A stretch of DNA of 64,000 nucleotides, taken from contig OZ220713.1 of NCBI GenBank assembly GCA_965116805.1, forward strand, positions 2,704,594-2,768,593, read 5' to 3'. The stretch is from Vicinamibacteria bacterium. Lineage in GTDB: Bacteria; Acidobacteriota; Vicinamibacteria; Marinacidobacterales; Marinacidobacteraceae. Positions 1 through 64,000 of this stretch are shown in pieces. The notes beneath the pieces are model-generated. The model was not told the origin of the DNA, did no database searches, and saw only the letters and a program-made list of their open reading frames with translations. A program made the position numbers and the translations under genes. Positions within the stretch are counted from its first letter, which is position 1. Every line of letters starts with the position of its first letter.

Positions 1-1450
1 ACCCCGCGGCAGAGCCGGGAGGCTGAGGGGCGGGTGGTCAGAGCGCCGTCAGGCGGCGGTGCGGGGCGTGCTCCCGGAAGCGTTGGGGTCAAAGAAGGTT
101 CGGTTCCGCGCCATCGCGCACAGCACCCGCAGCTGCTGGTCCGCGATGCTGCGGTGGCGCCGGGCGGTGTGCTTCCCCTGCGCCTTCAGCTTCCGGTTGT
201 AGGCCGCCACCTTCTCATCCCAGCGGACGATCCCTCTCGCCAGGATGTAGCTGGCGTGTTGCAGCGAACTGGGAACCGCGCGCCGCCGCTCGAAGCGCTC
301 GGACTTGCCGGACTGGTCCAGGATCGGGGCCACCCCGCAGTAGGCACGCAGGCGCCGGTAGTTGCCCTCCCGCAAGGCCTCGAAGCCCCACGCGAACAAG
401 CGGGCCAGCGCCTGGTCCCCCGCACCCGGCCGCGAGCGCAACACACTCACCAGGTCCGGGCCGCCGGCCTCCGGACCTCCCCCGGCCTCCGCCGTCCGGG
501 AGAGTTCGTCGAGGAGCTGGGTCATCTGGGCTTCCGCCCGGGCGAGCTCGGCCCGGATGACGGCCGACTGCACGAGCGCCATGCGGATCGTCTCCACCGC
601 GGCCTCGGTCGCCCCCGGCGCCACCACCAGAGCCGGCTCCCGGAACAACGCCCGGATCCGTTCGGCATCGATCCGGCTCACCCCATAGCGCCGCACCAGC
701 TTGTGCAAGGTGGACAAGCGCACCTTGCGCGCCTTCGCCGGCGTCGGAGCCCGCTCCCACAGCTCCCGGAAGAACGGAGCCCCCAGGTTCTTCGCGCCGC
801 CCGCCACCTCGAGCAGTTGCGGGAAGTAGTCCACCAGCGCGCTCCGGATCCGCAGGCATTGCCGGACCTGTTCCTGGAGCAGCCGGTCCGCCGCCCGGGT
901 CCGCTCCCGCAGCCGCCGGACCAATGCCGGCCGCGGCGCCAGCCGCCGGAACCCCGCCCGGCTGGCCTGCAGGGTGGTGGCCAGCATCCGCGCGTCCCGC
1001 TCGTCGTTCTTGTGCCCCGCGTGGGAGAAGAACTTCCGCAGGTTGCTCGACTGCCGCGGGTTCACCGCGAACACCACCATCCCCGCCTCCATCAGGGTCG
1101 CCACCACCGGGCCGTCCGGACGCTCGATCGCCGCCGCGATCACCCCCGGCGGCGCCTGCGTCCGCTCCAACAGCCACCGGACCAGGGCTGCAAGCCCCGC
1201 CCCGCTATGCGGAAAGGCGCGCTCCCCGCGCACCTCCCCGTGGTCGCCGCACAGGCACACCTGGTGGCTCTGCTCGCCCCAGTCAATGCCCACATACCAG
1301 CTCAGCATCTGCTTCATCGCTGCCGTTCCTTGGAGCTTGCGCTCCGTCGACGGTCCGCCGAGCCGCGATGCTCTCCAGCCCCTATACTGGGCCTCGATAG
1401 GCGCCAACTTTCCACGGGTCGTCCATCACGGCCATCCGTCGGGGCACATG
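1..1450 (-). mobile_element. IS110-family insertion sequence, probably partial. The left end may be cut by the window edge and the right end is not determinable.
   Basis: Contains the IS110-type transposase ORF. No terminal inverted repeats are expected for IS110, so boundaries are approximate. Confidence 0.4.
49..1317 (-). CDS. IS110-family transposase
   Basis: ORF 49..1407(-), start placed at the internal M (MKQMLSWYVGIDWGEQSHQVCL). The N-terminal 'VGIDWG...' DEDD motif and a C-terminal IS116/IS110/IS902-like region are typical of IS110 transposases. Confidence 0.85.
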   Translation of the reverse strand: MKQMLSWYVGIDWGEQSHQVCLCGDHGEVRGERAFPHSGAGLAALVRWLLERTQAPPGVIAAAIERPDGPVVATLMEAGMVVFAVNPRQSSNLRKFFSHAGHKNDERDARMLATTLQASRAGFRRLAPRPALVRRLRERTRAADRLLQEQVRQCLRIRSALVDYFPQLLEVAGGAKNLGAPFFRELWERAPTPAKARKVRLSTLHKLVRRYGVSRIDAERIRALFREPALVVAPGATEAAVETIRMALVQSAVIRAELARAEAQMTQLLDELSRTAEAGGGPEAGGPDLVSVLRSRPGAGDQALARLFAWGFEALREGNYRRLRAYCGVAPILDQSGKSERFERRRAVPSSLQHASYILARGIVRWDEKVAAYNRKLKAQGKHTARRHRSIADQQLRVLCAMARNRTFFDPNASGSTPRTAA

Positions 1451-1757
1451 TCCACCGTGGGTGTTCATAGCACCGGGGCTCGGCTAGCGCTCCCGGCGGA
1501 TCGGCCAACCTGGGTTGAGATTGCGGGAGCCGTTACCAACTCCCGCAGAACGCCGCCGATCGTATAGGGGGCTCCAAGCCGTACGCGTGATCCTCACTCT
1601 TGGACTGTGCGCCAAGACCGGATCCGCCTCTTCGGGGTGGGGTTGCGTAGTGCGCGGTGCGGAGCACCGCGCGTGCCGGTCTGGAGGCCGCTACCGCGAG
1701 AACCGGCCGGCGTTCCAAGCCGTCGCGACGCCGACGCTGGCTGGAGACGATGGTCGC

Positions 1758-2507
1758 TCAGTTGAGAAAGCCCGCCAGGAAGCGGCCCCACATGGGGGCG
1801 AGGGTGGCCTTGAGCGCCACGTCGGCGACCAGGAGTCCGCCCGCCACATAGAGGAGCTGGCGGCGTCCCGGTTCGAGCGGCGCCGCGGTCTTGCCGAGTC
1901 GCCGGACCAGCGGTTCGGCGCAGACGACGCCGAGGATCACGAAGGCGGCCACCCGGCAGAGGGCCCAGGGGAACCAGGCGAGGGCCGACGGAACGCCGCT
2001 CGCCGCCACGGCGTACGAAGCCACGAAGAAGTCCATGAAGTTCAGCATCACCGCGCCCATCAGGAGTCCGAGCGCACCGCCGCTGACCAGGGAGAGCGGC
2101 ACGAAGATCAGAAGCCGCTGCAGATGGATCGGCAGGAAGAGACGGAGGTCCCCCTCGGCGCCTTCCCCGGTGGCCAGCCAGGCCATCATCTCGTCGCTGT
2201 AGGCGGCGCCCCGGAACACCGCGGCCTCGGCGGCGCCGGGCGCGACGGCCATCGCAATCGGTCCGAAGACCGCCAGCGCGGCGGCCCAGCCGAGCATCAG
2301 CCGCACCGCCTCCGCACGGCGCCCCTCCCCCAGATACCGCCAGAGCCCGTGAATCGCCGGAGCCGCAAGCAGCAGCGGCAGCAGCCAGCGGGCGGCCCCC
2401 AGGCCCATCGACCCCGCCCAGAGTCCGAGCGCGTAGGCAACCGGGACGCCACCCACGAGCATCAGCAGGTCGCGCCGGAAGGAGAGGGCGGGTTTCATGC
2501 CGGCCAT
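1758..2507 (-). CDS. Hypothetical polytopic membrane protein
   Basis: 249-aa ORF with several hydrophobic helices. Lies downstream of the MeaB-like gene on the same strand. Confidence 0.5.
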   Translation of the reverse strand: MAGMKPALSFRRDLLMLVGGVPVAYALGLWAGSMGLGAARWLLPLLLAAPAIHGLWRYLGEGRRAEAVRLMLGWAAALAVFGPIAMAVAPGAAEAAVFRGAAYSDEMMAWLATGEGAEGDLRLFLPIHLQRLLIFVPLSLVSGGALGLLMGAVMLNFMDFFVASYAVAASGVPSALAWFPWALCRVAAFVILGVVCAEPLVRRLGKTAAPLEPGRRQLLYVAGGLLVADVALKATLAPMWGRFLAGFLN

Positions 2508-2528
2508 GGAGAGTACCCGGTGCGGTCC

Positions 2529-3734
2529 CTACGCCTGTTTCAGCTCGAGCAGGACCCCGCCGGCGCTCGCCGGATGGATGAACGCCACCAGGTGGCCACC
2601 CGCCCCCCGGCGCGGCTCGCGGTCCACGAGGCGCACGCCCCGCGCGGCGAGCGCGGCCAGCGTTTCATGGATGTCCTCGACTTCGAAACAGACGTGATGG
2701 AGCCCCTCGCCCCGGCGGTCCAGGTAGCGGGAGACCGGACTCTCCGCGGTCGTCGGCTCCAGGAGTTCGAGGAAACCCCCGGCCGGCGCCCGCTCACCCT
2801 CCGGGGCCAGGAACAGCGCCAGGACCCCGAACTCGTCGACCCGGTAGCGGCCCGTTTCGCGCAGCCCCAGCAGGGATCGCCAGAGCTCGGCGGCCCCGCT
2901 CCCGTCCTTCACCGCGATGCCGACGTGGTGGAGGCGGATCGCCGGACCCGGAGCGCCCGCTTTCGACCCGTCGCCTTTCGGCACTCCGGAACGATCCAGT
3001 GGGCGGCGCGCCTCGAGGTCCGCCTCCGCCGCCTCCCGCAGGTCCTCCACTCCGGTGCCCTCGAGCGCCGACGTCAGAAACACGGGACCCGGCCGCAGGG
3101 CCCGGAACGAAGTGGCCAGCGCCTCCGCTCCGGGGCGGTCCGACTGGTTCACGACCACGAAGTCGGCCACCTCGAACAGTCCGGCCTTCGCGGCCTGCAC
3201 CGCGTCCCCGAGACCGGCCGCGGTGACCGCGATGCCGAGGTCGGCGAGCCCCAGGACCGAGTCGTCGCCCTGCCCCACGCCGGCCGTTTCGAGCAGGATG
3301 CGCTCGGCGCCGCCGGCCGCGAGCAGCCGCAGGACCGCGGGAACCTCGGGGGCCAGACCCGCTTCCCCGGCGCGGGACGCCATGCTCCGGAAGAAGACCG
3401 CCCCGGTGTCGCCGGTGAACCGCACCCGGTCGCCGAGCAGGGCGCCTCCCGTCCTCGGGCTCGATGGGTCCACGGCCAGCACGGCCACCCGGCGACCGGC
3501 TCCGGCAAGCGACGCCGCCAGGCGATTCGCCAGTTCGCTCTTCCCCACCCCCGGCGGACCGGTCAGGGCGATCACCCGGGCCCGCTCCGGCCAATCGAGC
3601 GCCAGCGCCGCCTCGCGGGCTCCCGCGGCCCCGCTTTCCACCAGGGTGATCGCGCGGCCCAGCGCGCGGCGGTCACCGGCGGCCACCTCGCGGAACAACC
3701 GGGCGCCGCCGTCCGCGCCGGAACCCACGACCAC
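2529..3734 (-). CDS. MeaB/ArgK-type G-protein fused to a methylmalonyl-CoA epimerase-like VOC domain
   Basis: N-terminal P-loop GPPGVGKSE and NQSD motifs (MeaB/ArgK family). C-terminal 'IRLHHVGIAVKD ... HHVCFEV' glyoxalase/VOC fold typical of methylmalonyl-CoA epimerase. Confidence 0.75.
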   Translation of the reverse strand: MVVGSGADGGARLFREVAAGDRRALGRAITLVESGAAGAREAALALDWPERARVIALTGPPGVGKSELANRLAASLAGAGRRVAVLAVDPSSPRTGGALLGDRVRFTGDTGAVFFRSMASRAGEAGLAPEVPAVLRLLAAGGAERILLETAGVGQGDDSVLGLADLGIAVTAAGLGDAVQAAKAGLFEVADFVVVNQSDRPGAEALATSFRALRPGPVFLTSALEGTGVEDLREAAEADLEARRPLDRSGVPKGDGSKAGAPGPAIRLHHVGIAVKDGSGAAELWRSLLGLRETGRYRVDEFGVLALFLAPEGERAPAGGFLELLEPTTAESPVSRYLDRRGEGLHHVCFEVEDIHETLAALAARGVRLVDREPRRGAGGHLVAFIHPASAGGVLLELKQA

Positions 3735-3747
3735 CCCTCCGCCGGGG

Positions 3748-4938
3748 TCAGGTACCGATCCGCCCGAGCAGGGGCCGGGCGATGAGCAGCCGCTGGATCT
3801 CCGAGGTCCCCTCCCCGATGGTCATGAGCTTGGCATCCCGGAGGTAGCGCTCGGCCGGGTAGTCCCGGATGTATCCGTAACCCCCCAGCACCTGGACGGC
3901 GCGGTTCGTGACGCGGACCGCGGTTTCGCTGGCATGCAACTTGGCCATCGCCGATTCGCTCTTCGTCGTGGCGCCGGAGTCCTTGAGCGCGGCCGCCCGT
4001 TGGATCAGGAGGTGTGACGCGTCGATCTCCAGGCTGGAGTCCGCGAGCGGGAACCGCACTCCCTGGAAGTCGGTGATCGGCCGGCCGAACTGGCGCCGTT
4101 CCCGGGCGTAGGCGACGGCGCATTCCAGCGCGGCCTGCGCGATGCCGAGCGAAAGCGCCGCGATGCTGATCCGGCCTCCGTCGAGCACCTTCATCGCCGC
4201 CTGGAAACCCGTACCCTCCGGCCCCAGCCGATTCGCGTCGGGCACCCGGCAGTCCTCGAAGACCATTTCGGAGGTGTCCGACGCCCGGTGCCCGAGCTTC
4301 TTTTCCTTCCGGCCGTTGCGGAATCCGGGAGTCCCGCGCTCGACGATGAAGGCCGAGATCCCGTGCGTCCCGAGGTCCGGATCGCTGGAGGCCATGCAGA
4401 TGGCGATGTCCGCCTGCGAACCGTTGGTCGTGAAGGTCTTGCTCCCGTTCAGGACCCATTCGTCGCCGTCCCGGACCGCGGTGGTGCGGGTGCCGCCCGC
4501 GTCGCTGCCGGCCTCCGGCTCCGTGAGGCTCCACGCTCCGAGAGCCTCACCGGTCGCGAGCGGAACGAGGTACCGGGCCTTCTGCTCGCCGGTCCCCTGC
4601 TCGTAGATGTGGTTCGCGGCGAGCGACACGTGGGCCGCCACCGTGATCGCCACCGAGGCATCGGCGCGGGCCAGTTCTTCGACCAGCACCGCGTACTCGG
4701 TGTAGCTGAAACCGGCGCCCCCGTACTTCTCGGGGAAGATGGGACCCAGGAAACCCAACGCGCCGAGTTTCCGGACGGTTTCGCCGGGGAACGACTCTTC
4801 CTCGTCCCAGCGCGAGGCGTGCGGCAGGATCTCGGTGGCCGCGAACTCGCGGACGGCGCGCCGGATTTCAGCTTGAGTCTCGGTATCCCCGATGGCAACG
4901 GAAGGCTGTGTCAACAGCCCCGATTCTACTTGTGGCAA
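3748..4938 (-). CDS. Acyl-CoA dehydrogenase
   Basis: 396 aa with a full ACAD architecture, including a '[13 protein letters not shown]' region and '[17 protein letters not shown]' C-terminal motifs. Confidence 0.85.
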
Positions 4939-5059
4939 GCGATGGAACTCCTTTGGGAAAGTTAACAGCGGGTGGTGAAACCCCCGTGAGCGCCGAGAGC
5001 GGCGAGGCGCCCCGCTGACAAGGCGCGTGAGGGAGGAATACCGGGTGTATTCCGACCGA

Positions 5060-5095
5060 AACGCAACGCAGAGCGCCGCAGAGCGGCGCGGTTCA
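5060..5095 (-). terminator. Candidate stem-loop downstream of hipA (GCGCCGC-AGA-GCGGCGC). No clear U-tract.
   Basis: 7-bp perfect inverted repeat in the hipA-ACAD intergenic region. Coordinates approximate. Confidence 0.25.
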
Positions 5096-5113
5096 GCGGG
5101 GATGCATCGCCGC

Positions 5114-6433
5114 TCAAACGCCGCGGGGGTTTTGCCACCGGCTGTTGGGGACGGGCAGGCCGGCGGCTTGAAATCGCTCTTCCAGCCCTTCCAAGGCCAG
5201 GTCGTTCAGGAACTGACGGCGCCAGAGGAGGCGCCGCTCGGCGGCGCCGAGGCGCGCCTCCTCACAGAGGCCGTCCCAGTGGTCCCGGATCGTCGCGACC
5301 TGGTGCGTCACGATCGCGAGGGCCTCCGGTTCGGCGAGGCGAAACCGGGGCGCCGCCTCCAGACACAGCGAGAGTTGGCTCCTCCGCCTGCTCCCGTGGA
5401 TCCGCATCGCCTGCGACGCTTCCCGGCCCGTTCGCGACTGCGGGCAGATGTCGTACGCCGGCGTGAGCGTGTGCCACGCACCGTCCCAGAAAGCCGCGTG
5501 GTTCCGCGCGTGGTCGTCCGTGTTCCCCACCAGAACGTTGAAGGTCATCCGGGCGAAGAGTTCCCGCAGGGTTTCCAGGGGCGCGGTGAACCGCGCCCGG
5601 ACGACGTCGGCCAGCTCTTCGTAGGAGGCATGGGCGGCCATCCGCTCGTCCAGCCGCAGCAGGGTGAGAGCGGAGACGACCGCGCACCGGGTCCAGCCCC
5701 GGCCGGTCAGCTCCCGATCGAAGCGCTCCACGAGCAGGACGTCTCGCCCCAGCGCCTGGGTCAGCATCACCGGGGCGGCGTTCAGGCCGGCCAACCGGGC
5801 GAGCCGCATGGCGACGAACTCGGCCTTGACGGCGCTGAAAGTGTCGCTGGAGGAGGAGAACTTGGCCACGTATTTCCGGCCGCCATCCTCGAGGAGCGCC
5901 TTGGGACGCGCTCCTCCGACGGACGAGCCGTGCTGCAGCGCCTCCGCCAGTCGAGGGGGCAGATCCTGGCCCCGGTCCACGCCCTCCGCTGCCGTGAGCA
6001 GGTCGGCGAGCGTCGCGTTCGGCGTCTCGCGGGCAGCGTACGCCGAAGGCGAGGACTGGAAATCGAGCGCGCCGATGCGGTCCGACCCCGATCGCAGCAT
6101 GAAGGTCAGTTCATCGAGATCGGGCGCCGACCCGGAGTCGGCGCTCCCGGTGAGGCGATGGGCAATGACCCGGCGTCCCCACGCGTCGGGAGACGCATCG
6201 CGCAGGGCGTTCGCGACGGGGAGCGGCGGCTCCGGCTCGATGACACCGCTCCGGAGTGGCAACTCGGGCAGGTGTACGGGAATCGCATCCTCCCGGGCGA
6301 GATAGGAGCGTCCGTAGGTGAAGAGGAACCGACCCCTCTCGGCCTCGAGCCGTCCGGCGACCACGGGCCCCGTCCGCCCGGCCAACCAGATCCAGACGAA
6401 GGCTTCGCTCGGCCGCGAGCCGTCAGAAGTCAT
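5114..6433 (-). CDS. hipA: Type II toxin HipA (Ser/Thr kinase family)
   Basis: 439 aa with 'GGARPKALL' and '[10 protein letters not shown]' HipA C-terminal kinase motifs. Overlaps the upstream HTH gene by 11 nt. Confidence 0.85.
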
Positions 6434-6758
6434 CGTCCACCGCGCGCCGGCTGGCGCGGACGGCAGCCGGCATCAGGGCCAGTCGTTCCTCCGTGCTCCG
6501 GATTTCGGACGCCAGCGAGGTCGCCTCGGGTACGAACAGGTCTACGCCGGTGATGACCGCGGCTTCGAACACCCGGCCGATCGCGACCGTGGGATCACCG
6601 CTCTCGATCCGCTGCAGCGTGCTCCTCGCAATGCCGACGCGGGCGGCCAGGTCCGTCTCGGACATCCGGCGCTCCTTGCGGGCCAGTTGGATCCGCCTGC
6701 CCAACAAGCTGAGCGCCTCCCGGGAGAGACGGGAGTGGGAAGGTGGCGGATTCGGCAT
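6423..6758 (-). CDS. hipB: HipB-like XRE-family HTH antitoxin/regulator
   Basis: HTH 'LARKERRMSETDLAARVGIARSTLQRIESG'. Start chosen at the internal ATG (MPNPPPS). Translationally coupled to hipA (ATGACTTCTGA overlap). Confidence 0.7.
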   Translation of the reverse strand: MPNPPPSHSRLSREALSLLGRRIQLARKERRMSETDLAARVGIARSTLQRIESGDPTVAIGRVFEAAVITGVDLFVPEATSLASEIRSTEERLALMPAAVRASRRAVDDDF

Positions 6759-6773
6759 GCAGACCCGGAAACG

Positions 6774-6825
6774 ACCGATTTGTAAGCCATTATAGCTTGA
6801 TTCGACCGCTATATCGGTCAATCAA
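6774..6825 (-). promoter_or_regulatory. Candidate hipBA promoter/operator with three overlapping dyad symmetries
   Basis: AT-richer pocket immediately upstream of hipB. Inverted repeats TATAGC-N11-GCTATA, TTGATT-N17-AATCAA and ACCGAT...ATCGGT. Confidence 0.45.
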
Positions 6826-6849
6826 AGCATCCCTTCCTCGTGGCGGACG

Positions 6850-8061
6850 TCACTGCCGAACTTCGAAAGGGAGCCGGTTCACCGCCAGGCGGCCGTTCGA
6901 GACCACCGCCACCACGTCCTGGATCGCCGCGATGTGCTCGAGCGGATCCTCCGCCACCACGATGAGGTCGGCTTCCTTGCCGGGCTCGATGACGCCGGTG
7001 TCCCCGGCGATGCCCAGCAGTTCAGCGGCGTAGAGGGTCGCGCTCCGGATCGCCTCGATGGGACTCAGCCCGATCTTGACGAAGTTGGCGACCTCGACGC
7101 CGACCCGGCTCACGCTCTCCGGGCCGTAGGGAGTGTCGCTCCCCGCGACCACCCGGACGCCGACTTCGTGCGCCATCCGGATCGTCCGTTCGAGCCGGGG
7201 CCGCATGAAGTCGGCGCGCACGTCCAGCAGCGGGTGGTCGAAGTCCCCGCCCGGCTCGTCGAGGTCAACGACGGTCGTGTAGGTCGGCACGAGCACCGTG
7301 CCGCGCTCCGCCATCAGCTCCAGCGTCTCCCGGCTCAGGAAGGTGCCGTGCTCGATGCTGGCCACCCCCGCCAGCACCGCGGCGCGGGCCCCCTCGTCGC
7401 CGTGCGCGTGGCACATGACCGGAATGCCGTGGGCGGTGGCCTCTTCGACGATCGCCCGGAGCTGCGCTTCGGTGGCGATCTGCTGCCGGGGATCCGTGTC
7501 GGGCAGGCCCGCCCGTCCGGTGGCCGCGGTCTTGATCGTCCGCACGCCGTTCTCTGCGTTCACCCGCACCAGCATCTGGAGGTCTTCTTCGCTGCGGATG
7601 ACGGGCGGCATGCCGAAGAAGCTCTCGGAGGCGAGCCGGGCCTCGCCGAGGCCCAGCGACACCAGGACCCCGCTCCCCAGGTAATCGGGGCCGGCCAGGT
7701 GCCCGGCGGCGACCATCCGGCCGATGGCGACGTCGCGATACGACCCCACGCTGGCGCTCCGGAGCGTGGTCGCCCCGGACTCCAGCGCGCGCCGCACCTG
7801 GGAGAGTTCGGTCGCATGGGTGTGGGCGTCGATGAATCCCGGGAGCACGAACTTGCCGCCGACATCCAGGGTTTCGACGCCCGCCGGCGGCGCGTCCGGG
7901 CCCACCGAGAGGATCCGGCCGTCGCCGATGAGGACGTTCGCGGAGGACATCATTCCCTCGCGGACATCCAGGACGGAGCCGCCCACGACCGCCAGATCGG
8001 CCTCCTGCGCGGCGGCGGGAAGCGCCAGGACCAGCGACAAGGAGAAGAGGATGAGACGCAC
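6850..8061 (-). CDS. Secreted amidohydrolase-family metal hydrolase (copy 1)
   Basis: Signal peptide. 'PGFIDAHTHA' metal-binding motif and an 'HAHGDEGA' region. Confidence 0.8.
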   Translation of the reverse strand: MRLILFSLSLVLALPAAAQEADLAVVGGSVLDVREGMMSSANVLIGDGRILSVGPDAPPAGVETLDVGGKFVLPGFIDAHTHATELSQVRRALESGATTLRSASVGSYRDVAIGRMVAAGHLAGPDYLGSGVLVSLGLGEARLASESFFGMPPVIRSEEDLQMLVRVNAENGVRTIKTAATGRAGLPDTDPRQQIATEAQLRAIVEEATAHGIPVMCHAHGDEGARAAVLAGVASIEHGTFLSRETLELMAERGTVLVPTYTTVVDLDEPGGDFDHPLLDVRADFMRPRLERTIRMAHEVGVRVVAGSDTPYGPESVSRVGVEVANFVKIGLSPIEAIRSATLYAAELLGIAGDTGVIEPGKEADLIVVAEDPLEHIAAIQDVVAVVSNGRLAVNRLPFEVRQ

Positions 8062-8163
8062 CTGCAGGAACCTCCGGGCGCCGCACGGTACCAGCGGGCC
8101 TGCGGGCGGAGAGACCGTTACCCTTGCCGGCGCCGATCACGCTGGCGAAAGGACGGGAGGGGC

Positions 8164-8820
8164 ATGCGGAGAGATCATCGGGCGCCGAGCCCCCCGCAGC
8201 GCGGGTCCAGTCACGCCACCCCTCGATGGGGGATTGCCGCCCTTCTTCTTCCCCTGGCGTTCGGGGCCGGCGGTGTCGCGGCTGACGAGCCACCACCCGA
8301 CGATCCTGTCCGGGTCGTCATCGAAACGGACCTGGGCGCCATCGAGCTGGAGATCGACGCCGGCCGGGCGCCCGTGACCGCGGAGAACTTCCTCCGCTAC
8401 TTGGACGGCGGGCACTACGACGGCGGGACTTTCTTCCGCACCGTGCACACGGACAACCAGCCCGACGACGCCATCCGCATCGCGGTCATCCAGGGGGGCC
8501 GCAACCCCGACGCGGCAGCGGACCCCTTCCCCGCGATCGCGCTCGAGCGGACCAGCGAGACGGGGCTCAGGCACGTGGACGGCGCCATCTCGATGGGGCG
8601 CACCGGCCCGGACACTGCCACCGACAGCTTCTTCATCTGCGTCGGGGACCAGCCGTCACTCGACTTCGGAGGCATGCGGAACCCCGACGGACAGGGGTTC
8701 GCCGCGTTCGGCAGGGTGGTCGCGGGCATGGACGCCGTGCGGGCGATCCACGGGGCCCCGTACGAGGCCCAGCGGCTGACGCCCCCGGTGCGGATCGGGA
8801 GGGCGTACCGGAAGGAGTGA
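8164..8820 (+). CDS. Cyclophilin-type peptidyl-prolyl cis-trans isomerase, secreted
   Basis: Signal peptide, then 'TDLGAIELEID...APVTAENFLRY...GTFFRTV' cyclophilin motifs. Confidence 0.85.
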   Translation: MRRDHRAPSPPQRGSSHATPRWGIAALLLPLAFGAGGVAADEPPPDDPVRVVIETDLGAIELEIDAGRAPVTAENFLRYLDGGHYDGGTFFRTVHTDNQPDDAIRIAVIQGGRNPDAAADPFPAIALERTSETGLRHVDGAISMGRTGPDTATDSFFICVGDQPSLDFGGMRNPDGQGFAAFGRVVAGMDAVRAIHGAPYEAQRLTPPVRIGRAYRKE

Positions 8821-8849
8821 GCGGAGCTGCCGGAACTCCGGACCCGCCG

Positions 8850-10070
8850 CTATTCGACCACCTCGAAGGGAAGCCGGTTCACCGCCAGGCGGCCGTTCGA
8901 GACCACCGCCACCACGTCCTGGATCGCGGCGATGTTCTCCAGGGGGTCCTCCACCACCACGATGAGGTCCGCTTCCTTCCCCGGCTCGATCACGCCCGTC
9001 TCGTCGGCGATCCCGAGCAGTTCCGCGCTGTAGAGGGTCGCCCCCCGGATCGCCTCGATCGGGCTCAGCCCGACCTTCACGAAGTTCGCGACCTCCACCC
9101 CAATGCGGCTCACGCTCTCCGGGCCGTAGCTGGTGTCGCTCCCGGTAATCAGCCGAACGCCGAGTTCCTGCGCCATCCGCATCGTCTGCTCCATGCGGGG
9201 CACCATGAAGTCCGCCCGCAGGGTCAGCACCGGGTGGTCGTAGTCCCCGCCCGGTTCGTCGAGGTCGACGAGGGTGGTGTAGGTGGGAACGAGCGCGGTG
9301 CCCCGCTCCGCCATCAACTCGAGCGTCTCCCGGGTCAGGAAGGTGCCGTGCTCGATGCTCGCGACGCCGGCGAGCACCGCGGCGCGGGCGCCCTCGTCGC
9401 CGTGCGCGTGGCAGAGCACCGGAATGCCGAGCGCAGCGGCCTCCTCCACGATGGCCCGGAGCTGCGCCTCGGAAAAGACCTGCTTCCTCGGGTCGGTATC
9501 GGGCAAGCCGGCCCGCTCGGTGGCGCGGGTCTTGACCGCCCGGACGCCGTTCTCGGCGTTCACCCGCACCAGCATCCGGAGGTCCTCGTCACTGCGGATG
9601 TCGTCCGAGATCCCGTAGAGACTCTCGGACGCCAGCCGGGCTTCTCCGATGCGGGGGGTCACGAACACCCCGGCCCCGAGGTAGTCGGGGCCCGCCAGGT
9701 GCCCGGCCGCCACCATCCGGCCGATGGCGACGTCGCGGTAGGAGCCCACGCTCGCGCTCCGGAGCGTGGTCGCTCCCGATTCGAGCGCGCGCCGCACCTG
9801 GGAGAGCTGGGTCGCGTGGGTGTGGGCGTCGATGAATCCCGGGAGCACGAACTTGCCGGTGACGTCGAGGGTCTCGACGCCGGCCGGAGGCGCGTCGGCG
9901 CCCACCGCCAGGATCCGCCCGTCCCCGACGAGGACGTTCGCGCGGGACATGGTGCCTTCGCGGACGTCCAGAACGGTGCCGCCGACGAGCGCCAGATCCG
10001 GCTCCTGGGCGGCGGCGGGAAGCGCGATCCCGGCCGAGAGGGCGAGCGCGACGAGCAGGCGATGGGTCAT
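8850..10070 (-). CDS. Secreted amidohydrolase-family metal hydrolase (copy 2), about 85% identical to copy 1
   Basis: Start placed at MTHRLLV inside ORF 8850..11741(-). Same motifs as copy 1. Confidence 0.8.
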   Translation of the reverse strand: MTHRLLVALALSAGIALPAAAQEPDLALVGGTVLDVREGTMSRANVLVGDGRILAVGADAPPAGVETLDVTGKFVLPGFIDAHTHATQLSQVRRALESGATTLRSASVGSYRDVAIGRMVAAGHLAGPDYLGAGVFVTPRIGEARLASESLYGISDDIRSDEDLRMLVRVNAENGVRAVKTRATERAGLPDTDPRKQVFSEAQLRAIVEEAAALGIPVLCHAHGDEGARAAVLAGVASIEHGTFLTRETLELMAERGTALVPTYTTLVDLDEPGGDYDHPVLTLRADFMVPRMEQTMRMAQELGVRLITGSDTSYGPESVSRIGVEVANFVKVGLSPIEAIRGATLYSAELLGIADETGVIEPGKEADLIVVVEDPLENIAAIQDVVAVVSNGRLAVNRLPFEVVE

Positions 10071-10145
10071 GGGGAACCTCCGGGGCGGGAAAGTATCCCG
10101 CAGGCCTTTCCGTTTCCCCGGCAAACTGCCGTATCGTCGCCACGC

Positions 10146-10361
10146 ATGAAGCTGCGGCGCGACCCGCTGAGCCACCCCTGGCTCTTCGTGGTGATCGCGG
10201 CGCTCTACGCGTTCTCGATCCCGTGGTGGTTCGGCGCCGGGAGGCCCTCCATCGTCCTCGGACTGCCTTCCTGGGCGGTCATCTCCCTCGCCTGCACCTT
10301 CGCGGTGAGCTGCCTGGTTTCGTTCGCGGCCCGCCGGCTCTGGGACGACGGAAAGGACTGA
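10146..10361 (+). CDS. Small two-TM membrane protein, DUF3311-like symporter partner
   Basis: 71 aa, two hydrophobic helices, stop 6 nt before the symporter start. Family assignment is by recall only. Confidence 0.55.
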   Translation: MKLRRDPLSHPWLFVVIAALYAFSIPWWFGAGRPSIVLGLPSWAVISLACTFAVSCLVSFAARRLWDDGKD

Positions 10362-10367
10362 CGGCCC

Positions 10368-11819
10368 GTGGGATTCGGATCGGCCGTCGTCGCCGCCCTC
10401 GCCGCGTACATCGCGGTACTGGCGTTCCTCGGCCTGCGGGCCCGTGCCGCCCGCGCCTCGGAATCGCTGGCCGACTTCTATCTGGCCGGCCGCGGCCTGG
10501 GCGGCGTGGTGCTCCTCTTCACCCTCTACGCCACCCAGTACAGCGGCAACACCCTGGTGGGCTATCCCGGCGAGGCGTACCGCGTCGGGTTCCCCTGGGT
10601 GATGAGCGTCGGCTTCATGCTCGCCATCGTCGTGGTCTACCTGGTGATCGCGCCGCGGCTCCGCGCCGCCTCCGAGCGGCACCGGTTCGTGACGCCGGCG
10701 GACTGGCTCGACCACCGGTTCGGGCATCCCGGACTCACCCGGGTGACCAACCTGGTGATGGCGGCGGCCATCGCGAACTACCTGCTCGCCCAGCTCATGG
10801 CCATGGGGCACGTGGTGGCCGGGCTCTCGGACGGCGCCATCCCGTACGCGACCGGGGTGCTGGTGCTCACCGCGGCGATCCTCGGCTACGAACTCCTCGG
10901 CGGCCTGCGGGCGGTCGCCTGGACCGACTGTCTCCAGGGGATCCTGCTCGCGATCGGGCTCGGCGGGTTGCTGGCGGCGACCGTGTTCTCGGGCGAAGGC
11001 ATCGGTGAGGCCACCGCCTGGGTCCTCGACAACCAGCCGGCCAAGGCGTTCCGGCCCGACGCCGTCACGCAGGCCACCTGGGCCAGCACCCTGCTGCTGA
11101 TCGGGTTCTCGGGCGCCGTCTATCCCCAGGCCATCCAGCGCATCTTCGCCGCCCGGAGCGGGGCGTCGCTCCGCAAGGCGCTCTCGGTGCTCGCTTTCCT
11201 CCCCTTCCTCACCACCTTGCCGGTCTTCCTGGTGGGCATCCTGGCGCTCCCGCGGCTGAGCGGGCTGAGCGGGGTCGCCGCCGACCAGGTGTTGCCGGCG
11301 TTGCTCCGCGGCTGGGCGTCCGAGTCCGAGTGGATGTTCTGGATGTCCATCCTGACCGTGGTGGGTGTGGTCGCCGCCATCATGTCCACCGCCGATTCGG
11401 TGCTGCTCACCCTGTCCTCGATGCTCGCCAAGGACTTCGTGGCGCCGGTGCTCACCCGCCGCGGCGCGGCGGTGGAGGAGGCCCGCATCACCCGGATCGG
11501 AAAGGGCTTCTCGCTCGCCATCATGGGAGTGCTGGTCGCGATCGCCCTCACCCCTCGCATCAGCCTCTGGGGGCTCCTCGAACTCAAGATGGAGCTCCTG
11601 GTACAGGCCGCGCCGGTGTTCGTGCTCGGACTCACCTGGCCGAGGCTCTCGGCGAAGGCGGCGCTGGCGGGCGTGATCGGCGGCACCCTCCTGGCGGCCG
11701 GACTCACCCTCGCCGGCTACGGGAAGATCGCCGGGGTCCACGCCGGACTGCTGGGCGCGATCCTGAATGCCGGGATCGCCGTCGCCGGCTCGCTCGCCTC
11801 CCGCCCGCGGGGCGACTGA
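10368..11819 (+). CDS. Sodium:solute symporter (SSS family)
   Basis: 483 aa, about 13 TM segments, with SSS-family motifs (GRGLG.., SGNTLVGYPG). Confidence 0.85.
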   Translation: MGFGSAVVAALAAYIAVLAFLGLRARAARASESLADFYLAGRGLGGVVLLFTLYATQYSGNTLVGYPGEAYRVGFPWVMSVGFMLAIVVVYLVIAPRLRAASERHRFVTPADWLDHRFGHPGLTRVTNLVMAAAIANYLLAQLMAMGHVVAGLSDGAIPYATGVLVLTAAILGYELLGGLRAVAWTDCLQGILLAIGLGGLLAATVFSGEGIGEATAWVLDNQPAKAFRPDAVTQATWASTLLLIGFSGAVYPQAIQRIFAARSGASLRKALSVLAFLPFLTTLPVFLVGILALPRLSGLSGVAADQVLPALLRGWASESEWMFWMSILTVVGVVAAIMSTADSVLLTLSSMLAKDFVAPVLTRRGAAVEEARITRIGKGFSLAIMGVLVAIALTPRISLWGLLELKMELLVQAAPVFVLGLTWPRLSAKAALAGVIGGTLLAAGLTLAGYGKIAGVHAGLLGAILNAGIAVAGSLASRPRGD

Positions 11820-11834
11820 TCCGGCGCCCGGCCC

Positions 11835-12662
11835 CTAACCGCCGGCTACCTCGCGCCAGGCCCGCTCATAGACCTTCGCGCGCACGTCGAGATAGCCGGG
11901 GTACTGCCGCCGGGCCCGCTCGAGAGCGGCCCTCTCCAGAGTGACGATGGCGACCGGATCCGTGGTCTCGAGCAGCACCTCGCCCGCGGGGCCGGAGACC
12001 ATCGACGGTCCGCCGATCACTCCCCCCGACCGGGCGGCGGGGCGGTTCACCGACACCACCCAGGCGCAACTGGTCACCGCGTCCGCACACAGCACGAGCC
12101 GCCAGCGCGGATAGCTCTCCGCGGGCGTCGCGCGCGGCACCAGGATCACCTCGGCCCCCATCGCCGCGAGCGAGTTACAGCCCTGGGGCCGGTTGGCGTC
12201 CGAACACACCTGCACGCCGATCCCGAATCCGCCGACCTCCACCGGCGGGTGCAGGCGGTCGCCCGGCTCGTAGTGGTGCGCCTCCCAGTACCCCTCCTCG
12301 TCGGGAAGGTGGATCTTCCGGTAGCGCAGCCGCTCCTCGCCGGCGGAATCGAGGAGCAGGGCGGTGTTGTGCCGGCGGCCGCTCGCCGGTTCGCGCACGA
12401 TCGCGCCTCCGAGCACGGCGAGCCCCGCCGCCCGGGCCACCGCCGCGAGCGCGTCCGCGCGGGGTCCGCCGGGAGGCTCGGCATCGGCGTCCGACGGCGT
12501 GCGGGTCGCCGGCGCCCACCGGTTCAGCGGCAGTTCGGGGAGCACCGCGAGCTGCGCCCCCCGGGCCCGCGCGTCGTGAAGCCGCGCCAGCAGGCGCTCG
12601 TGCTCCCCCGGCTCGGGAAAGACGTCGGTGATGAGGGCGAGGGTGAGAGACCGCGGGTTCAC
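11835..12662 (-). CDS. Carbon-nitrogen hydrolase family protein (nitrilase/amidase superfamily)
   Basis: 'LAVLPEL' region, catalytic-Cys region 'VQVCSD', 275 aa, GTG start. Confidence 0.75.
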   Translation of the reverse strand: MNPRSLTLALITDVFPEPGEHERLLARLHDARARGAQLAVLPELPLNRWAPATRTPSDADAEPPGGPRADALAAVARAAGLAVLGGAIVREPASGRRHNTALLLDSAGEERLRYRKIHLPDEEGYWEAHHYEPGDRLHPPVEVGGFGIGVQVCSDANRPQGCNSLAAMGAEVILVPRATPAESYPRWRLVLCADAVTSCAWVVSVNRPAARSGGVIGGPSMVSGPAGEVLLETTDPVAIVTLERAALERARRQYPGYLDVRAKVYERAWREVAGG

Positions 12663-12683
12663 CCTTCGCCTCCGGCCCGCCCG

Positions 12684-14618
12684 CTACTCGGCCGGCTGGA
12701 GCGGAAGGAGGAGCGCGGACGGACGTTCGGCCGCGTGGTGGATCACGTTCTCGGCCGGGACCATGCGGGTGTGACGGCCGAGCGGCTCGCCGGTGTTGGG
12801 GTTCGGATCGAAGCGCGGGAAGTTCGAGCTCGAGATCTCCAGACGGATCCGGTGGCCGGCCCCGAACCGGTTCGCGGTGGGGAAGAGGGTGATCTCCAGC
12901 TCGTAGATTTCCCCGGGAGTCATCAGCGATTCGGACTCCCGGGAGTCCCGGTAGCGGGCCCGCAGGATGCCGTCGGTGACGTTGAGATCGAAGCCCTCGG
13001 GGAAGTCCTCGCTCGGGGGATGGACGTCCACCAGCTTGGCGGTGAAGTCGGTGTCCGGGGCGCTCGAGGACACCCAGAGCCTCGCCGACACGGGCCCGAT
13101 GACCTCGACGTCTTCGGCGAGCGGTTCGGTCTCGAACACCAGCACGTCGCTGCGGTCGGCGGTCCGCCGGCCGTCCACTTGGGAACCGAAGAAGCCGTTC
13201 TCCGAACCGCCGGAGAGCGACCGGAAGGTCCGCTCGCGCTGGTCGTAGCCCCCCCGTTTCAGCGCGCCCGAGAAGGCGCCGCCGATCGTGGGGACCGGGT
13301 GTTCGGGATCGTAGGTGTACGTCGACGACCCTTCGTCCTCATCCGGCGCCTCCGGGGTCAGGCCGCCCCCGGCGCGCAGGTGGAACGGCGTCACTTCGGT
13401 TCCTTCGAGCGGCCAGGTGGCCGCGGTCCGCCACGCGCCGCCGTGGAAGAGCCGGCCGCTGTCGTCCCGGTGGCCGTCGCCGCCACCCATCACGAACAGG
13501 GTCACCGCGCCCGGCGTCTCCAGCCGGCCGTCCGCGAACGGCGCGAAGGCGCCCTGCCCCTTCAGGCGGGCGTCGAACCAGCGCAGGTGGAACTCGCGGG
13601 CGAAGTCCTCGATCGCGGCCGACTCGCCGAACTCGATGTCGCCGGCGTAGGAACGGCTGTTGCCTCCGTGGGTCCACGGTCCCATGACGAGGGTCATGGG
13701 GGCCGACTTGACCCGGGAAAGCTCGAGGAAGCTCTGGATGGTGCCGGGAGCGTAGGAGTCGTACCAGCCGCCGACGTGGAGCATCGGGATGTCCGAACTC
13801 GCCTCGTAGTACTCGGCCCAGTTGCGGCCGATGCCCCGGAAGTAGTCGTCGTAGTCCCCGTGGTTCTGCATCTCGAGGTAGTAGTCCTCGAAGTTCGGGG
13901 CGGCGGACAGGGGGTTCTCGCCCTTCCGGAACGGCGTGTCCGGGAACCAGTCGGCGGGGCCTTCCGCTTCCAGCCGGGCCCGGACGCTCGGCTCGTCGGT
14001 CACCGCGGCGAGCTGGCTGTGCGCCCAGCCGAGCTGCTGGCCCAGCTCGAAGGCGCCGTGATTGCGCACCTTGTGGGTCCAGGCGTCCGACAGGCCGCCC
14101 ATCGTCAGCACCAGCGTCTCGAGACCCGGCGGGCTCAGCTTCGCCGCGTCGGCCTGGGTGTGGGCGCCGTACGACGTGCCCCACATCCCCACCGACGGCA
14201 GCGCGTAGTCGAGACCGGTGATCCACTCGATGGTGTCGAAGCCGTCGGGCGCGTCGAACTCGTGGTACTTCTGGAAGAGCCCCTCCGAGAAGTAGAGGCC
14301 GCGCATGTCCTGGACGACGACCACGTAGCCGTGGGAGGCGAACCAGCGCGCCTGCCCGGCGAGACGCTCGGACGCCTTGTTGTACGGCGTCCGGTGCAGC
14401 AGCACCGGGAAGCGTTCGTCCACCGGCGTCCCGTCGCGGCCCGGGCGATAGACGTCGGTCGCGAGCCGCACCTCGTCGCGCATGGGGACCATGAAGTTCT
14501 CTTCGACCTGGATCGCCTCGTAGGGCGGCGCGGCGCTCGGGCCCGGATCCGGAGCGTCCCCGGTCCCGCACGCGGCGAGAGCGGCGGCGCCCACGAGGAC
14601 CAGACAGCGGAGGTTCAT
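12684..14618 (-). CDS. CocE/NonD-family (S15 X-Pro dipeptidyl-peptidase-like) hydrolase, lipoprotein
   Basis: 'LHRTPYNK', 'VVVQDMRG' and 'GTSYGA' nucleophile-elbow motifs. Lipobox 'LAACG'. Confidence 0.8.
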   Translation of the reverse strand: MNLRCLVLVGAAALAACGTGDAPDPGPSAAPPYEAIQVEENFMVPMRDEVRLATDVYRPGRDGTPVDERFPVLLHRTPYNKASERLAGQARWFASHGYVVVVQDMRGLYFSEGLFQKYHEFDAPDGFDTIEWITGLDYALPSVGMWGTSYGAHTQADAAKLSPPGLETLVLTMGGLSDAWTHKVRNHGAFELGQQLGWAHSQLAAVTDEPSVRARLEAEGPADWFPDTPFRKGENPLSAAPNFEDYYLEMQNHGDYDDYFRGIGRNWAEYYEASSDIPMLHVGGWYDSYAPGTIQSFLELSRVKSAPMTLVMGPWTHGGNSRSYAGDIEFGESAAIEDFAREFHLRWFDARLKGQGAFAPFADGRLETPGAVTLFVMGGGDGHRDDSGRLFHGGAWRTAATWPLEGTEVTPFHLRAGGGLTPEAPDEDEGSSTYTYDPEHPVPTIGGAFSGALKRGGYDQRERTFRSLSGGSENGFFGSQVDGRRTADRSDVLVFETEPLAEDVEVIGPVSARLWVSSSAPDTDFTAKLVDVHPPSEDFPEGFDLNVTDGILRARYRDSRESESLMTPGEIYELEITLFPTANRFGAGHRIRLEISSSNFPRFDPNPNTGEPLGRHTRMVPAENVIHHAAERPSALLLPLQPAE

Positions 14619-16012
14619 GCCGGGGCTCCGGCGGGAGCACCCGCGAGGGCGCCGGCGAGATCGCTCACGCGCGGCGCCTCGTCCACCCGTTCGACCTGCA
14701 GGAGCGTCTCTTCGATCCGCTCCGGGGGGAGCGCGCCGGCGGCGCAGTCGCGGAACTTCGCCCGCAGCTCCTCCCGGGTGAGCGGCCGCTCCGGACCACC
14801 CGGATAGACGCCGGCCTCGACGGTGAGCACCGAACCGTTCCGGAGCGTCACGTCCATCGCGCTCCGCATCCGGTCGTAGCCCCGGGCGTCGATGTCGGGA
14901 TCGAACTCCACCGCGACCCGCCGCATCATCTCCACGACCTCGGGGGAGCGGACGAAGTCGTCCGAGAACTCGGCGAGCCCGACCCGGCGGCGGAGGACCG
15001 CGCTCGCGAGCAGGAACGGGACCGAGAACTTCCCTTCGAGGGCGTTTTGGGGATCGAGGTAGCGGAGCGGATTGAGGATGTTCCGACCGGCCCGGAACGT
15101 GATCCGGTCGATGTCACTCGGAGCCAGATCCCGCGTTCGGACGAGTTCCAGAAGCGCGGCGAGGCTCGGGTGGCTGAGGCTGCCGCAGGGGAACATCTTC
15201 ACCGAGACGCCGGGATCGAGGAGCGTGTAGGGATTCCCGAGGTTCAGCCGTTCCGGGTCGAAACCGCCCCCGAACACCCGGAAGAAGCCCCACGGCGCCT
15301 CGAGCGCGTCGTGGCCCGAGGTGTAGCCCCGCGCCGCGAGATCCACCGCGAGGATCCCGTTCTCCGCCGCCCGGCCGGCGTGGAGCGGTTTCGTCATGGT
15401 GCCGAAGCCCAGCCGGATCCCGGACGCGAGGCTCGCGGTGATCCCGAGCGCCATGGCCAGCTCTCCCCGGGTCAGCCCGGCCAGCTTCGCCGCCGTGGCC
15501 GCCGCCCCCATGGCGCCCACGGTCGCCGTCGAATGGAATCCCTCCATGTAGTGACACGGATGGATGGCCTCGGAAATCTTGCACTCCACCTCGAAGCCGA
15601 TCAGGAACGCCTCGAGGAGCTCGGCGCCGGTGGCGCCCTCGCGCTCGGCCACCGCGAGGCCCGCGGCGAGCGGCGCCACCGTGGGATGGGTCAGCAACCC
15701 GAAGATCCGGTCCGGCGCGTTCGAGAGCTGGGTGTCGTCGAAGTCCGGTGCGTGACCCGCGGTTCCGTTGGCGCGCGCCGCCAGGGAGGCGGGCGCCCGG
15801 AGGCCGGCGGGACCGAGGATCGCCGCTTCGGGACTCCCACCCTGGGAGGCAATCTGCTCCTGAACGATCCGGGAGCAGTCGTCGGTGGAGCCGGCGAGCA
15901 TGACGCCCACGCCGTCGGTGACGCAGCGCCGGCCTTCGGCGAGAAGCTCGCCGGGAAGATCCTCGATCGTGGTGTCGAGAATGAAATCGATGACGGCGAC
16001 AGTCGCGCTCAC
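14615..16012 (-). CDS. MmgE/PrpD-family protein (2-methylcitrate dehydratase-like)
   Basis: 465 aa matching PrpD-family sequence along its whole length. GTG start. 4-nt overlap with the CocE-like gene. Confidence 0.8.
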   Translation of the reverse strand: MSATVAVIDFILDTTIEDLPGELLAEGRRCVTDGVGVMLAGSTDDCSRIVQEQIASQGGSPEAAILGPAGLRAPASLAARANGTAGHAPDFDDTQLSNAPDRIFGLLTHPTVAPLAAGLAVAEREGATGAELLEAFLIGFEVECKISEAIHPCHYMEGFHSTATVGAMGAAATAAKLAGLTRGELAMALGITASLASGIRLGFGTMTKPLHAGRAAENGILAVDLAARGYTSGHDALEAPWGFFRVFGGGFDPERLNLGNPYTLLDPGVSVKMFPCGSLSHPSLAALLELVRTRDLAPSDIDRITFRAGRNILNPLRYLDPQNALEGKFSVPFLLASAVLRRRVGLAEFSDDFVRSPEVVEMMRRVAVEFDPDIDARGYDRMRSAMDVTLRNGSVLTVEAGVYPGGPERPLTREELRAKFRDCAAGALPPERIEETLLQVERVDEAPRVSDLAGALAGAPAGAPA

Positions 16013-16139
16013 GGCGGTTCCTTTCTTCGTCGGTGGGGGCGGCCGCGCAGCGCTGGCCCCGGCTGCAAAGGGCTTCGCAGAATAGCAAAGCGCCGGAGGT
16101 TCCCGAAGCGGCTATGCGACGACGCGGCATCGCTCCATA

Positions 16140-16167
16140 TGTCAGATATTCGCTATTATTTCTGACA
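16140..16167 (+). promoter_or_regulatory. Candidate abiE operator: inverted repeat TGTCAGA-N14-TCTGACA overlapping the promoter, ending 3 nt before the abiEi ATG
   Basis: Perfect 7-bp dyad in an AT-rich stretch (tattcgctattatt). AbiEi-type regulators are known to autoregulate via promoter inverted repeats. Confidence 0.5.
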
Positions 16168-16170
16168 TTC

Positions 16171-16782
16171 ATGAACCTCCTCCGACCCGGCAGCATCCCG
16201 AACCGCATCATGGAACGCGCGGAAGCCCTGCCCGAGGCGACGCCGATCTGCCCGAACGCGCTGCTTGACCTGGGGAACCGCGCCGCCGTGGACCAGGCGC
16301 TCTCCCGGCTGGTTCGGGAAGGGCGGCTCGACCGGATCTTCCCCGGCATCTATATGCGTCCGATCGAGACTCGCTTCGGGCTGCGTTCCCCTGATCTTGC
16401 GAAGTCGCTCCAGGCCCTTGCGGAACTCTGGGGAGAGGTCATCGTCCCGCACGGCGGAGCCTCGGCCAACGTTCTCGGGCTCACGACACAGAACCAGGTA
16501 GTCCCGACCTGCCTCACTTCCGGTCCGGATCGGACGCTGCGTTTCGGCGCGCGAAGGGTTCTGCTGATTCACGCACCGCGGTGGCAACTGACCCTGCCGC
16601 ATCGTCCGGCCGGAGTGGTGATTCGGGCTCTGTACTGGCTGGGCCGGGAGCGGGTCCGGGAGAACCTCAGGCAAGTCTTGGCCCGACTTGGCGCCAGGGA
16701 TCGTGCTGACCTCCGGGAGGCGCTCCCCATCCTGCCGATCTGGATGGCGGAAGCGTTCACGGCGGAACTGGCCAATGGCTGA
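16171..16782 (+). CDS. abiEi: AbiEi-family antitoxin/transcriptional regulator
   Basis: N-terminal 'LLRPGSIPNRIMERAEALPE...LDLGNRAAVDQALSRLVREGRLDRIFPGIY' winged-helix typical of AbiEi. Start placed at the internal ATG. Confidence 0.75.
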   Translation: MNLLRPGSIPNRIMERAEALPEATPICPNALLDLGNRAAVDQALSRLVREGRLDRIFPGIYMRPIETRFGLRSPDLAKSLQALAELWGEVIVPHGGASANVLGLTTQNQVVPTCLTSGPDRTLRFGARRVLLIHAPRWQLTLPHRPAGVVIRALYWLGRERVRENLRQVLARLGARDRADLREALPILPIWMAEAFTAELANG

Positions 16783-17794
16783 CCTGCGCTTTTCACGCCT
16801 TTCGCCGGTCGAGCGAACCGAGGCCCTCAGGACCGCGGTTCGGTCCGTACCGAGGGGCGCGGAGTACCTGCTGGAGAAAGACGTCTGGGTGGTCGCGACC
16901 ATCGAATCCCTGTTTTCAGCACCGTTCGCCGACGATCTGGTCTTCAAGGGCGGAACGTCACTCTCGAAGGCCTGGGGCGTAATCGAGCGCTTCTCGGAGG
17001 ACGTGGACGTGACCTACGACATTCGCGCCATCGCCCCGGACCTGGTTTCCGGCGCCGGACCCGAAGCGCTGCCACCGACGCGCAGCCAGGAACAGAGGTG
17101 GACGAAAGCCATCCGCACCCGGCTGGCCGACTGGGTACGGCACGAAGCCCGGAACGCAATCGAAGGCGGCCTGCGGCGCGCCAGAATGGACGCGCGGGCA
17201 GAGGTTGATGGAGACCGGGTCTACGTGCACTACGACCCTCTGTTCCGCGACTATGGCTTCGTCCGTCCGATGGTCATCGTGGAGTTCGGAGCGCGCTCAA
17301 CCGGAGAGCCACACGAGGTCCGGACGATTCGGTGCGATGCCGCTCCACTCCTGCCGCAGATCTCCTTTCCCGAAGCCCGACCGAAGGTGATGTTGGCCGA
17401 GCGGACTTTCTGGGAGAAGGCAACCGCGATGCACGTCTTCTGCAAGCGGGAACGGGGACGGGGTGATCGCCTGACCCGGCACTGGTACGACCTGGTCCGG
17501 CTCGACCGCGCCGGATTTGCGGAAAGGGCAATGGCCGACCGCGACCTGGCCGCGAAGGTCGCCCGTCACAAGTCCATTTTCTTCAGGGAAAAGGACGTCA
17601 CGGGGAACTGGATTTCCTATGAGAAGGCGGTCACCGGCAAGCTCCAACTGGTGCCATCGGGCTCTGGCCACGAAATGCTGGCGGCGGACTACCGCTCCAT
17701 GGTCCAGGCCCGCATGCTCCCCGACGACGCGGAGCCCTTCGAAGACCTCATGGACGCCTGCGCCGACCTCGAGCGGCGGGCCAACCGCCGCTGA
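16775..17794 (+). CDS. abiEii: AbiEii/AbiGii-family nucleotidyltransferase toxin
   Basis: Glycine-rich nucleotide-binding region 'FKGGTSLSKAWGVIERFSEDVDV'. Overlaps the abiEi stop (ATGGCTGA). Confidence 0.8.
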   Translation: MADLRFSRLSPVERTEALRTAVRSVPRGAEYLLEKDVWVVATIESLFSAPFADDLVFKGGTSLSKAWGVIERFSEDVDVTYDIRAIAPDLVSGAGPEALPPTRSQEQRWTKAIRTRLADWVRHEARNAIEGGLRRARMDARAEVDGDRVYVHYDPLFRDYGFVRPMVIVEFGARSTGEPHEVRTIRCDAAPLLPQISFPEARPKVMLAERTFWEKATAMHVFCKRERGRGDRLTRHWYDLVRLDRAGFAERAMADRDLAAKVARHKSIFFREKDVTGNWISYEKAVTGKLQLVPSGSGHEMLAADYRSMVQARMLPDDAEPFEDLMDACADLERRANRR

Positions 17795-17806
17795 CGGACC
17801 CGACGC

Positions 17807-19291
17807 TCAGCCCGTCGCGCGCCCCGACCGAAGGCGGCTCCGAAGCGCCGGCGCCGCGAAGCTCGCGACCGCGACCAGCAGCAGCACCAGCGCGATGGGA
17901 CTCTCGAGAAAGACCGTGTGCGAACCGGACGACAGCGCGAGCGCGCGCCGGTAGTTCGTCTCTACCATCGGCCCGAGGATCAGACCGAGCACGGCGGGGG
18001 CGAGCGGATACCCACGGCGCAGCATGAGGAAGCCCGCCAGGCCGAAGAGGAGCGCGAACCAGGCGTCGGCCAGGTTGCCCCGGAGCACGAAGGCGCCGAT
18101 GAGGGAAATCCCGACCACGAGGGGCATCAGGATCCGGGGAGGGAGGCTCACCACCCGCACCCAGAGCGGGATGCCGAGCCTCCCGACCCCCAGCATGAGC
18201 ACGACCGCCACGATGAATCCGGCGTAGAGGGCGTAGACCAGGGAGGCCTGCTCGGTCATCAGCAGGGGTCCGGGCGCGACGCCCTGCACCGTGAGGCCCC
18301 CAAGCAGGACCGCCGCGCTCGCCGAGCCGGGAACCCCGAGGGCCAGCAGCGGGATCATGGCCGCGCCCACGCAGGCGTTGTTGGCGGCCTCGGGCGCCGC
18401 GATTCCCGCCGGCTCTCCGCTGCCGAAGCGTTCCGGAGTGCGGGACACCCGCCGTTCCTCGTTCCAGGCGACGATGGAGGCGATGGTCGCGCCGGCCCCC
18501 GGAATCGCGCCGATGACCCCACCGATCGCGGAGCCGCGCAGGATGGGGCGCCAGAGACGGAAGAGGTCCCGGAAAGCCGGGAGCGCCCCCCGAATGCCTG
18601 CCGCTCCCGCCACCTTCTCCCGGCGGCCGGCCACGCCGTTCAGGGCTTCGGCGATCGCGAAGAAACCGATCAGCATGGGCACGAGGCCGAGTCCGTCCAT
18701 CAGGACCGTGGTTCCCAGCGTCAGCCGGGGGGCCCCGGTGAGGACGTCGAGACCCACGATGAAGGCGAGCAGGCCCAGCAGCGCGCTGATGATGCCCTTG
18801 AGAGGATCGCTGCCGACCAGGTTGGCCACGATGGCCAGCCCGAACACCCCGAGGCCGAAGTACTCGGGCGGCCCGAACGCGATGGCCGCCCGCGACAGGG
18901 GCCCGAGCGCGGCCACGAGCAGCAGCGTGCCCAGGACCCCGCCGCTCATGGAGGCGAAGAGGGAAATCCCGAACGCCCTGCCCGCCTCCCCCCGGCGGGT
19001 CATGGCGTAGCCGTCGAAGGTCGTCGCGAGCGCGGGAGAGCTCCCGGGGACGCCGATCGCGATCGCGGTGATGGAACCGCCGTACTCCGCCGCCATGTAG
19101 ATGGAGATCATCATCAGGAGCGCCGGGGTGGGCTCGAGGGCGAAGGTGACGGGAAGCACCAGCGCGAGGCCGACCGTCGAACTGAGGCCCGGTACTGCCC
19201 CCGCAAACACGCCGAGCACGCTGCCGCCGAGCAGCGCCGCGAGGTTCGCCGGCTGCAGCGCGGCCGCGAGCCCCTGCCCGAATTCGGTCAC
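17807..19291 (-). CDS. tctA: Tripartite tricarboxylate transporter permease TctA
   Basis: Full-length match to the TctA polytopic family. GTG start overlapping the tctB stop (GTGA). Confidence 0.85.
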   Translation of the reverse strand: MTEFGQGLAAALQPANLAALLGGSVLGVFAGAVPGLSSTVGLALVLPVTFALEPTPALLMMISIYMAAEYGGSITAIAIGVPGSSPALATTFDGYAMTRRGEAGRAFGISLFASMSGGVLGTLLLVAALGPLSRAAIAFGPPEYFGLGVFGLAIVANLVGSDPLKGIISALLGLLAFIVGLDVLTGAPRLTLGTTVLMDGLGLVPMLIGFFAIAEALNGVAGRREKVAGAAGIRGALPAFRDLFRLWRPILRGSAIGGVIGAIPGAGATIASIVAWNEERRVSRTPERFGSGEPAGIAAPEAANNACVGAAMIPLLALGVPGSASAAVLLGGLTVQGVAPGPLLMTEQASLVYALYAGFIVAVVLMLGVGRLGIPLWVRVVSLPPRILMPLVVGISLIGAFVLRGNLADAWFALLFGLAGFLMLRRGYPLAPAVLGLILGPMVETNYRRALALSSGSHTVFLESPIALVLLLVAVASFAAPALRSRLRSGRATG

Positions 19292-19731
19292 GGCAGGGGC
19301 ACTCCGAGCGTGACCACGAACAGCAGGTGGACGAAACCGCCGAACGCGAGCGGGACCGCGGCCAGGATCCACGGGGAACGTTCCCCGGAGAGCCACATGA
19401 GGCCCAGGACCAGCGGCGGAAGCGCGGCCAGGTGGCCGATCCGCGGCAGCACGACGAGGAAAACCGCGATCCAGAGCACCGCTCCGACAAGCCGGAGCAC
19501 TCCATCGCCCGCCCCGGACGCGGCCGGTGCGCCGGGCGCGGTCCGCAGCGCGAGGACGGCGGCGCAGACGATCAGGAAAATCGCCACGAGCACGGGGAAG
19601 AAGGCCGGTCCCGGCACCCCCCCGATGAGCGGCGCCGGATAGCCGCGGGCATCGAGCAGCATCCCCGCCCCCAGGAGGGCGACCAGCCCGGCCTCCAGGA
19701 GCGCAGCCGGCCGGCGGCGGTGGTCACTCAT
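19288..19731 (-). CDS. tctB: Tripartite tricarboxylate transporter small subunit TctB
   Basis: 147-aa four-TM protein between tctC and tctA, with overlapping stops and starts. Confidence 0.7.
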   Translation of the reverse strand: MSDHRRRPAALLEAGLVALLGAGMLLDARGYPAPLIGGVPGPAFFPVLVAIFLIVCAAVLALRTAPGAPAASGAGDGVLRLVGAVLWIAVFLVVLPRIGHLAALPPLVLGLMWLSGERSPWILAAVPLAFGGFVHLLFVVTLGVPLP

Positions 19732-20734
19732 TCATGAGAAGGCCCAGCCGGCCCAGCAGCACGCGGCTGGTTTCGACTTCCTCGGCGATCCAGGCCCCGA
19801 AGGCGTCCGAGTCGTCCATGACCGCGTATTCCATCGCCGCCCGGGCCATGTATTCCTGAAAACCCGCCGTCCGGATGGTCGCGAGCAGCCGCTCCCGAAG
19901 ATCGGCGCGGACCTCCGGGGAGAGGCCGGGAGGCCCCACCACGCCCCGCCAGTGGACCGGCGTCAGGTCGTAGCCCTCGTCGAGGTAGGTGGGCGTGTCC
20001 CGGAGCGCGGTGAGCGGCAGCGCCACCGCCAGCACCCGCATCGTGCCGGCCCGCAGGTGTTCACGCACGATGTTGTAGTTGGTGTGCGCCGCGTCGGTGT
20101 GGCCGCCGAGCGCCGCGACCACCGCGTCGCCGGATCCCTCGTAGGCGATCCAACGGATGTCCGGATCCCCCGCGGCGGCCCGCAGCCGCTGGAAGCCGAG
20201 GAAATGGGCCGACGCCGCCCCGAACCCCGACATCGACACTTCGCCGGGCCGCTCCCGGGCGGCTTCGATGAGGTCCTCGAGCGTCTGGAACGGGCTCTCC
20301 TCCCGCACGGCCACGAGGAAGGGATCGACCTGGATCCTGAGGATGGGCGTGAAGTCGCCGGGACCGAACGGAATCCGCCCGGTGGCCATGTTCACGGTGC
20401 CGCTCGCGGTGAACACTCCGAGCACGTACGGATCGCCGGCCCGGCCCTTCAGGTACTGCATCCCCGCGGCTCCCGCGCCCCCCTGCCGGGTCATGACCGT
20501 GACCCGCTGCCCCCCGAAGTGTTCCGGGGCGGCGTCGGCAAGCGCCCGCGCGAGCAGATCGCTCGGCCCTCCCGGAGTGGCCCACGAGACGATCTCGATC
20601 GGACGGCTCGGAAAAGCGGCCTCGTCAGGAGACGAGCCGCAAGCCGAGAGCAACGCCGTTGCCAGGAGTGACGCCCACGCCCGCCGGGCCGCAACCCAAT
20701 GAGAAGTCACGGGACCCTTGGGGGCAGCGGGCAT
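19724..20734 (-). CDS. tctC: Tripartite tricarboxylate transporter substrate-binding protein TctC (Bug family)
   Basis: Start placed at MPAAPKG within ORF 19724..21406(-). Lipoprotein signal 'LLSACGSS' and Bug/TctC-family body. Confidence 0.8.
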   Translation of the reverse strand: MPAAPKGPVTSHWVAARRAWASLLATALLSACGSSPDEAAFPSRPIEIVSWATPGGPSDLLARALADAAPEHFGGQRVTVMTRQGGAGAAGMQYLKGRAGDPYVLGVFTASGTVNMATGRIPFGPGDFTPILRIQVDPFLVAVREESPFQTLEDLIEAARERPGEVSMSGFGAASAHFLGFQRLRAAAGDPDIRWIAYEGSGDAVVAALGGHTDAAHTNYNIVREHLRAGTMRVLAVALPLTALRDTPTYLDEGYDLTPVHWRGVVGPPGLSPEVRADLRERLLATIRTAGFQEYMARAAMEYAVMDDSDAFGAWIAEEVETSRVLLGRLGLLMNE

Positions 20735-20799
20735 CAGCCTGAACGGTCCCCTACCGCAATCAGATGGTCTGGCGGCAGCCGATCCGGGCCGCTTCCCGT

Positions 20800-22842
20800 T
20801 TACATGCCCGAGACGCGGCCGGCGATCCGGTAGCACTGGAAGATGACGTGCCAGGCGATCGCCACGATCAGCAGCCAGGCCACCCAGTAGTAGTCGCCGG
20901 GGATCCCGAAGTTGCCGCCGAAGAACGGCGTGGCGTGCTCGTTCGCCATCGCCCACAGGAGCGGCAGCGACATGTAGGTGTTGTGCTTCGAGCGTAGCCC
21001 GGCGAGTGCCGGGTCGGCGGCGGCCGGGGCTTCGCCCGCCTTGACCGCCGCGATGATCCGCTGCTGCGCCGGCCAGATCCGGAACCAGACGTTGAAGGCC
21101 ATCATGGTCCCGAACATCGCGCCGGTGTGGATCAGGACCGCCCGCGGGGTGAAGGCCCCCACGTTCACGAACAGGAACACGGTGACCGCGAGCAGCAGGA
21201 AGGAGACGACGGTCGCCGCCCGGACGTTGGACTTCAGCCCGCTGTTCCAGAGCGCGTCGTAGACGAAGACCGCGACGAAGGTGATGAGCGCCATCGCGAT
21301 GGCCCCGCCGCCCCAGCCGTCGCCCGGATCGAACATCAGGCCGCCGTGCCAGAAGACGAGCAGGAGCAGCACGACGCCGGTGATCCAGGTCCAGGCGGCG
21401 CCCCACCGGAACCAGTAGAGGGCGCGCGGCATGAGTTCCGGCACCACCTTCGCCTTCGTGGCGCCGTCGAGCTTGGCGGTCATCTGGGCGTTGACGAAGT
21501 TGAAGAAGTAGAGGTGGCCGATCCAGATGATCCCCACGAAGATGTGGAGCCAGCGGAATATGAAAGTCACGCCGTCCATCAAGCCTTGCATCATGTCGCG
21601 CCTCCCTTGCCGGGCATCGGATGAGTTTTCGATTGTATCCGGGGCAAGGCCGGCCAAGGCCACGTCCGACCGGTATCCGGTGAGTTCCACGAAGCCGCGG
21701 CCCGGGGGAGTTCCGGAGGCTGCCGAACCGGCGGGTTCAACCCGGACCGCTCCCTCCCAATAGGGAATGTCGGGTCCGGCCAGGCCGGCGGGACGGCGGT
21801 TTTCCTGGTTCGGGAGGAGCGGCCGGACGATCAGGTCGAGGTCTTCCCCGGGGAGTCGAAGACGCCAACCGGCCGGATAGGGCCGGGCGTTCCCCGGGTC
21901 CGAATCGAGATCGGGCGGCATCCAGGTTTCGAGAACTTCGACCCCCGCGCCTCGAACCCTCCGGCTCGTGTCCCCGCCGGCGTCGCGCAGCGTGCCGTCG
22001 CTGTAGGACAGCGATCCGTCGCGACGCCGCAGGAGGTAGAGCATCAGGTCGCGCCCGTCCCCCAGGTTCAGGCCGAACCAGTCCCATCCGGTCTGACCGG
22101 CCGCGAGCCAGCTCGATCCGAATTCCCGGTCCAGCCACCCGCTCCCGGCGATGTCCACGTTCTCGCCGCCGAGGCCGAGCGATCCGGTCACCTCCAGACG
22201 CGGATGGCTGTAGTAGTGGCTGGCCGCCCCGCCCTCCGATTTCGGCGAGTGCCCCGCCTCCCCGTGGAACCAGGGATCGCGCGTCGGAACGGCGCTGAGT
22301 TCCATCCGGAGTCCCCGTTCGCGGTCCGCCGCCCCGAAGTGGAACGCGCCGTCGCGGTAGGCCAGGAACCACGGCTCGGACGTTCCCGGCGGGCCCTGCA
22401 TCCGGGCGATCTCCGGGTTCGGATGAGCCCCGAACCGGGCCAGGCCGGGGGCCTCCCGATGGACAGTCTGCGTGAAGACCCGCTCCCCGGTCTCCAGGTC
22501 GGCGACCGCCGCGTGCCCCATCCCCACGTGCCCCGTTCCCCAGGGGGAAGGCGCGGCCGAGGGCGCGGCAAGCGTCAACCCGGTGCGAAACAGGGTGAAC
22601 TGCCAGGCGAAGCGGCGGGAGCCGTCGGCCGCGTCGGCGAAACCGACGAAGTACCACCACTCGGTCCGGTAACCCACGTGAGCCCAGTGATCGTTCGGGA
22701 ACTCCCATGGGTAGTCCGGCGCCGCCTGCTGCCACTGCTGCGCCGCGGTGGGGGCGGGAGCCAGCAGCGACATGAAGAGCGCAGCAGCCACGAGTAGCTG
22801 GCGGAAGCGTGAAAGCCCGAGCCGAACCACCCCACGAGTCAT
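20800..22842 (-). CDS. AttH/CrtC-like lipocalin-fold protein running without a stop into a C-terminal polytopic membrane domain (possibly PuuD N-terminal-like)
   Basis: N-terminal signal peptide plus 'WEFPNDHWAHVGYRTEWWYF' AttH/hydroxyneurosporene-synthase-like motif. From MMQGLMDGVTF (about 21594) there are about 7 TM helices with a 'WLHIFVGIIWIGHLYFF' motif. A strong RBS (AGGGAGG) precedes that internal ATG, so two products are possible. Confidence 0.55.
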   Translation of the reverse strand: MTRGVVRLGLSRFRQLLVAAALFMSLLAPAPTAAQQWQQAAPDYPWEFPNDHWAHVGYRTEWWYFVGFADAADGSRRFAWQFTLFRTGLTLAAPSAAPSPWGTGHVGMGHAAVADLETGERVFTQTVHREAPGLARFGAHPNPEIARMQGPPGTSEPWFLAYRDGAFHFGAADRERGLRMELSAVPTRDPWFHGEAGHSPKSEGGAASHYYSHPRLEVTGSLGLGGENVDIAGSGWLDREFGSSWLAAGQTGWDWFGLNLGDGRDLMLYLLRRRDGSLSYSDGTLRDAGGDTSRRVRGAGVEVLETWMPPDLDSDPGNARPYPAGWRLRLPGEDLDLIVRPLLPNQENRRPAGLAGPDIPYWEGAVRVEPAGSAASGTPPGRGFVELTGYRSDVALAGLAPDTIENSSDARQGRRDMMQGLMDGVTFIFRWLHIFVGIIWIGHLYFFNFVNAQMTAKLDGATKAKVVPELMPRALYWFRWGAAWTWITGVVLLLLVFWHGGLMFDPGDGWGGGAIAMALITFVAVFVYDALWNSGLKSNVRAATVVSFLLLAVTVFLFVNVGAFTPRAVLIHTGAMFGTMMAFNVWFRIWPAQQRIIAAVKAGEAPAAADPALAGLRSKHNTYMSLPLLWAMANEHATPFFGGNFGIPGDYYWVAWLLIVAIAWHVIFQCYRIAGRVSGM

Positions 22843-23042
22843 GGAGCGCAGGCTCGCCGTCCGGTGGGCGGCGGCGGGAACGGATCGGGCTCGGAGCGCC
22901 GGCCTCCGGCCGGCATCGCGGCCACAGGCCGCGAAACGCGGACCGCCACCGTTTCCGATGGCGCGAATCAGCGCGGGTTTCGCGCTCCCGCGCGATGCCA
23001 GCCGGAGGCTGGCGCTCCGAAGCTGCCCGGCGCTCCCAGCCA

Positions 23043-25613
23043 TCAGATCTCCTGGCGGAGGGAGGTCGCATCCACGCGGGAAGCCAGCCGCGCGGGAAGG
23101 ACGGCGGCGAGGAGACCCGCCAGCACGACCGCGGCCGCCTGCGCCGCCAGGACGCCCACCGGCCAATGGAGCGTCAGGGTCCAGCCAAACCACGCCGGGT
23201 TGACGACGTGGACCAGGAGCAGGGTGAGCACGGCGCCCGCGCCGCCGCCGATCAGGAGCGCGATCCCGATGATCACCAGGGTCCGGCCGAGAAAACCGGA
23301 CGCGACCTGTCCGCGGTTCGCCCCCAGCGCCCGGTCGAGCGCCACCTCCGGGGCCCGCTCGCGCGCCAGGGTCCAGAGGAAGAGTCCGACCCCGAGCGCC
23401 GCGATCACCAGGGCGAAGACGCGCAGGAGCCCGGTCACCGCCATCGTCTGGTCGAACACCCGAAGCGCCCGCGACCGGAGGGCGGCGTTGTCCACGACAT
23501 TCGCGCCCAGCCCCAGCACCGCCTCCAGACGGGCGGCTGCCGCCGCCCGGTCGGCCCCGTCCCGGAGGTACAAGGCGGCGCCGTGAACGGGGGCCGGCGT
23601 CCCGGGCTCTGGCGGGTAGAGCGAGTTCATGAGCGTCCGGTCCAGGAACAGCGCCCCCTGTTCGTTGCCATAGTCACGGTAGACGCCGGCGACCCGCAGC
23701 GGACGGTCCGCCGTCGCGCCGGGGAGCGGCAGGGCGGCCCCCGCTTCGAGTCCCAGCCGGCGCGCCAGCGGCTCGGAGACCAGCAGCTCCTCCTCCCCGA
23801 ATCCGCGAAGCGCCGCCTCCCGATCTCCCAGGATGGAGAACCGGTCCCCGGCCTCCGGAAGGGCTGCGTCCACCCCCAGGACGGCGACCGGCCGCCCTTC
23901 GAGCCGAACTCGCAACGCCCGGAGCAGATCGCGGTCCCGAACGTCCGGATCCGCGGCGGTCGCCGCCAGCACCTCGGCGGAGAGCGTCCGGCGCTCGGAC
24001 GCGATCGAGCGCGCCCCGCCCGCTCCCCCGGCCCGCGAAACGTAAATGTCGGCAGCCAGCGTCTCGCCCAGCCACGCGTCGAGGGTTGCCCGGAAACTCC
24101 CGATCAGGGCGCTCACCCCGACGAGCATGGCGACCGCCACCACCAGCGCCGCCGCCGGCGGTCCGGTGGAGCCGGGCTCCCGGAGGGCAGCGAGAATTCC
24201 CCGGCCGACCGCCGAGCCCTGTCGGTTCCACAGCCGTCCTCCCCACCGAATGAGAGCGTCCGGGAGGAGCGCCGCCCCGACAAGCAGCGCGCCGGCCGCC
24301 CCGAATCCGCTTCCGGGAAGCGCCGGCCAGCTGCCGGGATCGAGCGCCGCCCAACCGGCAGCTCCGATCAGCGCCGTTCCGGCGAGCGGCGGCCCCAGCC
24401 GCCAGAAGCGGCGGCGGGCGGGGGACGGCGAAGCGCGTCCCGGGGCGAGCAGGGTCACCGGCGCGCGGGTCGCCTCCGCGAAGACCTGCGGCGCCGCGCC
24501 GGCGAGCGCTGCAGCCAACGCGACGAGCCCGGCCAGCACCACGACCTGCGGATCGATCGTCAGTCCCTCGATCCGCTCCAGCAGATAGAGGTTCGAGATC
24601 GTCGCGCTGACGCGGTCCAGCGAGACGCCAGCGGCCAGGGCCCCCACCGGAATGCCGAGTACGGCGCCAGCGAGCGCCATGAGCAACACCTCGCCGAGGA
24701 GCAGCGCTCCCACGCGCCGGCCCGAGGCGCCGAGCGCCCGGTAGAGGCCGATCTCCTGACGGCGCGCGGCGAGCGCGGCGCGGACGCTCGCGTACACGAG
24801 GAACGCGGCCACCAGCAGGCTGACCGCGGAGAGCGCGAGGAGATTCAGCCGGAACGCGGAGAAGAGTTCGGCCCCTTCCGCGCGCAGGGTTCCACTCTCC
24901 TCGACCCTGACGCCGGGAATCCGGCCGGACAGCGCCCTCCGGATCGCCTCTGTGTCCGATCCTCCCGCCACCGACACCTCGATCCGGTCAAGACCCGGCC
25001 GCCCGCGGAGCGCCTGCGCGTACGCGAGGTCCAGGAATGCGGAGGCGCGCCCGTCCTCACTCGGGTAGGTCCCCGCCACCAGCGTCGGGCGCCGGTTCGC
25101 GGGGCCCGCGCCATCGGGTGCGATCCACACCGGATCCAGGAGGCCGACCCCGAGCCGGTCCGCGACCCGCTCGGGAAGGACGATGCCTCCGGAGAAGAAG
25201 ACCTCGGGCGCGAGAGTTCCCTCGTCCCCCTCGGCGCCTGCGAAACCGAAGCCTCCGGAAACCAGGTCCACTCCCCACGCGGGGACCGATGCCTGCCGGT
25301 CGAGGGTTCCCACCCGGAGTCCGGCCAGGCGGAGCACCGGCGCGGCGCCGCGGACTCCCTCGGTAGCGAGGACGGCCGGCCACGCCTCGTCCGGGACGCT
25401 TCCGGCTTCCTCCACGAGACCGGTCACGACGAGGTCGGCGCCGGCGGAGATGACCTCGAGACTGGCGTCGAGGGTTTCCAGCGCCGCCCGGTTCAGGAGC
25501 TGGACCGACAGCACCGCGCCGGCGCCCAGCGCGATGGCCAGGACCGGGAGGGCGCCGAGCGCGGGCGCCGCCCGGAAGCGCGCCGGTGCGGCGCGAAGGA
25601 GCAGCCGGATCAC
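23043..25613 (-). CDS. ABC transporter permease with two FtsX-like domains (MacB/YbbP type)
   Basis: 856 aa with two sets of four C-terminal TM helices separated by large periplasmic domains. Confidence 0.8.
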   Translation of the reverse strand: MIRLLLRAAPARFRAAPALGALPVLAIALGAGAVLSVQLLNRAALETLDASLEVISAGADLVVTGLVEEAGSVPDEAWPAVLATEGVRGAAPVLRLAGLRVGTLDRQASVPAWGVDLVSGGFGFAGAEGDEGTLAPEVFFSGGIVLPERVADRLGVGLLDPVWIAPDGAGPANRRPTLVAGTYPSEDGRASAFLDLAYAQALRGRPGLDRIEVSVAGGSDTEAIRRALSGRIPGVRVEESGTLRAEGAELFSAFRLNLLALSAVSLLVAAFLVYASVRAALAARRQEIGLYRALGASGRRVGALLLGEVLLMALAGAVLGIPVGALAAGVSLDRVSATISNLYLLERIEGLTIDPQVVVLAGLVALAAALAGAAPQVFAEATRAPVTLLAPGRASPSPARRRFWRLGPPLAGTALIGAAGWAALDPGSWPALPGSGFGAAGALLVGAALLPDALIRWGGRLWNRQGSAVGRGILAALREPGSTGPPAAALVVAVAMLVGVSALIGSFRATLDAWLGETLAADIYVSRAGGAGGARSIASERRTLSAEVLAATAADPDVRDRDLLRALRVRLEGRPVAVLGVDAALPEAGDRFSILGDREAALRGFGEEELLVSEPLARRLGLEAGAALPLPGATADRPLRVAGVYRDYGNEQGALFLDRTLMNSLYPPEPGTPAPVHGAALYLRDGADRAAAAARLEAVLGLGANVVDNAALRSRALRVFDQTMAVTGLLRVFALVIAALGVGLFLWTLARERAPEVALDRALGANRGQVASGFLGRTLVIIGIALLIGGGAGAVLTLLLVHVVNPAWFGWTLTLHWPVGVLAAQAAAVVLAGLLAAVLPARLASRVDATSLRQEI

Positions 25614-26341
25614 CGTACGCCCGAGGAGGGCGGCGGCGTCTCGGCAAGGAGCCGCCCCCCGCGCAGCCGCAGCCGGGTGTCGGCCCGGGCGGCAAGCTCG
25701 AGGTCGTGGGTCGCGAGCAGCAGGCCGGCGCTCCGCTCGCGGACCAGGCGGAAGAGCAGGTCCGCCACCGCTCCGGCGCCGCGCGCATCGAGGTTGCCGG
25801 TCGGTTCGTCGGCCAGCAGCAGCGCGGGCCGGAGCAGGAGCGCCCGGGCGATCGCCGTCCGCTGCATCTCGCCCCCCGAGAGGCGCCGCGCCGGCTCGCG
25901 GGCGCGGCCTTCCAGTCCGACCGCCGCGAGGAGCCGATCGGCGGCGGCGCCCACCTTCGCCGGGCCCCCGGCTTCGTCCGGCACCTCGCCGACACGGGCG
26001 ATGCGCGCCGGCAACAGCACGTTCTCCCGAACCGTCAGGTAGGGCACGAGATGGAAGAACTGGAAGACGAGCCCCACGAATCGGCCGCGCAGCCGGCTGC
26101 GCTCCGGATCGGAGAGGCCGGCCAGCTCTTTCCCCCCGAGACGAACGGTCCCTTCGCTGGGGACTTCGATGCCCGCCGCGACGTGGAGCAGCGTGCTCTT
26201 GCCGCTACCCGAACGGCCGGCGACGGACACGGTCTCGCCGGCCTCGACCGTCAGGTTGACGGAGTCGAGAACGGTCAGTTCCGAGCCGTCCGCCTGGGGA
26301 TAGCGCCGGACGACGTCGGCCAGTTCGAGGACCGCGCTCAT
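25610..26341 (-). CDS. ABC transporter ATP-binding protein
   Basis: Walker A 'GRSGSGKST', signature 'LSGGEMQR', Walker B 'LLADEP'. Confidence 0.9.
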   Translation of the reverse strand: MSAVLELADVVRRYPQADGSELTVLDSVNLTVEAGETVSVAGRSGSGKSTLLHVAAGIEVPSEGTVRLGGKELAGLSDPERSRLRGRFVGLVFQFFHLVPYLTVRENVLLPARIARVGEVPDEAGGPAKVGAAADRLLAAVGLEGRAREPARRLSGGEMQRTAIARALLLRPALLLADEPTGNLDARGAGAVADLLFRLVRERSAGLLLATHDLELAARADTRLRLRGGRLLAETPPPSSGVR

Positions 26342-27351
26342 CCCCCGGGATTGCCGCGGACTCCGTTCCTCGCCGCCACCACCTGGGCCATGACCGCAAG
26401 CGCGATCTGGTCCGGCGTCCGCGCCCCGATCGGAAGCCCGATAGGGGCCGCGATGCGGGCGAGCGCGTCCTCGGAGACGCCGCGCTCCCGCAGCCGGTCG
26501 AGGCGCCGCGCGTGCGTCTTGCGGCTACCGAGCGCCCCCACGTAGAACGCGGGACTCCCGAGCGCCAGCGCGAGCGCCGGGTCGTCCAGCTTCGGGTCGT
26601 GCGTCAGGGTTGCCACCGCGGTGCTCGCGTCGAGCCCGATCCGCTGGAACCCCTCCGCGGGCCACTCGTTCACGATCTCCACGCCGGGAAAACGCTCGGG
26701 GGAGGCGAACACCGGGCGCGGGTCGCAGATCACCGGGCGGTAGCCGACCCGGACCGCGAGACCGCAGAGGGTCTGCGCGATGTGGACGCCGCCCACGATG
26801 ACCAGCGATTCGGACGGCAGGATGACGTCGCAGAACACGGACCCGTGTTCGGTCTCGGTCGCCTGCGGCCGGCCCGCCGCGAGGGCCGCCTCGGCGGCGC
26901 CGGCCAGCGCCGGGGAACCGATCCCCGGCGACCCGGCGACCTTGACCAGGCTCTCCCCGAGGTTCGGCCCGGAGGTCACGACCGCCAGCGCCACGGCGTC
27001 GCGGCGCCGCATCCCCTCGCGGACCGGACCCAGCAGCTCCCGGTCGGCCCGTTCGACGAACACCGTGAGCGAGCCCCCGCAGGCGAGACCCACGCCCCAG
27101 GCCAGTTCGTCGGAGACCGCGAAGCGAAGCAGCCGGGGCTCGCCGCTCTCGATGACCTCGCGCGCCGTCTCGACCACGCTCGATTCCACACAGCCCCCAC
27201 TGACCGAGCCGGCGATCCGGCCCTCGCGGTCGATCGTCATGCGGGCGCCGGGACGCCTCGGTCCCGAACCCCAGGTATGCACCACCGTGGAAAGCGCGAG
27301 GGGACCCTCGCCGGTCAGCCAGGAGTCCAGAACGGGAGCGATGTCGCGCAT
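26338..27351 (-). CDS. XdhC/CoxF-family molybdoenzyme maturation factor
   Basis: Two-domain XdhC/CoxI architecture ('HTWGSGPRRPGARM...', Rossmann-like 'VIVGGVHIAQTL'). Confidence 0.8.
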   Translation of the reverse strand: MRDIAPVLDSWLTGEGPLALSTVVHTWGSGPRRPGARMTIDREGRIAGSVSGGCVESSVVETAREVIESGEPRLLRFAVSDELAWGVGLACGGSLTVFVERADRELLGPVREGMRRRDAVALAVVTSGPNLGESLVKVAGSPGIGSPALAGAAEAALAAGRPQATETEHGSVFCDVILPSESLVIVGGVHIAQTLCGLAVRVGYRPVICDPRPVFASPERFPGVEIVNEWPAEGFQRIGLDASTAVATLTHDPKLDDPALALALGSPAFYVGALGSRKTHARRLDRLRERGVSEDALARIAAPIGLPIGARTPDQIALAVMAQVVAARNGVRGNPGG

Positions 27352-27370
27352 TGGGCTGCTCAGCCCGGGA

Positions 27371-28609
27371 TTATCGTGCGGCCAGCGACCGCGGCCGGGA
27401 GGGGAGACGCGGCGCGGCCGCGCGGCCCACCGGATCCAGCTTCGCCAGGTGCTCCGCCAGCGAGCGCACGCTCGCCAGGTTGTTCACGGGAAGGAAGTCG
27501 TGGATGTGGGGAAGCGCCGCGGCCATCCCCCGGGTGAGCGGCTCGTATCCCTCGTCGGACAGCAGCGGGTTCAGCCAGACCACGCGCCAGGCGAGCCCGC
27601 GCAGCCGCTCCATTTCGGACGCCACCAGCGCCGGATCGCCGCGGTCCCAGCCGTCGCTCACCAGGAGCACCACCGCGGCGGAGGTGGGCAGCCGCCGCGC
27701 CCACTCCAGGTTGAACCGGTGGAGCGCTTCGCCGATACGGGTCCCGCCCGACCAGTCGCGCACGGTTTCCGAGGCCTCGCCGAGGGCCCGGTCCACCCGC
27801 CGGTCGGCGAGCTTGCGGGTGATGCGGGTGAGCCGGGTGGCGAAGACGAAAGCCTCCACCCGCCCGGGCGACCCGTGCGAGAGCCCGTAGAGGAAGTGGA
27901 GCAGCACCCGCGCCGTCTGTTCCATGGAGCCGCTCACGTCGGCGAGCACGATGAGCGGCCGCGGTTTCTCCCGGCGCCGCCGCCGCTCGAGGCGCACCCA
28001 CTCGCCGCCCGACCGGAGCCCGCGCCGCAGCGTCCGGCGCAGGTCCAGATTCCGGTTGCCGCCGGGCCGGAACCGCACCACCCGGCGGCGGGCGGCCCGC
28101 CACCCGGCGTCCCGGATCAGCGCCCGCACTTCCCGCAGTTCGTCCTCGTCGAGGTCGGAGAAGTCGCGGTGCTCGAGGGACTCCCGGTCGCTCCAGGTGC
28201 GCCGGGCGAACGGCTGGCGCGGCTGCTCGTCGGCGCCGGTGTCCCTCCCGGGGGCAACCGGCCGGAAGGTCGCCTGCCGGACCGGGGAGCGCTGCTTCCG
28301 GAGCATCATTCCGGGGAGCCGGGCCCGCGTCCAGCGTTCGGGCGGCGTTTCCCAGAACAGCGCGAACGCGGCGTCGAAGAGTTCGAGGTCTTCGCGCCGG
28401 TGAATGAGCAGCGCCCGGGCGGCGGCGTGGAACTCCTCGCGCCGGAAGACCTCGATGAGCGGGAGCGCCTGCGCCAGGTCCAGCATCCGGGCGGTCGAGA
28501 CCGGGAGCCCGATCCCCCGCAGCAGGCGCCCGAAGAGCGTGAGGTTCTGGAGCAGCGGCGGGAGCGCCGCTCCGCGTTCCGGTTGCGGACCCCGCGCCGC
28601 GGCGGTCAA
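27371..28609 (-). CDS. CoxE-like VWA-domain protein
   Basis: VWA MIDAS motif 'LADVSGSM' and the CoxE-family body. A TTG start overlapping the coxD stop (TTGA) is proposed; an ATG at about 28486 is the alternative. Confidence 0.7.
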   Translation of the reverse strand: MTAAARGPQPERGAALPPLLQNLTLFGRLLRGIGLPVSTARMLDLAQALPLIEVFRREEFHAAARALLIHRREDLELFDAAFALFWETPPERWTRARLPGMMLRKQRSPVRQATFRPVAPGRDTGADEQPRQPFARRTWSDRESLEHRDFSDLDEDELREVRALIRDAGWRAARRRVVRFRPGGNRNLDLRRTLRRGLRSGGEWVRLERRRRREKPRPLIVLADVSGSMEQTARVLLHFLYGLSHGSPGRVEAFVFATRLTRITRKLADRRVDRALGEASETVRDWSGGTRIGEALHRFNLEWARRLPTSAAVVLLVSDGWDRGDPALVASEMERLRGLAWRVVWLNPLLSDEGYEPLTRGMAAALPHIHDFLPVNNLASVRSLAEHLAKLDPVGRAAAPRLPSRPRSLAAR

Positions 28610-29517
28610 GAGACTCCGGCGGCCAGCCGGGTGAGGATGGCCCCCGCCCGTTCTCCACGGACCATCTCGAGATCGTCCCGGTACTTGAGCAGCGCGCCCA
28701 GCGTGCGGTCCACCGCGGCCTCGTCGAGGGCGGTCTTCCCGAGCGACGCCAGCGCCATCGTCCAGTCCAGGGTCTCGGACACCCCCGGGCGCTTGAAGAG
28801 ATCGAGCTCGCGCAACTCCTGGGCGAACCGGGTGGCCTCCGCCGCGAGTTGCGCCGCCGCCTGGGGCACCCGCTCGCGGACGATCTCGAGCTCGCGTTCG
28901 TAGCTGGGATAGGGAATCCAGTGGTAGAGGCAGCGCCGCTTGAGCGCGTCGTGGACCTCCCGGGTCCGGTTCGAGGTGAGGACCACGACCGGCGGCGCCG
29001 CCGCCCGGATGGTGCCGATCTCGGGAATCGTGATCTGGAAGTCCGAGAGGACCTCCAGCAGATACGCCTCGAACTCCTCGTCGCTGCGGTCCACCTCGTC
29101 GATGAGCAGCACCGGCCGGCGTTCCGGCGACGAGGTCTCGATGGCGTGCAGCAGGGGCCGGCGGAGCAGGAAGTCCGCACCGAACAGGTCCTGTTGTTCC
29201 ATGGCGGCCCCCCGGCTCTCCGCCAGGCGGATGGCCAGCATCTGCCGGGTGTAGTTCCACTCGTAGGCCGCCTGGCCGATGTCGAGTCCCTCGTAGCACT
29301 GGAGCCGGATCAGCGGGGCGCCGAGCACCGCCGCCGTCACCTTGGCGAGTTCCGTCTTCCCGACGCCGGCCTCGCCCTCGAGGAAGAGGGGGCGCTCGAG
29401 ACGGAGGGCCAGGAAGAGCGCGGTGGCGAGGGCGCTGTCGGCGATATACCCCTGCCCCGCGAGTTCCCCGGTGAGTTCGGGGACCGAGGAAAGGGTCGCC
29501 GTCCGGGTCGCCGACAA
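28606..29517 (-). CDS. CoxD-like MoxR AAA+ ATPase
   Basis: Walker A 'GEAGVGKTE' and Walker B 'LLIDEVDR'. TTG start abutting the coxM stop. Confidence 0.85.
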   Translation of the reverse strand: MSATRTATLSSVPELTGELAGQGYIADSALATALFLALRLERPLFLEGEAGVGKTELAKVTAAVLGAPLIRLQCYEGLDIGQAAYEWNYTRQMLAIRLAESRGAAMEQQDLFGADFLLRRPLLHAIETSSPERRPVLLIDEVDRSDEEFEAYLLEVLSDFQITIPEIGTIRAAAPPVVVLTSNRTREVHDALKRRCLYHWIPYPSYERELEIVRERVPQAAAQLAAEATRFAQELRELDLFKRPGVSETLDWTMALASLGKTALDEAAVDRTLGALLKYRDDLEMVRGERAGAILTRLAAGVS

Positions 29518-30372
29518 CTATCCGGCGCGCTCGGCGGCTGCGGCCAGCGCGCGCTTCGTGTACACCCCGGCGAGGTGGGCCCGGAACTCTCCCGAGGCGT
29601 AGAGATCGCCGAGCGGCTCGTCGAAGGCTTCACCGACGCACGCCGCGGCAGCCGCGATCCGGTCCGCGCTGGCCGGGCCGCCGCAGAGCGCCGCCGCGGC
29701 CGCGTCCGCCAGCACCGCCTTGCCGGTGACCCCGTTGATGCCGATCGCGCAGCTCGCGACGTTGCCGCCGTCCAGCCCGACGCAGGCGGCCACCCCGACC
29801 ACGGCGTAGCTGGAGGCCGGATGGCGGTGCTTCAGGTAGGCGCCGCCCGCCGCGCAGGGAACCCGGACCGAAGTGATGACTTCGTTGTCCGCGAGCGCGG
29901 TGGTCAGGATGTCCACGAAGAAGTCGGAGGCGGCGATCGTCCGTTCGCCGCCCGCCCCAACGGCGGTGACCTCGGCGCCGAGCGCCAGCATCGCGGCGGG
30001 ATAGTCGGCTCCCGGATCGGCGTGGGCCAGGCTGCCCCCGATCGTCCCCCGGTTCCGCACCTGGATGTCCCCGATGGCGGCCGCGGTTTCGGCCAGCATC
30101 GGGCATCCCCCCCGGACCGCGGCCGAGTCGGCTACCGCGGCGTGGGTGGCCAGCGCGCCGATGACGAGGCTGTCGCCGTCGGCGGAGATGTCGGACAAAC
30201 CGGGGATCCGCCCGATGTCCACGAGGGCGGCCGGCTGCGCGGCGCGCAGCTTCATGGCCGGAATCAGGCTGTGCCCGCCGGCGACCAGCTTGGCGTCCGG
30301 AAGCGAGGAAAGCAGCTCCACCGCCTCGGCGACCGAAGCGGCGCGGTGGTAGTCGAATTGGCTTGGAAACAT
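29518..30372 (-). CDS. coxM: Molybdo-flavoprotein medium (FAD-binding) subunit, CoxM-like, form II cluster
   Basis: 'AGGHSLIP' FAD-binding motif and the CO dehydrogenase flavoprotein C-terminal domain. Confidence 0.85.
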   Translation of the reverse strand: MFPSQFDYHRAASVAEAVELLSSLPDAKLVAGGHSLIPAMKLRAAQPAALVDIGRIPGLSDISADGDSLVIGALATHAAVADSAAVRGGCPMLAETAAAIGDIQVRNRGTIGGSLAHADPGADYPAAMLALGAEVTAVGAGGERTIAASDFFVDILTTALADNEVITSVRVPCAAGGAYLKHRHPASSYAVVGVAACVGLDGGNVASCAIGINGVTGKAVLADAAAAALCGGPASADRIAAAAACVGEAFDEPLGDLYASGEFRAHLAGVYTKRALAAAAERAG

Positions 30373-30384
30373 CGGAATCTCCTC

Positions 30385-32745
30385 TCAGGCGCCGTTGCCG
30401 GCCGCCTGGACGGCCCGCCAGATCCTCTCCGGGGTGAGCGGCAGCTCAATGTGGGTGACTCCCAGGGGAGCCAGCGCGTCCAGCACCGCGTTCGCCACCG
30501 CGGGGGTCGCGGCGATGGTGCCCATCTCGCCCGCGCCCTTGACCCCGAGCGGGTTGTGGGGCGACGGGGTCTCGATCCGGTCCACCTCGATCCCCGGCAG
30601 GAGATCGGCGCGCGGCACCGCGTATTCGAGCAGGGTCCCCGAGAGGAGCTGGCCGTCATCGGAATAGGCGCCGTCCTCGGTCAGCGCCTGGCCTACGCCC
30701 TGGACGATGCCGCCCTGGATCTGGCCCTCCACGATCATGGGGTTGATCACCTTGCCCACGTCGTCCACCGCCACGTAGCGGAGGATGCGGACTTCCCAGG
30801 TGTCGGAGCAGACCTCGACCTCGCAGATGTGCGAACTCGCCGGGAAGGTGAAGTTCGCCGGGTCGTAGAAGCTCACGAAATTGAGTCCCGGCTCCACTCC
30901 CTCGGGCAGGTTGTGCGCGGTGTAGGCGGCGAACGCCAGCTCGCCGAAGTCTTTCCCGCTCTCCGGAGAGCCCTTCACGTGGACCCGGCCGGTGTCCCGG
31001 TCGTAGACCACGTCCTCCTCGGCGGCCTCGAGCAGGTGGGCCCCGATCTGGAGGACCTTGGCGCGCACCTTCTCGGCGCTCCTGACGAGCGCCGAGCCGC
31101 CCACACAGGCGCTCCGGCTGCCGTAGGTGCCCATGCCGAAGTTGACGCGGCCGGTGTCTCCGTGGACCACCTCCACGCTCTCGATGGGGACGCCGAGCTC
31201 GTCGGCGACCACCTGCGCGAGGGTGGTCTCGTGGCCCTGTCCGTGGGCGTGGGAGCCGGTGAAGACGCTGATCTGTCCGGTGGGATGGACGCGCACCTCA
31301 CCGCTCTCCCAAAAGCCCACCGCCGAACCGAGCGACCCGGCAACCGCCGAGGGCGCGGGACCGCTGGCCTCGATGCAGCACACGACCCCGACGCCGCGCA
31401 GCTTGCCCTCGGCGCGCGCCTCGGCCTGCGCCTGGCGCATGCCGGCGTAGTCGGCGTTGTCGGCGGCGGTCGCCATCAGCCGGTCGTAGTCGCCGCTGTC
31501 GTAGAGGAACGCCACCGGCGTCTGGTAGGGGAAGTCCTCCTTGGGAATCGCGTTCTGGCGCCGCAGGTCCAGGGGGTCCCGGCCCAGCCGGGCGGCCGCC
31601 AGGTCCACCAGGCGTTCGACGAGGTAGGCCGCCTCCGGCCTGCCCGCGCCCCGGTAGGCATCCACCGGCACCGTGTTGGTGAGCGTGCCGTGCACCTTGC
31701 CGAACACGCCGGGCATCTTGTAGTTCCCGGAGAGCAGCGTGATGTAGAGCGCCGTGGGGATGAGGGGGGCGAAGGTCGAGAGGTAGGCCCCCTGGTTCGC
31801 CCAGGTCTCCACGTCGAGCCCGGTGAAGGTGCCGCCGCTCGTCATGGCGAGCTTGGCGACGGTGACGTGGTCGCGCCCCTGGGAGTCGGTCATCTGGCTC
31901 TCGGTCCGGGTCGCGACCCAGCGGGCGGGCCGGCCCACCTCGCGCGCCACCCAGGGCACGATGACTTCCTCGGGGTAGTGGAAGATCTTGCTGCCGAACC
32001 CGCCGCCCACGTCGGGAGAGATCACCCGCAGCTTGCTCTCGGGAATCCCGAGCGTGAAGGCGGAGAGCAGCAGCCGGATCGGGTGCGGGTTCTGGCTGGT
32101 CGTCCAGACCGTCATCTCTTCCGATGCCGCATCCCACTGCGCCGCCGCGGCCCGCGGCTCCATCGCCGTGGGGATGAGGCGCTGGTTCACGAGCTCGACC
32201 TCCACGATCTCGTCCGCCTCGGCGAACGCCTTGTCGCAGGCCTCCTGGTCACCGAGCGCCCAGTGGTAGGAGACGTTGTCCTCGATCTCGGCGTGGACGA
32301 GGGGCGCACCCTCGTCCATGGCGCCGCGCGCGTCCACCACGGTCGGGAGCGGCTCGTAGTCCACCTCGATCGCCTCGACCGCATCGGCGGCGATGTAGGG
32401 AGTTCGGGCCGCGACCACCGCCACCGAATCCCCGACGTGGCAGACCCGGTCGGTCACCACGACGGGCCGGTCCGGAACCTTGGTGTCGGGCACCAGCCAG
32501 CCGCAGGGGAGCGAGCCGCAGCCGCCGTCCTTGAAGTCCTGGCCGGTGAAGACGGCCACGACGCCGTCCATGGCGTCCGCGGCCGAAGTGTCGATCCGGG
32601 TGATCCGGGCGTGCGCCTCGGGGCTGCGCTTGATGGCCACGTACACCATGTCCGGAAACTGGATGTTGGCGACGTAGCGTCCCTTGCCCTGAATGAAGCG
32701 GGGGTCTTCCACCCGCTTGACCGAAGTCCCTACGTAACGGCCCAT
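30385..32745 (-). CDS. Molybdopterin-binding large subunit, form-II CoxL-like (putative CODH/xanthine dehydrogenase family)
   Basis: Active-site loop 'VDAYRGAGRPEA' (AYRGAGR is the form-II signature). 786 aa. Good RBS (GAGGAGGA). Confidence 0.85.
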   Translation of the reverse strand: MGRYVGTSVKRVEDPRFIQGKGRYVANIQFPDMVYVAIKRSPEAHARITRIDTSAADAMDGVVAVFTGQDFKDGGCGSLPCGWLVPDTKVPDRPVVVTDRVCHVGDSVAVVAARTPYIAADAVEAIEVDYEPLPTVVDARGAMDEGAPLVHAEIEDNVSYHWALGDQEACDKAFAEADEIVEVELVNQRLIPTAMEPRAAAAQWDAASEEMTVWTTSQNPHPIRLLLSAFTLGIPESKLRVISPDVGGGFGSKIFHYPEEVIVPWVAREVGRPARWVATRTESQMTDSQGRDHVTVAKLAMTSGGTFTGLDVETWANQGAYLSTFAPLIPTALYITLLSGNYKMPGVFGKVHGTLTNTVPVDAYRGAGRPEAAYLVERLVDLAAARLGRDPLDLRRQNAIPKEDFPYQTPVAFLYDSGDYDRLMATAADNADYAGMRQAQAEARAEGKLRGVGVVCCIEASGPAPSAVAGSLGSAVGFWESGEVRVHPTGQISVFTGSHAHGQGHETTLAQVVADELGVPIESVEVVHGDTGRVNFGMGTYGSRSACVGGSALVRSAEKVRAKVLQIGAHLLEAAEEDVVYDRDTGRVHVKGSPESGKDFGELAFAAYTAHNLPEGVEPGLNFVSFYDPANFTFPASSHICEVEVCSDTWEVRILRYVAVDDVGKVINPMIVEGQIQGGIVQGVGQALTEDGAYSDDGQLLSGTLLEYAVPRADLLPGIEVDRIETPSPHNPLGVKGAGEMGTIAATPAVANAVLDALAPLGVTHIELPLTPERIWRAVQAAGNGA

Positions 32746-32784
32746 TGCTCTCCTCCTCGCGATCCTCGATGAAAGTTGCCCCGC

Positions 32785-33252
<468 letters not shown>

Positions 33253-33398
33253 GGGGAGGTTCCTCCTCGCCGGGAACGAATCATCCAAATCGCGAGAGTA
33301 TCCGGGAATGGCGGAAATCCGCAAGAGCAGAGGGACCGTCCGCCCCGACCCGGCAGGAAGTGCGCCGGCAACCTAGACTACGGACCGAACCGCAACCC

Positions 33399-34394
33399 AT
33401 GCGTACCGGCCTGATTCCCGCTCTCCTCGCGACCCTGCTCGCGGGAGCCGCATTCGCTCCCGGACAGCCCCCGGCTCAGCCGCCAGTGGAGGAGGCGAGG
33501 CCCGAAACCATCGAGCGGGAAGCGACGCTCGGGGACCGCTTCAGTTTCGTGGTGCGGGTGCCGAGCGTGACCCTCGACGTGGTGGTCGCCGATGAGCGGG
33601 GACGCTTCATCACGGGCCTCGGCCCCGACGATTTCGAGATCCTCGAGGACGGCGTTCCCCAGGAGATCCGCTACTTCACCGCCGACCTGACTCCCGTAAC
33701 CAGCCTGTTGCTGCTCGACTCGTCCGCCTCCGTGCGTTCGAGCCTGTCGGCGATCCAGACCGCGGCCTACATCTTCCTGCGCAACATGGCCTCAGCGGAC
33801 CAGGGCCGGGTCGCCACCTTCAGCGAGGGCGTCCGCTTCGGGCCCCCCTACACCACCGAGATCTGGGATCAGGTCCCGATGATCCGCGCGATGCGGCCGT
33901 TCGGGAAGACGGCGCTCTACGACGCGATCCTGACCAGCCTCCAGGAACTCTCCCGGGTCGAGGAGCGGAAGGCGCTGATCCTGGTTTCGGACGGCGAGGA
34001 CTCCGGACCCGACGCCAAGGGGAGCGTCAGCACCCGGGAGCAGGCCCTCGAGGGGGCCCGGCTCTCCGAGGGCGCCATCTACACCGTGGGCTACACCGGC
34101 TGGAGCCCGGAGGGCGGCGGGAAGCTGAATCGCGAGTTCCTGGATTCGGTGGCGGAACAGAGCGGCGGACGGTCCTACTACCCCGACAAGATCGAGGACC
34201 TGTCCCGGCATTTCCGGCAGATCCAGCACGAGCTGCACCGGCAGTACCAGATCGCCTACCTCCCCTCGCGCGACCGCAAGGAAGGCGGCTGGCGCAGCAT
34301 CGAGGTGAAGATCAAGGACCGCGACGATCTGATCGCGCGCACCCGCAAGGGCTATTACGCCGCACCGGAAACCGAAACCAGCGAATCCCGGTAG
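33399..34394 (+). CDS. Secreted VWA-domain protein
   Basis: Signal peptide and a VWA fold with the MIDAS-like motif 'LLLDSSASV'. Confidence 0.7.
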   Translation: MRTGLIPALLATLLAGAAFAPGQPPAQPPVEEARPETIEREATLGDRFSFVVRVPSVTLDVVVADERGRFITGLGPDDFEILEDGVPQEIRYFTADLTPVTSLLLLDSSASVRSSLSAIQTAAYIFLRNMASADQGRVATFSEGVRFGPPYTTEIWDQVPMIRAMRPFGKTALYDAILTSLQELSRVEERKALILVSDGEDSGPDAKGSVSTREQALEGARLSEGAIYTVGYTGWSPEGGGKLNREFLDSVAEQSGGRSYYPDKIEDLSRHFRQIQHELHRQYQIAYLPSRDRKEGGWRSIEVKIKDRDDLIARTRKGYYAAPETETSESR

Positions 34395-34401
34395 GGGCTG
34401 G

Positions 34402-34438
34402 GAGCGCCGGTGTTCACACCGGCACGCCCGGCGCTCCG
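34402..34438 (+). terminator. Candidate terminator hairpin after the VWA gene (GGAGCGCCGG...CCGGCGCTCC with a nested CCGGTG-ttca-CACCGG)
   Basis: 10-bp perfect stem 8 nt after the stop codon. No U-tract, which is common in high-GC genomes. Confidence 0.35.
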
Positions 34439-34528
34439 CGCCGCGCACGGCGCAACCCGACGCAGTCTCACGGCGCCTCCCCCAACGGACGCATAATCGC
34501 CTTCTCGCTTCCGCCCAAGGAGTCCCCG

Positions 34529-35542
34529 ATGCGCCTCACCACCTTCGCTGCCCTCGCCCTCCTCGCTCTCGTCGCCGCCTGCGGATCCCCCGCACCCGCG
34601 CCGGCTCCCGACCCGGAACCCGAAGGGGACCCCGTCCCCACGCCGGACTACACCCTCCCCGCCGACAACACCCACAACCGCTGGAGTTCCACCATCCCGC
34701 CGGTCCTCACCGTGCCCTCGGGCGCCGTCGTCGAGATCTTCACCAAGGAAGCGTCGGACGGCCAGATCACCCTCGAGACCACCGCGGCGGAACTCGCGAC
34801 CGTGGACTTCGGGTTGATCCACGCCCTCACCGGACCCATCGCGGTCGAGGGCGCGGAGCCGGGCGACCTGCTCGCGGTGACGATCCACGAGGCGGAAGTC
34901 CAGGGCCCCGGCTGGTCCGGCATCTTCCCGGGCTTCGGCTTCCTCGCCGACGAGTTCACCGAGCCGTGGCTCCGCAGCTTCGATCTGGAACCGGGCGCCA
35001 CCGAGGCGCGTTTCAACGACCGCATCACCCTGCCCCTCGCTCCCTTCCCGGGAGTGCTCGGCGTGGCCCCCGCTACCGACGAAATGCTGGTGACGATCCC
35101 GCCGCGCGAGAACGGCGGGAACATGGACAACCGGCACATGCGTCCCGGGGCCACGGTGTACATCCCGGTCCAGGTCCCGGGCGCCAACTTCTCGATCGGG
35201 GACACCCACGCGGTCCAGGGCGACGGGGAGGTCTCCGGGAGCGCCATCGAGGCCCCCATGCGCCTCGTGGTCACGCTGGAGGTCATGCCGAACCCGCGCG
35301 GAATCACCGAGCCCGAATACGAGACGGACGACTACTACGCGGTCACCGGATTCGACCCCGACATCGACGAGGCGGCGAAGAAGGCGACCCGCCACATGAT
35401 CGCCTGGCTGGTGGCCGAGCACGGGCTGACCCGCGAGGAGGCCTACGTGCTCTGCTCGCTGGCGGGCGACCTCAAGATCTCCGAGACCGTCGACGTCCCC
35501 AACATGCTGGTGAGCATGCACATGCCGAAGTCGATCTTCTGA
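34529..35542 (+). CDS. Acetamidase/formamidase (FmdA/AmdA) family protein, lipoprotein
   Basis: Lipobox 'LVAACGS' and FmdA/AmdA-family motifs along the ORF. Confidence 0.75.
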   Translation: MRLTTFAALALLALVAACGSPAPAPAPDPEPEGDPVPTPDYTLPADNTHNRWSSTIPPVLTVPSGAVVEIFTKEASDGQITLETTAAELATVDFGLIHALTGPIAVEGAEPGDLLAVTIHEAEVQGPGWSGIFPGFGFLADEFTEPWLRSFDLEPGATEARFNDRITLPLAPFPGVLGVAPATDEMLVTIPPRENGGNMDNRHMRPGATVYIPVQVPGANFSIGDTHAVQGDGEVSGSAIEAPMRLVVTLEVMPNPRGITEPEYETDDYYAVTGFDPDIDEAAKKATRHMIAWLVAEHGLTREEAYVLCSLAGDLKISETVDVPNMLVSMHMPKSIF

Positions 35543-35556
35543 GAGGACCGCCGCCG

Positions 35557-38125
35557 ATGAAGTTCCCCGCCGCCGCCATCCTGACCGGGGCAGCGCTGAC
35601 GGCTCTGTCCGTTCACCCTGGCTCCGCCCAGCAATACGAGTACCCCGACCCCTTCCCGGGCGGCTACCCCTCCCTCGCGGGCGTCAGCAACGCGGGACGG
35701 ATGTACATGGAGAGCTACTTCCCGCCCCCCGTCACCGCCTCGCCCACCTACCCCGCCTGGTCACCCGACGGCGAGTCCATCGCCTTCGCCTGTCACGGCC
35801 GCATCTGGGTCGTCCCCGCCGAGGGCGGCACCGCCCGGCAGGTCACGAGCGGCCCCGGCTACCACTCCCAGCCGAGCTGGTCCCCCGACGGCAGCCAACT
35901 CGCCTACGCGGCCGACATCGACCGCAACTTCGACATCTTCGTCACCGAACTTGCCGACGGCGGGTCGCGCCGCCTCACCACGCATCCCTTCCTCGACCTG
36001 CGTCCGCGCTGGTCGCCGGACGGGTCCCGCATCCTGTTCACGACGGAGCGCGACGGCACCTTCGACCTCTGGGTCCACGACGTGGAAACCGGCACGGCGG
36101 AAGCCGTCATCGCCGACCCCGATGCAAACGACATGGCCGGGGACTGGATCGGCGGCACCGGCGACATCGTGTTCGTTTCCCGGCGGGGCGAGGCCGCGCT
36201 CGGCTCGGGTTCCCTCTGGCGCCATCGCGCCGCGACCGGAGAGGCGGAACTCCTGATCCGCATCGAGACCAACTACCAGGCGGCGCCGGTGGTCGCGCCG
36301 CACGGGGGCATCGTCGCCTACGTCACGGACGCCTCGGGCAACAACGACCTCTACGCCGTCCCCAGCGAGAAGTCGCCGCGCGGAATCCAGCCGGTGCGCC
36401 TCACCCACACGCGTACCGACGAGTACTTCCCCTCGTGGTCACCGGACGGTGAGCGCCTGGTCTATGCGAGGAACGGCGGCGCCACGGACCAGCCGCGCAC
36501 CATCGACAACGGGATGGGGTTCGGGCTCTACACGGTCACCCGCGGGGGCGGCGTCCCCCAACCGGTGCGGATCGACGGCTACGCCTGGTCCGAGCCCACC
36601 GGCCAGCTCCGCGTTCGCGTCAGCGACGCGGACGGCGAACTCCTGCCGTCCCGGATCTACCTGACCGGCTCCGACGGGCGCGCCTACTTCCCGGCCGGCA
36701 GCTACCCCCGCGTCGTCAGCGTGACCGAGGACTACTACTTCCACACCGACGGCAGCTTCTCGGCGACGCTGCCCGCCGGCGAGGCCACCGTCGAGGCCTG
36801 GCGGGGCTTCGAATACGAGCCCGTCTCCCGCGCCGTCGAGATCCGCGCCGGCGAGCACGCCATCGTCGAACTCCAGCTCGACCGCTGGATCGACATGGCC
36901 GCGGACGGCTGGTACTCCGGAGACAACCACATCCACCCCAACTACGGCGGCCACTACTTCGTCACCCCCGAGGACCTCCGGAACAAGGCCCACGCGGAGG
37001 ACCTCAACGTCGCGAACGGCATGATCGCCAACTACTGGGGCAACAGCCGGGTCGAGGACCTCGAGCACTTCCTCGGGCACCCGCACCCGCACACCGGGCC
37101 GCGCACCATCGTCTACTACAACGAGGAGTACCGGCCCAGCTACTTCGCGCACCTCTCGCTGCTCAACCTGACCGAGCTGATCACGCCCTTCTACATCGGC
37201 TCGGTGGGCACCGCGCACCACGCCCTCTACCCCGACAACGCGTCGGTGCTGCGCCGGGTGCACGAGCAGGGCGGCATCGGCGGATACGTCCACCCCTACG
37301 GGCTCCGGCACCGGGACCCCGACGCGGCGGGGGCGGGATCGGCCAGGGAGCTGCCCGTGGACGCGATTCTCGGCCTCGCCGACTTCGTGGACGTGGCGTG
37401 CATCTGGAGCGACGAGCTCGGGACGGCCGAGGTCTGGTACCGCCTCCTCAACACGGGTTCGCGCATCCCCGCGACCGCCGGAACCGACGCCATGACCGAC
37501 ATCTGGCGGCATCCCGCGATCGGGACGACGCGTACCTACGTCCACACCGGCGAGGACCATGTCCACTACGACGCCTGGGCCGACGCGATGGCGGCGGGCC
37601 GCGCGTTCGTGACCAGCGGCCCGATCCTGACGCTGGACGTTTCCGGGAAGAGCATGGGCGAGGAACTGGCGGCGTCCCGCGGCGACACGGTCACGGTGCG
37701 CGCGACAGCCCGTTCGCTCTTCACCATGCACGGGCTGGAGATCGTGCAGAACGGCCGCATCGTGCACCGGGTCGACGCTACGGGCGACCTCAAGGCAATC
37801 GACGCCGAGCTGGAGATCCCGGTCGAGGGGAGCGGGTGGATCGCGGCGCGGGTGCTGGGTCCGCCGCAGCACGGCGCGATGGACAGCTACCTGTTCGCGC
37901 ACACGAACCCGGTCTTCGTGATCGCGGACGGCGAGCCCGATCCGCTCGCTGGACGACGCGGCGTTCTTCGTCCGCTGGATCGACCAGGTGCTGGAGGAAC
38001 TCAGGGCGATGGACCGCTGGGACGATCCCGCCCAGAAGGCGGAGGTGCTCGCGACCTTCGAGGAGGGGCGGCGGCTCTACCAGGCGCAGGTGGACGAACT
38101 GCGGGGCAGCGGAGGCGGCCGGTAG
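35557..38125 (+). CDS. TolB-like beta-propeller fused to a CehA/McbA-type metallohydrolase domain; apparent +1 frameshift near 37936-37945 (candidate pseudogene or sequencing error)
   Basis: Signal peptide, repeated 'SWSPDG/RWSPDG' propeller blades, then a His-rich hydrolase domain. Frame 0 degenerates into Arg/Gly/Pro-rich nonsense after '...FVIADGEPD', while the +1 frame reads a protein-like tail 'IRSLDDAAFFVRWIDQVLEELRAMDRW...' to TAG 38123-38125. Confidence 0.55.
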
Positions 38126-38216
38126 GACGTTCCCGAACCCGGAGATCTACCCGGTTCGCTTGGTGGAGACCGCCGGCGGGACTTCCGCTCCGACAGCCCG
38201 GTCGCCGTTTGTGAAT

Positions 38217-38235
38217 GGTAGCTACCGTAGCTACC
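38217..38235 (+). promoter_or_regulatory. Candidate phd-vapC operator: perfect palindrome GGTAGCTACC followed by direct repeat GTAGCTACC, 8 nt before the ATG
   Basis: Read directly from the sequence (tgtgaatGGTAGCTACCGTAGCTACCatcgctccATG). Confidence 0.55.
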
Positions 38236-38243
38236 ATCGCTCC

Positions 38244-38546
38244 ATGAGAGCCGTCGGGATCAAGGAGTTGAACAACCGCCTGAGCGAGTACGTCCGTCTC
38301 GCCGAGTCCGGCGAGACGGTTCTGGTAACGAATCGGGACCGCATCGTCGCCGAGATCGGGCCTCCGCGGAAAACGGGCAACCCGCTTGCGGACAATCCGC
38401 GCCTTGCGGAAATGGTGCGGAAGGGCCACCTCTCTCCGGCCCGGTCCCCACGGAAGGGCCCACCTCCCTCCGGAAAGCGCGTTGCGCCGCTCGCGCAGCT
38501 CCTGCGGGAACTTGACGAGGATCGGGCCGATCGTGATCTACCTTGA
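38244..38546 (+). CDS. Phd/YefM-family antitoxin
   Basis: N-terminal 'MRAVGIKELNNRLSEYVRLAESGETVLVTNRDRIVAEI' typical of Phd/YefM. Start placed at the internal ATG of ORF 37398..38546. Confidence 0.75.
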   Translation: MRAVGIKELNNRLSEYVRLAESGETVLVTNRDRIVAEIGPPRKTGNPLADNPRLAEMVRKGHLSPARSPRKGPPPSGKRVAPLAQLLRELDEDRADRDLP

Positions 38547-38925
38547 CTCCTCGGTGGCCATTGCCGAACTTCTGGCGGAAGACCGGCGACCTCCTGAAGG
38601 GCTCTGGGACGACGATCTCATCTCGAGTCGCCTGTTCGAATACGAAGTCTGGGTCCGCCTCCACGCCCGGGGACTCGGCGAGATCAATGCCGAACCGGCG
38701 CGACAACTCGTGCGCCGGGTCTCACTCCTGGAGCTGTCGCCGGTGGTGTTGGTGCGCGCCCTCGAGCCCTTCCCGCGATCGCTCCGCACGCTCGACGCCC
38801 TGCACATCGCCTCCATGGCGCATCTTCGAGACAACGGGGAGCGCGTTGCACTCGCCAGCTACGACCGCCGGATGACGGCGGTCGCCGAGACGATGGGCTT
38901 CCCGCTCTACGACCTCGGCAACTGA
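38533..38925 (+). CDS. vapC: PIN-domain VapC-family toxin
   Basis: 'VIYLDSSVAIAELL' N-terminal PIN motif and a C-terminal acidic residue region. GTG start overlapping the antitoxin by 14 nt. Confidence 0.7.
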   Translation: MIYLDSSVAIAELLAEDRRPPEGLWDDDLISSRLFEYEVWVRLHARGLGEINAEPARQLVRRVSLLELSPVVLVRALEPFPRSLRTLDALHIASMAHLRDNGERVALASYDRRMTAVAETMGFPLYDLGN

Positions 38926-38949
38926 CCGCCGAAAACAGCGGACTTCCGA

Positions 38950-40140
38950 TCAGCGAAGCGCCGCCAGCACCTTCCCGATGAAGGGCGACACCGCGCCGCC
39001 CTGGATCCAGCGGACCACGACCACCAGGTCGTTCTCCCAGTCCACGTAGACGATGTTGCTGCCGGCGCCGCGGAAGGTGACCGCGGTGTCCGGGGCGTCG
39101 GGAATGGACTTCACCATCTCGCCGTCGCGCTCGACGGGCCCGTTCAGGAACCAGTTCATGTAGCCGTAGCTCGGGTTCACGTCGCCCGGAGTGCGGGCCA
39201 TCCCGATCCACTCCTCGGAGATGAGCTGTTTCCCCTTCCAGTTGCCCATCCGCAGGAAGAGGTAGCCGAAGCGGGCGAGGTCGCGGCCGCTGATGTGCAT
39301 GCCGCCGCCCCAGTGGCCGCCGCCGCTGACGGACTGGACGTTCCGGCCGTCGATCATCACCCAGGAGTTCTCGTAGCCGTGCCAGCGCCAGCGGTTGGAG
39401 GCGCCGATGGGATCCATGATCCCCTGGCGCAGCACCACCGGCAGCGGATCGCGCACCACCTGGAGCGCCGCGAGCGCGAGCAGGTTCACCCGGACGTCGT
39501 TGTACTTGTAGTGGGTTCCCGGCTTGTACATCGGACGGTCGGGGTACTCGAAGGGGTGGTCGCCCACCGGCCGGTCGGCCCAGTCGGGCTTCCCGAAGAG
39601 CGTCCCCTGCCAGTCGCTCGTCTGGCGGAGCAGGTGGTCCCAGGTGATGGACTCGTTGTGATCGGACCCGAAGAGCTCGTCGTCGGGCATGTAGGGACCC
39701 ACCCGGTCGTCGACCGAGGCGATGAGCCCCTTGTCGTAGAGAAGACCGACGGCCGTGGAGAGGAAGGTCTTCGAGACGCTGAAGGTCATGTCCACCTTCT
39801 TCGACGGCCCCCACTCCCGGACGATGTAGCCGTCCTTGACCACGATGCCGCTCAGCGCACCGCGCACCGTCGTCGGGCCGACCCGGCTTCCGAAGGGCTC
39901 CTGCGCGAACGTGAGTTCGTGGTTCAGCGCGAGGTCGTTGGGCGCGTTCGACTCCGAATCCACGGCGAACTCCACCGCCTCTTCGAGGAGCGCTGGATCG
40001 AAGCCGGCCTCCTCGGCGGTCTTCGTCGCCCAGTCGTGCCGCTCGGGAAAGTAGGGAGACTGCGCCGCCCCCAGACCTGCCGCCAACAGGCACAGGACCG
40101 CGAGGGTCGTCACGCGCGCAAACCGGTTTCCTCTTGTCAT
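38950..40140 (-). CDS. Secreted serine hydrolase (beta-lactamase/transpeptidase-like)
   Basis: Signal peptide, S-x-x-K motif 'SVSKTF', and 'YKYNDV' and 'HWGGG' regions. Confidence 0.8.
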   Translation of the reverse strand: MTRGNRFARVTTLAVLCLLAAGLGAAQSPYFPERHDWATKTAEEAGFDPALLEEAVEFAVDSESNAPNDLALNHELTFAQEPFGSRVGPTTVRGALSGIVVKDGYIVREWGPSKKVDMTFSVSKTFLSTAVGLLYDKGLIASVDDRVGPYMPDDELFGSDHNESITWDHLLRQTSDWQGTLFGKPDWADRPVGDHPFEYPDRPMYKPGTHYKYNDVRVNLLALAALQVVRDPLPVVLRQGIMDPIGASNRWRWHGYENSWVMIDGRNVQSVSGGGHWGGGMHISGRDLARFGYLFLRMGNWKGKQLISEEWIGMARTPGDVNPSYGYMNWFLNGPVERDGEMVKSIPDAPDTAVTFRGAGSNIVYVDWENDLVVVVRWIQGGAVSPFIGKVLAALR

Positions 40141-40162
40141 CGTTCGTTCTCCTGAAAGGCCG

Positions 40163-40603
40163 TCAGGCCTCGATCCTGGACCTCATCTCGGCGAACATCT
40201 CGCGCAGCACCTTTTCGGTCACCGGCTTCAGCAGCCGGGAGGCGAGCGCCGCCAGCGTTCCCCGCACCTGCACCGTGCCCTTCCAGTCGAGCGCGGTTCC
40301 CGAGTCCTCGTCGCGCAGCCGAAGCTCCGCGACGGCGTCGATGGTGGTGCCCGGACCCCGGCCGCGGATCTTCATCCGGGCCTCCTCGAGTTCCACGAGG
40401 TCGGTGAACTCGATGACGTTCTTGGCGTTGAGCCCGACCGTGCCGAGCTTGATGCCGCCCACCACCTCGAAGCGCTTGCCGGGCTCGAGGATGCGGACCG
40501 ACTTCACCCCGGGAGTGCAGGAGGCCACCGACTCGGCATCGGTGACGAATCCCCAGACCTTCTCCCGGGGGGCGCTGATGATCTCGGTCCCTTGGATGTC
40601 CAT
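40163..40603 (-). CDS. coxG: SRPBCC-fold CoxG-like protein (orphan, about 7 kb from the cox cluster)
   Basis: 146 aa; 'ISAPREKVWGFVTDAESVASCTPG' matches the CoxG/SRPBCC family. Confidence 0.7.
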   Translation of the reverse strand: MDIQGTEIISAPREKVWGFVTDAESVASCTPGVKSVRILEPGKRFEVVGGIKLGTVGLNAKNVIEFTDLVELEEARMKIRGRGPGTTIDAVAELRLRDEDSGTALDWKGTVQVRGTLAALASRLLKPVTEKVLREMFAEMRSRIEA

Positions 40604-40654
40604 CGCCGGATTCTACGGGAGGCCCCGGCTTCCGGCCGGGCCGCGCCGGCGCGG

Positions 40655-41122
40655 CTACGCCCTGACGAAATCCCGGGGATCGATGCGATCCACGCTGGGC
40701 ACCGGGTCGAAGTCCCGGTCAGCCGAAAGAATGGCCCGGATGCCCCGATCCTCCATGGTCGCCACATGAATCGCATCGCGCGCCGGGAGCCCCTGGTGGT
40801 CGAGGAGGAGTGCGAGAGCACGCACGGTGTGACCTTCCGTTACCGGAATGATCTCGTCACAGAGTTCCCGGGCAGCGCGGTGGACGGTTTGGGCATCGCC
40901 TGGACGACGCTGCGAGAAGTATCGGTGCAGGATCTCCTGAAGGACTTCCGCGTTCGTCACGACCCGCACCCTGCTGTTCTGAAGACGGTCCAGTGCCGCG
41001 TCGCAGACCTCCCGCCACCGGGCGTCCACACCCACGGCGTACATGAACACGTTCGCGTCAACGAAGACCGCCCCAGGGGGCTCCGTCGGCCGCGCCACGG
41101 GATGGGGCAGCGGCTCAGTCAT
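40655..41122 (-). CDS. vapC: PIN-domain VapC-family toxin
   Basis: 'VFVDANVFMYAVG' PIN N-terminal motif, with conserved D/E/D positions. Confidence 0.8.
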   Translation of the reverse strand: MTEPLPHPVARPTEPPGAVFVDANVFMYAVGVDARWREVCDAALDRLQNSRVRVVTNAEVLQEILHRYFSQRRPGDAQTVHRAARELCDEIIPVTEGHTVRALALLLDHQGLPARDAIHVATMEDRGIRAILSADRDFDPVPSVDRIDPRDFVRA

Positions 41123-41423
41123 TCGACTTGGCTTCCGCCGGGGGGTCGCGGCGTGGCCATTCCGCCACGCGGAACGCCGTCTTCAGGCGGCTGTATTCCC
41201 GATTCCACTCCGACCACGACTCGGGGACCGGCGCAGGCGGCATTTTGCGAAGCGCCTCCAGCGCCTCCCGTTGTCGCTGGCGCCGGTCCGGTTTGACGCA
41301 GTACTCCTGAATCGCCTCGCGGACCACGCTCGCGTGCTTCCGGCCCTCCGCCTCGGCTCGCCGGCGGACGGCGGCGTACTCGACCTCGTTCAGCGTGACC
41401 TGGACCTTGTGACTGCGGGACAT
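41115..41423 (-). CDS. vapB: Ribbon-helix-helix (CopG/VapB-type) antitoxin
   Basis: 'HKVQVTLNEVEYAAVRRRAEAEGRKHASVVREAI' RHH fold. Overlaps the vapC start by 8 nt. Confidence 0.7.
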   Translation of the reverse strand: MSRSHKVQVTLNEVEYAAVRRRAEAEGRKHASVVREAIQEYCVKPDRRQRQREALEALRKMPPAPVPESWSEWNREYSRLKTAFRVAEWPRRDPPAEAKSND

Positions 41424-41439
41424 GCTGCAAGTATCGTGT

Positions 41440-41475
41440 GTGATTTGAAATGTGTCAATGGTGGAATGTCAAACG
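41440..41475 (-). promoter_or_regulatory. Candidate vapBC operator/promoter: AT-rich pocket with direct repeats AATGTGTCAA / GAATGTCAA (TGTCAA-N8-TGTCAA)
   Basis: Read directly from the sequence between vapB (minus strand) and the divergent TonB receptor gene. Confidence 0.45.
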
Positions 41476-41550
41476 TACTCCCCGTCTCGGGCGCCGGAAC
41501 GGATCCTTCATCCACTCGTCGGCGTAGTCTTCCCGGCTGAGGTTTCCGCC

Positions 41551-43947
41551 ATGTTCCGCTTCGTCTCTCCGGCCGGTCCCGTCCGCGGCCTGGCCCTGGC
41601 TTCGATCCTGCTCGCGCTTCCTCCCGTTGAGGCGGCAACCCCCGCGTCCCCATCCGGATCCGCCGCGTCGACGGCCGAGATCGTGGGTGAGGTCACCGAC
41701 CCGCAGGGGCTGCTCGTGCCCGGCGCCGACGTGATCCTCACCCTCGCGAGCGGTGAGATCCGGGAGACCACCAGCGACGCGGCGGGTTCCTTCCGGTTCG
41801 ACACGCTGCCGGAGGGCATGCACCGACTGACCGTTCTCGGACCGGGTTTCGCCGACCGGACCGTCGAGATCACCGTGGGCGCCGCCGGCGAGGTCCGGAT
41901 CAGCATTCCGCTCGACATGTCGTTCGCGGAACGCGTGACCGTCACCGGGCAGCAGCAGGAACGGAGCCTCCAGGACGAACCCACCAGCGTGGCGCTCGTG
42001 AGCGGAGCGCAACTCGACGCCGGGACCGACACCGACCTCTACCGGCTGGTCGCGATGACCCCGAACGTCAACTCGTCCTCCGATGTCCGCGGCTTCTCCA
42101 TCCGGGGCATCAGCCAGCAGGGTTTCGGCCCCGAGGGAGGTCTCCTCCTGAGCGTCAAGCTCGACGGCGCCACCGTGCAGGGGTACCAGGGCACCTTCTT
42201 CGGGCCGTTCAGCACCTGGGACATGGACCGGGTCGAGATCTTCCGCGGGCCGCAGTCCACCCAGCAGGGGCGGAACGCGCTCGCCGGCGCCATCGTCATG
42301 AAGAGCGCCGATCCCGAGTACCGGACCGGGTTCCGGATGCGCGGCCGTTTCGGAAACTTCGGCGCCACCCAGGGCTCGGCGGTCCTGAACGTCCCGATCG
42401 TGGCCGGCAAGGCCGCCTTCCGGCTCGCGGTGGACAACCGCAAGAGCGACGGCTTCGTCCAGAATCCGACCCGCGGAGAGGACTCCTACGACTACCGCGA
42501 CTACCTCGCGGTCCGGATGAAGCTGCGCTTCGATCCGAGCACCCGGTTCCGGGGACTGCTCACCTACCAGGCGACCGAGAGCCGGGGCGGCGACGGCGCG
42601 ATCAGCGTGGACCGTTTCCCCGAAGAGCGGGTCAACGTCTCCGACCACCCCGCCGAGGACGGTTCGGAGCACCACAACCTGACGCTGGCGCTCGCCTACG
42701 ACCTGAGCCACCGGCTGTCCCTCGAGTCGACCTCGAGTGTCTACCAGCACGACTACCGCCGGGAGGAGGACCTGGACCAGACGCCCCTGGCGGCCGGCGT
42801 CCTCGACTACACGACCGACGACGAGTGGATGACCCAGGAGTTCCTGCTCCGCTACCAGGGCCCGGGCCAGCGGAGCGGCGTGCTGGGGCTCTACTTCGCC
42901 GACCTCACCGATACGCTCCAGGCGGACGCCGCCGGGCCGGGCGAACTGGCCGGCCTGCCTCCCGGCTTCACCCTGACCTCGTTCTTCAACACCCAGGAAA
43001 CGACCCGGAACGCGGCCCTCTTCGGCGAGTTCGACCTCGGTCTGGCCGACGTCTGGACGCTCACCCTCGGCGCCCGCTACGACGACGAGCGCCGCCAGAC
43101 CACGAACAGCCAGGGGGTGGTCTCCGATCCGCCCCTGCCCCAGTTGCCGCCGGCAGGCCCCCCGCAGGAACTGGACGCGTCCTACCGGGCCTTCCTGCCG
43201 AAGGCGACCCTGACCCGCGACTGGACCGATTCCCTGTCCACCTCGGTCGGCTGGCAGCGGGGCTACCGGGCCGGCGGGCAGTCGATCGCCGTGCTGAGCC
43301 AGCGGGTGAGCGACTTCGAGCCGGAGTACACCAGCAACGTCGAGTTCGCGCTGCGCGCCGCCGCGCCCGACCGGCGCTGGTTCTTCAACGGCAACGCCTT
43401 CTACACCGACTGGACCAACCAGCAGGTGCGGGTCATGACCGACCTCGGCCTGCCGGTGGACACCGTCACCGTGAACGCCGGGGAGTCCACCGTGCGCGGA
43501 CTGGAAGCGCAGGCCGGCTACTGGTTCGACCCGCGCGTTCAGTTCTACGGCTCGCTGGGCCTGCTCGAGACCCGGTTCGATGACTTCCGCGACGGCGAGC
43601 GCGACTTCACGGGGAACGAGTTCCCGTACGCGCCGGCCTGGTCCTGGCTGACCGGCATTTCGGTCCGCCTGGACGACCACTGGTCGGGGAACGCCGAGGT
43701 CGCCGCGCAGGCGGACGCGTTCTCCAACAGCGGGAACGACGCGCGCTTCCGGGTCGGAGAGCGCACGCTGGTGAACGGCCGCTTCGGCTACCAGCGGGGC
43801 AACTTCGGGGTCTTCGCCTTCGGCCGCAACCTCCTCGACGAGGCGTATCTCCTGCAGGCATGGCAGCCGACCGCGCCGGTCTTCAGCGCCCTGGGGCGCG
43901 CCGGAGAACCAAGGACGATCGGGATCGAGCTGGACCTGAGCTTCTGA
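41551..43947 (+). CDS. TonB-dependent outer-membrane receptor with an N-terminal carboxypeptidase-regulatory-like domain
   Basis: Signal peptide, plug-domain region, 22-strand barrel features, and a C-terminal 'TIGIELDLSF' terminal Phe. Confidence 0.8.
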   Translation: MFRFVSPAGPVRGLALASILLALPPVEAATPASPSGSAASTAEIVGEVTDPQGLLVPGADVILTLASGEIRETTSDAAGSFRFDTLPEGMHRLTVLGPGFADRTVEITVGAAGEVRISIPLDMSFAERVTVTGQQQERSLQDEPTSVALVSGAQLDAGTDTDLYRLVAMTPNVNSSSDVRGFSIRGISQQGFGPEGGLLLSVKLDGATVQGYQGTFFGPFSTWDMDRVEIFRGPQSTQQGRNALAGAIVMKSADPEYRTGFRMRGRFGNFGATQGSAVLNVPIVAGKAAFRLAVDNRKSDGFVQNPTRGEDSYDYRDYLAVRMKLRFDPSTRFRGLLTYQATESRGGDGAISVDRFPEERVNVSDHPAEDGSEHHNLTLALAYDLSHRLSLESTSSVYQHDYRREEDLDQTPLAAGVLDYTTDDEWMTQEFLLRYQGPGQRSGVLGLYFADLTDTLQADAAGPGELAGLPPGFTLTSFFNTQETTRNAALFGEFDLGLADVWTLTLGARYDDERRQTTNSQGVVSDPPLPQLPPAGPPQELDASYRAFLPKATLTRDWTDSLSTSVGWQRGYRAGGQSIAVLSQRVSDFEPEYTSNVEFALRAAAPDRRWFFNGNAFYTDWTNQQVRVMTDLGLPVDTVTVNAGESTVRGLEAQAGYWFDPRVQFYGSLGLLETRFDDFRDGERDFTGNEFPYAPAWSWLTGISVRLDDHWSGNAEVAAQADAFSNSGNDARFRVGERTLVNGRFGYQRGNFGVFAFGRNLLDEAYLLQAWQPTAPVFSALGRAGEPRTIGIELDLSF

Positions 43948-44000
43948 CCCGCGCTTCCCGATCTCCGGGCCACCGAAGGAGTGGCGCCCGCGCCGCGACG

Positions 44001-45065
44001 ATGCGCGCCATGGTGTTTCGGGGCGCCGGACCGGCGCTCGCCCTCGAGGAACGGCCGGTCCCGGCGCCCGGTCCGGAGGAGATCCTGGTTCGGGTGGCCG
44101 CGTGCGGCGTCTGCCGTACCGACCTGCACCTGGTGGACGGCGAACTCCCCGAACCGCGCCTGCCGGTCGTGCCGGGGCACGAAGTGGTGGGCCGGGTCGC
44201 GGCCCTCGGCGCGGGGGTCGAGTGCTTCCGCGAAGGCGACCGGGTCGGGATCCCCTGGCTCGGCTGGACCTGCGGCGCCTGCCCGTGCTGCCGGCGTGGC
44301 CGCGAGAACCTGTGCCCCGCCGCCCGCTTCACGGGCTACACCCGGGACGGCGGCTACGCCGACTACTGCGTCGCGGACCAGCGGTACGCGCTCGGTCTCG
44401 CGGGGGATCGCGGCGACGCGGAGTCGGCGCCGCTGCTCTGCGCGGGACTGATCGGCTTCCGCGCGCTGCGGATGGCGGGGGATGCCGGGCGAATCGGGTT
44501 CTACGGATTCGGCGCGGCCGCCCACATCATCGCCCAGGTCGCGCGCCACCAGGGACGCCGTGTCTTCGCTTTCGTGCGGCCCGGAGACGAAGCGGCCAAG
44601 GCGTTCGCGCTGGACCTCGGGGCGGAATGGGCCGGCGATTCGGACCGGGCGCCGCCGGAGCAACTCGACGCGGCGCTGCTGTTCGCGCCGGTCGGCGCGC
44701 TCGTGCCCGCGGCGCTCGGCGCGCTCGCTCCGGGAGGGACGGTGGTCTGCGCGGGGATCCACATGAGCGACATCCCCTCGTTCCCCTACGAGCTTCTGTG
44801 GCAGGAGCGTCGCGTCGTCTCGGTCGCCAACCTGACGCGCCGGGACGGGGAGGACTTCCTGGCGCTCGCTGCCGAGACCGAGATCGCCACGAGCGTCGAG
44901 ACCATGCCGCTGACGGCCGCCAACGAGGCTCTCGACCGGCTGCGCGGCGGCCGGCTCCAGGGCGCGGCGGTGCTCACGATGGGCCGCGGGGGATGCCCTC
45001 CCCGGCAGACCGAGAGCCCGGAGTCAACGTCCGGCCCGCGGACCGGGCCGGACGTGGGCGTCTGA
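44001..45065 (+). CDS. Zinc-binding alcohol dehydrogenase (MDR family)
   Basis: 'GVCRTDLH' catalytic Zn motif, 'GHEVVG', structural Zn 'CGACPCCRRGRENLC', and an 'GFGAAAH' Rossmann motif. Confidence 0.85.
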   Translation: MRAMVFRGAGPALALEERPVPAPGPEEILVRVAACGVCRTDLHLVDGELPEPRLPVVPGHEVVGRVAALGAGVECFREGDRVGIPWLGWTCGACPCCRRGRENLCPAARFTGYTRDGGYADYCVADQRYALGLAGDRGDAESAPLLCAGLIGFRALRMAGDAGRIGFYGFGAAAHIIAQVARHQGRRVFAFVRPGDEAAKAFALDLGAEWAGDSDRAPPEQLDAALLFAPVGALVPAALGALAPGGTVVCAGIHMSDIPSFPYELLWQERRVVSVANLTRRDGEDFLALAAETEIATSVETMPLTAANEALDRLRGGRLQGAAVLTMGRGGCPPRQTESPESTSGPRTGPDVGV

Positions 45066-45091
45066 CTGCCGCTTCCTGACCCCGGCCTCCG

Positions 45092-46294
45092 TCAGGGGTC
45101 CTCGACGCGGGTCCAGGCGCCGCACTCGGCGTCGCTGTAGAAGCCGGCATCGGAGGGATCGATCGTGACGGTGAGTTCCGCGCCGGCCCGCGTCTCGACG
45201 AGACCGTCCTCCACGACGTCCTCCTGACCGCCTCCGAAGGCGGCGAGCCGCAGCCAGAGGCACAGGTAGTCGGCGTCCGCGCGGTAGGTGCCGGGCGCGA
45301 TCTGGGCGCCCACCAGCCAGGTGCCCGGACGGATTTCGTCCTGCGTGCCGGTGTGGGGAGGCTCGGCCCGCCACTCCCCGCACTCGGAAGTGGACCGGAA
45401 CGCCGCGTCGCCCGGGTCGATGTCCACGATCTCCTGTCCGGAATCGAAGCGGAGTTCCCTGCCCGCGATGAAGTCGTGATCCGGGGGCGACTCGAACGGC
45501 ACGAGTGCGGCCCGGCCGGCCAGGTAGCCGATGGAGAATCCCGAACGCCGATTCCAGCGGCAGTAGGACTCGGGATCCGTGAAGTAACGACCCGGCGGGA
45601 CTTCGTCACCGACGATCCACTGCCCCCCGCCGAACGAACCCCGGGGTGCGCCGCCGATGAGGGTGAAGTCGAGCCGGCCCGAGTCACGCGTCGCGAGCCC
45701 CGTCGCCTCGTCGTAGCCGTCCTTCCGCGCCGCGAGGGTGGTGTCGCCCTCCAGGTCATGCAGGAAGTACCCGCCGTCGCCTCGCGTCACGGTTGCCTTC
45801 CCCGCGGAGGGGCCGTCGAGCGCGACGACGCGCACATCCGCCACCGGGCGGCCGTTGTGGTTCAAGACCTGCCCGTTGAGGTCGTAGAGATTCGGATTGA
45901 CGGGCGCGACCGCCACTGCGGCTTCGGCGCTGGCCGGCCCTAGAGTGGCGGTGATCCGCGTCTCGCCCGCCGCGTGCGCGAAGACGAAGCCGCGCCCGTC
46001 CACGCTCGCCACCTCGGGCGCGCTCGAACTCCAGAGCGGATCCACCTGCCCGCTGGCGCCGTCGCTGAAGGTCGCCCAGGCCGTCAGTTGCGTGACCGTC
46101 CCGATCTCCATCGGCTCCTCCGGCAGACCCCGGATCTCGAGCGCCGTGGGGACCGGTTCCGGGGGAGGCCCGACAGGCGTCGTCGCATCGCCGCAGCCGC
46201 CGACACCGAGCGCGGACACGATGGTGGCGAGGACCACCGCGCTCGACGCCATCCTCCACAGCACAACCCCAGTCAAGTCCCTTACGCAGGTCAT
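45092..46294 (-). CDS. Hypothetical lipoprotein with an Ig-like (BIG2-type) N-terminal domain
   Basis: Lipobox 'LGVGGCG'. 'LEIRGLPEEPMEIGTVTQLTAWATFSDG' resembles a Big_2 fold. Confidence 0.5.
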   Translation of the reverse strand: MTCVRDLTGVVLWRMASSAVVLATIVSALGVGGCGDATTPVGPPPEPVPTALEIRGLPEEPMEIGTVTQLTAWATFSDGASGQVDPLWSSSAPEVASVDGRGFVFAHAAGETRITATLGPASAEAAVAVAPVNPNLYDLNGQVLNHNGRPVADVRVVALDGPSAGKATVTRGDGGYFLHDLEGDTTLAARKDGYDEATGLATRDSGRLDFTLIGGAPRGSFGGGQWIVGDEVPPGRYFTDPESYCRWNRRSGFSIGYLAGRAALVPFESPPDHDFIAGRELRFDSGQEIVDIDPGDAAFRSTSECGEWRAEPPHTGTQDEIRPGTWLVGAQIAPGTYRADADYLCLWLRLAAFGGGQEDVVEDGLVETRAGAELTVTIDPSDAGFYSDAECGAWTRVEDP

Positions 46295-46331
46295 CCTCCG
46301 GCAGGCTAGCAGCCTGAAGCCGGACCGGTCG

Positions 46332-47507
46332 TCAGTCCGGGGTTGCCGTCAGCAGCCGGTCATGGCGGCGGAGGATGTCCCGGAGGCGTTCGTGCGGGAT
46401 CGCGTAGATCCGGCGGCCGTTCACGCCGGTCATGTCGCGGGCGGCGACCATGGAGTTCACGATGGCCTCCTCGGTGGCCTGCACGACCCCCTCGAAGAGC
46501 GGGTTCAGGTCGGAGTTCGCCAGGATCCGCAATCGGGCCTCGCCGCTCTCGTTGGCGGCGGCCTCCTCGTTGGCGGTCGAGAACGCCACGAAGATGTCTC
46601 CCGAGCCGTTCATCGAGATGCTCCCCAGGCGTCCGAGCCCGAGGGATGCACGGCGGGCCAGACGCTTCAACTGGTGCGGGAGCAGCGGCGCGTCGGTGGC
46701 CGCGACGATGATGATGGATCCGTCCCGTCCTCCCCGAGGGGCGGGAGGACCGGCCTCCGGAGGCGGCGGGTTCTCGGGAAGCAGGTCGGGGATCTCCCGC
46801 CCCACCGGCACCCCGGCGATCTTGAGCTGCGGACGCCGGCCGAAGTTGGACTGCACCAGGACGCCCACCGTGAAGTCCGCCCCGCCGGTCCCGACCCGGC
46901 GCGAGGCGGTGCCGATTCCCGACTTGAACTCGAAGGTGCGCATCCCGGTGCCGCCTCCCACCGAGCCCTCCTCGACCGGCCCTCCACGGGCGGAATCGAG
47001 CGCGGCGAACACGTGCTCGCGGCGGACGTGGAAACCGGTGATGTCGTTCAGGAACCCGTCCCAGGTCTCGGCGACCATCGGCAGCGTCCAGGCGCGAAAT
47101 CCGAGGTTCCGCTCCGCCCAGGCGATCGCCGCCTCGTGGACCGCGCCGACGCTGTAGGTGTTCGTGATGAGCACCGGCCCCTTCAGGATCCCCCGGTCGC
47201 TGACCCAGGTCGTGCCGGTCATCTCGCCGTTCCCGTTGAGGGCGAACCAGTTGGCGAACACCCCGACGCGGCTCATCCGGCCGCGCGGCAGCACCGCGGT
47301 GACCCCGGTCCGGACCGGCCCCTCCTCCCGCAGGATCGTGGTGTGCCCCACCTCCAGTCCGGAAACGTCGGTGATGGCGTTCAGCGGGCCGGGATCGCCC
47401 TCGAAGGGCACTCCCAGGTCCCGGGCGCGGGTCGGTGTCTGGGCGGGAGCGCCGGCGGCGATCGAGGAGATGATCACGGCGGCGCCGAACGTGCGGCGGG
47501 ACTTCAT
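46332..47507 (-). CDS. P1/S58-family (DmpA-like) aminopeptidase, secreted
   Basis: Signal peptide, then 'ITDVSGLEVGHTT' and 'GGTGMRTFEFKSGIGTASR' (autoprocessing Gly-Ser/Thr region) characteristic of the DmpA/ArgJ fold. Confidence 0.75.
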   Translation of the reverse strand: MKSRRTFGAAVIISSIAAGAPAQTPTRARDLGVPFEGDPGPLNAITDVSGLEVGHTTILREEGPVRTGVTAVLPRGRMSRVGVFANWFALNGNGEMTGTTWVSDRGILKGPVLITNTYSVGAVHEAAIAWAERNLGFRAWTLPMVAETWDGFLNDITGFHVRREHVFAALDSARGGPVEEGSVGGGTGMRTFEFKSGIGTASRRVGTGGADFTVGVLVQSNFGRRPQLKIAGVPVGREIPDLLPENPPPPEAGPPAPRGGRDGSIIIVAATDAPLLPHQLKRLARRASLGLGRLGSISMNGSGDIFVAFSTANEEAAANESGEARLRILANSDLNPLFEGVVQATEEAIVNSMVAARDMTGVNGRRIYAIPHERLRDILRRHDRLLTATPD

Positions 47508-47553
47508 CGTTTCGGCCCTCCTGCGGGGCGGCGGCGCCCGGTGGGGGCGCGAT

Positions 47554-48516
47554 TCAGGCGGTATCGCCGGCTCTCCCGGCGGTAGCGAACGTCTCCGCGC
47601 AGCCGGCGCAGCAGAACCAGTAGGTCTCGCCGCCCGATTCCACCCGGTGCGGCGAGTCCCGGGAGACGGTCATCCCGCAGATCGGATCCACCACCAGGTC
47701 GTCGCTCGGAGTCTCGAGCGCGATCCCGACCATCGGGGCCGGCGCGGCCTCCTCCGAAGCAGCCTCGGGCCGCTCCGCCGCCTGCCGCCCCTCCACGATC
47801 TGGGCGAGGATGCTGAGCGCGATCTCGCCGGGGGTCTCGGCGCCGATGTCGAGCCCGGCGGGGGACCGGAGCCGGCCGACGTCGGCTTCGGAAACACCCA
47901 TCCCGACGAGCCGTTCGCGCACCGCCGCCGACCGGCGCGGACTCGCGACCAGGCCCACATAGCGGGCGCGGCCGCCGGTCAACGCAGCCTTCAATGCCTC
48001 CCACTCCCCTTCGCCGTGGCCGGCGACCACACAGAAGGCCCCCTCGGCCGCGCTGTCGAGGTCTTCCGAGGTCTCGGCGGTCCGAACCTCCATCCCGAGC
48101 GCCTCGCCGAGCGCCGCCAGCGATTCCACGATGGGCGAACTCCCCGCCAGCAGCAGCAGCCGCGACGGCAGATAGGGCTCCAGGTGGATGTCGAGAGCGC
48201 CACCGCTCACACAAGCCATGTGTTCCTCCAGAACTCCTTCCTCCGCCTCGACGCCCTCGGGAGGGCTGTCCGGGGAGATGCGGAGCAGCCGGGGCGCTCC
48301 GTCCGCGAGCGCCCGCAGCGACTCGCGCCGGACCGCCGGTTTGACGCAGGTCCCGCCGACGAAGCCCCGAAACCGTCCGTCGCCGGTGACGATCGCCTTG
48401 GCGCCGGGACGGGCGGAGGTGGGGCGTTCCGCGCGCACCACCGTCGCCAGGACGAAGGGCACGCCGTCCCGGTAGAGACGGGCGGCCGCGGCGAAGACGT
48501 CGGTCGGTCCGGTCAC
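47554..48516 (-). CDS. XdhC/CoxI-family maturation factor with a C-terminal YHS/TRASH-like metal-binding motif
   Basis: XdhC N- and Rossmann domains, then 'DPICGMTV...ETYWFCCAGC' Cys-rich YHS-like tail. Confidence 0.75.
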   Translation of the reverse strand: MTGPTDVFAAAARLYRDGVPFVLATVVRAERPTSARPGAKAIVTGDGRFRGFVGGTCVKPAVRRESLRALADGAPRLLRISPDSPPEGVEAEEGVLEEHMACVSGGALDIHLEPYLPSRLLLLAGSSPIVESLAALGEALGMEVRTAETSEDLDSAAEGAFCVVAGHGEGEWEALKAALTGGRARYVGLVASPRRSAAVRERLVGMGVSEADVGRLRSPAGLDIGAETPGEIALSILAQIVEGRQAAERPEAASEEAAPAPMVGIALETPSDDLVVDPICGMTVSRDSPHRVESGGETYWFCCAGCAETFATAGRAGDTA

Positions 48517-48538
48517 CGCCGCGTTCCGGCGCGGCCCC

Positions 48539-50884
48539 CTACCGGGTCGCCGCGGCGCCGTGTTCGTTCAGCACGTTCCAGACGCGCGCCGGGGTCATGG
48601 GAATCTCCATGTGACGCACCCCGAGGTGCCAGAGCGCGTCCACCACCGCGTTCACGACGGCCGGCGGCGCGCCCACCGTGGCGGACTCGCCCACCCCCTT
48701 GGCGCCGATCGGATGGTGCGGCGAAGGCGTGACCGTTTCGCCGAGCTCCCAGTGCGGGGTCTCCATCGCGGTGGGCACCAGGTACTCCATGAAGTTGCCC
48801 CCGGTGATGTTCCCGTCCGCGTCGTAGGAGATCTCCTCGAGGAGCGCGGGCGCGATCCCCATGGTGAGCCCGCCGTGGATCTGGCCGTCCACGATCATCG
48901 GGTTGATCCGCACGCCGCAGTCGTCCACCGCGACGAAGCGGCGGATCCGCACCTGGCCCGTGCCGCGGTCGATGTCCACGCAGCAGATGTAGGACCCGAA
49001 CGGGAAGGTCAGGTTGGGCGGGTCGTAGTAGGAGATCGCCTCCAGCCCGGCTTCCATTCCCTGCGGATGGTTCGTGTAGGCCGCGAAGGCGATGTCCTGG
49101 ATGGTCTTCGCCCGGTCCGGGGAGCCCTTCACATGGAACTTCCCCTGCTCCCACACGAGGTCGGCTTCGTCGGCTTCGAGCAGGTGGGCGGCGATCTTCC
49201 GCGCCTTCTCCCGGATCTTCCGCGACGCGATGGACGCCGCGGCGCCCGCGGTCGGGGTGGAGCGGCTCGCGTAGGTGCCGAGGCCGTAGGGCGCCGTATC
49301 GGTGTCCCCTTCCTCGACCTGGATGTCCTCCGGCGGGATTCCGAGTTCCTCCGCGATGATCTGCGCGTAGGTGGTCTCGTGCCCCTGCCCCTGTGACTTG
49401 GTGCCGAAGCGGGCGATCGCCTTCCCGGTGGGGTGGATCCGGATCTCGGCCGAGTCGAACATCTTGATCCCCAGGATGTCGAAGGTCTTCGACGGGCCGG
49501 CGCCCACGATCTCGGTGAAGGAGGAGATGCCGATCCCCATCAGCTCGCCGCGGGCGCGTTTGTCGGCCTGCTCGGCCCGGAGATCCTGGTAGCCGATCAT
49601 GTCCATGGCCTTCTCGAGCGCCGCGCCGTAGTTCCCGCTGTCGTACTCCCAGCCGAGCGCCGACTGGTACGGGAACTGTTCGGGCTTGATGAAGTTCCGC
49701 AGGCGGAAGTCCGCCGGGTCCTCCCCGTTCTCGCGGGCCAGCAGGTCCACCATGCGCTCGATGGCGTGCACCGCCTCGGTGACGCGGAACGAGCACCGGT
49801 AGGCGATCCCGCCCGGCGGCTTGTTCGTGTAGACCCCGTCGACTGACACGTGGGCGTTCTCGAGGTCGTAGGACCCGGTGGCGACGTGGTAGAGCCCGGC
49901 CGGGAACTTGGACGGGTTCGCCGCCGCGTCGGAATACCCGTGGTCGGCGACGGTGTCCAGCTTGAGGGCCGTCACCTTCCCGTTCTTCGATCCGAGCGTC
50001 GCCGAGATGTGGTAGTCGCGGGCGAAGGAATCCGCCTGGAGGTTCTCCGAGCGGTCCTCGATCCACTTCACCGGCTTGCCGGTGACCACCGAGGCGGCGG
50101 TCGCGAGCACGTAGCCGGGATAGACCGGCACCTTGCCCCCGAAACCGCCGCCGATGTCGGGCGAGATGACCCGGATCTTGTGCTCGGCGAGGCCGAGATG
50201 GGCGGTCACGAGCGCCACCACCGTGCGGATGGCGTGCGGGGCCTGGGTGGTCAGGTAGAGGGTCAGGTGGCCCTCTACCGGGTTCCAGCTCGCCACGCAG
50301 CCGCACGTCTCGATCGAAGCCACGTGGATGCGCGGCAGGTGCATCTTCTGCTCGACGACGGTGTCGCAGCCGGCGAGCGCCGCCTCCGTCCCGTCGGCGT
50401 CCCCATGCTCCCAGTGGAAGATGTGGTTGCTGTCCTTGTCGTCGCGGACCTTGGTCGCCCCGGGCTTCAGCGCCTCGTGGGGGTCCACCACCACCGGAAG
50501 CGGGTCGTAGTCGACTTCGAGGGCGGCGGCGCCGTCGGCGGCCGCGTAGCGGGACGTGGCCACGATCGCCGCCACTTCCTGCGCCTGGTACTTGACCGTG
50601 TCCACCGGCAGCACCATCTGCTGGTCGCTCATCAGGGTCGGCATCCACGCCAGCTTGAAACCCTCGAGGGTCTTCCCGGTGATCACCGCGGCCACCCCGT
50701 CGACCGCCATCGCGGTGTCCTCGTGGATCTTGGTGATCTTCGCGTGGGCGTAGGGGCTCCGGGCGATGTCCAGGTAGAGCATTCCCGGGAGCTTGACGTC
50801 GTCGATGTAGCGGCCCTGTCCCCTGATGAAGCGGGCGTCTTCCTTTCTCTGGACGGAGTGTCCGAGACCTCTGCACTCAGCCAT
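48539..50884 (-). CDS. coxL: Form-I CO dehydrogenase large subunit CoxL (Mo-Cu type)
   Basis: Active-site loop '[14 protein letters not shown]' (AYRCSFR is the form-I signature). 781 aa. Confidence 0.9.
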
Positions 50885-51359
50885 CGCTGTTCTCCTTCAT
50901 CAGTTCGCTGGCCCGCTGCACCGCTCTCACGATGTTGACGTAGCCGGTGCACCGGCACAGGTTGCCGGAGATGCCCCAGCGGATCTCCTCTTCGGATGGA
51001 TCCGGGTTCTCTTCGAGGAGCGCCTTCGAGGTCAGCATCATCCCGGGGGTACAGAAACCGCACTGGAGTCCGTGTTTCTCGGTGAATCCCTGCTGGACCG
51101 GATGGAGGCCGCCGTTTCCGAGTCCCTCCACGGTCGTGACCTCGGCGCCGTCGGCCGCCACGGCGAACACCGTGCAGCTCTTGGCGGGCACGCCGTTCAG
51201 GAGCACCGTGCAGGCGCCGCAGGAGGTCGTGTCGCACCCGATGTGGGTGCCCGTGAGGCCGAGTTCCTCGCGGATGAAGTGCACGAGCAGCAGCCGGGCC
51301 TCCACTTCGCGGGTGTGTTCTTCGCCGTTGATGGTGACGCTGATCTGGTGGGAACTCAT
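50877..51359 (-). CDS. coxS: CO dehydrogenase small (2Fe-2S) subunit CoxS
   Basis: '[11 protein letters not shown]' and 'CGFCTPG...CRCTGY' motifs. ATGA overlap with coxM and 8-nt overlap with coxL. Confidence 0.9.
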
Positions 51360-52225
51360 GACGCCTCCCTCGCCCGGGCGAGCGCGCTGGAGGCCGCCCG
51401 ATGGGTGAGCACGCGGACGACCGCGCGCTTGTAGTCGGCGGACCCCCGGTGGTCGTCAGCCGGATCGGCCGCCGCGGCGGCCGCTTCGGCGGCAGCGTCA
51501 AGCGCCGCGTCACCGCCGTCCGAACCGGCGAGCGCCGCCTCGGCGGCGCCGGCCTGGATCGCGCTGAGGCCCACGTTGGTGAGCGCCACTCCCGCGCCGG
51601 CGATCCGCCCGCCGTCGAGCTGCAGTTGGACGGCCACCGCCGCCACCGCGTAGTCGCCGACCTTCCGCTCGAACTTCTGGTAGGCGCCTCCGGAGCCGGG
51701 CCCGGCCTCCGGGATGCGGATCTCCGTCAGGATTTCCCCTTCTTCGAGGCAGGTCGAAAACGGCCCCGTGAAGAAATCGGACGCGGCGATCGTCCGCTGG
51801 CCGGAGGGGCCGGCGGCGACGAACGAGGCACGGTAGGCGAGCATGGCCGCCGGGTGGTCGTTGCCGGGATCGGCGTGGGCGACGTTCCCGCCCACGGTCG
51901 CCAGGTTCCGCACCACCGGATCGGCGATGACGCGGGTGGTGTCGGCGAGCAGCGGGTAGCGGCTCTGGACCAGGTCCGACTTCTCCAGAGCGGACTCGCG
52001 GGTCATCGCCCCGATGCAGAGGGACCCACCCTCTTCGCGGATTCCGGAGAGCCCGGGGATTCTCCTCAGGTCCACCAGCGCGGCCGGCTCCGCCAGCCGG
52101 AACCGCATCATGGGGATGAGGCTGTGTCCGCCGGCCAGCAGCTTGGCCTCAGGGTTCGCCAGCAGCAGCCGGCTCGCCTCCTCCAGGGTGTCGGGAGCGT
52201 GATAGTCGAAAGACGGTGGAATCAC
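51356..52225 (-). CDS. coxM: CO dehydrogenase medium (FAD) subunit CoxM
   Basis: GTG start at '[11 protein letters not shown]' with RBS AAGGAGGGG. 'AGGHSLIP' motif. The upstream 73 codons of ORF 51356..52444 are treated as a non-coding extension. Confidence 0.8.
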
Positions 52226-52458
52226 GGAGTCCCCTCCTTTTCCGGACTTTCGAGCATACCAGTGCGTTTGGCGAGTAGAGCGCCCACAATTCGGGTGGCG
52301 CGTGGGCGAGGGACCGCCGGCCAGTCCTCCCGGTGGAGGCCGGCATCGCGCGGGAGCGCGAAACCAGCGCCGAGGACGCAGAGTCCTGCCAATGGGGGTG
52401 CTGCAACTCCTTCGAGTCCCCACCCGGCACCGGTTCTGATTCAATCCGCGCTCGGACC

Positions 52459-52737
52459 GTGTCTCAATCCTCCCCGCCGCGAGCGGGCGCCTGGAAACGC
52501 AGCCTCCGGCTGATCGCGGTCCTCCTGGCGATCTGGTTCACGGCGTCGCTCGGCCTGGGAGTCCTGCTCGCGGAGCCGCTCAACCGGATCTGGATGGGCG
52601 GCTTCCCGCTCGGCTTCTGGTTCGCCCAACAGGGCGCGATCCTGATCTTCCTGGTCCTGCTGGTCGTGAACGCGATCGCCATGGATCGGATCGAGGGGAA
52701 GGCCGACCGGTCCGAAGACACCGAGGATCCTTCGTGA
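52459..52737 (+). CDS. Small membrane protein, DUF4212-like symporter partner
   Basis: 92-aa two-TM protein, 'GGFPLGFWFAQQG' motif, stop overlapping the symporter GTG start. GTG start inferred. Confidence 0.55.
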   Translation: MSQSSPPRAGAWKRSLRLIAVLLAIWFTASLGLGVLLAEPLNRIWMGGFPLGFWFAQQGAILIFLVLLVVNAIAMDRIEGKADRSEDTEDPS

Positions 52738-54431
52738 GCATCGCCGGCTGGACCCTGGTCTTCGTCGTCGGCAGCTTCGCCCTCTACAGCGCCATCGCCG
52801 TCGCGAGCCGGGTAGGGACGACCTCGGGCTTCTACGTGGCGGGACGCGGGGTCTCCGCCCTCGCGAACGGCATGGCGACGGGCGCCGACTGGATGAGCGC
52901 CGCGTCGTTCATCTCGATGGCGGGGCTCATCTCCTTCATGGGCTACGACGGGGCGATCTACCTCATGGGGTGGACGGGCGGCTACGTCCTGCTCGCCCTG
53001 CTGGTAGCGCCCTATCTCCGCCGCTACGGCCGCTACACGATTCCGGAGTTCGTCGGCGACCGCTTCGCGTCCCAGGCCGCCCGGCTCACCGCGGTCGTGT
53101 GCGCGGTCTTCATCTCGTTCACCTACGTGGCGGGGCAGATGCGCGGCGTCGGAGTGGTCTTCTCGCGCTTCCTGACGATCCCGGTGGAGTACGGCGTGGC
53201 CATCGGCGGGATCATCGTGCTCCTCTACGCCACGCTCGGGGGGATGCGCGGGATCACCTACACCCAGGTCGCGCAGTACTGCGTGCTGATCGTCGCCTTC
53301 CTGATCCCGGCAGGGGCCATCTCCTGGATGATGACCGGAACCCCAATCCCCCAGATCGGCTTCGGCTCGCCGCTGATCGAGGGCGAACGGGCCGGCGTGG
53401 CGCTCCTGCGGGCGATCGACCAGATCCACGCCGATCTCGGGTTACCCGAGTACACGGGCGCGTTCCTCGCGGGGAAGAAGACGCTCCCCGACGTCTTCGC
53501 CATCACCATGGCGCTCATGACCGGGACGGCGGGACTCCCGCACGTCCTGATCCGCTTCTACACCGTCAAGACCGCCCGCCTCGCCCGCTGGAGCGTGATG
53601 TGGGCGCTCTTCTTCATCGCGATCCTCTACACCACCGCTCCGGCGGTCGCCGCCTTCGCCCGGGTCAACATGATCCAGACGCTTCACAACACGCCCTTCG
53701 CGGAGGCCCCGGACTGGTTCCGCAACTGGGCGGCCACGGGGCTCATCCAGTTCACCGACCGCAACGGCGACGGCCTCATCCAGTACAGCGAGGGGCCGGG
53801 GGCGGAACTCGCCATCGATCGGGACATCATGGTGCTCGCCAACCCCGAGATCGCCGAGCTGCCGGCGTGGGTCGTGGGGCTGGTGGCCGCGGGCGGCCTG
53901 GCGGCGGCGCTCTCCACCGCGGCCGGCCTGTTGCTCGTCATCTCGGCATCGGTCTCCCACGACCTGCTCAAGAGCTTCCTGCGGCCTGGCATGAGCGAGC
54001 GGAAGGAGCTGTTGGCCGCCCGGCTCTCGGCCGCCGGCGCGTGCGTGGTGGCGATCATCGTCGGGATCTATCCGCCCGACTACGTCGCGGCCGTCGTCGC
54101 TTTCGCCTTCGGGCTGGCCGCCGCCAGCTTCTTCCCGGCGCTGGTCCTGGGGGTCTTCACCACCTGGGTGACCGCCCGCGGCGCGGTGGCCGGCATGATC
54201 GCCGGGACCGGGTTCACCGCCGTCTACATCGGCTGGTTCAAGGTCTTCGAGTGGAGCGGCCCGGAGGCGTGGTGGTTCGGGATCAGCCCGGAAGGGATCG
54301 GCACCCTGGGCATGCTGATCAACTTCGGCGTCACCTGGTTCGTGAGCCGCCGCACCGGCCCGCCGCCGGCGGACAGCGCGCGGATGGTGGCGATGCTCCG
54401 GGGGGAAAGGGCAAACGAAGCCTCGGGTTAG
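52734..54431 (+). CDS. Sodium:solute symporter (SSS family, cation/acetate-symporter-like)
   Basis: 565 aa, about 14 TM segments, SSS signature regions. Confidence 0.85.
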   Translation: MSIAGWTLVFVVGSFALYSAIAVASRVGTTSGFYVAGRGVSALANGMATGADWMSAASFISMAGLISFMGYDGAIYLMGWTGGYVLLALLVAPYLRRYGRYTIPEFVGDRFASQAARLTAVVCAVFISFTYVAGQMRGVGVVFSRFLTIPVEYGVAIGGIIVLLYATLGGMRGITYTQVAQYCVLIVAFLIPAGAISWMMTGTPIPQIGFGSPLIEGERAGVALLRAIDQIHADLGLPEYTGAFLAGKKTLPDVFAITMALMTGTAGLPHVLIRFYTVKTARLARWSVMWALFFIAILYTTAPAVAAFARVNMIQTLHNTPFAEAPDWFRNWAATGLIQFTDRNGDGLIQYSEGPGAELAIDRDIMVLANPEIAELPAWVVGLVAAGGLAAALSTAAGLLLVISASVSHDLLKSFLRPGMSERKELLAARLSAAGACVVAIIVGIYPPDYVAAVVAFAFGLAAASFFPALVLGVFTTWVTARGAVAGMIAGTGFTAVYIGWFKVFEWSGPEAWWFGISPEGIGTLGMLINFGVTWFVSRRTGPPPADSARMVAMLRGERANEASG

Positions 54432-54483
54432 GGGCCTGCGCGTCGCGGTCACCGGCGCCGCCGGCTCCGTCGGCTCCAGGCTG

Positions 54484-55371
54484 TTGGAGCGGCTCACGGC
54501 TTCGGAGCGCGTAGCTGCGGTCGTCGCTTTCGATGTCCGCCCCATCGTCCTCGAACATCCGAAGCTGGCGGCGTTCCGGCAGGACATCCGGCGTCCCATG
54601 GACGACATCCTGCGCGAGCACGGCATCGGCGCCGTCGCGCACCTGGCCTTCAGGCTCCAGACCGGTCACGACGCCGAGTCCGCCCGGTCCGTGAACGTGG
54701 AAGGAACCGCCCAAGTGCTCAGTGGATGCCAGGCTGCCGGAGTGAATCAACTCGTCTACCTCAGCAGCACCACGGTGTACGGAGCCCGCGCCGGCGACCC
54801 GCGGCCCTACACGGAGGAGTCGCCCCTGCGGCCCGTCGAAGGTTTCCGATACGCCGAGGACAAAGCCGTCACGGAGCGGATGCTGAAAGCCTTCGGCGCG
54901 GCCAATCCGGACACCTCGGTCACCGTGCTGCGCTGCTGCGGCGTGCTGGGGCCACGCTCCGACAACTTCGCCGCCCGTGCGCTCCGCCGGCTGATGCTGG
55001 TGCGCGTTCGCGGCGCCGACCCGCAGATGCAGTTCATCCACGAGGACGACCTGCAGGAGGCGCTGGAGGGTTGTCTGCTGCGACCGGTCCCGGGCGTCTT
55101 CAACGTGGCCGGAGAAGGCACGCTGGCGCTCAGCGAGATGGCGCGGTTGGCGGGCTCGCGTTCGGTCGCGCTACCGGAGCCGCTGCTGCGGACCCTGACC
55201 CAGGTGAGTTGGGTGCTGCGCCTGCAGAGCTACGGCCCCGCCGGTGGGCTCGCGATGGTCCGGTGGCCCTGGGTCGCGAGCATCGCGAAGCTGACTCGGG
55301 AGACCGGGTTCCGGCCCCGCTACACCTCACGGCAAGCGCTGGAATCGTCAGTACCGGCGCACGGCCGCTAG
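54484..55371 (+). CDS. NAD-dependent epimerase/dehydratase (extended SDR) family protein; true start probably upstream
   Basis: The in-frame upstream sequence encodes the Rossmann motif 'LRVAVTGAAGSVGSRLL' but contains no ATG/GTG/TTG (only CTG at about 54436), so the TTG at 54484 truncates the motif. Confidence 0.65.
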   Translation: MERLTASERVAAVVAFDVRPIVLEHPKLAAFRQDIRRPMDDILREHGIGAVAHLAFRLQTGHDAESARSVNVEGTAQVLSGCQAAGVNQLVYLSSTTVYGARAGDPRPYTEESPLRPVEGFRYAEDKAVTERMLKAFGAANPDTSVTVLRCCGVLGPRSDNFAARALRRLMLVRVRGADPQMQFIHEDDLQEALEGCLLRPVPGVFNVAGEGTLALSEMARLAGSRSVALPEPLLRTLTQVSWVLRLQSYGPAGGLAMVRWPWVASIAKLTRETGFRPRYTSRQALESSVPAHGR

Positions 55372-55401
55372 GTTCCGTCGCCGGCCGGGGGTAACCCCGC
55401 C

Positions 55402-55896
55402 TCACCCGGAATGCGAGGGCGCGTGGTCGCGCTTCCAGATGAGAAAGGTGCGGCGGAACTCGATCACGACGACGCCGTCCTGGTTCTTTCCCCGGGTGCG
55501 GACGGTCACGATGCCGGCTTCGGGGCGGGAGCGGGACTCGCGGGTCGAGAGCACTTCGCTCTCCGAATAGAGCGTGTCCCCTTCGAAGAGGGGAGCGGGC
55601 AGCCGGACCTCGTCCCAGCCGAGGTTCGCGAGCACGTTCCGGGTCAGGTCGTTCACCGACTGGCCGGTAGCGAGCGCCAGCGTCAGGCACGAGTTCACGA
55701 GCGGCTTGCCGAATGGCGTGCGCTCGGAGTGGTGGCGGTCGATGTGGATCGGGTTCTGGTTCTGGGTGAGGAGCGAGAACCAGGAGTTGTCGGCGGCGAG
55801 GACGGTGCGCCCGAGCGGGTGGACGATGCGCTGGCCGACGTGGAAGTCCTCGTAGAAGCGGCCGGCGTCGCGTTCCGCGGCGGAGGCTTCCAACAT
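55402..55896 (-). CDS. MaoC-like (R)-specific enoyl-CoA hydratase, hotdog fold
   Basis: 'DFHVGQ' and 'NQNPIHID' MaoC dehydratase motifs. Confidence 0.8.
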   Translation of the reverse strand: MLEASAAERDAGRFYEDFHVGQRIVHPLGRTVLAADNSWFSLLTQNQNPIHIDRHHSERTPFGKPLVNSCLTLALATGQSVNDLTRNVLANLGWDEVRLPAPLFEGDTLYSESEVLSTRESRSRPEAGIVTVRTRGKNQDGVVVIEFRRTFLIWKRDHAPSHSG

Positions 55897-55983
55897 GGCG
55901 TCCCTACCCTATCCGGTCGGCGCACACGGTCGCGGCGTCTTCTGCGGGGGTTGACCGGACCCGCACCGTGATCGCCGGCTCCG

Positions 55984-57126
55984 CTAGAGGATGCGGCCGA
56001 GGTCGGGCAGCGCGCGTTCCAGCGGTATCGCCGTGATGCCGTCCAGCTCCAGCTCGTGGCCCCCGCCGTAGAGAACCCAGCACCTCGCGATCGGGTAGTC
56101 CTGCCTGAATTCGCGCAGCGATCGCGTGTCCGCCGAGTGGAGTTGACGAGATCGTTTCACCTCGATGGCGACCAGGCCCCGCGGGCCGTACAACACGAAG
56201 TCCACCTCGAGGTGCGCCCGGGTGCGCCAGTAGTGGATCTGATAGCCGTAAGCGCGGTAGTCGTTGGCAGCTCGCAGCTCCTGCAGCACGAGCGTCTCCA
56301 GCGCCGGGCCGTCGATCTCGGCATCGGAATCCAGCGGGCCGGCCGGCCGAATGGTGCGGAAGACGCCCGCATCGAAGAAATAGAACTTCTGCTGCGAGAT
56401 CAGCCTGCGCCGAGCGCGTCGGGAGAAGACGGGCAGCCTGACGGCCAGCAGCAAGTCGTCGAGGATCGAGAAGTAGTTCTCCGTGGTGGCCCGCGACACC
56501 TGGGCATCGCGCGCGATCCCGCTGATGTTGAGCGGCTGCCCCTGGGACAGGCTTGCGGCCTCGAGGAAACGGGCGAAGTGCCCGATGTTTCGGGTCAGCC
56601 CCTCCTGCATGACCTCTTCACGGAGATAGGTCTGCACGTAGTCCTTAAGGTAACGGCGCGGGTCCGGATCGTTGAATCGGGCGGGCAGGTGCCCGAAACG
56701 AACGGAACGCCCCAGATCGAACGCGTCCCCCTGCTCCATCGCGGTCAGCGGGTGCATGAAGTACGTCCGGGCTCGCCCCGCGAGCAGATTGACTCCCTTT
56801 CGGCGCAGCGTCCTCGCGCTCGACCCGGTCAGGATGAATTTCAGGCCGCGCGACTCGATGAGGTCGTGTACCTCGTTCAGCAAGGCCGGGATGCGCTGCA
56901 CTTCGTCGATCACCACCCAGCCCTGGTGTCCAGGAGGAACCAGATGGCGGATGCGGCCTGGTTCGGCGGACAGTGGGCCGTAGAAGTCCGACCGCAACAG
57001 GTTGATGAAGGGCGCCTCCGGTACCCGGCGGCGCAGCCAGGTGGTCTTTCCGGTTCCCCGCGGGCCGAAAAGGAAGAAGCTTCGGCCCGCGTCCAGGGGG
57101 TCGCCAAGTAGCCGCTTGAACTCCAT
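55984..57126 (-). CDS. AAA-family ATPase with a DUF4143-type C-terminal domain (COG1373-like)
   Basis: Walker A 'GPRGTGKTT' and Walker B 'VVIDEVQR'. C-terminal region resembles the restriction-endonuclease-like DUF4143 fold. Confidence 0.75.
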   Translation of the reverse strand: MEFKRLLGDPLDAGRSFFLFGPRGTGKTTWLRRRVPEAPFINLLRSDFYGPLSAEPGRIRHLVPPGHQGWVVIDEVQRIPALLNEVHDLIESRGLKFILTGSSARTLRRKGVNLLAGRARTYFMHPLTAMEQGDAFDLGRSVRFGHLPARFNDPDPRRYLKDYVQTYLREEVMQEGLTRNIGHFARFLEAASLSQGQPLNISGIARDAQVSRATTENYFSILDDLLLAVRLPVFSRRARRRLISQQKFYFFDAGVFRTIRPAGPLDSDAEIDGPALETLVLQELRAANDYRAYGYQIHYWRTRAHLEVDFVLYGPRGLVAIEVKRSRQLHSADTRSLREFRQDYPIARCWVLYGGGHELELDGITAIPLERALPDLGRIL

Positions 57127-57193
57127 CGTTCGGTTCCGGTACGCCGCCTGAGAGATATGACAGCGTGTTTAGCCGGGTATTTTACATCAATAC

Positions 57194-57218
57194 ATGAAAA
57201 TCACCGGGATATTTTCAT
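57194..57218 (-). promoter_or_regulatory. AT-rich promoter/operator candidate upstream of the AAA ATPase gene: perfect IR ATGAAAAT-N9-ATTTTCAT plus direct repeat CCGGG(T/A)TATTTT
   Basis: Strong local drop in GC (57160-57240) within a 218-bp intergenic region. The palindrome is read directly. Confidence 0.45.
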
Positions 57219-57344
57219 GTTGCACGGAGATTTTGACGCCGCTCCAGGCGTCCCTCCCGATGCGAGACTGGCTGAATGCGGTTTCGACCGCCTCTCGGCG
57301 GTCGATGCCGGCCGGAGGCCGGCGCTCCGAGCCGCTTCCCGGCC

Positions 57345-57662
57345 CTAGCGGCGGACTTTCACCGCGGTGCCGTAGGCGAGGATCTCGGCCGCGGTGGTCA
57401 TCAGCACCGAGGTCGCGATCCGCATGCCGACGATGGCGTCGGCGCCGAGCGCTTCGGCGTGCTCGATCATGCGGGCGATGGCCTGCTCGCGGCTCTCCGC
57501 CATGAGCTTCGTGTAGGACTCGACCTCGCCGCCGACCACTCCCTTGAGGCCGGCCATGATGTCGCGGCCGAGATGGCGGGCGCGGATCGTGTTGCCGCGG
57601 GCGATGCCCAGGACGGCGGTGATCTCCCCGCCGGGAACTTCGTTGGTGGTACTGACAATCAT
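57345..57662 (-). CDS. YbjQ-family (UPF0145) protein
   Basis: 105 aa matching the YbjQ family end to end ('GGEITAVLGIARGNTIRA...'). Confidence 0.8.
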   Translation of the reverse strand: MIVSTTNEVPGGEITAVLGIARGNTIRARHLGRDIMAGLKGVVGGEVESYTKLMAESREQAIARMIEHAEALGADAIVGMRIATSVLMTTAAEILAYGTAVKVRR

Positions 57663-58030
57663 CGTCGGACTCTCCGGAAAGGATCGGTGGAACGGGCGCG
57701 GATCCTCTCTCGGATCGCGCCCAGCAAGAGAAGCAGGATGCCGAGCAGGAACCCGGCGGTGCCGAAGCGAACGATCACCGGGACCGATGCGTCAGCCATG
57801 AATTCGGTGGCGAACACGTACGCCCAGTAGCCGAGGAGCAACGCCCCCGAGGCGGAGAGCAGCGTCCAGGCGACGCCCCGCTCGAGGCGCGAGTAGACGC
57901 CGAGCCAGAAACGGTCCATCGCCGCGTCGTCCCAGTCGGCGGGCCGAGGTTCGAGTTCGGGTCCGCCCGGTGCGTCTTCGGGAATTCGCCCCGAGGCCCC
58001 CGGAGCCTGGTTTCCATCGTGATCTGTCAT
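57659..58030 (-). CDS. Small two-TM membrane protein, hypothetical (possible sigma-factor partner)
   Basis: Start at the internal ATG with RBS AGGAGG. ATGA overlap with the ybjQ-like gene. An Ala/Pro/Gly/Asp-rich (acidic) N-terminus precedes two TM helices. Confidence 0.5.
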   Translation of the reverse strand: MTDHDGNQAPGASGRIPEDAPGGPELEPRPADWDDAAMDRFWLGVYSRLERGVAWTLLSASGALLLGYWAYVFATEFMADASVPVIVRFGTAGFLLGILLLLLGAIRERIRARSTDPFRRVRR

Positions 58031-58067
58031 CGGGTTTCCTCCTTCCGGTCCTTGTTTCTTTGTTGGG

Positions 58068-58742
58068 TCACCTTCGGCCACCACCCGCGAGGAACCGCCG
58101 CAGCCGGCGGCGGGCGGTGTGCAGCCGGGACGCCACCGTCCCTTCGGGAATGCCGAGGCGCTCCGCGACTTCGCTGTGGACGTAGCCCTCCATGTCGCGC
58201 ATCACCACCACCCGGCGCTGTTCCTCGGGAAGTTCGCGGAGCCCGCGTTCGAGCATCAACCGCTGGTGCACGGACTGCATGCCGCCATCGACCGACGGCT
58301 CCCGGACGCCCTCGAGCCCGATCTCGGGCCGGCGCCGGCGCAGGTAGCTGCGGCAGACGTTGTCCAGGATGGTCAGGAACCAGGGCAGGAACGGGCGCCC
58401 CAGACGGAACCGCGGCATCGCATGGAACGCCCGGGCGAACGCCTCCTGCGCGAGGTCGCGCGCCTCCTCCCGGTCGCCGACCCGGCGGTAGGCGTACGCC
58501 TGCGCCCACCGGGCGTAGCGCCGCACGAGCGGCTCGTAGGCGCGCCGGCTGCCGTTGCGGCACCGGCGGATCCACTCCTGCTCCTCCGGGTCGGGTACGC
58601 CGGGCCGGTTTCCCGGGGTGCTTCCGGCGGTCGAGGTTTCGTCTGTCAAGGCTTCTATGGAGGAACTACGCGGCAGGGACCCGAATTCTTCATCCGCCGC
58701 AGAGGACGCCCGGACGGCAAGCGCCCGAGGCCCCGGGGTCAC
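58068..58742 (-). CDS. ECF-subfamily sigma-70 factor
   Basis: Region 2 'DLAQEAFARAFHAMPRFR' and region 4 'LPEEQRRVVVMRDMEGYVHSEVAERLGIPEGTVASRLHTARRRLR'. The 5' end may be shorter. Confidence 0.8.
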   Translation of the reverse strand: MTPGPRALAVRASSAADEEFGSLPRSSSIEALTDETSTAGSTPGNRPGVPDPEEQEWIRRCRNGSRRAYEPLVRRYARWAQAYAYRRVGDREEARDLAQEAFARAFHAMPRFRLGRPFLPWFLTILDNVCRSYLRRRRPEIGLEGVREPSVDGGMQSVHQRLMLERGLRELPEEQRRVVVMRDMEGYVHSEVAERLGIPEGTVASRLHTARRRLRRFLAGGGRR

Positions 58743-58787
58743 GACAACCGATTGGCCCGCCCGCCGCGTCTTGACTACTCTTGAACG

Positions 58788-60968
58788 ATGACTTCCGGGC
58801 GGATTCCTTCAGCATTCTCTTTCGACCTGGCGGCACGCGCGGTGCTGGGTTCGGCTCTCCTGGCCGGCGCCGCCATGGCTTCGGGTCAGGAGCGGCAACT
58901 GACGGTGACTCCCGAGTCGCTGAACCTGCGGGTGGGACAGACCGGCAGCCTTGTCGCCACCGTTACGGCGGCAGACGGAGAGGTGGACACCGGGGCGCGC
59001 GTTCTCTTCTTCTCCCTCGACCCAGCGGACGTCAGCGTCTCCCACACCGGGGTGGTGACCGCCCACCGGGCCGGCAACCACACGCTGGTGGCGCTGTCGC
59101 CGGCGGCCGGGACTACGCCGGGATTCACGCGGGCGGACGATCCCGGCATTCGGGTGGAGATCCCCGTGGAGATCCTGCCCTCCGAACTCGCGACGCTGAG
59201 CTTCGTCGATCTGCCCGACCGGGTACTGGCAGGCGCCAGCGTCCCGGTCCGGCTGCTCGCCGAGGACGAGGGTTCCGAACCGCGCGACGTGCGTCCCGAG
59301 ATCACCGTCGAACCAGCCGGCGTCGGCGCGGTCACCGCGTTCGGTCCCCTCTTCGAGGGCACCTACCACGCCCATCCGTTCTACGACCGGCCGCGGCCCC
59401 CGACCTACCACTGGGAGGCCGCCGGCGTTTTCCGGGCGGTCGGCCCGGGGACCGCCACCCTGACCGCGCGGCTCGGCGAACTGACCGCCGAGGCGCGGAT
59501 CGAGGTTGCGGCCAATCCCGCGCATTCCCTCAGCCTTGACGCAAACGTCGGCGAGTCGCCGCTGACCGGCGGTGTCCGCACCGGGGACGTGGTCCGCTTC
59601 TCCGCTTCCGTCATGGACGAAGGCGGCGGCGCGGTCGAAGGCGCCCCGGTGCGCTTCTCGCTGGAGTCGCATCCCGACCCCAGCCGGTTCGACACCGTGG
59701 GGGCCGGCGCCCCGGCACAACTCCTCGCGGACGGCCGGTTCGTCGCGGAGCAGCCCGGGCTCTACGTGGTTTCCGCCTCGTCGGGTTCGGCGCACGGAGA
59801 ACAGGCGGTGCAGGTCGTGCCCCGGGAGGTGGGAATGGCGATGGAATTCGTGGGCCATGCGCCGGTGCGCGACCGCGCGACCTCTGACCTCTGGATCTGG
59901 GAGGGGACCGACGGGCGCGACTACGCGGCGCTCGGCACGTGGAACGCCGACGGGCACGCGCTCTTCTTCGACGTCACCGACCCCGCGAACATGCAGCGGA
60001 TCTCCGAGGTGCAGGTGGACGCCCGCACGGTGAACGACGTGAAGGTGTCCGAAGACGGCCGGATCGCGGTCATCACCCGCGAAGGCGCCTCGAACCGCCG
60101 CAACGGGTTCGTGATCCTCGACGTCTCCGACCCCCGGAACCCGGAGATCCTCTCGCGCTTTGACGACGAGCTGACCGGCGGGGTCCACAACGTGTTCTTC
60201 CACGAGGGGCACATCTACGCGATCAACAACGGCCGGCGCTGGGACGTGGTGAACGCCGAGGATCCGCGGAACCCGTTCCGGGTGTCCCGGTTCGAGGACC
60301 CGCGCCCCGGCCGCAGCGTGCACGACGTCTGGATCCACGACGGGATCGCGTTCCAGGCCGGGAACACCGACGGCATGGTGGTCGTGGACGTGGGCGGCGG
60401 CGGCATGGGCGGATCGCCCCAGAACCCGGTGGAGATGGGCCGTCTCTACCAGCTCACCGGCTGGAACCACGCCATCTGGCCGTTCCGCAGCCAGTCGGCC
60501 GGCCGCTTCTACGTCGTCACCGGCGACGAGTCGCATCCGATCAACCCCCGGATCCCTGGCCCGATCATTTCCTGGCAGGAGAGGATGCCCTCCCGGGCGA
60601 TGGGCTTCATCCACTTCAACGAGTTCGACGATCCCGAGAACCCGGTCGAGATCGCCCGTTACCGGGTGCCCGAGGCGGGCCCGCACAACCTCTGGATCGA
60701 CTACGAGAAGGACCTCATGTACGTCGCCTACTTCAACGGCGGCCTGCGGGTGGTGGACGTGTCCGGGGAACTGGTAGGCGACCTCTACCGGCAGGGCCGG
60801 GAGATCGCCAAGTTCTACTCCGACGACCCCGACGGGTTCATCCCGAACGCCCCCTTCGTCTGGGGCCCGCAGCCGCACAAGGGGACGATCTTCTTCTCGG
60901 ACTTCAACAGCGGCCTCTGGGCGGTGCGGCTCGTGCCGCGGGAGGACCGCTCGCCGGCGGGCCCGTAG
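58788..60968 (+). CDS. Secreted protein with N-terminal Ig-like domains and a C-terminal LVIVD-repeat beta-propeller
   Basis: Signal peptide. Repeated 'FVILDVSDPRNPE / FRVSRFEDPRPGRSVHDVW / MYVAYFNGGLRVVDVS' blades typical of LVIVD repeats. Confidence 0.6.
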   Translation: MTSGRIPSAFSFDLAARAVLGSALLAGAAMASGQERQLTVTPESLNLRVGQTGSLVATVTAADGEVDTGARVLFFSLDPADVSVSHTGVVTAHRAGNHTLVALSPAAGTTPGFTRADDPGIRVEIPVEILPSELATLSFVDLPDRVLAGASVPVRLLAEDEGSEPRDVRPEITVEPAGVGAVTAFGPLFEGTYHAHPFYDRPRPPTYHWEAAGVFRAVGPGTATLTARLGELTAEARIEVAANPAHSLSLDANVGESPLTGGVRTGDVVRFSASVMDEGGGAVEGAPVRFSLESHPDPSRFDTVGAGAPAQLLADGRFVAEQPGLYVVSASSGSAHGEQAVQVVPREVGMAMEFVGHAPVRDRATSDLWIWEGTDGRDYAALGTWNADGHALFFDVTDPANMQRISEVQVDARTVNDVKVSEDGRIAVITREGASNRRNGFVILDVSDPRNPEILSRFDDELTGGVHNVFFHEGHIYAINNGRRWDVVNAEDPRNPFRVSRFEDPRPGRSVHDVWIHDGIAFQAGNTDGMVVVDVGGGGMGGSPQNPVEMGRLYQLTGWNHAIWPFRSQSAGRFYVVTGDESHPINPRIPGPIISWQERMPSRAMGFIHFNEFDDPENPVEIARYRVPEAGPHNLWIDYEKDLMYVAYFNGGLRVVDVSGELVGDLYRQGREIAKFYSDDPDGFIPNAPFVWGPQPHKGTIFFSDFNSGLWAVRLVPREDRSPAGP

Positions 60969-60978
60969 GCGAGTCGCC

Positions 60979-62148
60979 TCAGTTCCGCAGCCGCGCCCCC
61001 TCGGTTCCGGCGATCGCCCCGCCCAGGAAGCGCCGGAAGTCCGTTCCCCCGGTGCCGCGCGCCGCGGTACCCGGATCAGCCTGGCGCACGATGTAGTCGT
61101 TCACGATCGCCATGTGGACGCGCCGGAGTTCGGCAAGCGCCTCCACCGCGCCGTCGTAGGCGTTCCTGACGGCGCGGTCGCCGGTGGCGGCCGCGAACCG
61201 GCGGACCGCCCCGCTCGCCTCCACCGCTTCGATGAACCGCCGGTGCCGGGGATTCATGTAACGCCGCATGTCCAAGTGGGGTGCTCTGGCCGCCTCCGGC
61301 TGCCGAACGGAGAGCGCCGCGTCGAAACACTGGATGAGCGGGCTCTGGGCGGCGCTCCCGCCGGCAAGGACGAGCGGCTCCGCCAGGTCGGTCCCCTCGT
61401 AGCGCACGCCCGGCTCGAACCACCCGGAAAAAGGCGGCCGCACCCGGCGGTAGAAGACGTGCGGGTCGCAGCCCTCGCGGGTGCGCTCGGTGAGCACCGT
61501 GATGCGGCCGATGGTCTCGCCCAACCGTTCGAGCTCGGCAGCCAACGTCGCGGCGTCTCCCGCCTCGGCGTCCATCTCCATCCGGACGATCCGGGCCGGC
61601 TCCTCTCCCCCGCACGCCTCGATGGCTACCGCGATGGTGAGGAACCAGGTCTCGTCCGTGCTGCCGTGGATACCGACCAGGTTCACGAGGTTCTCGACCT
61701 CGATGGGGCCTGCGGGATCCAGCCGCCGCCAGTTGTGCATGGCCAGGCTCGCGTGGGAGAGGATCGGCGGACGCCCCAGCCGCCGCGACAGCGCGACGAG
61801 CGGACAGGCGAGCGGGGGCGGGAGGCTGGCCGCCGGCGGCTCTGTGGCGTGCACGTAGGCGCCGGCGAAGAAGGTGAGCAGCAGCATGGCCCGCTCGACC
61901 TCGGGGCCATCCGCCAGCGGCGCGGGGTCCAGTTCCGGTAGCGCCGCGAGATCGCGGCGGGCCCGGCCGACCAGGTAGCGCGCGGAAACGTCCTTCGCCA
62001 TCTCTTCCCACGCCTCGAAACCCGGCGGCAGGCGCCGGAGCGGCTCGTAGGCCGGCAGGAAACCCCGGGGCCCCGGGACGCCGCCGGCGGCGGCCAACTG
62101 GCGAAGCGGCTCGACCGCGGTCATGGAGAAGAAGGCGCCGGCTCCCAC
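60979..62148 (-). CDS. Indoleamine 2,3-dioxygenase-like heme dioxygenase
   Basis: 'GGSAAQSPLIQCFD' matches the IDO-family GGSAGQSS...FQ signature. Length and helical character are consistent. Confidence 0.65.
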   Translation of the reverse strand: MGAGAFFSMTAVEPLRQLAAAGGVPGPRGFLPAYEPLRRLPPGFEAWEEMAKDVSARYLVGRARRDLAALPELDPAPLADGPEVERAMLLLTFFAGAYVHATEPPAASLPPPLACPLVALSRRLGRPPILSHASLAMHNWRRLDPAGPIEVENLVNLVGIHGSTDETWFLTIAVAIEACGGEEPARIVRMEMDAEAGDAATLAAELERLGETIGRITVLTERTREGCDPHVFYRRVRPPFSGWFEPGVRYEGTDLAEPLVLAGGSAAQSPLIQCFDAALSVRQPEAARAPHLDMRRYMNPRHRRFIEAVEASGAVRRFAAATGDRAVRNAYDGAVEALAELRRVHMAIVNDYIVRQADPGTAARGTGGTDFRRFLGGAIAGTEGARLRN

Positions 62149-62216
62149 CGGACGCGCGCGGAGTGTGCCACGGCGCCCGGCCTCCTCCGTATGATCGGCC
62201 CCGCCTGGAGGCTCCG

Positions 62217-62747
62217 ATGCGCACCGCCCTTCCCTTCCTGTTCGCCCTGATCACCGCCCTCGCCTGGGGCCTCTACGGACCGACGCTCGGCCAGGCGCGC
62301 CTCGCGGACGCGACCGCGAGCCCCTTCAAGCCGTACCTGGGGATCGGGATCGCCTACCTGGTGGTGGCGATCGCGGGCGGCGCCATCGGCATGTGGCTCC
62401 GGGGGGACAACTTCTCCTTCACCCCGATCGCGGGCAGCAGCCTCGCCTGGGGGTTCGCGGCGGGACTCCTGGGAGCGCTCGGCGCCTTCGGACTGACCAT
62501 GGCGATGTTCACCGGCGGCGCCCGCATCCCCCACGCGGTCATGCCGGTGGTCTTCGGAGGCGCGGTCACGATCACCGCGATCTCGACGCTGCTCCTCTCG
62601 GGAGGGCGGCTGCGGGGCGGGCCGATGCTCTGGGTCGGGATCGCGGGAGTGCTGCTGTCAGTGCTGCTGATCACGACGAACACCCCGCACGCGCCGCCGC
62701 CGGCCAAGGCGGCGGCGCCGGCTGCACCCGACAGTCCGCCGAGTTGA
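62217..62747 (+). CDS. Hypothetical four-TM membrane protein with a Pro/Ala-rich tail
   Basis: Start at the internal ATG of ORF 62163..62747. Divergent from the IDO-like gene. Confidence 0.5.
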   Translation: MRTALPFLFALITALAWGLYGPTLGQARLADATASPFKPYLGIGIAYLVVAIAGGAIGMWLRGDNFSFTPIAGSSLAWGFAAGLLGALGAFGLTMAMFTGGARIPHAVMPVVFGGAVTITAISTLLLSGGRLRGGPMLWVGIAGVLLSVLLITTNTPHAPPPAKAAAPAAPDSPPS

Positions 62748-62753
62748 GCGGCG

Positions 62754-63851
62754 CTAATCGCCGGACAGCACCCGCAATCCCTCGCGGCTGATCCCGGCGC
62801 CGCTGAGCACGAGCCCCACGGACGCGAGCCCGGGATCGAGCTGCGGGAGCGCCGCGACCGGCAGGGCGGCGGAGCCCTCGACCATCGCGAAGCGCTCGCC
62901 GAGCACCCGGCGCATGGCGGCGGCGATGTCCCCTTCGTCGAGCAGGATCCAGGCATCCACGAGCTCGCCGCACATTGCGAAGGTGACCGCGCCGGCCTCG
63001 ACCCCGCCCGCGACCGCGTCGGCGAGCGTCGGCTCGAACGGCACGTCGCGCCCCGATTCGAGTAGGCGGCCCGCGCGCACCGAGGCCGCCATGACGGCGG
63101 AGGCCCGCGGTTGACACCCCACGACCTGGATCCCGGGGCGGGCGTGTTTGAGCCAACCGGCGATGCCGGCGACGAGGCCGCCCCCGCCCACCGGCACCAG
63201 CACCGCGTCGAGCGGCTCGCCGCCGAGCGCCGCATCCATCTCGAAACCGACGGTTCCCTGCCCCGCGATGATGTCCGGATCGTTGTAGGGCGAAACGAAC
63301 GGTCGCCCGCTCCTTTCCGCCTCCTCCCTGGCCGCGTATTCGGACTCCACCGCGTCGTCACCCACCAGACGCAGCTCGACCACGTCGCCGTACTGCTCGT
63401 CGAGGACGCGCCGCTTCGAATCGGCCACCGTCCGCGGCAGGAACACCGTGCCTCGCCCACCCAGCACGGCGAGCGCGTGCGCGGTCGCCCGGCCGTGATT
63501 CCCGGTGGACGCCGTGACGACTCCCTCGTCGAGTACCCGTGCGCCCGCCGTGTCCCGCAGCACCAACAGCTTGTTCAGGGCTCCCCGGATCTTGAAGGAG
63601 CCGGTAACGCCGAAGCACTCGAGCTTCCAGCGAACCGCTCCGCGGGGCGCGGCGGCCGCCCGTTCGCGGCTCAGGCCGCGGGCGGTTTCGAAGGGCGTCT
63701 CGTGCAGAAACGGCCGGATCCGCGAGGTTGCCGCACACACCCGGTCCGGCAATTCGCGGAGCAGCGCGGCGCCGGGGGGAACGCCGCCCGCGGAGGGCGT
63801 CTCTCGGGTAGCATTCCCGCCTTCCGGAGCCCCGGAATCTGACGTAGTCAC
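62754..63851 (-). CDS. PLP-dependent threonine/serine dehydratase (fold-type II)
   Basis: Lysine motif 'SFKIRGA', 'STGNHG', and a 'GGGGL' glycine loop. Confidence 0.8.
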   Translation of the reverse strand: MTTSDSGAPEGGNATRETPSAGGVPPGAALLRELPDRVCAATSRIRPFLHETPFETARGLSRERAAAAPRGAVRWKLECFGVTGSFKIRGALNKLLVLRDTAGARVLDEGVVTASTGNHGRATAHALAVLGGRGTVFLPRTVADSKRRVLDEQYGDVVELRLVGDDAVESEYAAREEAERSGRPFVSPYNDPDIIAGQGTVGFEMDAALGGEPLDAVLVPVGGGGLVAGIAGWLKHARPGIQVVGCQPRASAVMAASVRAGRLLESGRDVPFEPTLADAVAGGVEAGAVTFAMCGELVDAWILLDEGDIAAAMRRVLGERFAMVEGSAALPVAALPQLDPGLASVGLVLSGAGISREGLRVLSGD

Positions 63852-63869
63852 GTAAGGAGAAAGAGTCTA

Positions 63870-64000
63870 ATGAGCCAGGGAATTCAGGCCGTCCCCCGAC
63901 CGAACAACGAACCCGTACGCGGCTACGAGGCGGGCAGCGCCGACCGCGCGGCGCTCGAGGCCGAGATCAGCCGCCAGTCGAACCAGATCGTCGAGATCCC
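63870..64000 (+). CDS. L-glutamate gamma-semialdehyde (1-pyrroline-5-carboxylate) dehydrogenase, N-terminal fragment truncated by the window end
   Basis: 'MSQGIQAVPRPNNEPVRGYEAGSADRAALEAEI' matches the N-terminus of RocA/PruA-type P5C dehydrogenases. RBS AAGGAGA. Confidence 0.6.
   Translation, partial: MSQGIQAVPRPNNEPVRGYEAGSADRAALEAEISRQSNQIVEI

Follow-up and report, generated by a model that had tools for sequence, protein, structure and literature searches.

Introduction

The CrtC proteins, which are the characterised relatives of AttH, act on prenyl groups. The AttH-like fold is known from NE1406 of Nitrosomonas europaea (PDB 2ich), and an association of the AttH family with LolD-type ABC transporters was noted earlier (PMC2954199). 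In E. coli YbbAP-TesA, an ABC system of type VII, has a periplasmic hydrolase as its partner; the same account mentions BceAB-BceS, an FtsX-type ABC transporter with an integral-membrane partner (PMC12646458). DUF989 is represented by Agrobacterium fabrum PuuD, the membrane cytochrome c urate oxidase; its predicted topology is Nout, and a role in carrying electrons across the membrane has been proposed for it. The DUF989 proteins described fall into two groups – full-length proteins with cytochrome c, and short proteins with four TM helices – and all full-length members linked to purines carry cytochrome c (PMC4562309). Finally, CoxG extracts menaquinone for Mo-CODH (bioRxiv 10.1101/2024.01.09.574806).

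Here we analyse a locus in which an AttH-like protein and a DUF989 protein share a single reading frame downstream of a cox-type operon. It lies in a stretch of 64,000 nucleotides (the window) from a Vicinamibacteria bacterium. The fusion brings together families that are known but poorly understood; it does not amount to a new kind of system.

Results

A preliminary description of the locus had an AttH-like ORF running, with no intervening stop codon, into a C-terminal domain of about 264 aa and about seven helices. Both the coordinates (Table 1) and the Pfam domains agree: CrtC (PF07143; residues 60-243, 116 bits against a cut-off of 22.5), Lipocalin_9 (PF17186; residues 246-390, 106 bits against 26.2) and Urate_ox_N (residues 422-661) occupy a single frame of the 680-aa ORF. 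The same scan bears out the families suggested for the two halves, AttH/CrtC for the first and, for the second, a likeness to the N-terminal domain of PuuD, the membrane half matching PF06181 (DUF989/Urate_ox_N) at E 4.5e-41 and 141.6 bits against a cut-off of 26.9, over model positions 4-258 of 295 only. The AttH half matches PDB 2ich (E 1.3e-37 over residues 41-392 of the fused protein) and is modelled by AlphaFold2 as a beta-rich fold with pLDDT above 90; ahead of it, by eye from hydropathy and the AlphaFold2 model, the N-region is positively charged, residues 10-27 form a hydrophobic helix and there is a TAA-QQ site.

Table 1. Coordinates of the features of the locus within the window
Feature	Position	Strand	Basis and remarks
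coxS-like small subunit ([2Fe-2S]), the operon's first gene	32785..33324	-	Pfam Fer2_2, Fer2; heads the block in relatives too
coxL-like molybdopterin large subunit, form II type	30385..32745	-	Pfam MoCoBD_1/2, Ald_Xan_dh_C; AYRGAGR at residue 371
coxM-like FAD subunit	29518..30372	-	Pfam FAD_binding_5, CO_deh_flav_C
coxD-like AAA+ maturation ATPase	28606..29517	-	Pfam AAA_5, AAA; NCBIfam MadB-like 272 bits, below cut-off
coxE-like VWA protein	27371..28609	-	Pfam VWA_CoxE E 1e-59; start approximate, probable TTG overlaps coxD stop
xdhC/coxF-like Moco-insertion chaperone	26338..27351	-	Pfam XdhC_CoxI, XdhC_C
ABC ATPase, LolD/YbbA/MacB type	25610..26341	-	Pfam ABC_tran; ATG overlaps xdhC stop (ATGA)
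Duplicated FtsX permease, 856 aa, type VII ABC, YbbP-like architecture	23043..25613	-	Pfam 2x FtsX + 2x MacB_PCD; GTG overlaps ATPase stop (GTGA)
REP/MITE-like palindromic insertion in the permease / fused gene gap	22843..23042	-	RNA fold
Fused ORF, 680 aa	20800..22842	-	ATG 22842 to stop 20800-20802; putative signal peptide ahead of AttH-like double lipocalin, then linker and 7-TM DUF989
AttH-like domain, predicted periplasmic (residues 60-390): N-terminal CrtC lipocalin, then Lipocalin_9	21673..22665	-	Pfam E 4e-33 and 1e-30; PDB 2ich
Linker, about 24-25 codons	21595..21666	-	Once intergenic, from comparison with unfused relatives; disordered in model; atypical A/T third positions
TACAAT, -10-like promoter hexamer in linker	21632..21637	-	37 nt upstream of internal ATG
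AGGGAGG ribosome-binding site for internal start	21601..21607	-	Sequence; invariance in fused relatives
ATGATG internal start	21589-21594	-	Read in sequence
7-TM DUF989 (Urate_ox_N) domain, 264 aa from ATGATG	20803..21594	-	Pfam E 1.7e-42; counterpart of relatives' free-standing 259-264-aa proteins

The membrane half is predicted to have the seven helices expected of it (AlphaFold2 pLDDT 86.9, pTM 0.87), and the K/R-rich loops 1-2, 3-4 and 5-6 and C-terminus predict an N-out/C-in topology. It is the N-out orientation that would make the fusion topologically viable: with the N-terminus of DUF989 outside the cell membrane, a Sec-exported AttH domain could stay in the periplasm, tethered by a flexible linker. 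Homologues of this half number more than 5000, mostly of about 260 aa, and their invariant residues concentrate in helices I, V, VI and VII and in loops 1-2 and 5-6. HemJ (PF03653, UPF0093) was considered as an identity and rejected: one of 71 family members matched, at E 1.6, and a resemblance in helix I is unsupported.

A critical issue is whether the fusion is real. A base or stop codon missing from the assembly at about 21595-21600, the error that the preliminary description had flagged, would produce the same reading frame, and a few low-coverage metagenome versions of the gene are indeed split or frameshifted (L081, at 2x coverage; P0031-P0033). Against this stand 20 independently assembled, species-representative Vicinamibacteria genomes, among them assemblies labelled as chromosomes and contigs of 2-4.5 Mb, all of which carry the fusion in frame and free of stops. 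The architecture is common to some 30 protein clusters at 62-90% identity. Moreover, the linker varies between fused genomes in both sequence and length (22, 25, 26 or 37 codons) yet the frame is always kept, as it is across a 4-codon indel near the N-terminus. The probability of an artefact is thus close to nil, and the ORF is a true gene fusion, specific to one lineage among marine and sponge-associated Acidobacteria (Vicinamibacteria).

Relatives outside the fused genomes reveal its origin. In five loci (L045, L047, L048, L050, L051) AttH and DUF989 are two adjacent genes; deeper relatives show the same arrangement, or have DUF989 in convergent orientation, or place it directly after xdhC. 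Separate genes in relatives had been named beforehand as evidence against a fusion: separate they are in the deeper relatives, but this merely makes the fusion the derived state. These marine Vicinamibacteria descend from an ancestor in which the AttH and DUF989 genes lay side by side in the same direction; loss of the AttH stop codon then turned an intergenic stretch of about 25 codons into an in-frame linker, and the fusion has been kept since in at least 20 species. Since unfused lineages fall between the two fused clades in two of three gene trees, the fusion may have arisen twice. No second, independent AttH-DUF989 fusion from outside the clade was present in the best 150 of 7001 matches. 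AttH and DUF989 are not obligate partners, because the DUF989 gene is inverted, behind an SSF symporter, in L034, L040 and L089, and the ABC-AttH module is missing from this position in L039 and L044, where xdhC is followed directly by DUF989.

The linker, once intergenic, retains signals that would serve a gene of its own. The AGGGAGG ribosome-binding site that had been reported ahead of ATG-ATG is where it was said to be (Table 1), and both it and the TACAAT box persist within the linker of 17 fused sequences; in these, no codon position varies in CCCGGATACAATCG or AAGGGAGG, while flanking third positions are just 73-85% identical. In 41 of about 47 high-GC loci, free-standing DUF989 genes have a TA[C/G/A]AAT-CG box upstream at that same spacing. 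TAnAAT hexamers occur only five times in the window, the other four lying at the 5′ ends of genes or between genes. No recognisable -35 element accompanies the box, and a consensus scan gave no full sigma-70 site. Whether the locus makes a fusion or an internally initiated second product had been posed as an alternative, and a well-framed one; the persistence of the -10-like box and ribosome-binding site, together with the same box upstream of free-standing DUF989 genes, argues for both, so that the cell probably makes the 72-kDa fusion and a free 29-kDa (264-aa) DUF989 protein.

The same observations invite a neutral explanation: in a GC-rich genome, where stops are rare, the AttH stop was lost by chance and the N-out orientation of DUF989 tolerated the result, the two functions being unrelated and working DUF989 coming from the internal promoter. 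Such a history would leave what the linker is, a relic of intergenic DNA that still has a -10 box and a ribosome-binding site of its own. The full-length AlphaFold2 model accords with it, comprising two confident rigid domains joined by a disordered tether (residues 397-417, pLDDT below 50; pTM 0.59 overall) with no fixed interface predicted between them, so that the fusion may be a mere tether, or just tolerated. Sister lineages in which DUF989 is inverted or AttH is absent from the position, the heterogeneous contexts of DUF989 elsewhere, and the joining of AttH to other membrane proteins (FtsX permease and LysE) point the same way. Neutrality sits less easily with a fusion kept in 20 species through at least four in-frame indels and no frame-breaking one, with its possible double origin, or with L017-L020, where the TACAAT box is lost and the fusion kept. 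We consider neutral read-through unlikely, though deserving of serious attention.

Upstream of the fused gene, the reported order of ATPase, double-FtsX permease and AttH-like protein is indeed that of Agrobacterium, where it is found on the pAt plasmid (pAtLMG292a, L086); it recurs in L082, L084, L087 and L088, and outside the clade the triad is not beside cox genes. These three components form a widespread module. In L084 a GDSL-lipase/ABC/permease set directly adjoins the ABC/permease/AttH set. The best NCBIfam models for the ATPase are LolD (206 bits) and YbbA (192), followed by FtsE and MacB, all under their equivalog cut-offs, which places it in the LolD/MacB/FtsE/YbbA group with no named orthologue. 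The permease has two MacB-type domains in its periplasmic part and weak PDB sequence matches to MacB and YtrF. Because permease and AttH are themselves fused elsewhere (P0350 and P0331), we infer, by analogy with YbbAP-TesA, that AttH is the permease's periplasmic partner. The gap before the fused gene, given earlier as 200 bp, measures 203 nt, but it is no plain spacer: it is an inserted, very stable palindromic repeat (RNA fold dG -145.9 kcal/mol versus -108.9 in shuffles, z -7.3), with partial copies at 52342-52372 and 57303-57333.

The cox-type operon has the AYRGAGR loop and the coxS-coxL-coxM order of form II. An identity as form I Mo-Cu CO dehydrogenase was rejected, the motif not being AYXCSFR and TIGR02416 scoring 695 bits against 991. 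A separate cluster of the window (48539-50884) carries AYRCSFR. According to the preliminary description, coxS-L-M-D-E-F and the ABC genes formed one chain of overlapping genes. This holds for the xdhC/ATPase junction, where the ATPase start overlaps the xdhC stop (ATGA, 26338-26341), and for ATPase/permease, each with a 4-nt overlap; the cox genes themselves are tightly packed and mostly without overlap, with gaps of 0-39 nt (coxS-L 39 nt, L-M 12, M-D 0, D-E about 0 or a small overlap, E-xdhC 19). The ATPase/xdhC junction is tight throughout the clade, and the order coxSLMDE-xdhC-ABC-permease-AttH-DUF989 is kept where AttH identity has fallen to 41% and permease identity to 35%, while flanking genes change. 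Coupling of the ABC module to a form II cox operon is conserved, within this clade only. The view that an exporter-type ABC system coupled to a molybdoenzyme operon is undescribed stands, a literature search having found no published description of the arrangement.

Given this neighbourhood, purine catabolism – a PuuD-type urate oxidase downstream of a xanthine-dehydrogenase-like CoxSLM – merits consideration. CoxSLM belongs to the xanthine-oxidase superfamily, the PF06181 match is strong, and some 259-aa homologues carry the NCBI name 'urate hydroxylase PuuD'. Nevertheless the fused protein has no Pfam match to a cytochrome c domain and no eighth helix, its DUF989 half contains a single Cys and no CXXCH, and the protein ends 9 residues past helix VII; cytochrome c is present in every full-length purine-linked DUF989 protein (PMC4562309). 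CoxL has the form II motif and scores far under the NCBIfam XDH cut-offs, no purine-catabolism family was found among some 30 window proteins scanned, and free-standing homologues occur in differing, unrelated contexts (peroxiredoxin/rubrerythrin or cobalamin salvage). The purine reading, largely contradicted already, is highly improbable. Lacking both cytochrome c domain and purine context, the membrane half is a member of PF06181 but not PuuD, and its function we can only infer.

Discussion

Our data are best explained jointly by a fusion, two products, a type VII ABC machine that hands a molecule to AttH, and a link to the cox operon, a combination that we think rather probable. By analogy with YbbAP-TesA and with the permease-AttH fusions, ATPase and permease would form a machine of the mechanotransmission type. 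This would lift a hydrophobic, probably prenyl-bearing, molecule from the outer leaflet of the inner membrane, the molecule then entering the AttH barrel for binding or for hydration/hydrolysis, and the DUF989 fusion would hold AttH beside the permease. Least secure are the proposals that the ABC-AttH-DUF989 module is co-transcribed with the operon of the form II cox-type molybdenum hydroxylase and that DUF989 is a redox protein of the membrane, rich in His and related to the membrane domain of PuuD; were both correct, the entire block may serve one membrane-associated compound or electron route.

A more specific proposal makes DUF989 the membrane electron acceptor, or quinone-linked module, of CoxSLM, with ABC-AttH handling isoprenoid quinone as a periplasm-side counterpart of CoxG. 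The prenyl chemistry of CrtC and the extraction of menaquinone by CoxG make the idea attractive, as does the electron transfer proposed for PuuD (PMC4562309). DUF989 has five invariant His, divided between the periplasmic and cytoplasmic sides, and its cytoplasmic loops are conserved; besides the direct xdhC-DUF989 junctions of L039 and L044, a coxS-like gene adjoins DUF989 in other Vicinamibacterales. But the window already has a CoxG gene (40163-40603), AttH would be in the periplasm whereas CoxSLM lacks a signal peptide, and in many genomes DUF989 lies far from any cox gene. We find this electron route improbable. Equally speculative, and improbable, is its extension to the whole of coxSLMDE-xdhC-ABC-permease-AttH~DUF989 as one functional unit, in which DUF989 would be a two-site electron module (His-ligated heme or metal) linking the form II hydroxylase to the quinone pool or a periplasmic acceptor while ABC and tethered AttH extract or modify a prenylated carrier on the periplasmic side. 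If true, it would offer a first way into the function both of form II 'CODH-like' enzymes and of the ~260-aa DUF989 proteins, a large family as yet uncharacterised.

Returning to the favoured reading – fusion, two products, a type VII machine and a cox link – each described system resembles one part of the locus. NE1406 is matched over the whole length of the AttH half, but is a stand-alone soluble or periplasmic protein (PMC2954199), whereas here AttH is fused to a membrane domain. The att-region ABC system of Agrobacterium pAt plasmids has the same order of ATPase, ~800-aa permease and AttH-like lipocalin; its AttH, 34% identical to the AttH half, is however a free 355-aa protein with no membrane domain, and what lies beside it is an SGNH hydrolase and genes of sugar metabolism rather than cox genes. 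PuuD shares PF06181, the N-out orientation and conservation in helices I, II, V and VI and in cytoplasmic loops I-II and V-VI, yet it has eight helices and a cytochrome c domain, while the DUF989 half has seven, no CXXCH and no purine-catabolism neighbours. Indeed, the free-standing ~260-aa DUF989 family, this half included, fits neither group of the PuuD paper (PMC4562309). With CoxG the likeness is conceptual only, that of a lipid-binding accessory whose gene accompanies a cox-type molybdenum enzyme and which works at the membrane: CoxG is an SRPBCC protein that faces the cytoplasm and has a C-terminal anchor, AttH is a lipocalin predicted to be periplasmic, and here the cox enzyme is form II and CoxG has its own gene. 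In BceAB-BceS, too, a type VII ABC transporter works together with a partner embedded in the membrane, in that case an unfused histidine kinase, and the families are unrelated.

The comparison with YbbAP-TesA reaches furthest. Orthology was rejected, the YbbP model scoring 18 bits against 999 and YbbA 192 against 336; the partner there is a GDSL esterase, here a double lipocalin of AttH/CrtC fold with a covalent tether to a 7-TM protein, in a module operon-coupled to a molybdenum hydroxylase. Both nonetheless comprise a LolD/YbbA-like ATPase, a permease in which one polypeptide carries two FtsX modules and a pair of MacB-type periplasmic domains, and a partner encoded alongside, for which in the case of AttH export by Sec is predicted, and by analogy they probably share a common logic: a hydrophobic molecule is taken out of the inner membrane and passed to the partner.

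Results

All real genes between 20800 and 33324 lie on the - strand, in a window of 70-72% G+C. The preliminary description had an AttH-like protein running, with no stop codon, into a seven-helix membrane domain that has a ribosome-binding site and a double start codon of its own. This is borne out: Pfam places three domains in a single frame, CrtC at residues 60-243, Lipocalin_9 at 246-390 and Urate_ox_N at 422-661 (E 4.5e-41 for the last), and within this frame AGGGAGG is followed by ATGATG. A search of NCBIfam returned no model matching the fused protein. The accompanying claim, that the cox genes and the ABC system form one chain of overlapping genes, stands in part: xdhC and the ATPase gene (ATGA), and the ATPase and permease genes (GTGA), overlap by 4 nt, but the wording was too strong for the cox genes, whose junctions are gaps of 39, 12, 0, about 0 and 19 nt.

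Coordinates of features in the window
Feature	Position	Strand	Basis
coxS-like [2Fe-2S]	32785-33324	-	Pfam
coxL-like	30385-32745	-	Pfam
coxM-like FAD subunit	29518-30372	-	Pfam
coxD-like AAA+	28606-29517	-	Pfam
coxE-like VWA	27371 to about 28609	-	Pfam
xdhC/coxF-like	26338-27351	-	Pfam
ABC ATPase	25610-26341	-	Pfam
856-aa permease, two FtsX + two MacB_PCD	23043-25613	-	Pfam
203-nt gap with hairpin	22843-23045	-	
Fused ORF, 680 aa from ATG 22842	20800-22842	-	Pfam
AGGGAGG in fused ORF	21601-21607	-	
ATGATG in fused ORF	21589-21594	-	
TctCBA	17807-20734	-	
MmgE/PrpD-family gene + S15 peptidase	12684-16012	-	
VWA_2 protein + formamidase/acetamidase	33360-35542	+	
CoxG (PF06240, SRPBCC)	40163-40603	-	
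Second molybdenum hydroxylase cluster	47554-52444	-	
Partial copy of hairpin arm	52342-52372	+	
Partial copy of hairpin arm	57303-57333		
TAnAAT hexamers	57184, 40615, 21637, 6794, 4928	-	hexamer count

Whether an assembly indel had removed a stop codon was a check called for at the outset. In L001-L020, 20 genomes each representing one species, AttH and DUF989 (PF06181, the Urate_ox_N domain) share one open frame free of stop codons; several of these are multi-megabase assemblies or labelled 'chromosome'. An indel was rejected on this ground, and an artefact is effectively excluded. A scan of one genome per species placed the source in the Vicinamibacteria, as an acidobacterium of 'Ca. Marinacidobacterium' type known from MAGs; the nearest match (JAJDVI010000065) has 96% identity. 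At the protein level some 30 clusters, 62-90% identical, share the three-domain architecture; next in order of similarity come AttH-like proteins (about 395 aa) and PF06181 proteins, each on its own. Split versions are few (locus L081, at 2x coverage, and proteins P0031-P0033) and come from low-coverage or frameshifted metagenome contigs. No AttH-DUF989 fusion from another phylum was found in the best 150 of 7001 matches in a library of 1.84 billion proteins; its range is a single clade, which is uncultured.

The conserved fusion arose from adjacent genes. Among unfused relatives the two are adjacent and co-directional in five loci (L045, L047, L048, L050, L051), the DUF989 gene is convergent behind an SSF symporter in three (L034, L040, L089), and in two (L039, L044) it directly follows xdhC, with the ABC-AttH module elsewhere. 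Unfused lineages fall between the two fused clades (the window with L001-16, and L017-20) in the neighbour-joining trees for AttH and for XdhC, but not in that for the permease; the fusion may have occurred once or twice.

The linker itself is informative. In unfused relatives AttH terminates about 10 residues past a conserved ELTGYR strand. Between this end point and the beginning of DUF989, fused genes contain the DNA block CCGGATACAATCG, which lies 37 nt ahead of the internal ATG. In the window and L001-L016 this block and AAGGGAGG are invariant at all three codon positions, with flanking third positions 73% identical on the AttH side and 85% on the DUF989 side. Of about 47 high-GC Vicinamibacteria loci with a free-standing DUF989 gene, 41 have the same box, TA[C/G/A]AAT-CG, equally far upstream of that gene. 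The second fused clade (L017-L020) has TACTCT in place of TACAAT, and keeps both GGAGG and the fusion. The hexamer TAnAAT is scarce – five occurrences in the 128 kb of both strands, all on one strand – and four of the five fall between genes or at the 5' ends of genes, the exception being that inside the fused ORF; it may prove a useful promoter marker in this genome. A consensus scan found no full sigma-70 promoter, so that the TACAAT box stands without a recognisable -35 element, and no more intrinsic terminators than expected. We read the linker, on this evidence, as a former intergenic region that would retain a -10 element and a ribosome-binding site, and the locus probably yields both the fusion protein and a free 264-aa DUF989.

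Rfam returned no significant match to a riboswitch or other known RNA for the linker, for the 203-nt gap or for the leader of one free-standing DUF989 gene. In the unfused locus L045 (about 6240-6260) the AttH stop codon TAA forms the first half of a -10-like hexamer, TAAAAT, of the DUF989 gene; this overlap coincides exactly with the site of fusion in other lineages.

Modelled alone, the 264-aa domain comprises seven long helices (pLDDT 86.9, pTM 0.87). Loops 1-2, 3-4 and 5-6 and the C-terminus are rich in K/R, while loops 2-3 and 6-7 are acidic, a pattern that indicates an N-out/C-in orientation. Given an N-out DUF989, a putatively Sec-exported AttH can be joined to helix I without topological conflict. 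In the AlphaFold2 model of the whole protein there are two confident domains and, at the N-terminus, a signal-type helix (residues 10-27), with pLDDT below 50 across the linker (residues 397-417) and an overall pTM of only 0.59. No fixed AttH-DUF989 interface is therefore predicted; the picture suggested by the model is of two rigid bodies with a flexible tether between them. The main rival to a functional pairing is that the fusion is merely tolerated, its AttH and DUF989 halves being functionally unrelated. Set beside this is the behaviour of the linker: its length varies by lineage (25, 26, 37 or 22 codons), yet it is always in frame – as is an additional 4-codon indel at the DUF989 N-terminus – which speaks for selection on the reading frame.

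The likeness of the membrane half to PuuD, the urate oxidase, holds for the family and no further. It falls within PF06181, but is not PuuD: it has one Cys, no CXXCH, no helix VIII and no cytochrome c domain. The lack of that helix and that domain, the form II motif in CoxL and the surrounding genes, with none of the roughly 30 scanned proteins of the window in a purine-catabolism family, led us to reject PuuD and a purine operon. The urate-oxidase reading is effectively excluded. An alignment of 71 DUF989 members shows H17, H156, H204, H220 and H249 to be invariant, together with many Arg, Asn and Trp of the cytoplasmic loops. A resemblance to HemJ in the helix-I motif is not supported, and a HemJ-like heme-b oxidase was rejected, PF03653 being matched by one of the 71 members, at E 1.6.

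The settings of DUF989 in other genomes are varied. It directly follows a 1-Cys peroxiredoxin (AhpC/TSA) gene in 14 loci from Marinimicrobia and other marine taxa (L052, L055, L057, L060, L063, L066-L068, L070-L073, L077, L079), and in four (L056, L058, L059, L065) closes a cluster of Fur, rubrerythrin, CCG-Fe-S protein and DUF3501; both are oxidative-stress or redox contexts, unrelated to purines. In other Vicinamibacterales (L021, L025, L036, L043, L046) it lies within a cobalamin salvage/uptake set (CbiZ, CbiB, a BtuF-like binding protein, a TonB receptor, FecCD and an ABC ATPase) bordered by coxS-like and coxL/coxM-like genes (43% identity). These settings plausibly have a redox theme; a single pathway does not emerge. 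The searches also returned a fused CbiB-DUF989 fragment (P0337) and two tandem double DUF989 proteins (P0280 and P0298; 719 and 733 aa).

In the adjoining operon the large subunit bears the form II signature AYRGAGR, and its score lies under the CODH equivalog cut-off. All 25 related genomes with the module at this position keep the order coxS-L-M-D-E-xdhC-ATPase-permease-AttH-DUF989, even where identity falls to 41% for AttH and 35% for the permease, and the xdhC-ATPase junction is tight in relatives with the exception of L047. The flanking genes vary (TctCBA in some, SSF/amidohydrolase in others). Gene order thus conserved provides good evidence for probable co-transcription of the block, and some evidence that its products may share a role, in this clade only. 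A general linkage of the ABC-AttH triad to cox was not seen in the five contexts outside the clade, four having the triad without cox (L082, L084, L087, L088) and one AttH alone (L083).

Several features of the surrounding DNA deserve mention. The tripartite tricarboxylate transporter TctCBA lies 65 nt downstream of the fused ORF, followed by the MmgE/PrpD-family and S15 peptidase genes; of the relatives only L001-L016 have TctCBA behind the fused gene, at varying distance, and it therefore lies outside the conserved core. Upstream, the VWA_2 and formamidase/acetamidase genes are divergent to coxS. The gap between the permease and fused genes folds into a long and very stable hairpin (dG -145.9 kcal/mol, z -7.3 versus shuffles). 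Partial copies of its arms recur elsewhere in the window, and L012 and L015 have them too, at different positions. Absent at this site in most relatives, the hairpin has the look of a palindromic element of REP/MITE type that was inserted into the operon. The second molybdenum hydroxylase cluster has M-S-L order and a large subunit bearing AYRCSFR, the form I Mo-Cu CODH signature, so that the window carries a form I as well as a form II cox cluster; an XdhC-like gene follows, whose product ends in a YHS (metal-binding) domain. CoxG stands alone, about 7 kb from either cluster, with TAGAAT (at 40615) 12 nt upstream of its annotated start.

Discussion

A relic promoter-like box and ribosome-binding site lie in the linker of a fused gene whose halves are compatible in topology, and this gene belongs to a recurrent ABC-AttH module tightly coupled to a form II cox operon. 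As a fused ORF that apparently retains the promoter and ribosome-binding site of its downstream half, it is a clean example of something that annotation pipelines would overlook. It is also a natural topology marker: the DUF989 N-terminus would have to be periplasmic. We found no description of this architecture or operon in the literature; the parts of the fusion are all from known families.

As to mechanism, we propose that the ATPase and permease would act as a type VII extractor and that AttH would take up a hydrophobic, possibly prenylated, molecule. Fusion to DUF989 would hold AttH next to the permease, with free DUF989 still made, and the link to the molybdenum enzyme would reflect a common membrane-associated substrate or electron route. 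This being a proposal, and the clade single and uncultured, the significance is limited. The arrangement joins widespread families: form II CODH-like molybdenum enzymes, AttH-type lipocalins encoded alongside FtsX-type ABC transporters (characterised by structure only) and short DUF989 proteins, with thousands of highly conserved homologues, of which only the distant PuuD has been studied. The clade-wide operon link suggests experiments tying the AttH, DUF989 and ABC proteins to the molybdenum hydroxylase.

Comparison with known systems is instructive. The work on PuuD recognised two groups only, one of full-length proteins with cytochrome c, encoded in purine clusters, and one of short 4-TM proteins (PMC4562309), whereas the domain described here represents a very large family of free-standing proteins of about 260 aa (more than 5000 homologues, those listed being 63-83% identical). 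The N-out orientation matches that predicted for PuuD, in which an eighth helix brings cytochrome c back to the periplasm (PMC4562309). Along its entire length the N-terminal half matches 2ich, a structure labelled 'putative AttH' (E 1.3e-37), and association of the AttH family with LolD-type ABC transporters was noted in the 2ich paper (PMC2954199). The set of ATPase, duplicated-FtsX permease and AttH recurs across unrelated genomes as a self-contained triad, Agrobacterium pAt and the four cox-free loci being examples. The library of 1.84 billion proteins also includes two FtsX/MacB_PCD permeases fused directly to AttH (P0350, 1321 aa; P0331, 826 aa) and a LysE translocator fused to AttH (P0333, 583 aa): AttH has been tethered to membrane proteins repeatedly, and the permease-AttH 'Rosetta-stone' cases, with the fusion described here, support AttH as the partner that a type VII ABC machine has in the periplasm.

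In an uncultured bacterium (L084, 1-9140) a GDSL-lipase/ABC/permease set is immediately followed by an ABC/permease/AttH set, and on the Agrobacterium pAt plasmid (L086, 2818-7618) a TesA-like GDSL/SGNH hydrolase gene adjoins the ABC-permease(-AttH) module. The closest characterised system to the ABC module is E. coli YbbAP-TesA; since the window's ATPase and permease are not YbbA/YbbP orthologues, the comparison is an analogy of mechanism, not of membership.

Follow-up and report, generated by a model that had tools for sequence, protein, structure and literature searches.

Proteins of the XdhC family act as Moco-handling chaperones that serve xanthine oxidase-family enzymes. In Oligotropha (Afipia) carboxidovorans OM5, the 280-residue CoxF encoded on pHCG3 has been genetically tied to copper insertion: CoxF and CoxE mutants produce a CO dehydrogenase that contains Mo and sulfane sulfur and is devoid of Cu, and the stretch M107CPSHGTM of CoxF was termed a 'putative Cu-binding motif' (PMC4240915). 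In the adenylyl cyclase of M. phlei, the YHS domain is a Cu-specific sensor for which an Asp and three Cys ligands were proposed, and YHS domains have been defined by the pattern D/C-x2-C ... C-x3-C (PMC4626032). Within the 64 kb stretch of DNA analysed here (the window), a form I cox operon encodes a CoxF-type protein that ends in such a domain. Our best reading, to which we assign a probability of roughly 55%, is that this putative Cu-binding tail delivers Cu(I) to the Mo-Cu centre. A literature search found no paper on the CoxF-YHS layout or on a role for it in Cu delivery.

The form I cox operon and its fourth gene

ORF calls on the minus strand at 47554-52225 give form I coxM-coxS-coxL followed by an XdhC-family gene. 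The FAD-binding medium subunit is encoded by coxM (51356-52225, 289 aa; Pfam FAD_binding_5 and CO_deh_flav_C), the GTG start of which has a Shine-Dalgarno sequence, AAGGAGG, 7 nt upstream; the N-terminus VIPPSFDYH resembles VIPGSFDYH of O. carboxidovorans CoxM. It is followed by coxS (50877-51359, 160 aa; Fer2_2 and Fer2) for the [2Fe-2S] small subunit and coxL (48539-50884, 781 aa; Ald_Xan_dh_C, MoCoBD_1 and MoCoBD_2) for the large subunit. Starts and stops along coxM-coxS-coxL overlap by 4 nt (the coxS start and coxM stop forming ATGA) and by 8 nt, and a 22-nt gap separates coxL from the fourth gene (47554-48516, 320 aa, GTG start). CoxL scores 1205.1 bits against NCBIfam TIGR02416, 'aerobic CO dehydrogenase large subunit' (cutoff 991.15), and has the active-site loop AYRCSFR (residues 361-367; codons at 49784-49804, minus strand), in which Cys364 is the predicted Cu ligand. 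Judged from this score, the loop and the gene order, CoxL is of the form I Mo-Cu type, as a preliminary description of this DNA had concluded from the loop. Its statement that the XdhC-family gene is the sole accessory gene likewise holds for the coxMSL operon itself.

The fourth protein is 36% identical to O. carboxidovorans CoxF over ~260 residues (blastp, E 4e-35 / 2e-43), and the two are reciprocal best hits; it falls far under the cutoffs of the NCBIfam XdhC equivalogs. Its M-x-C-x-S-x-G motif aligns with M107CPSHGTM of the Oligotropha protein, and the motif cysteine, C102, is invariant among 142 representatives and absent in CoxI-type proteins. In relatives, the YHS-bearing gene takes the position of coxF: Paraburkholderia, where coxI is separate, has coxM-S-L-G-D-E-F(YHS), Natronorubrum has G-M-S-L-F(YHS)-D-E-x-I, and Deinococcus has M-S-L-G-x-F(YHS)-D-E. 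By reciprocal best hit, gene slot and motif, the fourth protein is a predicted CoxF orthologue, here called CoxF-YHS. A CoxI identity was rejected, as O. carboxidovorans CoxI belongs to the same Pfam families but is only 26% identical (E 1e-15) and lacks the C102 motif. Thus the family named in the preliminary description, XdhC/CoxI, is borne out by both Pfam domains, whereas the notion of a generic CoxI-like factor gives way to CoxF orthology. The CoxI label is used in some papers, for example in the 'coxMSLIG' of Thermogemmatispora (PMC6776052).

Other cox genes lie on the minus strand elsewhere in the window. A form II coxS-coxL-coxM cluster spans 29518-33324 (coxS2 32785-33324, coxL2 30385-32745, coxM2 29518-30372), and the loop of its large subunit reads AYRGAGR. 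This cluster is adjoined (26338-29517) by genes for a CoxD-like MoxR/AAA+ ATPase (28606-29517; Pfam AAA_5 and AAA), a CoxE-like VWA protein (27371-28603, exact start codon uncertain; Pfam VWA_CoxE, 201.9 bits) and a CoxI-type XdhC paralogue that has no Cys-rich tail (26338-27351; XdhC_CoxI and XdhC_C) and is closest to O. carboxidovorans CoxI (E 5e-27). Homologues of the ATPase at 53-64% identity sit in cox clusters of other genomes. A stand-alone coxG homologue (40163-40612, minus strand; Pfam COXG, 94 bits) lies ~7 kb from the form I operon, and in the related locus L005 a 98% identical copy holds the same relative position. The coxD/E-like genes are ~18 kb from the form I operon, and on our assumption the form I enzyme may draw on their form II-linked products in trans.

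These genes bear on the earlier proposal that coxDEF is absent here and that the tail may compensate for the loss. In its full form, the XdhC-YHS protein would render coxD, coxE and coxF dispensable, and coxMSL plus one gene would be a self-sufficient maturation system. Of the 39 loci with full flanks, 13 do have coxM-S-L-F(YHS) alone within 10 kb, every close relative of the window among them, and the same four-gene layout occurs at a locus retrieved separately, on the megaplasmid of Thermomicrobium roseum, which oxidises CO (PMC2615216). However, the XdhC-YHS gene is coxF itself, the window also holds coxD-, coxE-, coxI- and coxG-like genes, and in T. roseum coxE reportedly belongs to a distinct accessory operon (PMC6776052). 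At 26 of the 39 loci coxD/E adjoin CoxF-YHS; the tail therefore adds to the CoxDEF system and is no substitute for it. At the scale of the window the supposed absence of coxDEF does not stand, and we regard a self-sufficient four-gene system as very improbable.

Domains and predicted structure of CoxF-YHS

Pfam divides CoxF-YHS into XdhC_CoxI (residues 15-80), XdhC_C (121-240) and YHS (275-311). The first two, the latter being the Rossmann domain, form the XdhC core (47797-48474, minus strand), with 69.2 bits for PF02625 (cutoff 24.3) and 89.5 bits for PF13478 (cutoff 29.7). Within the core lie Cys57, a family residue, and M100-A-C102-V-S-G-G, the motif specific to CoxF. In the AF2 model (pTM 0.64), the greater part of the core has a pLDDT above 90, and a Foldseek search of the PDB placed the core nearest to 2WE7, 2WE8 and 3ON5 (E 1e-15 to 1e-11). 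An Ala/Pro/Glu-rich linker follows (residues 245-274; 47695-47784, minus strand) that is predicted to be disordered, with pLDDT below 50 at 252-270; its sequence and length vary among orthologues, from 20 to 130 residues. Core and tail are each confidently folded in the model, with their mutual placement unreliable.

The YHS/TRASH-type domain (47584-47694, minus strand) matches Pfam YHS PF04945 with 32.3 bits against a gathering score of 30.3 (E 9.7e-8), and more weakly TRASH_HVO_1752_C. The HMM scan thus confirms that the C-terminal 'CGMTV...YWFCCAGC', as it had been quoted, is YHS/TRASH-type, and the quoted strings are present in the tail: DPICGMTVSRDSPHRVESGGETYWFCCAGCAETF. In the six-frame translation of the window, a YHS-type motif is unique to CoxF-YHS. 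The putative ligands D277, C280, C302 and C306 fit the YHS ligand pattern, and these four and M282 are invariant in a 51-sequence alignment; in the invariant C-G-M, the Met stands two residues on from the first Cys of the tail. Some orthologues have two YHS domains in tandem. AF2 predicts a beta-hairpins-plus-helix fold for the tail (pLDDT 85-95). These features identify the tail as a conserved YHS domain, for which the putative ligands are one Asp and three Cys, with Met in addition.

The fold of the tail is also where a structural zinc ribbon has to be considered, one that would hold Zn(II) permanently and dock CoxF to CoxL, CoxE or CoxD, with no role for copper. When the tail model (pLDDT 86) is searched with Foldseek, the top PDB chains are eL24/L24e (rmsd ~2.0 A over 41 residues, TM 0.58-0.60), with E-values above 0.8 that are not significant because the domain has just 40 residues. 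These nearest solved folds bind Zn or Cd, and in L24e, the TRASH archetype, the metal is structural (PMC4626032). The YHS-like region of the phenol hydroxylase PhN is a further match of the tail profile; that region has no link to copper, the YHS domain of toluene-4-monooxygenase is metal-free in crystals, and direct copper binding by the YHS domain of Cu-ATPases is still undemonstrated (PMC4626032).

Evidence of the opposite sign comes from the tails of 150 CoxF-like cluster representatives, those most similar to the core in the window. YHS is present in 100 of the 150 by motif, and in 86 of 142 by Pfam. It is replaced by Cys-Cys tails in ~18 of the 150, and ~15-29 have no Cys-rich tail, some of these being fragments or frameshifted calls. 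One representative instead has a Pfam HMA (CopZ-type) domain with GMSCAHC; its gene order is coxM-S-L-G-D-E-F(HMA)-mocA and its CoxL loop is AYRCSFR. An HMA domain or a short unstructured Cys-Cys tail at the orthologous position would be incapable of ribbon docking. Where YHS is duplicated in tandem, the arrangement is like that of metal-binding domains in Cu-ATPases, and the first ligand is Asp rather than Cys and is accompanied by the invariant Met, as in the Cu-responsive YHS domain. In our estimate, a zinc ribbon is unlikely.

The tail could otherwise be a copper sensor or gate, which would read Cu availability and switch the CoxF core in activity or conformation, with no metal handed over. 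The M. phlei adenylyl cyclase domain, which has been studied biochemically, is a Cu-specific allosteric switch (PMC4626032), and its ligand set is identical. Its linker has 8 residues, whereas a disordered linker of 20-130 residues is ill-fitted to allosteric coupling, and the short Cys-Cys tails and HMA domain of orthologues are typical of chaperone hand-over. We consider a sensor improbable, and prefer delivery of Cu(I) by the tail.

Distribution of the fusion and its linkage to CoxL

A survey of XdhC-YHS fusions in cox operons, which the preliminary description had proposed, found the YHS tail on CoxF in 80 of 80 genome loci examined, from at least seven bacterial phyla and one haloarchaeon. 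Most of the best 120 database clusters have the same three Pfam domains, including PF04945, down to 39% identity. These clusters and loci rule out a chance match or a frameshift as the source of the fusion.

A CoxL gene is present at 67 of the 80 loci, and at 38 of the 39 with flanks of at least 9 kb either way. The loop scan gave 61 AYRCSFR and 12 AYACSFR, and at the surveyed loci CoxF-YHS almost always adjoins a Cys-loop CoxL. None of them has a form II (AYRGAGR) CoxL as its sole cox genes; the four loci with a form II and no full form I CoxL have either AYRCSFR in a partial CoxL (L065) or a second coxM, which at L069 and L083 is accompanied by coxS. The fusion is tightly linked to a CoxL that retains the Cu-ligand Cys.

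This linkage bears on a further possibility, a sulfur relay, in which the tail cysteines would carry a persulfide, or in another way shield or supply the sulfido ligand bound to Mo, as an extension of the XdhC role with sulfurated Moco. The XdhC family handles sulfurated Moco, CoxF was proposed to shield Mo-SH from oxidation (PMC4240915), and Cys-rich tails could in principle bear persulfides. However, the tail follows the Cu-ligand Cys loop of CoxL and not form II enzymes. CoxI-type XdhC paralogues also serve Mo-S enzymes, yet none of the 17 at the surveyed loci has a YHS or Cys-Cys tail, and both the HMA replacement and the Asp/Cys/Met pattern of the YHS domain indicate metal. A sulfur relay seems to us quite improbable.

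Proposed copper delivery and comparison with known systems

On our best reading, the coxL-adjacent gene encodes a CoxF-type assembly factor of the form I Mo-Cu CO dehydrogenase, with a YHS/TRASH domain tethered by a disordered linker of ~25 residues. We suspect that the tethered domain takes up Cu(I) from the cytoplasmic pool, and that the metal then passes to the C102 motif of the CoxF core, or straight to Mo-SH/Cys364 of the folded apo-enzyme. This hand-over would be the final step of [CuSMoO2] assembly, with CoxF-YHS acting alongside the CoxD-like AAA+ ATPase and the CoxE-like VWA protein. The match of D277, C280, C302 and C306 to the Asp and three Cys proposed for the M. phlei domain favours copper as the metal; the structural Zn/Cd site of L24e, the phenol hydroxylase region and the metal-free toluene-4-monooxygenase domain weigh against it. 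The representatives that have no Cys-rich tail, and a CoxF in Oligotropha that works tail-less, also count against the delivery reading. CoxF-YHS is thus a concrete candidate for the route of copper to the Mo-Cu centre.

Oligotropha CoxF has the same XdhC_CoxI and XdhC_C domains, the same M-x-C-x-S-x-G motif and a place in a form I cluster. It ends soon after the Rossmann domain, with neither YHS nor C-terminal Cys, whereas the protein in the window continues into YHS, and its gene directly follows coxD-coxE whereas coxF-YHS directly follows coxL. Oligotropha CoxF, the best-studied member, functions tail-less, and the CoxF family therefore does not depend on a tail; the extra YHS tail appears to be a feature of most lineages outside Alphaproteobacteria. 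The two-domain fold is also common (phmmer E 4e-13) to 2WE7/2WE8 (the M. smegmatis homologue of Rv0376c), 3ON5 and Rhodobacter capsulatus XdhC, but these have neither the CoxF-specific Cys motif nor a C-terminal metal-binding domain, and their client enzymes are copper-free.

For the tail itself, the M. phlei class III adenylyl cyclase and the N-terminal YHS of Cu-ATPases belong to the same Pfam family, and the cyclase, like CoxF-YHS, has a D-x2-C...C-x3-C YHS domain at the C-terminus of the protein. There it is a Cu-dependent switch on an 8-residue linker, whereas in the window it sits on one of ~25 residues, predicted to be disordered, and is attached to a cofactor-assembly factor. The HMA chaperones CopZ and Atx1 and the CXC tail of CCS offer a flexible arm with a soft-metal site beside a client-binding domain. 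Their likeness to CoxF-YHS is one of analogy, and one CoxF orthologue has HMA in place of YHS. CopZ and Atx1 have the ferredoxin-like HMA fold, whereas the tail described here is probably a TRASH-like ribbon, with a putative role in Cu transfer.

The form I operon and its XdhC-family protein

Four tightly packed genes lie on the minus strand of the window at 47554-52225. They are coxM (51356-52225), with a GTG start 7 nt past an AAGGAGG, coxS (50877-51359), whose ATG overlaps the coxM stop, coxL (48539-50884), which overlaps coxS by 8 nt, and, 22 nt after coxL, the XdhC-family gene that we call coxF-YHS (47554-48516). CoxM, CoxS and CoxL have the Pfam domains expected for the three structural subunits, and CoxL, with Cys364 in its form I loop AYRCSFR, passes the NCBIfam equivalog for aerobic CO dehydrogenase (TIGR02416; 1205 bits, cutoff 991). 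A scan of 46000-53000 found no sigma-70-like promoter, and terminator-like sites were at background level.

Downstream, a peptidase S58 (DmpA-type) gene (46332-47507, minus strand) begins 46 nt past coxF-YHS with a strong ribosome-binding site; its position is kept in two relatives (L004 and L005) and not in more distant ones. Genes for a DUF4212 small membrane protein and an SSF sodium:solute symporter (52333-54431, plus strand) diverge from coxM, and this pair has the same position in 6/6 close relatives (L004-L009). The window also encodes an IS110-family transposase (49-1425), a HipA-type toxin kinase (5114-6472) and a bacterial homologue of indoleamine 2,3-dioxygenase (60979-62250; Pfam IDO, 285 bits).

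The coxF-YHS product has 320 amino acids, with XdhC_CoxI (15-80), XdhC Rossmann (121-240) and YHS (275-311) domains. The preliminary description had seen a YHS/TRASH-like tail at its C-terminus; this is borne out, given that the quoted strings are present and that the Pfam YHS match exceeds the gathering score (32.3 versus 30.3 bits). In an alignment of 51 sequences the invariant tail columns are D277, P278, C280, G281, M282, V284, F301, C302 and C306, whereas "FCC" varies at its second Cys. Several orthologues have two tandem YHS domains. Elsewhere in the window, a scan for motifs of copper-handling genes gave neither an HMA-like motif nor another YHS.

An AlphaFold2 model of the whole protein (mean pLDDT 86) has a confident core resembling the XdhC-family structures 2WE7, 2WE8 and 3ON5, a linker that falls below 50 at residues 252-270, and a tail at 85-95. 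Because the core dominates the Foldseek matches of the full-length model, which are uninformative about the tail, the tail was modelled alone (pLDDT 86). Its nearest solved folds are ribosomal eL24/L24e, the TRASH archetype, at an rmsd of about 2.0 Å over 41 residues, with E-values that fall short of significance, the domain being very small. The tail sequence had no match among PDB chains, and a profile built from 20 tails matched only phenol hydroxylase PhN (E 1e-4) and eL24 (E 0.01).

Orthology and the other accessory genes

Against the pHCG3 cox cluster of Oligotropha carboxidovorans, the reciprocal best hit of the protein is CoxF (36% identity, E 4e-35 and 2e-43), and it shares just 26% identity with CoxI (E 1e-15). 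Gene order was considered as well: the YHS-bearing gene is found in the orders coxM-S-L-G-D-E-F(YHS)-mocA-x-I in Paraburkholderia aromaticivorans, M-S-L-G-D-E-F(YHS) in Terriglobales loci, G-M-S-L-F(YHS)-D-E-x-I in Natronorubrum bangense and M-S-L-G-x-F(YHS)-D-E in Deinococcus sp. AJ005. Reciprocal blastp together with this synteny rules out a CoxI identity. Residues M100-A-C102-V-S-G-G align with M107CPSHGTM of Oligotropha CoxF, the Cu-binding motif proposed by Pelzmann et al. (PMC4240915); the motif cysteine (C102) is invariant across 142 representative CoxF-like proteins and missing from CoxI-type proteins. In four Terriglobales/Acidobacteriaceae loci (L026, L031, L072 and L077), coxE is followed by a full CoxF-YHS, and ahead of coxM (at about 1500-2900) there are additionally two short CoxF-like pieces, one on each strand.

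It had been proposed that the XdhC-YHS fusion may compensate for coxDEF, which were described as absent. At the level of the operon the absence stands, as there is no coxD or coxE in it, but it fails for the window, where a scan of the remaining sequence recovered CoxD-, CoxE- and CoxI-like genes and a coxG. The first three adjoin a form II coxS2-coxL2-coxM2 cluster (29518-33324, minus strand; CoxL2 loop AYRGAGR), and encode a CoxD-like AAA+ ATPase (28606-29517, minus strand), a VWA_CoxE protein (27371-28603, minus strand; 202 bits) and an XdhC protein closest to CoxI (26338-27351, minus strand). The absence of coxDEF is thus true of the operon only. These comparisons show the window gene to encode a CoxF orthologue with a tethered YHS domain, not a stand-in for CoxDEF.

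With its accessory genes the complete form II cluster spans 26338-33324 (minus strand), and the dedicated coxD and coxE of this genome are placed with the form II enzyme rather than with the form I CO dehydrogenase. Between the form I and form II clusters is the stand-alone CoxG gene (SRPBCC; 40163-40612, minus strand), which has a gene of the beta-lactamase family as its neighbour and is conserved in relative L005 with 98% identity.

Distribution of the fusion and linkage to the copper enzyme

The XdhC-YHS fusion recurs in other cox operons. Most of the top 120 clusters from a 5.8-billion-protein collection share the three-domain architecture, down to 39% identity. At least 584 relatives turned up when one genome of each species was scanned, and in the best 80 loci, mostly beside CoxL, the tail is encoded in every case (80/80). 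A frameshift or fusion artefact is ruled out by this recurrence. The bacterial groups among the 80 loci are Acidobacteriota (the window's own clade, "Candidatus Marinacidobacterium" and relatives, at up to 94% identity), Chloroflexota, Gemmatimonadota, Actinomycetota, Myxococcota, Bacteroidota and Gammaproteobacteria. In four additional annotated plasmid contexts, from Thermomicrobium roseum, Deinococcus sp. AJ005, P. aromaticivorans and the haloarchaeon N. bangense, CoxF-YHS adjoins an annotated "aerobic carbon-monoxide dehydrogenase large subunit".

Within the 80 loci (10 kb flanks), cox genes were mapped by tblastn and the CoxL loops were then read. A form I-type CoxL gene is present in 67 of the 80, and in 38 of the 39 that are flanked by 9 kb or more on each side. 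The loop AYRCSFR was read 61 times and AYACSFR 12 times, the latter from an actinobacterial clade in which Arg is changed to Ala and the cysteine is kept. No fetched locus had form II CoxL genes as its sole cox genes: each of the four with a form II CoxL but without a fetched form I gene has either an AYRCSFR loop (L065, in a partial CoxL match) or a second coxM, which in L069 and L083 is accompanied by a second coxS. The AYACSFR CoxL lies just upstream of CoxF-YHS in L033, L040, L049, L050, L055, L057, L058, L064, L071, L074, L075 and L081, and shares the locus with a canonical AYRCSFR CoxL in L040, L055, L057 and L064.

Of the 39 fully flanked loci, 26 have CoxD or CoxE homologues within 10 kb of CoxF-YHS; the other 13, among them all close relatives of the window, have none nearby. 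The four-gene layout of the window is repeated on the megaplasmid of T. roseum (L084, fetched separately), which oxidises CO (PMC2615216) and for which a separate accessory operon including coxE is reported (PMC6776052). The operon of Thermogemmatispora has been written "coxMSLIG" (PMC6776052), and the order M-S-L-F(YHS)-G in Ktedonobacteraceae loci is consistent with it.

C-terminal modules of CoxF and a proposed role in copper insertion

To our knowledge, the route by which copper reaches the [CuSMoO2] centre of aerobic CO dehydrogenase is not yet settled; this enzyme accounts for the main biological removal of CO from the atmosphere. The sole model known to us is that of Oligotropha, which appeals to two features of CoxF, a weak "putative Cu motif" and phytase-like activity (PMC4240915).

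The most informative result on tail function is a search with the core alone (residues 1-250) against 1.84 billion cluster representatives, so that the ranking was independent of the tails. Among the best 150, 100 have a YHS tail by motif (86 of 142 by Pfam), about 18 instead have a long linker that closes with a Cys-Cys motif (SCCQG, GCCGG or SCCAG), and one (P0154) has a Pfam HMA domain with GMSCAHC. The CopZ-type HMA domain of P0154 (L088:10001-11038, AP019797.1) replaces YHS in the order coxM-S-L-G-D-E-F(HMA)-mocA, where the adjoining CoxL has AYRCSFR; the gene for Cys-Cys-tailed P0147 comes right after a form I coxL. CoxI-type paralogues of the same loci, a matched control (n=17), have neither YHS nor Cys-Cys tails.

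Cys-Cys-tailed proteins without YHS and with a low-complexity linker include P0129, P0143, P0147, P0157, P0164, P0190, P0203, P0206, P0211, P0249, P0254 and L090:10001-10819, and a few YHS-bearing CoxF, such as that of Natronorubrum, have Cys-Cys motifs in the linker as well. Four of the best 150 are CoxF-MocA fusions without YHS (P0144, P0162, P0193 and P0201) and at least three are MocA-CoxF-YHS fusions (P0214, P0224 and P0246). MocA is a MobA-like cytidylyltransferase of MCD synthesis, and these fusions connect the CoxF subfamily with the production of Moco in its cytosine-dinucleotide form.

That three unrelated thiolate modules, each of them linked to the CoxL loop with the Cu-ligand cysteine, occupy one position of an orthologous group points to soft-metal handling, and argues against the rival in which the tail is a docking module built on a zinc ribbon with a purely structural role. 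In view of the HMA case and the chemistry of the enzyme, Cu(I) is the most likely metal. The YHS domain of Mycobacterium phlei adenylyl cyclase makes that enzyme activatable by Cu2+, with no activity seen for Zn, Fe, Co, Ni or Cr (PMC4626032); a Cu-sensing switch is a second rival for the tail. In Oligotropha, CoxD-dependent sulfuration of Mo comes before CoxE/CoxF-dependent insertion of Cu (PMC4240915). A third rival would have the tail act as a sulfur relay, and a fourth is that the fusion replaces coxDEF.

We suspect, at somewhat below even odds (roughly 45%), that CoxF in most CO-oxidising lineages is a two-part copper chaperone, in which the conserved XdhC-like core would dock on apo-CODH and an interchangeable thiolate module on a flexible arm (YHS, tandem YHS, HMA or Cys-Cys tail) would acquire Cu(I) and insert it at the Mo-S site. 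In the window protein, the tail would collect Cu(I) and offer it either to the core, at its C102 site, or to apo-CODH, at the Mo-SH/Cys364 site, and the form II-linked CoxD and CoxE homologues may act in trans. If CoxF is such a two-part chaperone, sequence would have identified the physiological donor of copper to Mo-Cu CODH, and coxMSL-coxF(YHS), as here and in Thermomicrobium, would be a minimal dedicated four-gene unit.

These sequences are publicly available under the automatic annotation "XdhC family protein", and their Pfam architecture can be read from databases. What appears to be new is a CoxF with an appended, putative metal module. A literature search, with most subscription journals outside its coverage, found no paper combining XdhC or CoxF with YHS or TRASH, and the tail goes unmentioned where cox accessory genes are listed (e.g., PMC6776052). 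Our survey suggests that the CoxF of most phyla carries a recognisable soft-metal domain. As a defined and mutable candidate copper site, the tail makes the copper-insertion step directly testable, with the natural variants (YHS, HMA, Cys-Cys tail or none) as a ready comparison set. It also gives a rationale for choosing accessory genes in heterologous expression of Mo-Cu CODH, and a correction for CoxF-YHS genes now labelled "XdhC family protein" or "coxI".

The invariant Asp and three Cys of the CoxF-YHS tail are the same ligand set as has been proposed for YHS in the M. phlei adenylyl cyclase (PMC4626032). Oligotropha CoxF functions without a tail, and if the two-part chaperone reading is correct, the textbook Oligotropha system would be the exception, in which the arm was lost.
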